A DNA stretch of 64,000 bases from Eledone cirrhosa (GCA_964016885.1 OZ024742.1:142352001-142416000), one strand, 5' to 3'; shown: positions 1 to 64,000, counted from the first letter of the stretch. Translations and numbers: made by a program. The notes: generated from the letters alone by a model not told the origin.

Positions 1-616
1 TTTTTTAACTTATCTAAGAGATTTTGCTGTATAAACTTATCGTTAATTTAATCATTTTCACTCAAAAATAATTTAATTTTCTTATGGTTGCTAAAAGCTA
101 TACTGGCAGCTAAATTAGGTGTTGCAAAATACAAAATCTTACTGTAGTTTTATTTATTACTGTATGGTGTCAATGTAGAGGTGGGAAAGTTTGGGGGGGG
201 AGTGATATCGAAAAATAATTTTAGTAGATTAGATAATATTTGGATTCCAAAAGGAGAATTATACCAAGTATTTTTTTCCTTCTAGTTCGCTCATTAGTTG
301 GTGCATGATATTAATTATTATTTGCATCATTTCTGCTTTCCACATTATCATACCTTGGACTAAGCAGGATTTATCTTATTAATATCTACACATAGGTTTC
401 CGTCCTTCAAATTCTCCACTTCAGAGTTATTACCATTATTTAAATTTCAGTATCCAAATTTTGATGGGCCCCACTCTCTAGAATTCCCTTTACATGAAGA
501 ATACGCCTTAGATAAAACCGCTCCAGAATTATCATATCTTCACTTACTATGTTACAGGTATGGGGACCTGGATTTTTTATTGCCTCTGAAATATGTTATT
601 TTATCAGTGTAGCCGC

Positions 617-736
617 TTCCTCCTCCTCCTCCTCCTCCTCCTCCTCTTCTTCTTCTTCTTCTTCTTCTTCTTCTTCTTCTTCTTCTTCTTCTTCTTCTTC
701 TTCTTCTTCTTCTTCTTCTTCTTCTTCTTCTTCTTC
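617..736. repeat. (TCC)n(TTC)n microsatellite, probably the expanded (GAA)n 3' tail of the adjacent minus-strand RTE LINE
   Basis: Pure trinucleotide run abutting the LINE 3' end; the related copy near 49450 ends in gaagatgatga. Confidence 0.9.
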
Positions 737-1510
737 GCCCACATATTCATGGGAGGGTAATGGAGGCAGAGTCCTCAGACTTGCCTTCCAGAAGGTCCTA
801 TCAGAAGCAACCATCTCCAAGTGATCTGGCTGGATGCCCAAGTGAGACCAGCCAAGCTCATGGATGTTATCCATCCATCTTGCTAGTAGTCTACCTCTGG
901 ATCTCCTGCCAGTTGGCCTTGCCTGTAAAGTATGTGATTCTTTTCTGAGACATTCTAACGACATGTCCTTAGTATCAGAGTTGTGATCACTCGATCTGGA
1001 GAAGTAGCATCTCTACCTGGAGTGACTCCCTGATCTCTGAGCTACACACCCTATCTAGTAACATTACTCTAAGAGCCCTTTGGGGGAACCCATTTTGGTT
1101 GCTTGTATTCGTGATTGTATTCTTTCTACCATTATCCAAGATTCATGACCATAGTAAAAAAGTAGGCCTGAACACCAAATTGAAGATAGCGAGTTCAGCT
1201 TTTACACCTACCTTCCTTTTTCTGATGACCAAGTACTGAAGCTGGCATATTACTGCACCAGCTCCTGCAATTCTTGCATCTAATTCAGCCTCCTGTCCTA
1301 CATAACTCGTACACATGGCCCCAAGATACTTAAACTTCTCCACATGCTTCAGTGGAACTCCATTCATAAGCAGAGTACACTGTGCAAGCTTCTTTGAGAG
1401 GACGAGTGTTTCAGTTTTCGCACCAGTTTTATTCCTGTCATGCAGCACTCAACAGTAAACCTATCAAATGCATGTCAGAAATCACCATCCAGCAAGTTAA
1501 GTAATACCAT
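737..1510 (-). mobile_element. RTE-clade LINE, 3' portion (end of RT and C-terminus), degenerate
   Basis: Minus-strand peptides VEKFKYLG, ELDARIAGA and GRRSRGR..RW.D.I..LGW; same family as 48730-49470. Confidence 0.8.
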
Positions 1511-2808
1511 ATCTAAGGCGGGTAAAATTCCAGAGATCCATGGACGAGTTCTCTCCAGCGGTCTCTGTCCCTCATTATCGCTGCCATGTCCTGCGTCTCC
1601 AACAGACCAGTGTCTGTCCTTAGGGCATCAACATACGTTAAACTTGGTCTTCCTCTTCCAGTGTGTCCATGTAGGGGCTCCCACAGGAGCACTGAGTGCA
1701 ATGTCAACTCTGGATGTCGGTGAGCATGTCCAGCTAACCTCAGTCTCCTCTGTGCCAAAGAAGGGACATCTCTCTAACACCAACAACTACAGGGGGATCT
1801 CACTGACGTCACTTGTGGAAAAGACCCTCAACAGGATGATTCTTAACAGGATCCAGCCTGAGATGGAGAAGAAGCTCAGGGACAACCAGAACGGCTTCAG
1901 AGAGGGAATATCAACCACCAGTCACATCCTGATGCTGAGGAGGATATTAGAGGGAGCTAGAGCAAAGTGCCTTCCTGCAGTCATGGTTTTCATTGACTTT
2001 AGGAAGGCCTTTGATTCTGTGGACCGTCACTGCCTAATGAAGATCTTACAGGCTTATGGAATCTCCAAGAAGATAGTGGACCTGATATCATTGCTCTACA
2101 CCAACACCAAAGCCCAAGTCATTACACCTGATGGGATGACAGAGTTCTTTGAGATACTGGCTGGAGTGCTCCAGGGAGATACATTGGCTCCCTACCTTTT
2201 TATCATCGTAGTGGACTATTGTATGCGCCTTGCACTGGAGAAACACCAGCACTCTGGCTTTGCTGTAGCACCGGCTCAGAGCAGGAGAGTTAAGGCGAAA
2301 AAGATATTGGATGCTGAATTTGCCGACGACATAGTTTTGGGTGACAAATACAGTGAAGGAGGCAGAGGATTTGATGCAGGAGGTTGAGACTGTGTCGATG
2401 AGTGTGGAGCTGAGAATAAATGAGACTAAAACAAAATATTTGGTAGAGAAGCCAGAGGGGATCACTAATGTAGGCGGGAAGCCGCTAGAATTGGTTGAGG
2501 ACTTCCTGTATTTGGGAGCAAAGATTGGGAATACGGAAGATGATGTGGTTGAGAGGAAGAGCAAAGCCTGAGCGGCGTGCCACAGCTTGAGATCGGTGTG
2601 GAAGTCGGACCTTCGTAAAGACCTGAAAATCCCCTCTTCGTTGCTGTACGGGTGAGACTTGGACACTGTCCAAGAAACTCACTCAGATGGTGGGTGCTAC
2701 ACGAGAATGCTGAGGATGGCTCTGAACATTAATCAGTATACACTGAGGATGAAAAACTCAGAGCTGTATGGGAGCCTCCCAAAAGTCAGCTCAAAAGTGA
2801 CCCAGAGG
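1511..2808. mobile_element. Second LINE (RTE/RTEX-like) inserted in the first; 3' end on minus (1511-1755) and 5' RT part inverted on plus (1752-2808); 11-bp TSD
   Basis: Plus: PKKG..NYRGISL, FIDFRKAFDS, GVLQGDTLAPYLF, FADD, YLG. Minus: QRRLRLAGHAHRH..LLWEP..GRP. TSD agtaataccat at 1500-1510 and 2809-2819. Confidence 0.85.
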
Positions 2809-3326
2809 AGTAATACCATGTCATCCACAAATACCACCCGACTGATCCTACATTTGCCAGTTCTGATACCATTTCAGGCCTGGCTGTACATGTCAATCCT
2901 GTCCTTGAAGATTATGAACAGGAGAGGTGATATTACGCACCCTTGGTGCACTCCTACACCCATATTGAATGATTTCCACTTAGAACCATTTACCCAAACA
3001 AAAATACTAAGGCATTCATATAGAGACATCAGGGCAACAAAAACCCGTCGATTAGTCCCCTTTCTCTGCAGAACCTTCCACAATAGATCCCGCAGAACGC
3101 AGTCATACGCCTTTCAGGGTCAACAAAACAAGCATACACCTCTTGGCAATACTCCCACAATTTCACATAAACCTACTGCAGTGAGAATATTTGGTCAGCT
3201 CTGCTGCATCTGAAACAAAAAGGACACTGTTCGTCAGCGAGCTTGAACTTCATAATATCCCTACATCTCTTAGACTTTACCGGGGAGGCTTAAGCAATCT
3301 CTCTTGTCACCCTTTTTAAAAGAAGG
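2809..3326 (-). mobile_element. Continuation of the host RTE LINE RT domain
   Basis: Minus-strand PLFKKGD, LSLPGKV, GVHQGCVISPLLF and FVDDMVLL; it joins 737-1510 once the insert is removed. Confidence 0.8.
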
Positions 3327-3660
3327 GGTGAAGAAGGCGGCTTATAAAGCTTGGCTTTGAAATAAGTCTTCCATCTTGCACTCACGGTACAAGTAGGCAG
3401 AAAAAATTACAGCAGAAAGAGTGAAGACGTCCAAGGTTAAGACATGGGAAGATTTGGAGGTTAAGCTGGAATCCAACTTTAAATCAACAAATAAAGTATT
3501 CTGGCAGACCATCCACTGACTTCATATTAAGAAGTACCCCTCGACACTTGCTATCAGGAATTTGTCTGGGATTCTTCTTTCTGAAGAGAGATTCATCTTT
3601 GAGAGATGGAGAGAATACTTTGCTGATCCCCTAAATCTGGTCACAACATCTTCTGATGTA
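3327..3660 (+). mobile_element. Inverted upstream fragment (EN-RT linker) of an RTE LINE
   Basis: KKAAYKAWL, FWQTI and ERWREYFADPLN motifs on plus, opposite to the adjacent RT. Confidence 0.65.
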
Positions 3661-4360
3661 CATATGGTACATCTATGGGTGATGACTAACCTCTGTGTGC
3701 TGGGTGTCCTGAATCTTAGATATGGCACCGAAGCAATGGCAATCAGGAGTGATAATTCTAGTTTTCAAATAATTATAGCCTGACATAACTTTATTATAAT
3801 ACTCAACATTCTGGTTCAATATTCTAATCGAAGTAAGTAATTCTAATCGAAACCCTTGTCAGTCAAGTTAATAACAGCTCTTCAGTGGTTAGACATTCTA
3901 TATACATAATATAGATTTTCATTAGGCTTATGGAAAGATGGATAGATATTTGTACACACACATGGCAGGTATGAACTAATGAGTAGCACTCCTGACTAAA
4001 TAGAAATAGTAGCTGAATGTCATTCAAATTACACCCTACCAGCTTAAAAAGGTAGGATACGTTAGATAATGTAGTCCTATATACAATATGACATTATGTC
4101 TGAATAAATAATTGGATGGTCACGACTGGAATGCCTTTGATCATATGACTGTTCAATCAAAGCTGAATTTGATCTTCCTAAGACTAAGCAACAACATATA
4201 TATGTGTGTAAAGAAAAATATCCAGATCATTTCTTAGTCCTTTCATTGCCATATTTCAAATGAAATACTCTGCCTATTATGTCCAAATAATTTTGAAAAT
4301 AATCAAGAACTTAAAAAGATTTTGTAATATAACTAACTTTGTTATTATTAAGTTGGTGTT

Positions 4361-4766
4361 TTGCGGTGGATTGGCAGTATCGGTAGAGGGTCGGACACCA
4401 TGCTTTGCAGTATAGAGTTACGGCCCTTTATGATCTGAGTTCAAATCCCGCCAAGGTTAACTTTGCCTTTCATCCTTACGGGGTCGATAAAATAAAGCAC
4501 CAGTAACGTACTGGGATTGATTTAATCGACTTTCCCCTCCCCAAAATTACTGACCTTGTGCCTATACTAGAAATCATTATTAAGTTGGTGTAGGGCGGTG
4601 GGTTGGCAGTATCGGTAGAGGGTCGGACGTCATGCTTTGACGCATAGAGTTACGGCCCTTGCCATTCTGAGTTCAAATCCCGCCAAGGTTAACTTTGCGG
4701 GGTCGATAAAATAAAGTACCAGTAATGTACTGGGTAATTGCTGGCCTTGTGCCAATAGTAGAAACA
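4361..4766 (+). mobile_element. Two tandem tRNA-derived SINEs
   Basis: A-box tggcagtatcggt, B-box gagttcaaatccc, body ctttgcctttcatccttacggggtcgataaaataaag; flanked by three copies of attattaagttggtgt. Confidence 0.85.
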
Positions 4767-5227
4767 ATTATTAAGTTGGTGTTTGGAACATAACTTAAAA
4801 CTATGATGAAAGGTTTTTAGATAAATATAAACACTTTAAAAGTTTATATTGTGGAATCAGGAGCAATTTCATGTGGTTTATTGTCAAAAAGGTTTTTAAA
4901 AACGGTGTACAGTAAGAAGAAACCTTTACTGATGCATCGACATGTTGGGAACAGGAAATCAACCTTGAAGTTCATAAAGCTATTTTGGTTATCAGTTAAC
5001 ACACCATTTCTCTTTGCTCTTAAATTATGCACCATTACATCGTCCAATATTCTCCAATCCTGAAATAAAATGCCTTGCTTCTAGCTTATGAAAAGAAAAT
5101 ATTGTTATATATAAATTTCATGTAAATTACAAGATATCACACAAGTAGATATAGCGATGTGGTGAAGATGTTAGTTTCATAACCAAGTAGTTTCAGATTC
5201 AATACACTATATGGAACTTTGAACAAA

Positions 5228-5335
5228 TAGCAGCATGGTCTAGTAGTTACAATGCTGGATTTATGATCATAAGGTTGTGGGTTCGATTCCTGGACTGAAT
5301 TGTTGTGTTCTTGAACAAAATGCTTCATTACTTTT
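5228..5335 (+). mobile_element. tRNA-headed SINE fragment (second family)
   Basis: gcatggtctagtagtta...gggttcgattcctgg...gtgttcttgaacaa; related to 32812-33015 and 50962-51140. Confidence 0.6.
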
Positions 5336-5514
5336 CATGTTAGGAATGGGGTCCCTATTATTAAAACACCTAAGAAAACTTTTATGAGATACCACTTTGT
5401 AGGAATCCAGCTAAAACTACACACGTGTAAACAAAGACATTTATGCAAATAGACACACCTACACCCTACCCCTATACACACGCACACACACACACATATA
5501 TATATTTCTGTTTG

Positions 5515-6265
5515 AGTAAGGCATGGTACGGCCAACTGGCCAGACCCTCCTCATATTGGGAGCATCCAGTACATCACTGTAAATGTGACAGGTGTTAGGA
5601 AGATCATCCCCCAGCAGCTGTAAAACCCTGCTGAAATGCAGTCCCATATGAGCAAGGTACCGTATTTCCCGGCGTCGAAGACGCTACCTTTTTCCTAAAA
5701 TAAGTCTCAAAAATCTACCATACATCCTGGAGGCCGAAGGTTGTTTATTATTTTTTTTCAAATTTTTGGTTGTCAAAATTAGGGTGCGTCCTCGAGGACG
5801 AAGCGTCTTCGGTGCCGGGAAATATGGTATGTGTGGCTAACTGGCCAGATACACCTCATACATGGGACCACCCAGTTCCACACTGTAAATGTAGTTGATG
5901 TTAGGAAGGGCATCCAGCAGCTGTAAAAACCCAGCCAAAACAAGATTCGATGTGGTCAACTGGCCAGACCTTCCTCATAATGCGTCCACCCAGCTCCCAA
6001 ATATGGTTCCGCTATGAACAGGGTACAGCGCGGTCAGCTGGCCAGACCCTTTTCATAATGAGACACCACCCCCACCCCACCCCCAGTTCTACACTGTAAA
6101 TGTGGTTGGTGTTAAGAAGGGCATCCAGCTGTAAAAAGAAATGGCCAAACTCCACTTCTGTTTGAGCAAGAGGCTGAGCAGCCAACTGGCCAGACTTGCC
6201 TCATAATGTGGACGACCCATCTAACCCATGCAAGTATGAAAAATAAGATGTTAAACAGTGATGAT
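5515..6265 (+). repeat. Degenerate tandem cluster of short interspersed repeat fragments
   Basis: Recurring caactggccaga...cactgtaaatgt..gttaggaagggcatccagctgtaaaa units; a similar unit lies at 58020-58210. Confidence 0.6.
5660..5827. mobile_element. MITE of Tc1/mariner-pogo type with TA target duplication
   Basis: TIRs ccgtatttcccggcgtcgaagacgct / agcgtcttcggtgccgggaaatatgg, flanked by TA on both sides. Confidence 0.75.
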
Positions 6266-6964
6266 GATATATATTTATATTTATGTAAAGGGACACCAAA
6301 GCCTTTTAGAACTTTAACATCCCTTTTTATTTTCTATACACACTTCAGTAACAAGAAGCAATCAATAACCAATAACTTTGATCACTAAATAACTTGTACT
6401 CATCACTTCATCTAGAATAATAATAAAGTTAATGTTAAAAGAGACCCTTAGAGTGAAAAATCAGAAAAAAAATAATACCCCAAATAAAAGCGCAATCTGA
6501 TAGGTAATAACATACTCTCATTTTTAAAATGAGACATGTGTACAAAAAATAAAAAGAGATGGTAAAGTTCTAAAAGACTTTGGAGTTCATTTATTAATGC
6601 TCTTTGATGCTGGTTATTCTCCATTCTTTTGGGTGTTACTTCCTTGGCTTTACACTGGATTTACTTGATCTGCATGATTAATAATGATAACACATTCAGC
6701 TTCCCAGCATCTTGTTTTGTCAAAGCTGCATGGATATCTCCATTTATAACACTTTCTATGTACATGGGTTGGCTAAAAAGTTCATAGGCTGACCAACATA
6801 CTCTCATGGAAAGGCCAAATGAAGTTTATTTTTCAACATAGACCATAGAAAGAAACAATGCAGTTATTAATAAGAAGAGTTGAAACTAATGCATGTAAGA
6901 TTTCACAGTGCTAGCATCATTCCTTCATAGTCAGCCTGTGAATGTTTCAGCTGACCCTAATATG

Positions 6965-7052
<88 letters not shown>

Positions 7053-7062
7053 CATATACATG

Positions 7063-7988
7063 CGAGGTGGGTCAGAAAAGTTCCACGACTGATGTCACAA
7101 AAGATTTATTTCAAACCCAAACTTCACACTAAGACTTTTCTCCTTCAAAGTAATCCCACTGGAGTCTAATGCACTTTTCCATCCTTTTCTGCCACGCTTG
7201 CATGCACTCCTGGAAGATTCTTCCGAGATCCTCCGCAGTTCCATCATCACTGCCTTTTTGATGTCATCCACGTCTTCAGAACAGGTCCCCTCTGGGTCGT
7301 ACTCGAAGATCCATGACTCATCACCGGTGATGACTGTCCCTAGCAAGTCTGGTTCGGTTTCAAGACGCTCGAGGATGTCCTGGCACACTTGCATGCGTCG
7401 ACCCTTCTGGTCATCGTTCAGCAGTTTTGGCACCATCTTCGCACAGACTTTCCGCATGTCCAAATCTTCAGTGAGAATGTTCCAGACGCTGTCCCGATTC
7501 TTGCCCAGCTCATTTGCCACAGTCGAACAGTCAGCCGACGATCGCTATGCACCATCTGCCTGACGCGCTCAACGTTGACCTCAGTCAAGGTTGTTGAGGG
7601 CCTTCCGATCCTGGGGTCATCTTCCACGTCCTCGCGTCCTTCTTTAAACCTCTTGTACCACTCAAAAACACGTGAGCGTGACATCGTCTCATCTCCATAC
7701 ACTTGCTGCAGCAATCCCAGTGCTTCTGACGGAGTTTTCAAGTTTGTTTGTTGCTCTGTGTTCATAGCTTGACGACCTAAAAGGTCATGTATATAACGAC
7801 CTAAAACAGAGGACATGTATATAAAATTATGAAGAAAAAAGTTTGATCGCTGCAGAGAGCTAAGATTACAGTTAGATACTCCAGGGGGAGGGGGGGGTTA
7901 CTTTCAAAGAGAAAAGTCTTAGTGTGAAGTTTGGGTTTGAAATAAATCTTTTGTGACATCAGTCCTGGAACTTTTCTGACACACCTCG
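7063..7988 (-). mobile_element. Internally deleted mariner transposon, ~110-bp TIRs, frameshifted transposase
   Basis: VYGDETMSRSRVFEWYKRFKEGREDVEDDPRIGRP (HTH), MVPKLL, ITGDESWIFEYDPE; TIRs at 7063-7170 and 7872-7988; sits in (TA)n. Confidence 0.9.
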
Positions 7989-7999
7989 TATATATACAT

Positions 8000-8060
<61 letters not shown>

Positions 8061-8303
8061 CATATATATATATGTACATATATATATACATACATATATA
8101 TATACATACATATATATACTTACATATACATATATATATATGTATATACATACATATACACACATATATATACATACATATACATACATATACATACAAA
8201 CATATACATACATATATATATATACACATACATATACACACATATATATATATACATACATATACATACATATACACACATATATATAAATATATACATA
8301 CAT

Positions 8304-9464
8304 ATGATGGCTGCCCCCTCGTTATCGAGTATGGCCATTGCACGATATACCATTATTAATAATAATTAATTAATTCTATCGTGCAATGCCTGTGCGTGAA
8401 GATATTTTTTAAAGTGAAAAAGACTGTGCACTGAGCCAATCCCACTCTCTGAGCGACAGTAGCTATAACCCGAAAAGAAGAAAAGATCAACATCATCAGT
8501 AACTACTGAGCCACAGGTTTTATATCGCAGTTATCCCAATTTCCAGAGTTGCCTTCTCCTAGGAGAATGCCCTGAGAAAGGCTATGGGCCCTTCACTCCC
8601 AGTGGTTTAACCGCGTGATCGGGTGTCCAGCCCGACTATTTCTATGTCCCCACGCATATATATGTATACATATATGTATGTATATATATATGTATGCATA
8701 TATATGTATATATGTATATATATGTATATATGTATAAGTCTGTATATATATGTATGTATATATATGTATATATATATATGTATATATATGTATATATGTA
8801 TATATATGTATATGTATGTATATATGTAAATATATGTGTATATATGTATATATATGTATATGTGTATATATATGTATATGTATGTATATATGTATATGTA
8901 TATGTATATTTATATATATGTATATGTATGTATATATGTATATATATGTACATATATGTATATATGTATATATATGTATATATATGTATATATGTATATA
9001 TATATATGTATATGTATATATATGTATTTGTATGTATATATGTATGTATATTTGTATATATATATGTATATATATATGTCTATGCATGTGTGCATGTATA
9101 TGCGCAGGGACATAGAAATAGTCGGCTGGACACCCGATTGCGCGGTTAAACCACTGGGAGTGAAGGACCCCTAGCCTTTCTCAGGGCATTCTCCTAGGAG
9201 AAGGGAACTGAGGAAACTGAGGAAACTGGGATAACTCTGATATAAAACCTGCGGCTCAGTAGTTACCGATGATGTTGAGCTTTTCTTCTTTTCGGGTTAT
9301 AGCTACTGTCACTCAGAGAGTGGGATTGGCTCAGTGCACAGTCTTTCCTCACTTTAAAAAATATCTTGACGCACAGGCATTGCACGATGGCATTAATTAA
9401 TAATGATTAATAATGGTATATCGTGCAATGGCCATACTCGATAACGAGAGGGCGGAGCCATCAT
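8304..9464. repeat. ~350-bp inverted repeat (8304-8655 / 9101-9464) around a TA/TG microsatellite; RTE-5'UTR/SINE-like sequence
   Basis: Direct reverse-complement match, e.g. cctcgttatcgagtatggccattgcacga / tcgtgcaatggccatactcgataacgag; related to 46595-47118. Confidence 0.85.
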
Positions 9465-9600
9465 CATATATATATGTGTATATATATATATAGAGATATA
9501 TGTATATATATATATCTATATATATATGTATATATGCATGTATATATATGTATATATGCATGTATATATATGTATATATATATGTGTATATGTATGTATA

Positions 9601-9664
<64 letters not shown>

Positions 9665-9678
9665 TATGTATGTAAATG

Positions 9679-9713
<35 letters not shown>

Positions 9714-9888
9714 ATATATATACATATATATATGTATATGTATGTGTATATATACATATATATATATATGTATATGTATGTATACATGTATATGTATATG
9801 TATGTATATATATATGTATATGTATGTATATATATATATATATGTATATGTATATATAAATATATATATATGTATATGTATATGTATG

Positions 9889-9919
<31 letters not shown>

Positions 9920-9992
9920 GTATATGTATGTATATATATATATATGTATATGTATATATAAATATATATATATGTATATGTATGTATATATG

Positions 9993-10047
<55 letters not shown>

Positions 10048-10058
10048 GTATATATTTG

Positions 10059-10151
<93 letters not shown>

Positions 10152-10249
10152 ATTTATGTATACGTATATCTGTGTATGTGTATATATATATATATATATA
10201 TGTATGTGTATATATATGTATATGTATGTATTTATATGTATATGTATAT

Positions 10250-11965
10250 AACCTCCAGCAATGCATGATGACCATCATCAATAACCAGATAACAGCTGAA
10301 GAGAGGTGGGCCATTGAGAAAATCAAACTCAACCCCAAAGTGTTCTTCTCATTCGCTAAAAAACACAAGGTCACCGTCTCCACTGTTGGCCCCCCTAATT
10401 GATGAAAATGGCACACTCCAGGACAATGCCAAAACCATAGGCGAGATACTGCAGAAACAATACTGCTCTGTTTTCAGCAATCCTGATATGGCCGGTCTGG
10501 GCCGTATCAGTGATATTAACCCCCAACACACTATATCAGACATAACGTTTGGCGCCCCTGATGTCTTAGCGGCAATAAACGAAATTAAACACAATTCAGC
10601 AGTAGGCCCCGACAGGTTCCCTGCTTGTGTCCTGAAGGTGTTTCAACACCAACATGCATCTCCTCTTGCTAATCTGTGGAGGAACTCACTGGACACTGGC
10701 TATATTCCTGAAAACATTCTGTCCCAGTCCGTTGTCCAAGTCTTCAAAAAGAGAAATAAGTCCCTTGCAGTGAACTACCGTCCGATCTCACTCACCTCTC
10801 ATATTATCAAGGTATTTGAGAGGGTGGTGAGATCACCAATAACCCACTTTCTTGAAAGCAACGGCCTGCTGAACTCCAACCAACATGGATTCCGTAATGG
10901 AAGGGACTGCCTAACGCAGCTCCTGCATCACTTTGACGATGCTTTGAGAGCAATGGGAGAGGGCTCCAACACTGATGTCATCTACCTTGATTTCAGCAAG
11001 GCCTTCGACAGGGTTGATCATAAGATTCTACTGAAGAAACTATCCAATGTTGGTGTATCTCGAAGGTTACTACAGTGGATCAAATGTTTCCTGACAGACA
11101 GAACCCAGCATGTTGTAGTCGAAGGAGTAAAATCAAGCCCTGCCAAAGTCAGCAGTGGCGTCCCACAAGGCACTGTGTTGGGCCCACTTCTTTTCATCAT
11201 CTACATTAATGACATTACTGACATCATCAAGCACAGCAACATCAGAATCTTCGCAGATGATTCCAAGCTCCAAAGGGTCATCACTGAGGTGGGTGACCGG
11301 ACTTGCCTTCAGTCAGACCTACTGGCTGTTATCCAATGGGCAGAGATGAATAATATGCTGTTGAATGAAGATAAATTTGAACTAATCCACTTTGGAAAAA
11401 AGGATGCCCTGAAACTACCATACTCTCTTCCTTCGGGTGAAACTCTAGTGGCTTCCAATAACATCAGAGACTTGGGAGTAATTGTGGACAACAATACAAG
11501 CTGGGCCACTCATATAAACAGCAAAGTTGATATGGCCCGCAGAATGTGTTCCTGGATTCTCAGAACTTTCCAGTCAAGAGATATCCACACTGTTGTCCTT
11601 CTCTTCTCCACTTTTTCCCGACCCCACATTGAATACTGTTGTCCACTGTGGTCACCCCACACGAAACAAAGTATCATAAAAGTTGAAGCACCCCAAAGGT
11701 CAATTACAAAAAAGATAGTTGGCATGACAGGCCTTGACTATTGGGGTCGATTAGAAAAGCTCAAACTTTATTCTCTTCAACATCGCCGTGAGCGCTACAT
11801 TATCTGTATGATGTGGAAAATATTCCATCAGCTTTGCCCAAATGATGTTGCCATCACCTTTAGTGTACACCCAAGGCTTGGGCCCGTGCTATCCGCCCAC
11901 GACAAAAATCCCACTCGCATCACATAACAACAATACGGCACAATTATTTCACCTCAATTTGCCTT
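10250..11965 (+). mobile_element. CR1-group LINE fragment with an open RT domain (ORF 10314-11927)
   Basis: NYRPISLTS, QHGFR, YLDFSKAFDRV, GVPQGTVLGPLLF, FADD, DLGV, EYCCPLWSPH; no endonuclease domain present. Confidence 0.9.
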
Positions 11966-12012
11966 TTAAGTTAGACATAGCCTGGGCCAATACTGGCCGA
12001 AACCTATCAAAG

Positions 12013-12080
<68 letters not shown>

Positions 12081-12082
12081 GC

Positions 12083-12742
<660 letters not shown>

Positions 12743-12830
12743 ATATATATATATATATGTGTATATATATATATATGTATGTGTATATATATATATATGT
12801 ATGTGTAGATATATATATGTATGTATATAT

Positions 12831-12862
<32 letters not shown>

Positions 12863-13042
12863 GTATATATGTATATATATATGTATATATATATCTATGT
12901 GTATATATATATATGTATGTGTATATATTTGTATGTGTCTATATATATATGTATGTATATATATATGTATGTGTATATATATATTTATATGTATGTATAT
13001 ATATAAATATGTATGTGTATATGTGTATGTATATATATGCAT

Positions 13043-13118
<76 letters not shown>

Positions 13119-13203
13119 ATGCGTATATATATATATATATGTATATGTATTTGTATATATATATCTATATATATATTTATATATATATATATGTGTGTGT
13201 ATG

Positions 13204-13250
<47 letters not shown>

Positions 13251-13283
13251 ATATGTATATATATATATATATATATATCTGTG

Positions 13284-13378
<95 letters not shown>

Positions 13379-14112
13379 ATGTATGTATATATATACATAC
13401 TACTGTACGTCTGTATACATATATGTATGTACGTATACATATCCTAAACGGACGGTAGTCCGTTTAGTAATATTGTTGTGATCGTGTTTTCGTTGGCAAT
13501 CGTCTGTTTACGACAGTACAGCGCGGCTCTACTTTATTTAACTGAGATAAAACTTATATGAGCATGAACAGTAGATCATTACGCATTTTTTGGCTTAAAA
13601 ATATAGAAATTTGGTCCAGCGGGAAAAAGTTTATAATCAAAGTTTGCTGATAAATCTTGTGTTCAAGTGATGAGTAGTAAGCGTGACGCTAGGGGAGGTA
13701 ATCCAGAAATAACGCATTTTTTTCGGCGGAACTCTTGTGATTGTGATTACGTTAGTCAAATGTAGTCAAATCGCCGAATCCCCTCCTCCTAATTGACTAC
13801 GTCATTTCTGAACGGCCCTACTTGCGTCAGTGTGAAACATTACTTCACTTTTCACTGCTAAAATGCTTTTTAAATACTTCGTTAAAAATTTATGTTTATT
13901 ATCAAAGCTATTTTTTGTACCAATCTATCAATAGTTTGCGAAAATATAGGTAAACATGTGAGTTAAATTTTTTTTAATCGCATCGATCGCTTTGTCGCAC
14001 CGACTGTGACACTTTCTGACTGTCTGTCTGACTGACACCTTTGTCGGACCGATTCACTATGATCATTTAATTATTAGATAGTTGTTGCTTGCATTGCCTT
14101 AAAAAATAGTAG

Positions 14113-15173
14113 ACCAGATAGAAAAATGCGTACAGCAAAAAAAAGTAATATTGGTGGAATATAAACCTTTAAAAATACAGGACAAGAAACTAAAATAAAA
14201 CTTTAAAAGAATAGGACAAGAAACTAAGATAAAACTTTAAAAGAATAGGACAAGAAACTAAGATAAAACTTTAAAGAATTGGACAAGAAATAAAAAATGT
14301 TACAATAATATTAGTGGCAAAAGTTTTTTATTCGTTTCCTGTGCTATGCCCCAGTATCTTCTTGATTAGTGCATAATAATTGTCATGCTCTCATTGTGCG
14401 TTGCCCCTGAGCGGTTGGTTCTGGTTGGGGTTGGTTGGCTGAGCAGTTCTGCTCCGTCAGAATGACCATTGCAAGAAGAATTGGCCGATGCAGCTGCAGG
14501 TCTCCTCCAAGAATGCACTTCTGGTCCCGCAACACCAGACGAAGATGGAGAAGACGACCGGGACAAGATGTCGACTCTGACCACCGACTACGGCACCTCC
14601 CTCAACCACCGGTCCTCCCTCCCTCTGTCCCGTCATCCCTCCAGTCCTCCTGTTCCCCCTTCCTGTACCAGAAAGCTGTGGCACGCATTCATCTGGACTG
14701 CCGGACTTGAACTCAAGGACAAGATGCAGGGAGAAGATGGATGGGTTGGTCAAGATCAAGGATGAGCGGGACGACAAGACTGTCCGCTGCTGCTCAAGAT
14801 CTGTGCTCATGGGCCCATGGGTCCATTCACATTATGCATGACACATGAGGCGTGTCGCCGAATGATGAAATAGGGGTATGGTTATGGCCCAATTGGTATT
14901 CAAACCAGGATCACATGATCCCCCCGGTCTGACGACGACCTCTGAATGTGCAACCCAGAGCCTATGAATGTGGAACTCGATTTTTTACCAATAAAAATTT
15001 TGCCACTAATATTATTGTAACATTTTTTATTTCTTGTCCAATTCTTTAAAGTTTTATCTTAGTTTCTTATCCTATTCTTTTAAAGTTTTATCTTAGTTTC
15101 TTGTCCTGTATTTTTAAAGGTTTATATTCCAACAATATTACTTTTTTTTGCTGTACGCATTTTTCTATCTGGT
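14113..15173. repeat. Inverted repeat (14113-14332 / 14990-15173) with internal ~34-bp tandem units, enclosing a GC-richer 660-bp core
   Basis: accagatagaaaaatgcgtacagc... matches ...gctgtacgcatttttctatctggt; the left arm has one more ggacaagaaactaagataaaactttaaaagaata unit. Confidence 0.85.
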
Positions 15174-15176
15174 TTG

Positions 15177-15681
15177 CATTTAAGTAAGTACCGTACTAAG
15201 AGTGAGAAATGAAATTTTATTTCATTCTATTCCATTTATCGTTTTCGGTGTGCCCGGCCGACTAAACTCACTCGATATGCAAATTAGGCTGCTCAGCCGT
15301 TAATATGCATAAGGAAAGTATATACTTTCAGACGTTCAACCATCTGGCAGGAAGGTATACGATGCTGACGATAGCTAATAAGCTTGCAACTAGTACATCG
15401 TTCCTGTGTCAGTGTTGAACAAAAAGGTGACGTGGTTGCCTAAACACTGTACGGCGTAATTCGGGCTGTTTGTTTGTTTACAAACGAACAAACCTAGCAT
15501 TATAATAAATGTTCGGTAGGCCGATACGTGCATATATATATGTGTGCATGTATGTATATATATACATACTACTGTACGTCTGTATACATATATGTATGTA
15601 CGTATACATACATACATATTTACATTTAAGTAAGTACCGTACTAAGAGTGAGAAATGAAATTTTGTTTCATTCTATTCCAT
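15177..15681 (+). mobile_element. Hammerhead-containing repeat unit, copy 2: 446-bp period with 59-bp direct terminal redundancy
   Basis: catttaagtaagtaccgtactaagagtgagaaatgaaatttt(a/g)tttcattctattccat at 15177-15235 and 15623-15681. Confidence 0.75.
15360..15400 (+). ncRNA. Type I hammerhead-like motif (GCAA variant), copy 2
   Basis: Identical to 12421-12461. Confidence 0.65.
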
Positions 15682-15975
15682 ATATATATATATATATATG
15701 TGTGTATATATATATGTATGTGTATATATATATATATGTATGTGTATATATATGTATGTATATATATATATGTATATATATGTATGTGTATATATGTATA
15801 TATATATGTATATATATATATATGTATGTGTATATATATATATGTATGTGTATATATTTGTATGTGTCTATATATATATGTATGTATATATATATGTATG
15901 TGTATATATATATGTATATGTATGTATATATATATATATATGTATGTGTATGTATATATATATATATATGTATGC

Positions 15976-16013
<38 letters not shown>

Positions 16014-16018
16014 GTATT

Positions 16019-16058
<40 letters not shown>

Positions 16059-16065
16059 TGTATGT

Positions 16066-16109
<44 letters not shown>

Positions 16110-16166
16110 ATGTATATATATATATATATGTGTGTGTGTGTATGTATATATATATATGTGTGTGTG

Positions 16167-16267
<101 letters not shown>

Positions 16268-16440
16268 GTGTATGTATATATATATATGTATGTATATATG
16301 TATATATATATATGTATGTATATATGTATATATGTTTGTATATATATGTATATATATATATATGTATATATATATGTATGTATATATATATATGTATATA
16401 TATATATGTATATATATATATATGTATGTATATATGTATG

Positions 16441-16472
<32 letters not shown>

Positions 16473-16494
16473 TGTTTCTATATATATGTATATA

Positions 16495-16566
<72 letters not shown>

Positions 16567-16605
16567 ATATATAAGATCAAAAGATAGTTAAATGAGTTCC
16601 ATGTA

Positions 16606-16672
16606 TTTTATTATGCGCATTTCGAAAACAAATATCATCATGCAATAACATTTGTGTTTTCATCAGATAAAA
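16606..16672 (-). ncRNA. Minimal type I hammerhead in the inverted pLTR
   Basis: Reverse complement: ttttat-CTGATGA-long stem II-GAAA-tgcgca-TA-ataaaa; palindromic stem III. Confidence 0.75.
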
Positions 16673-17026
16673 TATGAGGACATGATATGAAGGGTAAAAA
16701 CACTTGTGGATAGTGCAGTTTTAAGTCAACATATGAAAAGTAGTTTTAGATTGATGTGTGATATTGGGGGAGAAAAAATTTTTTGTGGGGGGGGGGGGGG
16801 AAGAGGAGGAGATGAGAGTAAAAAGTGGAGGGGGAGGAGTATAATGAGGAAGGATGAGATAGGAGGAGAGATGGCTGATAGAGAGAGCGAGATAGCTTTT
16901 ATAACTGAGAAAAATATATTGTTTCACATAGAGAGGTTGAAAAACCGTTGGAAGATAATGTATAAATTAAAAGAATTTGAAAATTAACGAAGAGAAAAAT
17001 AATGTAAAGTTAAGGTTTGTATATTG

Positions 17027-17195
17027 AAGGGTTTAATAATATGTGCGATGAAAAGAAATTGTTAATATGTATTAAGAATAATATTTAAGGGTTTAATAAT
17101 ATGTGCGATGGAAAGAAAATGTTAATATGTATTAAGAATAATTTTAAGGGTTTAATAATATGTGCGATGGAAAGAAAATGTTGATATGTATTATT
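17027..17195. repeat. ~59-bp unit repeated three times at the inner end of the inverted pLTR
   Basis: aagggtttaataatatgtgcgatg.aaagaaa.tgtt.atatgtatta occurs three times. Confidence 0.85.
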
Positions 17196-18983
17196 AAAAA
17201 AACACAGAAGTAATGTAAGTAGGGATATATTGTGAGATGAGCATGAATAAGTTAGATGAAAGTGAGAAAAAAATAATGAATAGAGGATGAATAATCTAAC
17301 GCCATAAAAACAATGAGAACCTAAATTATGTTAATTTTAAATCTAACCACCCTACTAATATTAAGAATGCTATAGTTAGTAATATTGGAAAAAGAATATC
17401 TAACCTATCTTCTAATAAAAACATCTTCGATGCTAACGCCAATTACTATAACAACGCGCTTTCTAAAGCCGGCTATCCTGATAAAATCAAATATAATAAA
17501 GAAACAAATTCTAGAAAATCTTACAGTAGAATAATTAATCATGATCATTCCAATAACTTTAATAAAAGACCTAGATACAAAAACATAATCTGGTATAATC
17601 CTCCTTTCTCCATCTCTATTAATAATAATATTCCTAAATTATTCTTTAGTGCCTTAAATAAATGCTTCCCTCCCTCACATATCTATAGTAAAATATTTAA
17701 CAAACACACTATAAAATTTTCCTATTCGACATCCTCCAACATTTCCAACATTATCTCTAAACACAACAATAAAATACTAAATACTAAATCTCTTCCTTCC
17801 AACACTGAATATCATAATAATAGTAATAGTACTCCAAACGTCATTGTAAACCCTAGGCTAATTTCTGCAAACCCAAATACAACGTCAAACACAACTTCGC
17901 TAAATGTTCTTAATCCCATTCTAAATCAAGAAACTATTATTCCTATCGCAAATAACTTCTCCAATCCAATTCCTTCTATAGATAACACTCGTTAATAATC
18001 TCTCTAATTGCAATTGCAATTGCCCTGCTAAAAATAAATGTCCTCTCAACAACCATTGTCTTGATAAAAACTTAATTTACGAATGTAAAGTTATAACTGA
18101 CACCAATTCCTTCACCTATTTTGGCTCCACTTCCACCTCCTTTAAAGCTTGTCTTTATAATCATCATTCGTCTTTTAAATATAAACTTAAAAGAACCAAC
18201 ACGGCTCTCTCAGAACTCATATGGTCCTTGAAAGACAAAAATATTAAATATAACATCTCTTGGAAGAAGGTTTCCTCTGCTTCTTTATACTTGAACAGTT
18301 CTCTATCCAAGACTTGCAATCTCTGTCTGAATGAAAAATTTACCATTATATCTAATTTAGATTCTATAATAAATAGACGCACTGACTTGTTTTCTATCTG
18401 CTTGCATAAATTCCACAGAACTTTCCATAAAGTATACAGCTAATATCCTAAACTTTATCAATTCAGAATCCTTTTCTCAAAGGCACATATATATATATAC
18501 TTCTTTAAAAATATACCCATCTTTCTACCTTATTTCAAAGTTATTTATCATATTCTATATCATTCCTATTCATCACTTCTCTTTCTTTCTTTTCATCGCA
18601 CATATTATTAAACCCTTCAATATACAAACCTTAACTTTACATTATTTTTCTCTTCGTTAATTTTCAAATTCTTTTAATTTATACATTATCTTCCAACGGT
18701 TTTTCAACCTCTCTATGTGAAACAATATATTTTTCTCAGTTATAAAAGCTATCTCTCTCTCTCTCTATCAGCCATCTCTCCTCCTATCTCATCCTTCCTC
18801 ATTATACTCCTCACCCTCCACTTTTTACTCTCATCTCCTCCTCTTTTTCATCCTTTCCAACCTCCGCCCCCCTCAAAAAAAATGTTCACCAATATCACAC
18901 ATTAATCTAAAACTACTTTTCATATGTTGACTTAAAACTGCACTATCCACAAGTATTTTTAACCTTCATATCATGTCCTTATA

Positions 18984-19050
18984 TTTTATCTGATGAAAAC
19001 ACAATTGTTATTGCATGATGATATTTGTTTTTGAAATGCGCATAATAAAA
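18984..19050 (+). ncRNA. Minimal type I hammerhead in the 3' pLTR of PLE D
   Basis: ttttat-CTGATGA-aaacacaattgttattgcatgatgatatttgttttt-GAAA-tgcgca-TA-ataaaa. Confidence 0.75.
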
Positions 19051-19205
19051 TACATGGAACTCATTTAACCATCTTTTGATCTTATATATTATGTATACTC
19101 CAGTCCTACAAATTGTAGAGTGCTTCTTATCCGATATCTGCATTGCTTTATTGTACTACAATAAAACTCACCTCCTACATGTATATATATATATGTATGT
19201 ATATA

Positions 19206-19287
<82 letters not shown>

Positions 19288-19304
19288 CATATATATGTAT
19301 ATAT

Positions 19305-19335
<31 letters not shown>

Positions 19336-19345
19336 CATATATATG

Positions 19346-19398
<53 letters not shown>

Positions 19399-19501
19399 GT
19401 GTATATGTATATATATATATGTATATATATATGTTTATATATATATATGAATATATATATATGTATGTATATATGTATATATATATATATATATATGTAT
19501 G

Positions 19502-19600
<99 letters not shown>

Positions 19601-20116
19601 ATATATGTATATATATATAGTTAGAGAAGCAAAAAATTGCTTATTGTGATCCAGTTCTTGGTTAAGAAAGCCAGTTTCATGGATGGTTTCAACGTACGGT
19701 TAGGGGTAACTCCACAAGTTTGTAAGAATTCCGTTCAATCTTGGAGTATAAAGTATAAAAGAGAAAACACAGGTAAGCATTAAGAGAAGGATTTTATTCA
19801 AGTATTTACGACCGTTTCATTGGTAAGTGCAACCTTATATTGCTATACTACAAATAGCAGCCACTCAATTATAATTGTTGTTCACAGTCCAAATTTTCAA
19901 AATAGTAAGTTACTGTTGAAATAATTCTTAATATATAGAGAAAAACATTTATTTGGAATTGTATTTACTAGTATAGAGAGAGAGGAATCAGGAGGTGGGG
20001 GGACAGACGGAATAGTATAGAGAGAGAGGAAGGGGGAAGAGGTAGGAAGTAGAGTGACAAACTGAGATGGAGGGAGGGGTGGTGGTGGAGGGAATCCTTG
20101 GTCAGTTTTGATAGCA

Positions 20117-20548
20117 GAATAATAATAAACATTCGATATTAATAAATTTCGATATTAATAATAACGTTCGATTCGTTAGCAATTTTGCAAACAAGCCTCA
20201 ATTTTATAGCCATGTTCGCATGCCAACACAAGAGGAAGAATGAAGTGTTCATTCTACTGACATGGCTATAATATTGAGGTTTGTTTGCAAAAGTGCAAAC
20301 GAATCGAATGTTATTATTAATATTCGAAAAAGGGTGGTGGACTGGCAGTATCGGTAGAGGGTCGGACGCCATGCTTTCCAGCATAGTTACGTCCCTTTAC
20401 GATCTGAGTTCAAATCCCGCCGAGGTTAACTTTGCCTTTCATCCTTACGGGGTCGATAAAATAAAGTACCAGTAATGAACTGGGTATTTGCTGGCCTTGT
20501 GCCTAAAGTAGAAACAATTATTAATATTCGAAAAACTCAGATTACATT
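20117..20548. mobile_element. Hairpin MITE truncated at its left end, containing a tRNA-SINE (20331-20516, +) with ~18-bp TSD
   Basis: Internal inverted repeat gcaaacaagcctcaattttatagccatgt / acatggctataatattgaggtttgtttgc; TSD attattaatattcgaaaa. Confidence 0.75.
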
Positions 20549-20580
20549 AATTGTATTCACCCATGTAGAGCGAAATTTTC

Positions 20581-20715
<135 letters not shown>

Positions 20716-23700
20716 TAATTCCCTCGTTATTTAGCTCCTATCTCCGTAGTAGAGCACTTTCCAACCCTACCACGCCATATCCCGACTTTTCCACCCAGCT
20801 TAGTTTATTCACTCGCACCATGCGAAAACACAACATCGACTTCTCCACCAAGAACATCGCAGTTCCACCGAGAAAACTTTACCTTCGGATGCTCACGCAA
20901 AAAATCAACCTTTTTGCGAAAAGACTAAGATGGAGAACTTTTTCTACGATAGATACCGCGACAATCAGGACTTTGACACCAAGGAGAGATTTGGATTCAA
21001 TACCTACAAATCTCCCCCTCCGAACCATATGCTCTCACCCTTCGAGAACGACCTTTTCCACCTGGTCAAGAGCATTATATTCAAACCCAGACACAACAGA
21101 TTCCTACAAAAACTCCGTAGCAAAATAACAGAGTATGAAAACACCAACGACATCATGGTGCACTCGGACAAAACTGGAAACCTCTATATCGTCAACCCTG
21201 ACAGATACCACACACTGATCAGGAGCAGCCTAAACTCCACCTATAAAAAGGCTAACCATTCAATTATCGAGGACATAAATCGAGATGGACAACAAATTAC
21301 CTCCAGTCTCGGTGTCGCCGACCGCACTGAACCCCTAGACCCACGGATTCCCTACTTCACACTGAAGGACAACAAATCCGACTTCGACCGCAAACCATCC
21401 ATCAGGCTTATAAACCCAACGAAGTCGGACATAGGGAGAATCAGTAAAAAAAATTCTAGATCGCGTTATACCAAAAGTTAAGCAAAACACGAGACTTAGC
21501 CTATGGGTCAACACCCAGGAAGTAATCTCATGGTTCAGGAATATGGAGGACAAACGAGACACAAAATTCATCCAGTTTGACATAGAGAGTTACTATGCAT
21601 CTATTACCTTACCGCTCCTTACGGCCGCCTTGGACTTTGGCGAAACACTCACGCCCATCACTGACCAGGAAAGAAATATCATTCTCCACGCCAGGAAGAC
21701 AGTCCTACTTTTCGACAACTCCAAGGGGATAAAGAGAACTCCCGACTCACCCTTCGACGTCAGTATGGGCGCGACGGATTCGGCCGAGGTCACAGATTTT
21801 ATAGGATTATTCCTATTATTTAAACTCACCGAAATGTTTCCTGCATTCGGCAGTGGATTGAACCGAGATGATGGGCTCCTCACCCCCAAAGGGTACAACC
21901 CCAGTAGTACAGACCGGGTCCGTAAACAACTAATCAGCTTCTTCCGGGACTGGGGATTTAAAATCACCCTACAAACGTCCCTAACCCGTGTAAATTTCCT
22001 GGACGTTACCCTTAACCTCGAAAATGATCTGTACTACCCATACAGGAAACCAAACGACAACCTGCACTACATCCACCGCCGCTCTAACCATCCTAGAAAC
22101 ATCACCAATAACCTGGTTAAAAACATCTCCCTCCGCATATCTCGTTTGTCCACTAATGAGTAGATATTCGACGAAAATGCGCCTCATTAAACCAGGCCCT
22201 CAAGCGGAGTGGCTTCCGGGAGGAAATATCCTTTTATCCAGCTTCCCTTAGCGGAACCAGCAGGCGCAATGTAACGTGATTCAATCCTCCCCACAATGCC
22301 GAGGTGGCAACACCTATCGGGAAAATCTTTAGGCTCCTCGAAAAACACTTCCCACCACAACATAATCAACAAAAACACCATCAAACTCTCCTACAGCACC
22401 ACACCTAACTTCACACAAAACATCGTCTCCCCAAACAACAAAAAACTCAACCCCTATGGAAGAAATAACTTAGACATCAGTGGAGAGCCGACCAGGAGGT
22501 ATAACTGTCCTGATAGATCCATGTGCCCACACAAGAACAGATGCCGAGAACGGAACGTGATCTACCAGTGCAACGTGAGGACGGACACCTCCAACAAAGC
22601 TTATATAGGATTAACCGCTTTAGACTTCAAGACCCGGCTCTACCAACACCGACATACTTTCCGAAACCCGGTCCGGCGACATGCCACTACACTTTTGGGC
22701 CACATCTGGGACCTCAAAGATAATAATATAACCTACAATCTCACTTGGAGCTTACTGTTCAGAGCTAACTCTTACACGGGAGGACGTCGTCCGTTTAACT
22801 TATACTCGGAGGAAACATTACAAATGTTGTTTTCGAAGGACCAACTCCTAAACAAGAAAGACGAACTGGTAACCGCATGCAAACACAGATTGCGTAGGAC
22901 CTACCTCGCCTTTAAACCCCATAACGACCCGGTGGGTAGACAACGGCTGATACCCCCCACTTGCCGAATAAGTTAGGGGAAACTCCTGATTACATAGGGA
23001 GAAGTACCTCTTTTTTTCTCCTCTACGTTTCCTTCTTCCCCCGATCTCCTTCCTCGTCTGTCTTTCCCCTTTCGCCTACCCCGATGCAGCCCATCATCCT
23101 CTGTAGTCTCAGTACCCCCACCCCAGTATTTTAAAGATATAATTGGCCGATTACGCTTTACTAACTATTTATAGCAGATGTGTTAGACCCCTGTAATTTC
23201 TTCTTTTTTTTTGTTACTACTCCATTTCTCAATTTCAATATTTCTCATTTAGTAGTTTCTTATCTCTACTTATTAACCTGTAATTGTATGATAGCATTGG
23301 CTGATTACGCTTTACTAACTATTTATAACAGCTGTGTTAGACCCCTTGAAAAGTTTGCATTATTTTTTCACGACCCACTCCAACATTCTCTTATTTAGTA
23401 TTTTACTCTCTACTTATTAAACTTTTCTATAGCTTTGCCGTACCAGCAACACCTATTAATTATAGCAGCTGTTTCTAGACTCCAATGTATTTGTTTTTTT
23501 CATTTCTCAATATATCATTTTTTATATTTATATATTTTTATTTTTATTTTCATTGTCTTCGTCTTACCTATTCTTTATACTCCCCTCCTCCTTTTCCCCA
23601 GAACATTCTTTCATACACTTTCCTTAGAATCTGTTGTATAGATTTCACTTTCAACGCCTAACTGGCTTTACTCATTCCTTCTTTGTTCTACCGGCAAGTT

Positions 23701-23911
23701 CAGCCACTCCTACCTCCCACTAAATGCCATGACAGATCTACTTGTCTTTACAACAAAATTTGACCAATCCTCTTGACAATTATAATCTTCCCATATAAGG
23801 AAGTTCCCCTTGATAAGTTCGGCTATTTATTTACCAGGTTAAAAATTCTAATTTAGTCCTGAAATAGCCGTCGAAACGGCTTGAGCTCTGCTGTCGGGGT
23901 CATACCTTTTA
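20716..23911 (+). mobile_element. Apparently full-length but disabled Penelope-like element (Naiad-like, family A): N-terminus, RT, GIY-YIG and long 3' UTR
   Basis: FSTKNI.VP..LRW, SDKTGNLY, RLINPTKSDIG, FDIESYYASI, FDVSMGATD, (N)RDDG, VNFLDVT, YRKPN..SNHP, VIYQC..YIGLT; several frameshifts and stops. Confidence 0.9.
23806..23900 (+). ncRNA. Degenerate hammerhead-like motif at the 3' end of PLE A
   Basis: cccc / gggg stem I, cggctattt..aaatagccg stem II, GAAA-cggcttgagctctgctg-TC; 5' core decayed to ttgataag. Confidence 0.45.
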
Positions 23912-24889
23912 CTATATATATATATATATATACCTACATACACAGACTCACATACACACACAACCATATAACTAACATATGCGTCCTCTGACGCCTGCCT
24001 ACATGCTCGCGTACATCAGCACTCACACGCACATGCACATATACACACGTGTCCGTATACAGAGGCACAGAGACAGACTCGCTCCCCATCACACACATAC
24101 ACACATATATATCCCCCCTGTAGGTCCCCTACACCCATACCAATGACCAATGGACAACAACAACCACCCATAGTTTGTGGATCCTCTACTGGTTAGGAGT
24201 CATATAAACCACGTTTTATTGAACCTGATTTTATATATATATGTATATATATATCATGTGTATATATATATATATATTTTATATGTGTATATATGTGTAT
24301 TTTATATATATGTATATATATGTATATATTTTATATATATATGTATGTGTATTTTATATATATATATGTGTATGTATGTTTTATGTCTGTATATATTTTA
24401 TGTATGTGTGTATTTTATGTATATATATATATATTTTATATATATGTATGTTCTGTGTATATATATATATTTTATATATATATATACTTGTGCGTACATA
24501 CGTACATGTATATATATATATATACACACCTGAATGGATTTGTGTGTGTAGATGTGTGAGTGTTTGAGGGGGTAGGTGTGAGTGTATGTACAAGTCAACC
24601 TTTTATTTCTAAATTTTCTAAACTATCTAAGTATTGGACTCTAACCATTATATTAAGTATTACCACCCCACATTTTGTATGTGTGTATGTGTATGTGTGT
24701 CTGTGGAGGTGGGTGTGAGTGTGTGCAAGCCAACCTACATAAGTATTTTTATTTGTAAATGTTCTACTCTAATCATGAATTTCAGTAGCACCACTCCACA
24801 TAAATTCCTCAATTTAAGAATGACCTGTAGTATCTATTTCATACTATTAACCTTAATTGAATATATATCTGACCAGGAATGATTTTTGT

Positions 24890-25310
<421 letters not shown>

Positions 25311-26718
25311 ACGAAGGAAATGTGGTAAGGAACCAGATGGACCATCACGCACCAAAGTACTCAATACTTAGGGTAGTAGAGTGGGTGATAGGAACGAGTA
25401 GGACCCCTACGGCTGAGCTCAAGCCGTTTCGACGGCTAATTCTGGACTAAATGAACATTTTTATCCTGGTAAATGAATAGCCGAGCTTCTCAGGGGGTAA
25501 TTCCATATATGGTAAAAGTGATTGTCACAGGGATTGGTAAAAACTTTGTTGTTGAGACACATAATTCTATCATGGCATTTTGTGGAAGGAAGGGGTAGCT
25601 GAACTTGCCAGTAGAACAAAGAGGGAGAGGGAGTGGAGGAAACTCAGTCGTGCGTTGAAAGTGACAACTACAGCAGAATCCTAAGGATAAGAGGTGAAGA
25701 GGGGGAGGGGGAGGAAGTCGAAACAATAAGTAAATCTATATGGAGTAAATCTATATAGAAAAATAAGAATGTTAAAAATATAAAAAAACACAATTTCTGG
25801 TTACTATTCCCCTACCACAATCATCAAGTCTCTCATTGGTACTGCTAAACTATAGAAAAGTTTAATAGGTGGGGCGGGATACTAAATACGAGATTGTAGT
25901 GAAAGAATTTTATGAGGTAGTAGTAATCGGCCAAATCTATCTTACAATGACAGGTCAACAAGTAGGGGGCCAAAATACTAAAAAGAACTAATACGAAATA
26001 ATAATTCAGAGACCCGAAACTAATACGAATTAATAATTCAGAATCCCGAAAACGAATACTAATACAATATATAAGAGTACCGCTACAATACATAAATTCT
26101 AATGCAAACTACATAAATGCTCGTACGATATATATGAAAAAATTAATACGAAAAATTAATTCAGAATCCCCCCCCCCCCCCAAAATAATACTGATATACG
26201 AGAAACCAAAGCAGAGATACCACCAAGAAATCTAGAAATCACGGAAATGGGGTGCAATCAGATAAGAAAGCAAGTATCTGGGGTCTAGCACATCTGCTAT
26301 AAAAAGCGGAGTCGGCCAATTCTATCATAGAATAGGGGATGGGGTGGGGGTACTGAGGCTACAGAGGACCGAAGGGCTGACTCGGGGTGAGCGAGATGGT
26401 GAAAAGAACGACGACAAAGAAGAAGAACTGGGGTGGAAGGACTAGGAAGGGATGGGGGGAAGAAGGAAATATAGAGGAAACGATAAAAAATATATAAGAA
26501 AATCTTACGTCTACCTTTGTAAGCAGGGGTTACCCATTACGAAGTCGGCAAGTGGGGTGTTACAGCCCTTGTCCACCGCCCCCCCCCCCCTCCGGGTCAT
26601 TATAGGGTTTGAGGGCGAGGTAAGTCCTACGTAATCTGTGTTTGCATGCAGTTACCAGTTCGTCTTTCTTGTATGGGAGTTGGTCCGTCGAACTGGTAAC
26701 TGCATGCAAACACAGATT
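25311..26718 (-). mobile_element. 3' fragment of an A-related PLE (A'), with a degenerate hammerhead at 25403-25498 and a 30-bp fold-back at its 5' end
   Basis: KKDELVTACKHRLRRTYLA shared with element A; 3' UTR similar but diverged; mirror at 35338-36603. Confidence 0.8.
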
Positions 26719-28037
<1,319 letters not shown>

Positions 28038-28079
28038 GGATATATATATTTCTATATATATATATATGTATATATATAT

Positions 28080-28184
<105 letters not shown>

Positions 28185-28243
28185 TATATATATATGTATA
28201 TATATATTTATGTAGTGTAGTTGAACATAGATGCGCGTGTTGT

Positions 28244-28356
<113 letters not shown>

Positions 28357-28697
28357 ACATATATACATGTATATATTGTACCTTTTGATTTTTAATTGTA
28401 ATTTTAATGTTGGTAAAGGTATATTATTATAATGTATTATGTTATATTACATTGTGTTATATATAATTCCTGCTCTATATAACCAAATTTGTTTAGATTT
28501 AGGTTAGTTGCTTTGGACTATATTTGTAATATGGTTCTTAATGTTATATACATCCTTAGTTACACTTATTATATACTTTAATTATTTTTATTTTTATTTT
28601 TATTATCATATATCTTTGCAAGACTTTAGTGTATGTACACTCCATATTCTTCGGAGATTCCGGCTTGTATCTTCCGATATTACTTCTTGTTGTTTTG

Positions 28698-28742
28698 ATT
28701 GCCCTGATGAGTCCTTAATAGGACGAAACATTGTCGGCTAAT
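28698..28742 (+). ncRNA. Minimal type I hammerhead with canonical core in an orphan pLTR (about 28365-28786)
   Basis: gcc-CTGATGA-gtcct taat aggac-GAAA-cattg-TC-ggc followed by aataaa. Confidence 0.85.
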
Positions 28743-28896
28743 AAAAACTTTTGATGTATTAAAGGATTCTTTGTTTTACTCTCTTAATATATATTTATGT
28801 ATATATATATATGTATATATATATATGTATATATATATATATGTATATGTTTATATATATATGTATATATATATGTATATATATATGTATATGTAT

Positions 28897-29232
<336 letters not shown>

Positions 29233-29619
29233 ACTATATATATATATATATATTTGTGTATATATATGTATTTATGTATATATATGTATTTATATATTTA
29301 TGTACATATATATGTATATATGTATATATTTATGTATATATATATGTATATATATATATACATATATATATGTATATATATATATATATATATGTCGTTT
29401 CTGAATTTGTTTAGCAAGATTCTTTATCTGAAATCGTGTGTTGAAACCGATATTGTTATACTTTGGGAGGGTCATGTTGCCAATAAGAAACACACGCACC
29501 AGTTGCTTTCACTTCAATTTATTATATATTTATAAATTTATAAATTTACAAATCTACAAACTTATAAATTTCTGGTTGGTTGGTTGGTTGGTTCCACAAC
29601 CAGATAGTTGTTTATATAT

Positions 29620-29664
29620 AAACATAGTCCTTTCGTCACACACTCTGTGACCTCTTCAGTGACT
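29620..29664 (-). ncRNA. Minimal type I hammerhead in the PLE B 3' UTR
   Basis: Mirror of 32401-32445 with one stem I mismatch. Confidence 0.7.
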
Positions 29665-29898
29665 GGGGATTCCTTTCTTTGTTTCTGTGCCTTTCCTTTC
29701 TTCTATCCTACGCCATTTTGTTTCTGTGTGTGTGTTGTGTGCTCAGTTTGCGCATGCGCCACATCCGGGTGTCTGTGTGTGTTTGTGTTCATTTATCTAT
29801 TTGTTTATTTATTTATTTATTTATTTATTGTTGGTTGGTTGTTTGTTCTATGTGTGTGTGTGTTTTCATTTTGTCCTGTGTGTGTTTTCATTTTGTCC

Positions 29899-31110
29899 TT
29901 AATTGTAAGTTGTGATGTTGCTGTTCCACTCATATTTTCTATTTAATTTTGGTTGTAATTCTTTTATGCTTACTGCCTCTGTAATTTGCCTAAACATTGC
30001 ATCTTTTCTGTGTGTGGATTCTATTTTTATTTCTATGTTCTCTAATCTACCCCTGTGCTCTATCTTAGCATGTTGGTAGAGCACAGATGATTCTTTATTA
30101 TCTTGAAGGTCTCGCCAGTGTTCATTTATTCGTTCCCCTATACTACGAGCTGTCTCACCTATGTACACTATATTTTTGTTTCTACATTGTCCTTCAGTAC
30201 ATCTTATGCTATACACTACATTTCTAGTTTTACAGTTAATATGGGGGCTTATTTTACAGGTTATACATTTCTTATCTATACATGAGGGTCTTTGGAACGG
30301 GTATGTCTTGCTAATAAGTGTTTTTACGGAGGTACCTGGTCTTTCTACTATCTTAATATTGAGTTTATGTTTATTTAGGGCCCTTCTAAATTTGTAGGCT
30401 AGTTCGCCTCTAGGGGTTGTATTGATGAAAATTACACTCTGGTATTTATTGCTATCATACCATGAGTTTATTCTATTGGCCTTGTTCCTAGTTCTTTCTA
30501 TTCTATTCCAAAATTTGCTCCTATACAAGGGGTAGGTCCCATTTATGTCATTATTTACCATTTTTTCCCATTTGGTTCTGGCTCCTCTATACACTCTGAT
30601 TCTATCTCTCTGATTGTAGCCAGAGAACTGCATACGGTGGATGAAGTGTTGTATGTGTCTCTCTAGTTCTTCGGGGTTGCACATGCGGGACACATTTCTC
30701 ATCACCCGTACCAAATCCGCAATCAGTATGTTGATTTTGGTATGGTCCGAAATGGCCGAGTTTCGGTGGATCAGATGTTTGGAAGTCATAGGTTTGGCAT
30801 AATGGGAATGAAGGATTTGTTTTTGGTTGTTAATGGTATCTAACCAGAGCTCTATGTCTAGTACAGGTAATCGATGGTTGGGGTGTCTACTTGGGTAGTC
30901 TATAGTAACTCTAATGCTCTGGTGGATGGAGTTTGCTATTTGCTGGATGATTTCCATTGTGTTTTTCTCTAGTTCCTGACTGTTCTTTAGTGGGGGTGTC
31001 TTAACTACGATGTTTATATCATCTACGTAGCGGGAGTACATTATCAGGGTTAAGCTGTCTTCTAATTGTTCTTTAAGTTTTTGTTTAAGTCTACTGTCCC
31101 ACCATGCCAT
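29899..31110 (-). CDS. PLE B partial polyprotein: C-terminal half of RT (YVDD), thumb, Cys linker and GIY-YIG endonuclease
   Basis: 403-aa uninterrupted ORF: YSRYVDD, LPVLD, HYAKPM, CIDKKCITC, NVVY..YIGETARS..R..EH, EAV.I..P.LN. Confidence 0.85.
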   Translation of the reverse strand: MAWWDSRLKQKLKEQLEDSLTLIMYSRYVDDINIVVKTPPLKNSQELEKNTMEIIQQIANSIHQSIRVTIDYPSRHPNHRLPVLDIELWLDTINNQKQILHSHYAKPMTSKHLIHRNSAISDHTKINILIADLVRVMRNVSRMCNPEELERHIQHFIHRMQFSGYNQRDRIRVYRGARTKWEKMVNNDINGTYPLYRSKFWNRIERTRNKANRINSWYDSNKYQSVIFINTTPRGELAYKFRRALNKHKLNIKIVERPGTSVKTLISKTYPFQRPSCIDKKCITCKISPHINCKTRNVVYSIRCTEGQCRNKNIVYIGETARSIGERINEHWRDLQDNKESSVLYQHAKIEHRGRLENIEIKIESTHRKDAMFRQITEAVSIKELQPKLNRKYEWNSNITTYN

Positions 31111-31187
31111 GAATAAGTTAGCTATGTCGCCTGCAATGCTAACACCAATGGCTGCTCCTTCCTCTTGGGCATATGTTTTACCATTAA

Positions 31188-32162
31188 ATGGGCATATGTT
31201 TTACCATAGAGCTCTGGTTAGATACCATTAACAACCAAAAACAAATCCTTCATTCCCATTATGCCAAACCTATGACTTCCAAACATCTGATCCACCGAAA
31301 CTCGGCCATTTCGGACCATACCAAAATCAACATACTGATTGCGGATTTGGTACGGGTGATGAGAAATGTGTCCCGCATGTGCAACCCCGAAGAACTAGAG
31401 AGACACATACAACACTTCATCCACCGTATGCAGTTCTCTGGCTACAATCAGAGAGATAGAATCAGAGTGTATAGAGGAGCCAGAACCAAATGGGAAAAAA
31501 TGGTAAATAATGACATAAATGGGACCTACCCCTTGTATAGGAGCAAATTTTGGAATAGAATAGAAAGAACTAGGAACAAGGCCAATAGAATAAACTCATG
31601 GTATGATAGCAATAAATACCAGAGTGTAATTTTCATCAATACAACCCCTAGAGGCGAACTAGCCTACAAATTTAGAAGGGCCCTAAATAAACATAAACTC
31701 AATATTAAGATAGTAGAAAGACCAGGTACCTCCGTAAAAACACTTATTAGCAAGACATACCCGTTCCAAAGACCCTCATGTATAGATAAGAAATGTATAA
31801 CCTGTAAAATAAGCCCCCATATTAACTGTAAAACTAGAAATGTAGTGTATAGCATAAGATGTACTGAAGGACAATGTAGAAACAAAAATATAGTGTACAT
31901 AGGTGAGACAGCTCGTAGTATAGGGGAACGAATAAATGAACACTGGCGAGACCTTCAAGATAATAAAGAATCATCTGTGCTCTACCAACATGCTAAGATA
32001 GAGCACAGGGGTAGATTAGAGAACATAGAAATAAAAATAGAATCCACACACAGAAAAGATGCAATGTTTAGGCAAATTACAGAGGCAGTAAGCATAAAAG
32101 AATTACAACCAAAATTAAATAGAAAATATGAGTGGAACAGCAACATCACAACTTACAATTAA
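31188..32162 (+). CDS. PLE B thumb + GIY-YIG ORF with a junction-derived ATG (324 aa, lacks YVDD)
   Basis: Identical in amino acids to the left copy from IELWLD to TTYN; the first seven codons come from the junction duplication. Confidence 0.7.
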   Translation: MGICFTIELWLDTINNQKQILHSHYAKPMTSKHLIHRNSAISDHTKINILIADLVRVMRNVSRMCNPEELERHIQHFIHRMQFSGYNQRDRIRVYRGARTKWEKMVNNDINGTYPLYRSKFWNRIERTRNKANRINSWYDSNKYQSVIFINTTPRGELAYKFRRALNKHKLNIKIVERPGTSVKTLISKTYPFQRPSCIDKKCITCKISPHINCKTRNVVYSIRCTEGQCRNKNIVYIGETARSIGERINEHWRDLQDNKESSVLYQHAKIEHRGRLENIEIKIESTHRKDAMFRQITEAVSIKELQPKLNRKYEWNSNITTYN

Positions 32163-32400
32163 GGACAAAATGAAAACACACACAGGACAAAATGAAAACA
32201 CACACACACATAGAACAAACAACCAACCAACAATAAATAAATAAATAAATAAATAAATAAACAAATAGATAAATGAACACAAACACACACAGACACCCGG
32301 ATGTGGCGCATGCGCAAACTGAGCACACAACACACACACAGAAACAAAATGGCGTAGGATAGAAGAAAGGAAAGGTACAGAAACAAAGAAAGGAATCCCC

Positions 32401-32445
32401 AGTCACTGAAGAGGTCACAGAGTGTGTGACGAAAGGACTATGATT
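32401..32445 (+). ncRNA. Minimal type I hammerhead in the PLE B 3' UTR (right copy)
   Basis: agtca-CTGAAGA-g gtcaca gagtg tgtgac-GAAA-ggac-TA-tgatt. Confidence 0.75.
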
Positions 32446-33014
32446 ATATATAAACAACTATCTGGTTGTGGAACCAACCAACCAACCAGAAATTTATAAG
32501 TTTGTAGATTTGTAAATTTATAAATTTATAAATATATAATAAATTGAAGTGAAAGCAACTGGTGCGTGTGTTTCTTATTGGCAACATGACCCTCCCAAAG
32601 TATAACAATATCGGTTTCAACACACGATTTCAGATAAAGAATCTTGCTAAACAAATTCAGAAACGACATATATATATATATATATATATACATATATATA
32701 TGTATATATATAAATACATATATATATACATAAATATATACATATATACATATATATATACATAAATATATAAATACATATATATACACAAATATATATA
32801 TATATATATAGTGAAGGCTGAGTGGTTAGAGAATTGGATTCACAATCTTGAGGTTGTGAGCTCGATTCCTGGACCGGGCGATGCGTTATGTCCTTGAGCA
32901 AGACACTTTATTTCACGTTGCTCCTTCTACCTGGAGTTGCGACCGATAGATAGTATTAGCAACTGGAAAGACCGACGAAAACATTGTTTCCTCGGTCCGA
33001 ATTGACGAAAGTCG

Positions 33015-33100
<86 letters not shown>

Positions 33101-33260
33101 ATACATATACATATATATATACATATATATATACATATATATATATACATATACATATATATATATATACATATATATATATACATATACATATATATAT
33201 ATACATAAATATATATTAAGAGAGTAAAACAAAGAATCCTTTAATACATCAAAAGTTTTT

Positions 33261-33305
33261 ATTAGCCGACAATGTTTCGTTCTATTAAGGACTCATCAGG
33301 GCAAT
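33261..33305 (-). ncRNA. Hammerhead, mirror of 28698-28742
   Basis: Same motif with one stem II substitution (agaac versus aggac). Confidence 0.75.
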
Positions 33306-33647
33306 CAAAACAACAAGAAGTAATATCGGCAGATACAAGCCGGAATCTCCGAAGAATATGGAGTGTACATACACTAAAGTCTTGCAAAGATATATGATAA
33401 TAAAAATAAAAATAAAAATAATAAAAGTATATAATAAGTGTAACTAAGGATGTATATAACATTAAGAACCATATTACAAATATAGTCCAAAGCAACTAAC
33501 CTAAATCTAAACAAATTTGGTTATATAGAGCAGGAATTATATATAACACAATGTAATATAACATAATACATTATAATAATATACCTTTACCAACATTAAA
33601 ATTACAATTAAAAGTCAAAAGGTACAATATATACATGTATATATGTG

Positions 33648-33685
<38 letters not shown>

Positions 33686-33757
33686 TATATATATAACAAC
33701 ACGCGCATCTATGTTCAACTACACTACATAAATATATATATACATATATATATATGC

Positions 33758-33854
<97 letters not shown>

Positions 33855-33883
33855 TATATATACATATATATATATATATAGAA

Positions 33884-33970
<87 letters not shown>

Positions 33971-34002
33971 CATATATATATATACATATATATATATATA
34001 TT

Positions 34003-34209
<207 letters not shown>

Positions 34210-34217
34210 TTTTATAC

Positions 34218-34319
<102 letters not shown>

Positions 34320-36415
34320 CGTGTCTGAATTTGTTTAGCAAGATTCTTTATCTGAAAACGTGTGTTGAAACCGATATTGTTATGCTTTGGGAGGGTCATG
34401 TTGCCAATAAGAAACACACGCACCAGTTGCTTTCACTCCAATTTATTATAAATTAAATTTATAAATTTAAGAATTTAAGAATTTATAAATATCCGGTTGG
34501 TTGGTTGGTTCCACAACCAGATGATTGTTTATATATTGTCAAAGTTCTTTCGTCACACATTCTGTGACCTCTTCAATGACTGGGGATTCTTTTCTTTGTT
34601 TTTGTGCCTCTCCTTTGTTCTTTCCTACGCCATCTTGTTTTTGTGTGTGTTATGTGTTTAGTTTGCGCATGTGTTACATCCGGGTGTCTGTGTGTGTTTA
34701 TATTTGTTTATTTATTTGTTTATTTACTTGTTACTGGTTGGTTGTTTGTTCTATGTGTGTGTGTGTTTTCATTTTCTCCTTAATTGTAAGTTGTGATGTT
34801 GCTATTCCATTCATGTTTTCTATTTGGTTGGAGTTCGTTTATGTTTATTGCCTCTGTGATTTGTCTAAACATTGCGTCTTTTCTGTGTGTAGATTCTATG
34901 TTTATTTCTATGTGCTCTAATTTACCCTTATGTTCTATTTCATGTTGGTGGAGTACAGATGATTCTTTTCTATCTTGAAGCAGTGTTCATTTATCCGTTC
35001 TCCTATACTACGAGCTGTCTCACCTATGTACACTATATTCTTATCTCTACATTGTCCTTCAGTACATCTTATGCTATATACTACATTTCTAGTTTTACAG
35101 TTAATAGGGGGCTTAGTTTACAGATTATACATTTCTTATCTATACAGGGAGGTCTTAGAAAAGGGTATGTATTGCTAATAAGTGTTTTTATGGAGGTACC
35201 TGGTCTTTCTACTATCTTAATATTGAGTTTATGTTTATCTAAGGCCCTTCTAAATTTGTAAGCTAATTCACCTCTAGGGGTTGTATTGGTGAACATTACA
35301 CTCTGGTATTTATTGCTATCATACCATCAGTTTATTCAATCTGTGTTTGCATGCAGTTACCAGTTCGACGGACCAACTCCTATACAAGAAAGACGAACTG
35401 GTAACTGCATGCAAACACAGATTACGTAGGACTTACCTCGCCCTCAAACCCTATAATGACCCGGAGGGGGGGCGGTAGACAAGGGCTGTAACACCCCACT
35501 TGCCGACTTCGTAATGGGTAACCCCTGCTTACAAAGGTAGACGTAAGATTTTCTTATATATTTTTTATCGTTTCCTCTATATTTCCTTCTTCCCCCCATC
35601 CCTTCCTAGTCCTTCCACCCCAGTTCTTCTTCTTTGTCGTCGTTCTTTTCACCATCTCGCTCACCCCGAGTCAGCCCTTCGGTCTTCTGTAGCCTCAGTA
35701 CCCCCACCCCATCCCCTATTCTATGATAGAATTGGCCGACTCCGCTTTTTATAGCAGATGTGCTGTATTAATTTTTTCATATATATCGTACGAGCATTTA
35801 TGTAGTTTGCATTAGAATTTATGTATTGTAGCGGTACTCTTATATATTGTATTAGTATTCGTTTTCGGGATTCTGAATTATTATTTCGTATTAGTTTCGG
35901 GTCTCTGAATTATTATTTCGTATTAGTTCTGTTTAGTATTTTGGCCCCCTACTTGTTGACCTGTCATTGTAAGATAGATTTGGCCGATTACTACTACCTC
36001 ATAAAATTCTTTCACTACAATCTCGTATTTAGTATCCCGCCCCACCTATTAAACTTTTCTATAGTTTAGCAGTACCAATGAGAGACTTGATGATTGTGGT
36101 AGGGGAATAGTAACCAGAAATTGTGTTTTTTTATATTTTTAACATTCTTATTTTTCTATATAGATTTACTCCATATAGATTTACTTATTGTTTCGACTTC
36201 CTCCCCCTCCCCCTCTTCACCTCTTATCCTTAGGATTCTGCTGTAGTTGTCACTTTCAACGCACGACTGAGTTTCCTCCACTCCCTCTCCCTCTTTGTTC
36301 TACTGGCAAGTTCAGCTACCCCTTCCTTCCACAAAATGCCATGATAGAATTATGTGTCTCAACAACAAAGTTTTTACCAATCCCTGTGACAATCACTTTT
36401 ACCATATATGGAATT

Positions 36416-36511
36416 ACCCCCTGAGAAGCTCGGCTATTCATTTACCAGGATAAAAATGTTCATTTAGTCCAGAATTAGCCGTCGAAACGGCTTGAGCTCA
36501 GCCGTAGGGGT
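36416..36511 (+). ncRNA. Hammerhead-like motif with long stems II and III and a shortened 5' core (A' pLTR)
   Basis: acccc-CTGAGAA-gctcggcta...tagccgtc-GAAA-cggct tgagctc agccg-TA-ggggt. Confidence 0.55.
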
Positions 36512-36602
36512 CCTACTCGTTCCTATCACCCACTCTACTACCCTAAGTATTGAGTACTTTGGTGCGTGATGGTCCATCTGGTTCCTTACCACATTTCCTT
36601 CG

Positions 36603-36639
<37 letters not shown>

Positions 36640-36673
36640 CGAAACATAAGCATGAACTCATAATCCTTTATTT

Positions 36674-36729
36674 ACTGCTATATATATTTCGATGATAGCC
36701 ATTGAATGGCTATGACTTCATCAGGCAGT
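36674..36729 (-). ncRNA. Hammerhead, mirror of 25121-25176
   Basis: Same motif with G-to-A immediately after CTGATGA. Confidence 0.7.
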
Positions 36730-37938
36730 TAGTCAGTTCTTAGATATGCTGCTCTGTGTTTATAGTGTTGATGGTATCAGAGCCTTGGGACATATGAGCT
36801 TGTTAGGAATAATTTAATGTTGTCAGCAGGAATAGTCTTGATTCTCATTGGTCAGTTTGTAGATGGTAGTAGTGTTGGTATTTGACCTCAAAGAGGCATG
36901 TGGTGTTGTAAAGTTCAAACCGTCAGGCAAGATGACAATAGTTTCATATGATTGATTTTCACAAAAATCATTCCTGGTCAGATATATATTCAATTAAGGT
37001 TAATAGTATGAAATAGATACTACAGGTCATTCTTAAATTGAGGAATTTATGTGGAGTGGTGCTACTGAAATTCATGATTAGAGTAGAACATTTACAAATA
37101 AAAATACTTATGTAGGTTGGCTTGCACACACTCACACCCACCTCCACAGACACACATACACATACACACATACAAAATGTGGGGTGGTAATACTTAATAT
37201 AATGGTTAGAGTCCAATACTTAGATAGTTTAGAAAATTTAGAAATAAAAGGTTGACTTGTACATACACTCACACCTACCCCCTCAAACACTCACACATCT
37301 ACACACACAAATCCATTCAGGTGTGTATATATATATATATACATGTACGTATGTACGCACAAGTATATATATATATAAAATATATATATATACACAGAAC
37401 ATACATATATATAAAATATATATATATATACATAAAATACACACATACATAAAATATATACAGACATAAAACATACATACATATATATATATATAAAATA
37501 CACATACATATATATATAAAATATATACATATATATACATATATATAAAATACACATATATACACATATAAAATATATATATATATATACACATGATATA
37601 TATATACATATATATATAAAATCAGGTTCAATAAAACGTGGTTTATATGACTCCTAACCAGTAGAGGATCCACAAACTATGGGTGGTTGTTGTTGTCCAT
37701 TGGTCATTGGTATGGGTGTAGGGGACCTACAGGGGGGATATATATGTGTGTATGTGTGTGATGGGGAGCGAGTCTGTCTCTGTGCCTCTGTATACGGACA
37801 CGTGTGTATATGTGCGTGTGCGTGTGAGTGCTGATGTACGCGAGCATGTAGGCAGGCGTCAGAGGACGCATATGTTAGTTATATGGTTGTGTGTGTATGT
37901 GAGTCTGTGTATGTAGGTATATATATATATATATATAG

Positions 37939-40900
37939 TAAAAGGTATGACCCCGACAGCAGAGCTCAAGCCGTTTCGACGGCTATTTCAGGACTAAATT
38001 AGAATTTTTAACCTGGTAAATAAATAGCCGAACTTATCAAGGGGAACTTCCTTATATGGGAAGATTATAATTGTCAAGAGGATTGGTCAAATTTTGTTGT
38101 AAAGACAAGTAGATCTGTCATGGCATTTAGTGGGAGGTAGGAGTGGCTGAACTTGCCGGTAGAACAAAGAAGGAATGAGTAAAGCCAGTCAGGCGTTGAA
38201 AGTGAAATCTATACAACAGATTCTAAGGAAAGTGTATGAAAGAATGTTCTGGGGAAAAGGAGGAGGGGAGTATAAACAATAGGTAAGACGAAGACAATGA
38301 AAATAAAAATAAAAATATATAAATATAAAAAATGATATATTGAGAAATGAAAAAAACAAATACATTGGAGTCTAGAAACAGCTGCTATAATTAATAGGTG
38401 TTGCTGGTACGGCAAAGCTATAGAAAAGTTTAATAAGTAGAGAGTAAAATACTAAATAAGAGAATGTTGGAGTGGGTCGTGAAAAAATAATGCAAACTTT
38501 TCAAGGGGTCTAACACAGCTGTTATAAATAGTTAGTAAAGCGTAATCAGCCAATGCTATCATACAATTACAGGTTAATAAGTAGAGATAAGAAACTACTA
38601 AATGAGAAATATTGAAATTGAGAAATGGAGTAGTAACAAAAAAAAAGAAGAAATTACAGGGGTCTAACACATCTGCTATAAATAGTTAGTAAAGCGTAAT
38701 CGGCCAATTATATCTTTAAAATACTGGGGTGGGGGTACTGAGACTACAGAGGATGATGGGCTGCATCGGGGTAGGCGAAAGGGGAAAGACAGACGAGGAA
38801 GGAGATCGGGGGAAGAAGGAAACGTAGAGGAGAAAAAAAGAGGTACTTCTCCCTATGTAATCAGGAGTTTCCCCTAACTTATTCGGCAAGTGGGGGGTAT
38901 CAGCCCTTGTCTACCCACCCGGGTCGTTATGGGGTTTAAGGGCGAGGTAGGTCCTACGCAATCTGTGTTTGCATGCGGTTACCAGTTCGTCTTTCTTGTT
39001 TAGGAGTTGGTCCTTCGAAAACAACATTTGTAATGTTTCCTCCGAGTATAAGTTAAACGGACGACGTCCTCCCGTGTAAGAGTTAGCTCTGAACAGTAAG
39101 CTCCAAGTGAGATTGTAGGTTATATTATTATCTTTGAGGTCCCAGATGTGGCCCAAAAGTGTAGTGGCATGTCGCCGGACGGGTTTCGGAAAGTATGTCG
39201 GTGTTGGTAGAGCCGGGTCTTGAAGTCACAATCGGTTAATCCTATATAAGCTTTGTTGGAGGTGTCCGTCCTCACGTTGCACTGGTAGATCACGTTCCGT
39301 TCTCAGCATCTGTTCTTGTGTGGGCACATGGATCTATCAGGACAGTTATACCTCCTGGTCGGCTCTCCACTGATGTCTAAGTTATTTCTTCCATAGGGGT
39401 TGAGTTTTTTGTTGTTTGAGGAGACGATGTTTTGTGCGAAGTTAGGTGTGGTGCTGTAGGAGAGTTTGGTGGTGTTTTTGTTGATTATGTTGTGGTGGGA
39501 AGTGTTTTTCGAGGAGCCTAAAGATTTTCCCGATAGGTGTTGCCACCTCGGCATTGTGGGGAGGATTGAATCACGTTACATTGCGCCTGCTGGTTCCGCT
39601 AAGGGAAGCTGGATAAAAGGATATTTCCTCCCGGAAGCCACTCCGCTTGAGGGCCTGGTTTAATGAGGCGCATGTTCGTCGAATATCTACTCATTAGTGG
39701 ACAAACGAGATAAGCGGAGGGAGATGTTTTTAACCAGGTTATTGGTGATGTTTCTAGGATGGTTAGAGCGGCGGTGGATGTAGTGCAGGTTGTCGTTTGG
39801 TTTCCTGTATGGGTAGTACAGATCATTTTCGAGGTTAAGGGTAACGTCCAGGAAATTTACACGGGTTAGGGACGTTTGTAGGGTGATTTTAAATCCCCAG
39901 TCCCGGAAGAAGCTGATTAGTTGTTTACGGACCCGGTCTGTACTACTGGGGTTGTACCCTTTGGGGGTGAGGAGCCCATCATCTCGGTACAATCCACTGC
40001 CGAATGCAGGAAACATTTCGGTGAGTTTAAATAATAGGAATAATCCTATAAAATCTGTGACCTCGGCCGAATCCGTCGCGCCCATACTGACGTCGAAGGG
40101 TGAGTCGGGAGTTCTCTTTATCCCCTTGGGGTTGTCGAAAAGTAGGACTGTCTTCCTGGCGTGGAGAATGATATTTCTTTCCTGGTCAGTGATGGGCGTG
40201 AGTGTTTCGCCAAAGTCCAAGGCGGCCGTAAGGAGCGGTAAGGTAATAGATGCATAGTAACTCTCTATGTCAAACTGGATGAATTTTGTGTCTCGTTTGT
40301 CCTCCATATTCCTGAACCATGAGATTACTTCCTGGGTGTTGACCCATAGGCTAAGTCTCGTGTTTTGCTTAACTTTTGGTATAACGCGATCTAGAATTTT
40401 TTTTACTGATTCTCCCTATGTCCGACTTCGTTGGGTTTATAAGCCTGATGGATGGTTTGCGGTCGAAGTCGGATTTGTTGTCCTTCAGTGTGAAGTAGGG
40501 AATCCGTGGGTCTAGGGGTTCAGTGCGGTCGGCGACACCGAGACTGGAGGTAATTTGTTGTCCATCTCGATTTATGTCCTCGATAATTGAATGGTTAGCC
40601 TTTTTATAGGTGGAGTTTAGGCTGCTCCTGATCAGTGTGTGGTATCTGTCACGGTTGACGATATAGAGGTTTCCAGTTTTGTCCGAGTGCACCATGATGT
40701 CGTTGGTGTTTTCATACTCTGTTATTTTGCTACAGAGTTGTTGTAGGAATCTGTTGTGTCTGGGTTTGAATATAATGCTCTTGACCAGGTGGAAAAGGTC
40801 GTTCTCGAAGGGTGAGAGCATATGGTTCGGAGGGGGAGATTTGTAGGTATTGAATCCAAATCTCTCCTTGGTGTCAAAGTCCTGATTGTCGCGGTATCTG

Positions 40901-41134
40901 TCGTAGAAAAAGTTCTCTATCTTAGTCTTTTCGCAAAAAGGTTGATTTTTTGCGTCAGCATCCGAAGGTAAAGTTTTCTCGGTGGAACTGCGATGTTCTT
41001 GGTGGAGAAGTCGATGTTGTGTTTTCGCATGGTGCGAGTGAATAAACTAAGCTGGGTGGAAAAGTCGGGATATGGCGTGGTAGGGTTGGAAAGTGCTCTA
41101 CTACGGAGATAGGAGCTAAATAACGAGGGAATTA
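37939..41134 (-). mobile_element. Mirror copy of PLE A
   Basis: ORFs 39687-40307 and 40369-40821 mirror 21543-22163 and 20930-21481; retains YRDDG. Confidence 0.9.
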
Positions 41135-41269
<135 letters not shown>

Positions 41270-41301
41270 GAAAATTTCGCTCTACATGGGTGAATACAAT
41301 T

Positions 41302-41758
41302 AATGTAATCTGAGTTTTTCGAATATTAATAATTATTTCTACTTTAGGCACAAGGCCAGCAATTACCCAGTTCATTACTGGTACTTTATTTTATCGACCC
41401 CGTAAGGATGAAAGGCAAAGTTAACCTCGGCGGGATTTGAACTCAAATCGTAAAGGGACGTAACTATGCTGGAAAGCATGGCGTCCGACCCTCTACCGAT
41501 ACTGCCAATCCACCACCCTTTTTCGAATATTAATAATAACATTCGATTCGTTTGCACTTTTGCAAACAAACCTCAATATTATAGCCATGTCAGTAGAATG
41601 AACACTTCATTCTTCCTCTTGTGTTGGCATGCGAACATGGCTATAAAATTGAGGCTTGTTTGCAAAATTGCTAACGAATCGAACGTTATTATTAATATCG
41701 AAATTTATTAATATCGAATGTTTATTATTATTCATATTCAATAAACTCAGATTACATT
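41302..41758. mobile_element. Complete hairpin MITE with a nested SINE (41334-41520, -)
   Basis: Perfect 16-bp outer TIR aatgtaatctgagttt / aaactcagattacatt. Confidence 0.75.
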
Positions 41759-41781
41759 TATTATATATATATGAATATATG

Positions 41782-43551
<1,770 letters not shown>

Positions 43552-43612
43552 AGCGTGAAACTAATAAACCTTTGTTCGTACTGCCTCTCTGTTTTGTTCC
43601 CGTTCAATTTTT

Positions 43613-43681
<69 letters not shown>

Positions 43682-43822
43682 TATATAGTAATAATAATAA
43701 ATTTGAAAACTAAAATCCAAAGAGGGCTCGATGAGGATAAATATATATCAAATATATAAGAACCGTAGAGCAAATATTTATTAAAATCTGTTATTTTAAT
43801 AAATATATATATATATATATAC

Positions 43823-44190
43823 AATATTAAATAAATGGAAACTATATTTATAAAACCATATTTATTTCATTATATATATTTCGGGGGATATCATATTAAC
43901 AATATGCTATGCTTTCCTCAGACAAAATACAATATAAACAGTTTTATAGATAAATAGATTCGACATACCGTTATAACACCGACTTGCATTTGAGGAGGTC
44001 AAACTGGCAGTTTGACCTCCTCAAATGCAAGTCGGTGTTATAACGGTATGTCGAATCTATTTATCTATAAAACTGTTTATATTGTATTTTGTCTGAGGAA
44101 AGCATAGCATATTGTTAATATGATATCCCCGAAATATATATAATGAAATAAATATGGTTTTATAAATATAGTTTCCATTTATTTAATATT
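43823..44190. repeat. Near-perfect 368-bp palindrome (1-nt spacer at 44007) with a hammerhead-like motif in each arm (43865-43927 on minus, 44087-44148 on plus)
   Basis: gaggaggtcaaactg-g-cagtttgacctcctc at the centre; ttttgt-CTGAGGA...GAAA-tatata-TA-atgaaa. Confidence 0.9.
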
Positions 44191-44834
44191 ATAAATATAC
44201 TCCAAATATTTGTCGAGTGCTTTTATATCAGTTATAAATATTTACTAGTTGTAACCCAACAATTTTAAATATAACTTTCCATATATATATATATATTAAT
44301 AAAAGGAATTCCAACTTTGTCTGATTTACTCGTTTTATTTACAATCCTTTAAAATTTATAATGGTATTAGAATGAAATAGTATGGTAGAATATTAAATGT
44401 TAAGTGTTAATTGTACAAGTACTTTCATGCTTTCACAATCTTCAGGTTCATATTCTGTGGTGACAGTCAGGTTTTCAATTTTCAACCGTAATGAGATGGG
44501 TAAATTTTATAGTTCTGGTATGTCAAATTAATTTTTTTAATGTATCATGGATTACGTTACTGATTACATATTATATACAATGAAAAGTGGCTACAGAATG
44601 CTAAATTTTGCAAACTGTATTTTGACCAATCGGTGTGTAGTTTCACTGGATTACTAAAGCTGATTGGTTTAGGCGTCACAGTTGGTTGAGCATGTCTAAC
44701 GACTACTATTTGACCCTATCCAGAGCATCAATTGTTTTGCTATTTTTAGAAATGATGAAAATAGCATGTTCTAGGAATCATCACCATCAACATCACTTTT
44801 ATTATTATTATTGTTGTTGTTGTTGTTGTTGTTA

Positions 44835-45122
44835 GTGGTGCATGCTTCTTGGAATGTTGGAAATTCAACTCCTTCAATTGTCCTCAAATCTTTGTATGAA
44901 GTTGACCTAGCCTTGTGATGTAGGATTATCCTGAGGTAATATAATTCAGATTGATGTCTACTGAGAGATACTGTTGGAATGCGTCTAAGAGATTCACTCA
45001 TGAATTGTTGATCACCATCCAGATGTCCCTTTTTTCTTCTTTGCCACTTTTTGTCTGTCCAAGTGAAATATTTAGGAATATCAATATACAATATGTTTTG
45101 TGCCAGTGGGTCTCTAATATTC
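44835..45122 (-). mobile_element. Helitron RepHel fragment
   Basis: LY.DIPKYFTW...W..RK, ELYYLRIIL, TSYKDLRTIEG..FPTFQEAC, the conserved segment between the Rep and helicase domains. Confidence 0.8.
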
Positions 45123-45464
45123 AGTTCGGACCAGCCTTCGCCCATGCGCACTTCGGACCAGCCTTTGCGCATGCGCATTTCGGACCAGCCTTCGGTCAGG
45201 CGCACTTCGAACCAGCTTTCGCGCATGCGCAGTATGGAGCACCCTTCACGCATGCGCAGTACGGACCAGACTTCACGCATGCGCATTCGGACCAGCGTGG
45301 CGCAAGCGCAGTTCAGACCAGCCTTCGTGCATGCGCAGTTCGGACCAGCCTTCGCGCATACGCACTTCCAACAAGACTTCGCGCATGCGCACTTCTAACC
45401 AGCCTTCACGCATGCGCACTTCGGACCAAACTTCGCGCATGCGCACTTTGGACCAGACTTCGCC
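45123..45464. repeat. GC-rich 27-bp minisatellite, about 12-13 copies
   Basis: Consensus acttcggaccagccttcgcgcatgcgc. Confidence 0.92.
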
Positions 45465-45501
<37 letters not shown>

Positions 45502-45544
45502 CTATGTATGAATAGATATATTTGTGTGTGTGTCCGTTATAATA

Positions 45545-45720
45545 ATTGTTTCTACTTTTGACACAAGCCCAGTGTATTATGGGTACTTTATTTTATCGAC
45601 CCCGTAAGGATGAAAGGCAAAGTTAACCTCGGCGGGATTTGAACTCAGACCGTAAAGGGGCGTAACTCTATGCTTCAAAGCATGGTGTCCGACTCTCTAC
45701 CGATACTGCCAATCCACCGT
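45545..45720 (-). mobile_element. tRNA-derived SINE
   Basis: Reverse complement of the 4361/20331 family. Confidence 0.85.
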
Positions 45721-46469
45721 TATCTACTAAATTTCGTGGCTGTTCATTAAATATATTTTATTATTTATTTAAAGATTCACTTCTTTAAAATTTTCAAATG
45801 TCAACACTTCCGGTTAGCGATCATTTATACAAATATTCATCTATTTCTGTCACTAATTTTCTCCTAATGCAGTTTATATATAATATCGTCTTTGTTTAAT
45901 GTATCATGGATTACGTTACTGATTACATAAGACAGTGTAATACAGTCTTCGTTCAATTTCTGTGTATATTGTCAATTACGATTTTATTTGATGTATCATA
46001 TCTACATGCATATATACTTGCGTATAATATCAATATACACACTACACAAGCTAGCAGAAAACCACCTGAAGTGTGGTTTTTCTGCTAGTTATATTAAATG
46101 AGTTTAAAAAAAAAAAGAGTTAATAAATAAATAAAACTTTATACTTGTTTTACCCTCCCATTTCAATTAAATCGAGCGCTATCATGACTGTACGTGTGTG
46201 TTTGTGTAAATATATATGTGTGAATGTAATACAGTTGAATATATGAGAGGGGTGAACACCGATACAAGTATACATGTGTTCCAATTGCAAATGACCAAGT
46301 TAGCTAGGTTGAGAAAATACTAATTTAAAACAATATGGTTTGCCTGACTCGATTTCAAGTAATAAATCAATAAAAATAACAAACCTATATCGGGCAACTG
46401 CCTTTGATACCCGGACAGGGTTCAAGGTGTGGACAGATTTCCTTACATATATATGGATGTATATGAATG

Positions 46470-46558
<89 letters not shown>

Positions 46559-46594
46559 GCATATGTATGTATGTATGTATGTATATGTATGTAT

Positions 46595-47118
46595 GTCAAC
46601 ATCATTGGATAACATCAGGGTTGCAGGTGTTATATCAAAATTTTCCTTCTCCTAGAATTCTGCCTTGACAAAGGCTAAGAGGTCATTTCTCCCGGTGATT
46701 TTGGATGGCCATTGACTCTTAAGAGCTCCTTTGCCCTTTGACAGGTTTTGTTTTTAGTCCTGCAGGATGTCCAAAGTCACCCTCCTCACCAAGAAACCTT
46801 GCTGAGGAGGGTGACTTTTTGGTAAATATCATCTTGGTTAAGAGAGTGGGACTGGCTTTGTGCAGTGCCTTTGCTCACTATAAAAGCTTCACGGCACAGG
46901 CATTGCTTTATATCTGGAGATCTCTCTGCACTTGTCGTCACATGGTACCATGGGCCCAGCACTATGTGTCAATAATTGTCACAAGTGTAGTGTTTGTACC
47001 AGAGTTTTCAAGTCGCTGGCTGGACTAAAAAGTCACACTCGTTCAGCGCATCGGTAGGGGTTCTCCTACATGGATATAAAGTAGTGGCCGTACTCGAAAA
47101 CGAGTTGGCAGCCAACAT
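46595..47118 (-). mobile_element. RTE-5'UTR/SINE-like repeat related to the 8304-9464 arms
   Basis: Shared blocks gagagtggga.tggct, gcacaggcattgc, tggcc.tactcga.aacgag and ctaggagaagg. Confidence 0.6.
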
Positions 47119-47289
47119 ATGTATGTATGTACATATATACATATATATGTTTTTATATATTTATATGTATTCATTAGTTAAGCAAAGCAAGACCACAAAT
47201 TTCACAAAGAAGATATTATTAAAAGATTGTCAACATATTTTAGTTTGATGTAAGGAATGTAGAGAATAATAATAATAATATTAATAATA

Positions 47290-48295
47290 ATAATGTCCGT
47301 TTACAATTGTTTCGATACTCCATATAATGTTTCTGGATCAGATGACTATATATCATAATTGATCTGGTTCAGTTGAAAATAATTAACATATTTAAAAGAC
47401 AGAGCGGCTCATCGGAACTTATAATGTTCCATATATTGGTTTTTACTATGGTGTCTTCGTTGCATCAGTTGTCAGCCATAATCCAGCAGTATTCATCTGT
47501 CGAGGCTGCATTGTGTGAGATCTGCCTATGGGTAACAAGATGGCTGCCAAAGGGCATATTTACCTTACTAATTAGAGGGTGGTTTCAGGGGAAGTAACTC
47601 CTCGAGAGATTAGAAATTGTGGGTGTTTATAGTTAAGTGCTAATTTAAAAATTTTTTTAATTGTGAGACAATGTAGGGGAGGTAACTTATAATTATCCAA
47701 GTTGTTAATAGCAATTTAACTTATTAGCTACAAGTAAAAATGGGGCTACATGACTAAGTTGGGTCAAATATTCTATTGGCGAAGGAATTGGCCCTTCGAT
47801 GTTGACAGCTAATAGTTACCTCCGTTCTATCGTTAATCGGTGGAGGTCATGATAGAGTTATGTAATATGCTTCCGTAATACAGAGATCACAAGATTTTCT
47901 TCGTCCATTGAACAGTTGGGCCCTAGCCACGATATCCCATTTTAGTGAGTGTTGAACGTTGTTTAATTTAAGGTTTTTAATGAGCCTAGCTAGCGATGTC
48001 GAACATCTGTTGCTAGGGCCTCGGAAGGAAAAAGAGTGCGCGTTATAGCGTACCTTAAAAGGGTTAGAGGTAGACCCGATATAAGAGCTGGTATTCGAAG
48101 CAGTTTTAACCGTGCACCTATAGACTATGTTGGGTGTCAGGCAGTGTCCATTTAATGGGCATGCATTGGGGTAACGGCAGTTGCAGTTGCTTCTGCGGTT
48201 AGTGAAAGTAGGGTAGTTTAACCTAAGCGGTAGGTCCGTGCTAGAAGGATTAGATGGGGGAGGTGTGCTACTAGAGTAATTATTGGTGAACATTT
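47290..48295 (-). mobile_element. 3' fragment of a Naiad-like PLE (GIY-YIG) with a degenerate hammerhead at 47299-47418
   Basis: CNCRYPNACPLNGHCL..NIVYRC..YIGST..FK.RY..H..CDLCITE; reverse complement gtt-CCGATGA...GAAA-caattg-TA-aac. Confidence 0.8.
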
Positions 48296-48729
48296 AAATA
48301 ACCATATTGTATGTAACCCTAACTTAAAAATAATACTGGTGTTATCATTTTGTCTTTTGTTTACAATGACTAACAGTAAATTTGAATCACTGAAGAACAT
48401 GTGAAAATGTTATATCAACAAAGTGTTATTGAAACTATGTGATATTGATGCTCACGATTACCAAAATTACCACATGTTAGAAAGGCCCACTAAATTGATC
48501 TCAGGTGGTAGCTTTAAGTAGTATTAAAATAGTTATCAACCATAATAATACACATATATATATGTGAGTGTGTCTGTAACTCTTTAAAATTGACACACAC
48601 AAACATACAGGCACATACAATCCTATTTCAATCCTGTTACTATAATAAGAAGTTCTCTTTCTAATCACCTTTGTTCACATTAATAGTTGTATGTATGTCA
48701 TTTATAGATACATGAACATTTACTCAACT

Positions 48730-49470
48730 CAACAGAAGGGGATCTTCAACTTGCACCCGATAGGTTTGATGCCAAGTGTTGTATAGCTGGAATGAAAATC
48801 AATGCTGCAAAAACTGAAACACTCATGCTCTCAAGGAAGCCTGCACAGTGCACTCTACATGTGAATAGAGTTCTACTGAAGCAGGTAGAGAAGTTCAAGT
48901 ATCTCAGGGCCGTGTTCACAAGTAATGGAAGGCAGGGGGCTAAATTAAGTGCAAGAATTGCAGGAGCTGATGCATTAAATGCACCAGCTTCAGTATTCAG
49001 TAATCAGAAGAAGGGAGGTAGGTGTAAAAGCCAAACTTGCTATCTTCAATTCAGTATTCATGCCAACTCTTACCTATGGTCATGAGTCTTGGGTAATGAC
49101 CGAAAGAATATGATCGTGAATACAAGCAGCCAAAATGGAGTTCCTCCAAAGGGTCTTTGTAGTAACATTACTCAACATAGTGTGTAGCTCAGAGATCAGA
49201 GAGTCACTTCAGGTAGAGCCACTACTTCTCCAATTTGAGAGATCACAGCTCCGGTACTATGGGCATGTGGTTAGAATGTCTTAGGAAAAAATTGCTGGAC
49301 AGATTTTACAGGCAAAATCAACCGGCAGGAGTAGACCCTGAGATTGGCTGATCTCACTTGGAGATTCAGTTGGAGACTGTTGCTTCTGACAGAATCCACT
49401 GAATGGAGTGTTTGAGGACTCTGCCCTTACGACCCTCTCAGGAATAAGTAGGCAAAGAAGATGATGAACA
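48730..49470 (+). mobile_element. RTE LINE 3' fragment, same family as 737-1510
   Basis: MKINAAKTE..VEKFKYL..ARIAGA; nucleotide similarity to the reverse complement of 740-1450. Confidence 0.8.
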
Positions 49471-50422
49471 TTTATGTAATTATATCCTAGAAATAAATAA
49501 ATAAAATATGCCTTGTATCTTTAATCACTTTCATGTGTCAGTAATCAATATAAACTACAGGTTTTCTCTAATGTAAACCATTAATTAATAAAAATACGAA
49601 TTTCCCAGTTTGTGTAATTGTTCATATATCTGGTAATACTGGTATATTATGAGATACCAATCCTGGACTCCAAAAATTAAATATGTTCAATGCTATTGGT
49701 CCACAAGTAACACATAAACATATAAAAATATCTGACATGTTGAATGATTTAAAAGCATGGCAAGATCTCTGTGGTGTCTTTATTTACTCTAACACTTTGT
49801 TCTGAGATGGTAGGTATGTTACATGTAATCAAATATGTTGCTCTCTTGTTTGTAAAGAAAACCAATCACCATTAATAATGCAAGAAAAAAGTGAAATTTT
49901 ACAATGTCTGGATCTCAGAGAAAAGGCATCAATGATTGTATAACAAACATTGTATTCATTGAATGACATAGAATCTCTGTAAACATTTTTTTTTTCATAA
50001 TTATATTCAGTATGGCTTCCTTTGTTTACGATCAGAAGATCAGTTATCCAAACAACCAGTAATCCAAACAAAATACTTCCCATCCATTTTGTTTGCATAA
50101 TCAAGATTTAACTATAGTGGAAGACATCTCTGATTGTCACACAGTAGACCAGAGTTGAATTCCCTACTGGTGAGAGCTTGTCTTTTAGGGTTAAAAGAAA
50201 GTGGAAGAGAAACCTGCAGAAGGAGAAGACATGTGAAGAGATGATTGAAGACTGTGATGTGGTAGAGTAATGTGTTAAAATAGATCCATCCAGTATTGAC
50301 AAACATAGTTAAGATACTGCAGCTGAGGATAAGGATGATGATGGTGAATCTTCCACTTCAATTAAAGCTAATGATTAAAATAGAGAATGGTCAGCTGAAG
50401 TCATTTCAAGCATTATCATTGA

Positions 50423-50888
50423 CAATAAGCATTCAGTGGTTTGATCAACTCATTAAATTAACATGTAAATGACTGAGTTTCATGGATAAAAGTATGCTCC
50501 ACATAATTCCTAGGTCAAATCAGCATCACAGTATTTTGAGGACACCAATGACTTCTACATAGTTATCTCTATTAAATTTCCCTATCAATGTGTTGGTCAA
50601 CCTGAGCTCATGGTTGAAATATGCATGTTATGAGTTGTAGGCTATAGTTTGATCAATAAGCATTCAGTGGTTTGTTCTACTCATTAAATTAACATGTAAA
50701 TGACTGAGTTTCATGGATAAAAGTATGCTCCACATAATTCCTAGGTCAAATCAGCATGACACTATTTTGAGGACACCAAGTAGAAATGACTTCTACATAG
50801 TTATCTCTATTAAATTTCCCTATCAATGTGTTGGTCAACCTGAGCTCATGGTTGAAATATGCATGTTATGAGTTGTAGGCTATAGTTT
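50423..50888. repeat. Tandem duplication with a 231-bp period
   Basis: caataagcattcagtggtttg...gtaggctatagttt starting at 50423 and 50654. Confidence 0.9.
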
Positions 50889-50961
50889 TGTACCTTGACA
50901 TCTAAAAATGTTAACTCTGGTTTTATAGCCTGGCACTTCAGTGGTGCATAAATCCATTGAA

Positions 50962-51140
50962 GGCATGTGGCATAGTGATAAGGTTGTTTGGCTCATGATC
51001 ATGAGGTTGCAGGTTCACTTCACAGACTGGGCAGTGCATTGTATCCTTGAGCAAGACACTTCATTTCACATTGCTGCAGTTCACTAAATTGGAAAGAAAT
51101 GAGTATCAGCAGCAGCTAAGAGTTAACTCTGCAATGAACT
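50962..51140 (+). mobile_element. Old tRNA-headed SINE
   Basis: ggcatgtggcatagtgataag...ccttgagcaagacacttcatttcac. Confidence 0.65.
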
Positions 51141-54100
51141 AGTGTCCTGTCCAGGTGGGAGTCTAGTTGCTTAATATCAAGGAAACTACGATATGGCTTG
51201 TCCAGATGAGCCTCATGACTTGGGACAGTGTTTAACTAATCTGAAACTAGTATGAAGCAACATATCCATGAACAGATCAAATGACCTAGTTGGAGGATAT
51301 TGGTCATTGTAAAGCTGATAGAGATGGGCTCCTATAGGCTGAATTTTCCTAAAATACGCTGCATAAGCAGCACCCCCACGACCCTGGAGGGTCAAGGGAA
51401 AAGTGAAGTAATGTAGCCTAGCACTTCAGTGTTAATTAGAATGGTAGAGGAAAAAAAATGTAGACAATGAGTATTGGACAGCATCTCTGAATAATTATCC
51501 TCAATGATTTAATGGTTTAAATGTTAATTATACTTACATCTGTCAGAGATCTCATCCCTCATTAATACAATGGACCCACATCTTATGCAACCAAAACCAT
51601 GACCCTTATATAAAAGTGCATATGTATGTCAATATTTTTGGAATAGACATGTTGTCAGGTTCTCTAGATGTTGAGAAAACTCAGGAATAGAATTATACAG
51701 GAATAGGTTAGAGTTTTCTCCCTTACATTAAGCAATACAGTTTTGTATGGAAGTGGATGTGAAGAGTTTTACAGCTTTTCTGAATTAAAACCACGTATAT
51801 TCAAAACTACGTTATTTAATACCATGTGAAGTGTGCCCACTGTATACATTACTTCACTCATTATCAATATTTTCAATAGAAACTGATGATAATAGATTCT
51901 ATATTAGTTTCAATAATAAGTATGCAATTATTCATTCAACTGGGAATTCAACCTGTGAATTATTCTAGACATGTGTACCCTTAATATAATTTCCAAATCA
52001 GCTTAACATAATATGTGACAAGACCTTTGAATTACAGGTATAATCCATCCAACAGGTTTTCACACAATTTTTGCCAATCCAATTTCACTCACAAGGCTTG
52101 AATCAACCCAAGAAAAGATACATACCCATGATGCCACACAGTAGGATCAAACCCAGAACCTCAAGAATGCAAAGCAAAATTCTTAACTCCTCAGCAATGT
52201 CTGTGTCAGCAATGGAAATTAACACACTGCATCACAGTTTTTAGAATAGGTACACTGTATTCCTTCATGTTATAAGAAGCAACTAAAAAGGTTTAGTTAA
52301 GGAAAGGCAGCAGGTCATAAAACATTGCTACAAAAAGTCCTACCTAATGCATACCACAGCATAAAAAACTGGACATAAAAACAAAGCACCTAACTGTTAC
52401 ATATTACCATCATAAATTGGTGAACAATTTGATAGCAACTGATGTTTGCCTAGAATAATTGCTGAAACACACAGGAATTTGGAGGGATTCAGTAATACAA
52501 CTAACTTTTATTTATTTATCTGGTGTTTAGAGCACAACTTAACAAATGATCTTGTATAAAATTATGCTGGAAGATTTTTAGATAAATATCAACACTTTAA
52601 AATAAACAGCTTTGTATTATAGAACCAGGGACAGTTTGGAATCAAAGGGGTTAATCTTCTATACATTGATAAAAATACACTATGATAGGCTGGATGGAAG
52701 TTCTGAACTATGTTACCATAGTAAATTAGTGTATTGAATATAAACATTAGCTGAACAATGTAATAATAACTGTTGCTTAATCCAATCCAGAATGAGACAA
52801 AATATATTGTGACAGATTAGATTCCTATAATATAACATTTCTCTCTATGTATTTCAGTAACCATTTCAACATTATCAGGTTTGATATATTTCACAAATAT
52901 TCTATTTTTATTTATTTATTGTCTACTTATTTCACATGCTAAGGATTATTTTTATCATTCATTGACATATGTTCAGACTAGTGACTTTATTTTTTTCTTT
53001 ACTCTTATGCTCAAACTTTCTGATAAGGTAATATAAAATATCAATTGTAATAATACTCAACTCATTCCTCTCCAATCATTGCAGATCCTCTTATTCTTTC
53101 CCTGTCATATAGAATAACAGATATTTCATATATATATATATATTACCTCATACAGCTTATCTTTTGTTTAAAGAAACAAATTTTTGTAGCATATATTGCT
53201 GTATTTGAAAAGCTCAGTCAGAATTTGGTTCTTGAAAATAGGGAACCAGCATGTTGAGGATGATAGTACTTTGGTTCTGTTCACACTATGAGCCCTATTC
53301 ACCAGAGCCTGTATAGTTTTGTTAGAGAGCTCTGAGCAAGTCACCATGTTATACTTGCTTAAAGTCTTTCAAGATGCTTGAAGCTGTGTTGACTACTTAC
53401 TGTTTTATCACTGGTGAATGTCCACCTCACAGTATTCAGTTAATCTACACGGTTCTTCTAAAGATGCTCTTTACCATGTGTTCAACGTTACCAGTATGGT
53501 TACTGTGGAAAAATAAATCACTCAGCATGGTACACCAGCTTGCATATCAAACAAAACTAGCAAATGTTTAACCCTTTTACCATATTTCTAATGAAAAATA
53601 ATGCCTATGACTTTCAAACAATTTGGAAAATAATCAAGAATTTGGATGGGTTTAGTAATATAACCAATTTTCACATTAAGCTGGTTTCTGGAGCATAACT
53701 TAACATAAGTTCTTACACAAAATTATGAAGGAAGTTTGTTTTATTTTAATAAACATAAACACTTTAAAATAAACATCTTAGTATAGTAGAACTAGGGGCA
53801 GTTTGGTATTCAATCACTATAATTAGTTCAGTCTCTACATTTTACCAACATTGTCGTCTAAGAAAGGAGCAAATAGTAAGAGGCTTACCAATATCCAGCA
53901 TAATGAGTGTGAGAGTTGTGAAGAGTTTTTAGATTGATAAAGGGAATCAATCCAGGTGTTATTGAGAAGGGTAGATCAATTAGTCAATATCTTTTGTGGA
54001 CATATTTCTAAAGAAATACAATGTGTTTCATTTATCTTTGAAAAGATTTAGTAAAATAATTGATTTTTCCATTATTGAGCTGGTGTTTGGAACATAATTT

Positions 54101-54703
54101 AAGTTTCTGACATAAAATCATAATAGAGGTTTGAATTTGATTATAAACATTTTAAAATTAGAGATTTTATATCCCAAAACCAAAGATGGTTTCAGGTGGG
54201 TTGGTGTCGAAAGGGTTCATTTTCTGAAAACTAGAAATGTCATCTAGCATGCTGGTCTCAATATGTATTCTTAGGAAACAAGACATTGAATACTTTATAA
54301 AAACTATTTATTTAACTAACTTTTTTTTCTTTGTTTCACAGTTTTGTAGACTACGAGAGTCCTTATCATAACACATGAAAAATAACATTAACATTTTGGA
54401 ATAATATATAAACTTTCTTTTGAATGTGTTAGATTTGCTTTAAAAAAGATGGTATCACTATGTAAGACTACGATCCCTCAAAGAAATGGTATTGAAGTGT
54501 GAGCCAATTGTCCTCAAATGTGCAACATTCCATTTGAAAGAAATGGCATCATCATGTGAGACTACTGTCCCTCAAATACACAACATTCTATTTGAAAGAG
54601 ATGATATCACTGTAAGAGGCTATCTCCCCCTCTTTCTCAATCTTACGACTTTACTAACAAATCTTCTTTTTCTGGTCCCCATAGAAGTTCTGGTGTTGTG
54701 CCA

Positions 54704-54734
<31 letters not shown>

Positions 54735-57049
54735 TGAGGTGGGGAGATGATGCATAATAGAATACAATTTTCATGACCAGAGAAAAATAAAGAGAAAGAT
54801 TAATCAAAGAAAGATTAAAGGAGAATGAAAAACTGAGTTTGGCTTCATAAATACTATACATGAATACTATACATGTTAGAATGTATAATAGAATACAAAA
54901 GAAAAAGACTGAGAGAAAGAGGAATAATGAGGCAAAGAGAAAGAGAAGATAAAAGTAGAAATATGCAGTTTATTTAAAATTTGAACGAGCATTATATTGT
55001 GTTGCACATATTTCTTTTGTATTGTCTTTATGTTTACATATAAACTGGTACTTTACATGTCTAACTTTAGTTAATATAGACACATGTTAATATAATATTG
55101 TTTCTACTTTAGGCACAAGGCCAGCAATTACCCAGTGCATTACTGGTACTTTATTTTATCGACCCCGTAAGGATGAAAGGCAAAGTCAATATAATATTGA
55201 TCTCTGATTTCTTAGAATGAAGTATATTTAGGATTCCAGTGGCTAGGTATCCATCCATCAAGGAAACCTCTCCTCTTCCACTTCAATTCATCCATTGTCT
55301 GGATTTTAAGCTCTGTAGACTTTGCCGCTTTTCTTCATATAAGCCATACATATGATTAACTTTCAATATATAAGTGAATCACCATCAATTTTGACAGCAT
55401 GGGCTCACTAGTTTATGTCTGATATGAACTTCTATAAATTATATTAGTTTCACGAATAAATTTTCATTTTCAATATATTTTGATATGATGATTTCTGTCA
55501 TAATTCCAATGTCTTGATTTATAGGAGACAATGATTGGAATGATAGGGTGTTTATAACTGTGCCCTAAGGAAATGAATTAACATCATATTATATATCATT
55601 TCCAACACTCCTCTCTAATAATTAAATGCCTTGTAATATGCAAAAAAAATCAATATATAATAAATCATAATTTATAAGTGAACAACCTAAAGTAACAAAA
55701 TTGCAATAAATCTGTAAAAACAAATCAATACATATCAGGAAGAGAATAATTTTGTAACTGAACTGACAAGGACAATATTTTGTCTTCTTCAAACTATATT
55801 CAGGGGAGCCAATTCTTCATGTCAACTCCTTTTCCGTTAAAACAAAACAGCAACAATTGTTCTCTTATAATAAATCAAGAAACAAGAGTTCAATACAAAA
55901 TCAAAATAAAGATATAATAAAAAACACAACAAAAATGAAATAAATGATGCGAGAAATTTATTTTTTTATCAAAAAATACACTCCTTTGAAAATTTGAGAA
56001 AAAACATGTAAATAAAAAAAATTGTATTTGTGACATAAAACTTGAAATGGGAGAGGGGGAGAGAAAAAAAAATCAATGATTGTTTGATAAATTGTAATAA
56101 TGTTATATGTCAGAGTTCCACATACTGAACACTCTTTAATCATTGGGACTTCTTTCAGTTAAATCTAGTAGTAATCAGCTGAGATACTTGATATAATCTT
56201 GGGGTGGTGGACTTAAATCAGCCACCTGGTTTGACACCATCATCTGACCTTTGGATTCTTTAAGGAGTCTACTCTGTTGCAAGCATTCAGGGACCAGGTC
56301 TCCAATTTGAGGATACCTTCCTAAATCACACCCTTCCAACAGTCTTGGAGATCCCTGAAAAAAGGTCATGAGCACTGCCCTTCCCTCCCTGACTAAAGAT
56401 AAAAGAAAAAGAAAAAAAATCTTGATCACATTAACATAACATAAGAATGGTACTTCTAAACCACTCCTGCCACCCACCCCCACTCTACTTCTGTAAAAAC
56501 TCTTTTTTAATTTAATAAACCTCTGCAATTACTTAAATATCACTCAAGTACTAATATCCATTCAAATAACACTGGCATCTCATCTCCTCTGCAAAACATC
56601 AGATGACTTTTTCCTCATGATCAAGTTGGACAGAAATTCCAATGAATTACCCTGGAAGATAGCAAGGGAAATGTGATGAAAAAGCAGGTCCAATTTGCAG
56701 ATAGCCATCTCCATCCTGATCACAGCAAGTAGAGAGGCAGTTCAAGGATCCAGGAGGCCAGATGTTTCCACAATAAACCTACCAGTGCTTTTTAAATGTT
56801 GTAATACAATAGCATGTTTTTTTTTTTTTTATTTTTTGTTAACAGTCTACTAAAACAAAACTGATGCACAACCTCTTTCAGAAGGTGGTTTACAAAATTC
56901 ATGAGGAAAAACTTCAAAAACCACCAAATATTTATTTCTTAACTGCATTATGCAACACCTGTAGGACATAACTAACCATGGTATGGCCTTCTGGTTGTCC
57001 ACCTGAAGTACAGTATGCAGCATTGTTCAAAATTATATAATAATAATAA

Positions 57050-59720
57050 TGATTTCTAATTTAGGCAAAAGGCCAACAATTTGTGGAGAGGGAAAAATTG
57101 ATTACATCAATCCCAGTACATGACTGGTACTTAATTTTATTGATCCCGAAAGGATGAAAGACAAAGTTGACCTCAGCAGAATTTGAACTCAAAACATAAA
57201 AACTCAGAATAAATAATGCTAAGTATTTGTCTGACACCCTGGTTACTCCAGTCCTCCATCCTTATATAATAATGATAATCATGGTTACTAACACAGGCAC
57301 AAGGCCTCCAATTTTGGCTAGGAGAGGGTATAGTCCATTAAATTGACTCCAGTATTTGACTGGTATTTTATTTTATCAAGCCCAGTGGAATGAAGGGCAA
57401 AGTTGACCGTGGTAAGATTTGAATCCAGAACATAATCAGGAACAAATATCTGACACTCTAATGGGTCTGCCATTCCACTATCTGGTTATAATGGTTACCA
57501 GAAAGACAAACAATTTGTGTTCAAAGCAAGTCAATTAAATCAACCCCAGTACTTAACTGGTTCTTTATTTTATCAATCCCAGGAGGATGAAAGGCAAAGT
57601 TGGCAAGATAATGAACTCGGAACATAAAAATATGGGACAAGAGAGATGACAAAGGACTGTGAAAGACTGGCGAACACTCACCTGCCAGCACAAAAGTGTG
57701 TCATGACCCACCTCCCCCAACCGTCGATCCTACCATCACTGTATATTCTCCACTCTACTCAGGATCACCCCACTTCTGCACTGTCAAACCCCACCATACC
57801 TGCCTTATACTTTCTTCACGCCTTCTCTCCCATATCACCACTTGAACCCCAACATCAAATCAATCACTACACAACCTCTTGTCACCTATGATATACATAA
57901 CATCCTCCTTAATTCTCCCATCCTATTCCCACTCTACATCACCCCCAACAGGGTAAAGAAGGTTTTTCAGTCAAGTCTATGACTGACAACCTCCCTAGTA
58001 TTGGCACCATGATAAAACAATATCCAGCACAGTCTGTAAAGTGGTTGGTGCTAGGAAGGACTCCCAGATGTAGAAACCATGCCAAAAAGAGTTGGGAAGA
58101 CCCTCCAATCACAACACATCTCTAGTGCCGGTAGCATGATAAATGCACCCAGTATACACTGTAAGGTGGTTTGTGATAAGAAAGATATCCAGCCATAGAA
58201 AACCTGCCAAACAGAGGGTATTTTATTTTATAGACTTTGGAGAGATGAAAGGCAAATTTGACCCACTCCCTCCAGCAAAATTTGAAATCAGAATGTAAAG
58301 AGAGAAAAATCAACTACTTCCTACTATTTAAGTTTGGTGCACTATCATGTTTGTCCCTCCACCATCACAATAATAATAATAAGCTTTGGAACCTCTGGTC
58401 ATTTATTTTGACCAGCTTCTAAAGTTTAGATTCAGTTGAAGATCTACCAGTGTTCAAAAGATAATAATTTCTAATTTAGGCACAAGGCCAACAATTTGTA
58501 GGGAGGAGAATGCCAATTACATCGGCCCCAGTACATGACTGGTACTTTATTTCATTGACCTTGGAAGGTTGAAAGGCAAAGTTGACCTTAGTGGAATTTG
58601 AAATCATGACGTAAAGGGCTGCTGGAACAAATACCGCAATGAATTATTTTCCTTTCTAATACTCAAACAATTCCTCAAATAATAATAATAATTGTTTCTA
58701 CTTTTGGCACAAGGCCAGCAATTACCCAGTATATAACTGGTACTTTATTTTATCGACCCCGTAAGGATGAAAGGCAAAGTTAACCTCGGCGGGATTTGAA
58801 CTCAGAATGGCAAGGGCCGTAACTCAATGCGTCAAAGCATGGTGTCCAACCCTCTATCGATACTGCCAATCCATCTGTATTCAATTTATTTTTCCTGCTG
58901 AAGTTTATTATTGTTATTGAAAGAATTGTTAGAACATTAGAAAGAAAAATAATGTGTTCTGATTCTACATTCAGAGTTCAAATCCCTGTAAGGTTAACTT
59001 TGCTTTCATCTTTCTGGGGTTGAAAAAATAAAATACCAGTCACCTCTGCACAAATTGCTGGCATTCTGTCTAAATTAGAAATCATTAATATTAATGATTT
59101 CTAATTTAGACAGAATGCCAGCAAATTGTGCAGAGGTGAAAGTCAATTATAACGTCCCAGTACTTGACCGGTATTTTATTTTTTCAACCCCAGAAAGATG
59201 AAAGCAAAGTTAACCTTACAGGGATTTGAACTCTGAATGTAGAATCAGAACACATTATTTTTCTTTCTAATGTTCTAACAATTCTTTCAATAACAATAAT
59301 AAACTTCAGCAGGAAAAATAAATTGAATACAGTGTTTTCATTTTCTTTTAAATCTACTTCAAAAACATTTTCGTCCCTTTCATTGTTTGAAATAATAAAG
59401 TAAGTAAGCAGGTGTTTATATCTATAAAACAAACTTGACTGCCAGTCACCCCAACTACGCTCTCTACCTAACATTTAAGAAGAAATAAGGTGGGGGGGGG
59501 GGGCTATCATTCAACCCATCTAATAAGGCGTACAACAGAGACAGTTGACTTGAAAAATATTTATCTACCTTCCCCCACCCCCTCATAATGAGGCAAATTG
59601 ATTGGCTTGTTAGGGCATCAGAAAGAATACTTTGAAGCATTTGCTCCAACTCACTGTGCTTTGAGTTCAAATCCTACCAAGATCAGCTTTGTCTATCATC
59701 CTTTCAAAGTCAATAAAGAA
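57050..59720. mobile_element. Cluster of about nine SINE copies of mixed age, mostly on minus
   Basis: Repeated ggtactttattttat.gacccc..aggatgaaaggcaaagt motif near 57130, 57360, 57560, 58220, 58540 and 58740, plus copies near 59000, 59170 and 59670. Confidence 0.8.
58875..59332. repeat. Spacerless palindrome of a degenerate SINE plus flank, centre 59089/59090
   Basis: gaaatcattaat|attaatgatttc; arms near-identical except for 28 extra bp on the right. Confidence 0.9.
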
Positions 59721-60909
59721 CAAGTCCATTGATGATAGATTAATAGAATAGTTTAAAATCACTGGAAAGGATGTCTTGCAGTATTTGTTCCAACTATGTG
59801 CGTTTTAAGATGAAATTCTGCCCCATTACTGAAAATAGTGGTGTTGAGTGTGCAAGGAGTTGCAAGAAAGAGATAGTGTCAGTACTTGAAAAACCAATGG
59901 AAATATAGTATCCTTGGTCTAATCTGTTGGATTGGCTCCTCCCCTTCTTTAACCTTTGCACACATACACGCTCTCAGAAACAAAAACAAAATGGACACAA
60001 AGTTTGTATAAAATGTTTTTTTTTTCCTTTCTTCCAATTTGTTTTTTTTTTGTTATTTTTTGTTTTTTTTCTTTTTTAATCATATTTCCTAGAGTTTTTT
60101 AAAGCTTGAAAAAATTAAATGTTTATTGAAATGTAAATGTTAAATAAATCAAAGTCAGTTATGAATTTTTATAAAGATTAGATAAGAAAAAATATTGAAA
60201 AAAAAAACAAAAAATGTTTTGTTTGAAGAGATTGGAAATACACTCGTATTCCCTTTATCATCATTATGATGACATTCAATATCCCATCTTTTCACAACAA
60301 TATGAACCAGTGAAAAATAGATAACCTTCAATGTGGTTAAAATAGGAATTATAGTGACATTATTGCAGTTGTTATTACAATGAAATTTCATTCAATTATA
60401 ATGATATGCTCCTGGCAGTTTATGGAGAATTAAATCAAGATAAAAAAAAAAAAGAAAAATAACATTCCAGTGGGAAAAGGTTAAGTTGTGACTTAGCTGC
60501 CATATTTGTCTCTAAAAGCCTGTGTAATATATTGTCTAGAGCATCCAAGATGATAACCATCATGGGGTAGGGAGAGAAAAATTATATACCATGTATACTC
60601 ATGTAGCAGTCAAATCCCTATTATCTGCCTAAAAGCCTGTGTGATGTATCTAAATATATCCATGATGAGAGAGAGAGAGAGAGAAATAAAATACCACTGA
60701 ACCCCTATTTTCTCATTAACAGACAAAAAAAATCAGCAAATGTGAATCGAAATATTATCCTGAACATAAAAGTTATGATGAGAAAATTAATTTGACTCTG
60801 CTATTGTGTCCTAATGTACGCATGTGGAGCTACACAGACTTATTTGTGTTTCATTAGTATGAAGAGTGTTTCGATGCATAGAGATATTAGTATTATTACT
60901 GTAATTCAA

Positions 60910-61125
60910 GGGCAGTGAATTGGCAGTATCAGTAGAGTGTTGGACAACATGCTTTGAGGTATATAGTTACTTTCCTTTACATTCTGAATTCAAATCCCAC
61001 TGAGGTTAGATTTACCTTTCATCCTTACAGAGTCGATAAAATAAAGCACCAGTAATGCACTGGAGTCAATGTAATTGACTCTCCCCCTTTGCTTCAAACT
61101 GTTGGCCTTGTGCCAAAAGTAAAAT
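60910..61125 (+). mobile_element. tRNA-derived SINE, older copy
   Basis: ttggcagtatcagtagag...gaattcaaatccc...cctttcatccttacagagtcgataaaataaag. Confidence 0.75.
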
Positions 61126-62499
61126 CAACTTTTAACTGTAATTCATTGTTTTTGTTCATTATTAGTTCATTTGGGTTTCTGCTTATTTATACAGCATTTG
61201 GATTGTAAGGTAAAGTAGTAACTACCAAAGATATAGCTATAGATGATAAAGGAGAAAATGAAAGGTGAGAAGCTTGTCAAACAACCCACAGGGAAAATGG
61301 CCTTAACTCCTAACATCCTGCAATGATTTAGCAGAAAATATCTTAAAATAGGTTTGTTAATTCTGTTTTTAGTATCTTTACCAGTGGATAGTTTGCTATA
61401 AAAATTTGCATTATTAGACTAAAGAGTTCAATTTTTAATGTGATGAGCCAATAATGCTATTTTGTACTTTTAAAGAATGTCTTGCTAATGCAGTTTCATG
61501 AAGCACAGAACCATAAGAGTTAAAATGCTTATTGTTGTTGCGAATTTTAGCTCCTAATAATCAACTCCATAAATTTAACCTCAAAAATGACTCAAAAACA
61601 TTCAACTCCTACAAGAGTATATACAGTATTTATTGAAAATTATATAATAAAAGTGGAAGTCACAACCATAAGAGATAAACTCAATTCTTAACCTTTCCAC
61701 TTCTTTGCAAAGCTTACAAAAGATTTTTTTTTTCCTTTCCTCTCTCTCTCTCTCTCTCTCTCTCACTTTTTTTTTCTTTTTCTTTTTTTGAACCAGGAGA
61801 AAGAATATCAGATCAACAATTTCAATGTAAATAAATTACAAAACACTTTAAGAAGAATCATTAAGAAATATGTAATTACAATATTAAAATCCTCCTTTTT
61901 CCTTTCCAAACATTTAGAAAGAATGATTATGTAACACAATCTTTAAAATCAATTTTTATTATCATTATTATTGTTATTAAACTGGTTAATCTCTTTGAAG
62001 ATTTTAAAAATATGAAAGAAAGAGAGAGAGTGAGAGACATATATAGTGAGAAAGAGATATAGTGATAGAAAGAGTCATCATGTTTACATCCAATCTTCTA
62101 TGGTTGCACAGGTTGGACAAAGGCTGGAGTTAATCTCGGTTTCATATGGCGTTAAGCAACTGAGAGTACATGACTCTTTCCGACATGGGAAGCTAGTCAA
62201 TCCATCATAGGGTTTATCCCCAGCTGTTGCTGCTGGAGCAATATGGAATGAAGTATATTATTCAAGGACACAATGTGTCACCTCGTCTTAGAAGGAATCA
62301 CTCCCCAGACCTTACTTATAATCATGAGACCAACACTCTAACCACTTGGCCACACGCATTAACAGTTTATTTGATATTCTCTTCTAAATATGATAACAAA
62401 TTCTAGTTTTTCAAAATACAAGTATCTATGTATAAAACATATAACAATCAGATCTTTGCCAGATAACTGTAATATGAGAAGAATTATCAAAACATGATG

Positions 62500-62539
<40 letters not shown>

Positions 62540-63334
62540 AGGCTGTGGATGAAATATCAAGAGGAAGAAAGATGTAGATAAGCAAAATAAAGAACAGAGA
62601 TTTTTTTCTGTTATGAAAAGCAAGATGGAAAATTTTTTTAAAAGAGCAAAAGTGGATGAGAAGGAAGAGGAGAAAAAGCATCTTAGCAAGCGTCATTGTA
62701 GTGAGTTAGTGGTCCCCATTTGAGCATTCTACTCCTTAATATCTCACGTCCTTTATATTTTAATAATTCAACAAGAATTCTTTTAGTATCAACTACCAAA
62801 GGCTATTATTCTTAAAGATACAGTGAATATATAATTCACCAGTACAGTTAATATAATGGAAAAAAACATTAAAATAGTCTTTCGATAATAAAAATGTCAT
62901 AGGAAATTATAAGCTTTTCGATAAACTATTATTATTATTATCATTATTTTATATATATATAATCTTTACTAGATCCCAGTATTTTTACACTTCAAATGAT
63001 AACCTCTTCATTGTCCAATAAAAAAGACAAGTGGCAGGTGATTTTTTTTAACAACAAAATATAAAAATAACCAAACAAAACAGAATATTCATAGTCAAAC
63101 ACGACTTTTTTGCATGATCCTAAACACAAAGGATCTATGTCCAGTTAATATTTTATTTATTTATGTGGTGTGTGGAGTGAGAGGTATGGGTAAGGATGTC
63201 ATCTACAACAAGTCTATTCTTAAAGCAATGTCTACTAAATAGGCAAAAAATTATTGATATATAATACATTCATGAGCTATATAATATAATGTTCATGAGC
63301 TCAATTCAGAGTTGCCTTTTTAATGGTGGTTTTT

Positions 63335-63470
63335 AATTTAGGTACAAGTTGAGTAATTTTAGGAGAGAAAGGAAGTCAAATCGACCCCAATACTCAACTG
63401 GTACTTTATTTTATTGACCCCAGAAGGATAAATGGCAAAGTTTACCTTGAGAGGATATGAACTCTAAACC
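63335..63470 (-). mobile_element. SINE remnant
   Basis: ctggtactttattttattgaccccagaaggataaatggcaaagt. Confidence 0.65.
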
Positions 63471-64000
63471 TAGCCTAGTTAATAAGACATATCATAGCCT
63501 TTAATGCAGCTGCTGACTGGTTGACTAATGCTTCAAAAGAGTTTGCCTTGACGCAATAGACTAATAACTTTCACTAAAGCTAACACTTCCACAGCAGTTA
63601 ATCTATATTTCATACATAAAAGATTAGTTAAAAGTCTTTCTTGAGTCCAGAAGCTCATCATCAGAGCTTATCCCAGTTTTTAATGAGGTGTTAGGCAACT
63701 AAGTGTACATGACTCCATCTCTATGATGGGACCAGCTTGCTAGTCCATTTCAGTCACAGGGCTAACTCCCAGCTCTTGATGGTATTCATTTTCAGCTGAG
63801 TAAACTGGAGCAACATGAAATAAAGTATCTGGCACTCATTCTTTTTTCTGATATCTCTATTACTTACTAGCAATGAATTACCATAATTTAAAAAATTTAA
63901 AAAAGGTGGAAACTCTGACAAATCTATTTGCAGGTTTTATACACACACACACACACACACACATACACACATATATATATATATATTGAACTTCATCCAT

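Follow-up and report, generated by a model that had tools for sequence, protein, structure and literature searches.

How did two copies of one retrotransposon come to lie head-to-head around a short stretch of single-copy DNA, and did retrotransposition itself make the join? The locus lies in a 64-kb window, the whole stretch of Eledone cirrhosa DNA that was analysed, and its centre falls in a Penelope-like element (PLE), here called B. An earlier note on this DNA had described the inverted join as a 348-bp loop with a 19-bp stutter at its tip and a 3-bp microhomology at its edge, and had read it as the trace of a polymerase that slipped back 23 nt and then switched strand. We conclude that the junction is a fold-back duplication of a known kind and a real feature of the assembled sequence; its link to Penelope retrotransposition is plausible but unproven.

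Anatomy of the Junction

The features at the centre are as follows.

30857–31204, no strand: single-copy spacer of 348 nt, consisting of 332 nt of native B reverse transcriptase (RT) sequence (30857–31188) and 16 nt of duplicated tip
31166–31184, plus strand: 19-nt repeat, native copy
31189–31207, plus strand: 19-nt repeat, templated second copy (stutter, period 23 nt), at which the RT frame is broken
31205–31207, plus strand: CAT, the 3 bp common to the stutter and the right arm, pairing with 30854–30856

The innermost inverted arms end at 30856 on the left and begin at 31205 on the right. The base pairs 31205/30856, 31206/30855 and 31207/30854 are followed inward by the unpaired positions 31204/30857, so the loop is 30857–31204 and the overlap exactly CAT, and the dimensions in the earlier note are all borne out. 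TAAA separates the two identical 19-mers. The spacer had been taken for nothing other than further RT sequence of the left copy; this is correct for the 332 native nucleotides, which are in frame with the left arm, but not for 31189–31204, which belong to the duplicated tip. The loop has no second match within the window and is thus the single-copy spacer of a fold-back duplication.

Could the stutter be part of the element itself? When the loop was subjected to Markov shuffling, the longest direct repeat was 15 nt, and 19 nt was reached in 0 of 3000 shuffles; therefore, the 19-nt repeat is not a product of chance. Once its second copy is removed, the longest repeat left in the loop is 9 nt. 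Whether the stutter is native was tested at the protein level only, not against a B DNA consensus. Among the 116 B homologues found at E 0.001 or better, 74 extend 20 residues or more beyond the FNG motif on its upstream side, and in these T, R or K usually precedes FNG and P never does, whereas the window reads N-I-C-P before FNG, after an in-frame stop just upstream. The Octopus vulgaris relative reads GHTFK-FNNK. Since the 23 nt, which is not a multiple of three, breaks the frame and none of the 74 homologues has Pro, we rejected the stutter as a native part of B, and at the protein level the earlier placement of the repeat outside the element stands. Judged from its sequence, the repeat is a templated local duplication.

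The 3-bp overlap carries less weight. Among 200,000 random fold-backs in B, 1.5% had an overlap of at least 3 nt when counted one-sided and 4.9% when counted two-sided. Furthermore, 15 ATG sites lie within the ~400 nt of 30780–31184, and eight sites on the same strand offer a better match of 4–6 bp, including one of 6 bp at 30833–30838. The microhomology was therefore rejected as strong evidence, as it is within reach of chance and does not use the best site at hand. What the junction does display is the microhomology and templated insertion of a fold-back, namely the 3-bp overlap, a templated copy of 16–19 nt and a 9-bp inverted repeat beside both ends. According to PMC3907307, human inverted duplications have 2–8 bp of microhomology at 13 of 18 non-repeat junctions, together with slippage insertions, and a spacer, inverted microhomology and slippage insertions are described as standard marks of fold-backs (PMC3907307, PMC10622511, PMC11724301, PMC7999016).

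The proposal of a 23-nt slip followed by a strand switch survives in part. The templated duplication is present, but the order and direction of the steps are not established, because priming on the opposite strand at CAT/ATG, a 16-nt copy and re-priming 23 nt out would give the same sequence.

The stutter also opens a reading frame.

31188–32162, plus strand: predicted chimeric ORF of 324 aa with its ATG at 31188, reading MGICFT followed by the B thumb, linker and GIY-YIG

This ORF is probably coincidental. Its in-frame ATG for the right B copy comes from the stutter, and the GIY-YIG part of the predicted product is intact. A mini-hairpin, CCATT-A-AATGG, spans the slip point (31181–31191); it was seen post hoc and may have given the TGG for re-priming.

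Element B

29899–31188, minus strand: left B copy, a 5′-truncated Penelope-like ORF of ~430 codons with RT from the FNG motif through YVDD, the Cys linker and GIY-YIG
31205–32162, plus strand: right B copy, starting IELWLD and the same as the left copy at 958/958 ORF sites
29394–29898, minus strand: B 3′ pseudo-LTR, ending at (TA)n

The minus-strand frame 29899–31200 crosses the border between arm and loop unbroken, and the ~430 codons of the B ORF contain no stops and no frameshifts. YVDD and the C-terminal IVYIGET, which we take to be the GIY-YIG motif, share one frame, so that RT and the C-terminal domain lie in a single ORF. B agrees with its homologues at 83 of 89 conserved columns. A search with the loop alone returned an 803-aa Octopus vulgaris protein (64% identity over 352 aa), and the O. 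bimaculoides match to B was 56%. The Pfam RVT_1 match to B reached only E 8.5e-4, which is under the family cut-off, and no Pfam GIY-YIG match to B was obtained. The linker reads C307-x4-C312-xx-C315, and C323, C334, H377 and H382 are conserved among the homologues, which corresponds to the CX2-5CxxC linker and the CCHH motif as defined in PMC8557442, the source also of the GIY-YIG description for EN+ elements. The 3′ ends of B and of a further copy, B3, adjoin (TA)n at 29393 and 27729, respectively. By its sequence motifs and (TA)n target, B matches the EN+ Penelope-like elements of the Neptune/Nematis type as PMC8557442 describes them.

The 64-kb window did not yield the 5′ part of B. A motif resembling a hammerhead core, with a 6-bp stem, occurs at 29631–29659 in the B pseudo-LTR, where there is no Rfam hammerhead match. 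At the border between ORF and pseudo-LTR, both arms carry a 22-nt tandem duplication (29855–29899, 32162–32206) that is absent from B3 and is close in size to the junction stutter.

The Palindrome Around the Junction

The junction is the centre of a 21.6-kb palindrome (20117–41733).

20117–30856, plus strand: left palindrome arm, 10,740 nt
31205–41733, minus strand: right palindrome arm, 10,529 nt
20116/20117, no strand: outer junction, where the left arm breaks off and unrelated sequence (19620–20116) adjoins it

The right arm continues at 41734 into the apparent natural end of the outermost MITE-like repeat, and several unrelated repeats lie inside both arms. The possibility that the 497 nt to the left of the outer junction are a PLE pseudo-LTR, as in retrotransposon-bridged healing, was unsupported: this segment gave no informative match in the window and no hammerhead.

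Are the two B copies independent insertions brought together by ectopic recombination or juxtaposition? Head-to-head pairs of different PLE copies do occur in the window (an A-like copy with B3 at 26718, and those at copies C and B2). At this locus, however, both arms share the exact 3′ end of B, the variant pattern of the adjoining (TA)n tract and ~9.3 kb more of flank, which makes two independent insertions very unlikely, and the two B ends are joined at non-homologous positions ~350 nt apart in the element. The flanks largely refute this explanation, which we regard as highly improbable, and here the earlier note was right to see a self-copy.

Divergence between the arms was measured after 8 microsatellite intervals had been masked. 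Of the 9021 unmasked sites, 50 are different in the two arms (25 transitions and 25 transversions), distributed as 48/7565 outside B, 2/498 in the pseudo-LTR and 0/958 in the ORF; the outer arm difference is 0.63%. The inner 1167 unmasked sites (29690–30856/31205–32375) contain no substitutions against 7.4 expected (P 0.0006 by Poisson, 0.004–0.015 allowing for overdispersion). Any one of the following would suffice to produce this run: conversion close to the tip, a self-to-homologue switch, polishing, or mis-assembly. Paralogues polarise 24 of the 50 differences, 15 being derived on the left and 9 on the right, with 26 unpolarised. The B pseudo-LTRs differ between the arms by 2 substitutions and 2 repeat indels, with derived changes in both, and a 137-nt segment (26150–26286) is found in the left arm only, probably as a result of deletion from the right arm.

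These figures bear on whether the palindrome is an assembly artefact, caused either by a read that is chimeric or folds back, or by the head-to-head joining of two haplotypes at a genuine ~1-kb PLE inverted repeat. The inner 1053 nt of the arms are perfectly complementary while the outer arms differ as alleles do, fold-back reads are reported at ~0.6% of nanopore genomic reads (PMC12870357), and assemblies are known to have difficulty with inverted PLE structures (PMC8557442). On the other hand, a fold-back read is one molecule read twice, yet the arms differ by the above substitutions and the 137-nt indel; these differences, with derived states on both arms, are evidence against a single fold-back read. 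The window is also free of N. We rejected the outer flanks as mutual alleles, as 0 of 26 matches between them reached 95% identity over 100 nt or more. An artefact thus seems to us quite unlikely.

Could two ends have been fused? The identical sequence would result from microhomology-mediated end joining in which priming at CAT/ATG aborted and began again 23 nt away, and the ends could be those of replicated sisters, of two homologues, of two cDNA-extended strands or of the opened centre of an earlier palindrome. Pol theta makes templated insertions. Outer arms from two homologues would account for the 0.63% difference together with the identical core, but the B pseudo-LTRs differ between the arms, and a pure model of two homologues and one template needs extra steps. 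PMC11702581 puts forward, as its second model, replicated ends tethered by cDNA, and purified PLE protein is described as cutting and extending both target strands (PMC11167929); in yeast, however, annealing within a molecule is argued to be more efficient than annealing of sister ends (PMC10622511). We consider such a fusion unlikely.

A Nine-Base-Pair Inverted Repeat Beside Both Ends

30830–30838, plus strand: left half of a native 9-bp inverted repeat, TTAATGGTA, with the acceptor end 18 nt away
31179–31187, plus strand: right half, TACCATTAA, with the native tip (31188) 1 nt away

Perfect inverted repeats are common in B (29394–31188), with 86 of at least 7 bp and 7 of at least 9 bp, but among them only this one adjoins both ends of the junction. 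Random junction pairs lay equally near such a repeat in 0.2–1.0% of draws, and shuffled sequences gave 34/20,000; the repeat was found post hoc. We conclude that it is a stronger feature than the 3-bp overlap. The earlier note had overlooked it, along with the Penelope-like nature of B and the difference between the matching inner arms and the divergent outer ones.

The 9-bp stem closes the predicted fold of 30820–31188, the putative cDNA tip, with a pairing probability of 0.16–0.80 that varies with the stretch folded. When the stutter was included, the probability fell to 0.03–0.04, because the end of the stutter itself is then predicted to pair at the 6-bp site, a junction other than the one observed. 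The loop as a whole was not unusually stable (z 0.22; 58/100 shuffles fold equally well). From these predicted folds, the 9-bp stem may have tethered the tip and blocked the better 6-bp site.

Other Penelope-Like Copies and Fold-Backs in the Window

PLE-ORF-like sequence makes up 16.6% of the 64-kb window, and B is the sole PLE copy found there with a long unbroken ORF. The frame is interrupted in B2 by 5 stops and by frame breaks and in B3 by 1 stop and 2 frame breaks, and A is split across three ORFs.

Are other PLE copies centres of fold-backs? A small one lies at 26633–26662/26689–26718, with 30-bp arms, a 26-nt loop and, judged from paralogue A, a 4-bp overlap. It sits at the 5′ end of an A-like PLE, which then stands head-to-head with B3, and it is present in both arms of the palindrome. 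Inverted 5′ partners accompany C (16564–19180) and B2 (~41895–43522) as well, yet neither is a self-copy: that of B2 is a short inverted 3′-end copy with a ~40-nt tail missing from the direct copy, and the upstream part of the C partner differs from its direct copy. We therefore rejected, for B2 and C, the idea that all head-to-head PLE pairs in the window are snap-backs. From their comparison with the direct copies, these two partners would fit priming from both target strands, both of which purified PLE protein is described as cutting and extending (PMC11167929). A further palindrome, at 58875–59332 (centre 59089/59090), has no spacer, a SINE-like tail at its centre and a deletion in its left arm; it contains no PLE ORF, and fold-back-like events thus also occur away from PLEs. 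The window offers support for a link to PLEs, though not for an exclusive one.

These observations bear in both directions on a fold-back made by the host alone. A double-strand break or collapsed fork in an already integrated B copy would leave a resected 3′ end that slips and folds at short inverted homology; host polymerase fill-in, dicentric breakage and healing would follow. A spacer, inverted microhomology of 2–8 bp and a local templated insertion are the standard anatomy of human inverted duplications (PMC3907307), yeast fold-backs are described as driven by breaks near short inverted repeats (PMC10622511), the 9-bp repeat fits this route equally well, and the palindrome at 58875–59332 is not a PLE. 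However, the break must by chance have hit the window's least decayed PLE ORF and retained its 3′ side, and the second PLE-end fold-back (26633–26718) suggests a bias to PLE 5′ ends. A purely host origin is, in our estimate, somewhat unlikely.

Several further repeats were observed. B2 appears to be a decayed relative of B (~70% identical), and the ~40-nt tail of its partner resembles a PLE tail signature. C has a pseudo-LTR-like inverted partner, a 60-nt tandem repeat (2.9 copies, 17021–17193) near the head-to-head join and an N-rich ORF. Element A (20718–23910 plus its mirror) is a decayed PLE with RW-, DKT- and CxCx5C-like motifs; its sequence bears a resemblance to the Hydra clade as described in PMC8557442. 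The segment 43823–44190 is a near-perfect palindrome with ~185-bp arms and a 1-nt centre that adjoins (TA)n, and may be a MITE or a fold-back. The Rfam search of 13000–50000 returned mainly microsatellite noise. Type I hammerhead-like matches at 28698–28742 (31.7 bits) and 33261–33305 (29.1 bits), against a cut-off of 34, belong to a fragment, pseudo-LTR or retrozyme-like, that stops at (TA)n. Elements with terminal inverted repeats occur at 7071–7980, 8318–9448 and 14113–15173, the first with a Mos1-type HTH (mariner-like), and RT fragments at 1398–2387 and 10293–11927 are presumably of the LINE type. A 27-nt minisatellite of 12.6 copies lies at 45125–45463, and a tandem duplication of ~230 nt (95% identical) at 50419–50888.

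A Model of cDNA Snap-Back

What could have produced this structure? Fold-back in general, whether at a cDNA end or in integrated DNA, is in our judgement the probable origin. Within it, we tentatively prefer a failed integration in which the 3′ end of B cDNA folded back on its own strand, the product then being replicated into the palindrome. A nick at the (TA)n tract near 29393 would have primed reverse transcription of B, with the plus strand as cDNA. Synthesis would have halted near 31188, and the free cDNA would have folded so that 31179–31187 paired with 30830–30838, bringing the tip beside 30839–30856. The end would then have re-primed 23 nt back and recopied the 19 nt that are seen twice, and the new CAT end, which overlaps the right arm, would have primed at the ATG of 30854–30856 and copied its own strand. 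Fill-in and ligation by the host would have given a hairpin-capped end, and replication a palindrome, one arm of which later broke at 20116/20117, where the second junction is seen, and joined unrelated DNA. The nascent strand, the slipping polymerase, the cDNA nature of the folded strand and the route through hairpin, replication and breakage are those that we infer.

Several observations argue for the cDNA fold-back. The centre lies at the 5′-truncated end of the window's only PLE copy with a long unbroken ORF, although the argument is partly circular, since the junction itself made that truncated end. The head-to-head orientation is what a cDNA end predicts, the small fold-back at 26633–26718 lies at another PLE 5′ end, a 9-bp inverted repeat stands by both ends of the junction, as in 0.2–1.0% of random pairs, and R2 snap-back (PMC11371274) and L1 fold-backs (PMC11702581) provide precedents. 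On the other hand, the ~9.3 kb that each arm carries beyond B requires host replication in any case, and the 9-bp stem is post hoc, with its pairing probability of 0.16–0.80 and a loop z of 0.22. The partners of B2 and C, not being self-copies, indicate that a head-to-head PLE structure is not always a snap-back. Furthermore, the model predicts even divergence of the arms, and with no substitutions in the inner 1167 sites, later conversion must be added to it. The full form of the explanation, a germline PLE fold-back duplication in which cDNA snap-back was guided by a 9-bp stem in the RT gene and mirrored ~9.3 kb of host flank, is possible but doubtful; in its boldest version, the outer arms may derive from two homologues.

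Comparison with Known Systems

The junction resembles the fold-backs of Hermetz et al. 2014 (PMC3907307) in its single-copy spacer, its microhomology (3 bp here, 2–8 bp there), its small locally templated insertion and a further junction where one arm has its far end. It differs from them in its spacer of 348 nt, against a sequenced range of 766–70,466 bp reported there, and in that its centre lies in a retrotransposon ORF and the structure is an apparently aged one in an assembly, whereas theirs were de novo clinical events.

Inverted 5′ copies are described as normal for PLEs (PMC8557442, PMC3846280). Like those units, the present one has a head-to-head, 5′-truncated inverted copy, a (TA)n target and an RT with a C-terminal GIY-YIG. 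Canonical PLE units, as described in the same sources, comprise the element only, with different flanks on each side and often a tail at one end, whereas at this locus the two arms share one and the same end and run on into ~9.3 kb of host DNA common to both. An inversion confined to the element with different flanks was thus not what we found, and a canonical PLE inverted unit is excluded because the mirror includes host flank.

R2 cDNA snap-back junctions are known (PMC11371274), and L1 fold-backs are described as arising through cDNA self-annealing, a hairpin and replication (PMC11702581). The model shares with them a cDNA 3′ end that would prime its own strand and a replicated hairpin that would give a fold-back junction with reverse-transcribed sequence. 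Those cases concern non-LTR elements in engineered or somatic human-cell settings; here the element is a PLE, both arms contain it, and the cDNA role is deduced from the structure only. The 5′ inversions of L1 twin priming (10.1101/2024.08.27.596794) likewise have microcomplementary inversion junctions and internal duplications of median 22 bp, but there, largely non-overlapping inverted segments lie between two flanks, unlike the flank-including mirror at this locus; 'twin switching' as a name did not turn up in that preprint. We found no report of a PLE-centred duplication of flanking DNA in the literature searched, of which coverage was limited.

What would such an event mean? The anatomy of the junction is ordinary for fold-backs, and it matters only if the link to retrotransposition holds. 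If it does, the locus would be the PLE counterpart of L1-mediated fold-backs. PMC8557442 states the origin of tandem and inverted PLE structures to be unresolved, and PMC3846280 invokes an antisense template for self-priming to explain them; cDNA snap-back, not antisense self-priming, would then be one way for PLE repeats to arise head-to-head. The model makes a countable prediction, namely that fold-back centres lie at the 5′ ends of young PLEs and adjoin short native inverted repeats. If transcribed, the 1.4-kb inverted B repeat, to judge from its sequence, could yield a hairpin RNA against the family. If the link is true, PLEs would be a source of segmental duplication in a repeat-rich cephalopod genome.
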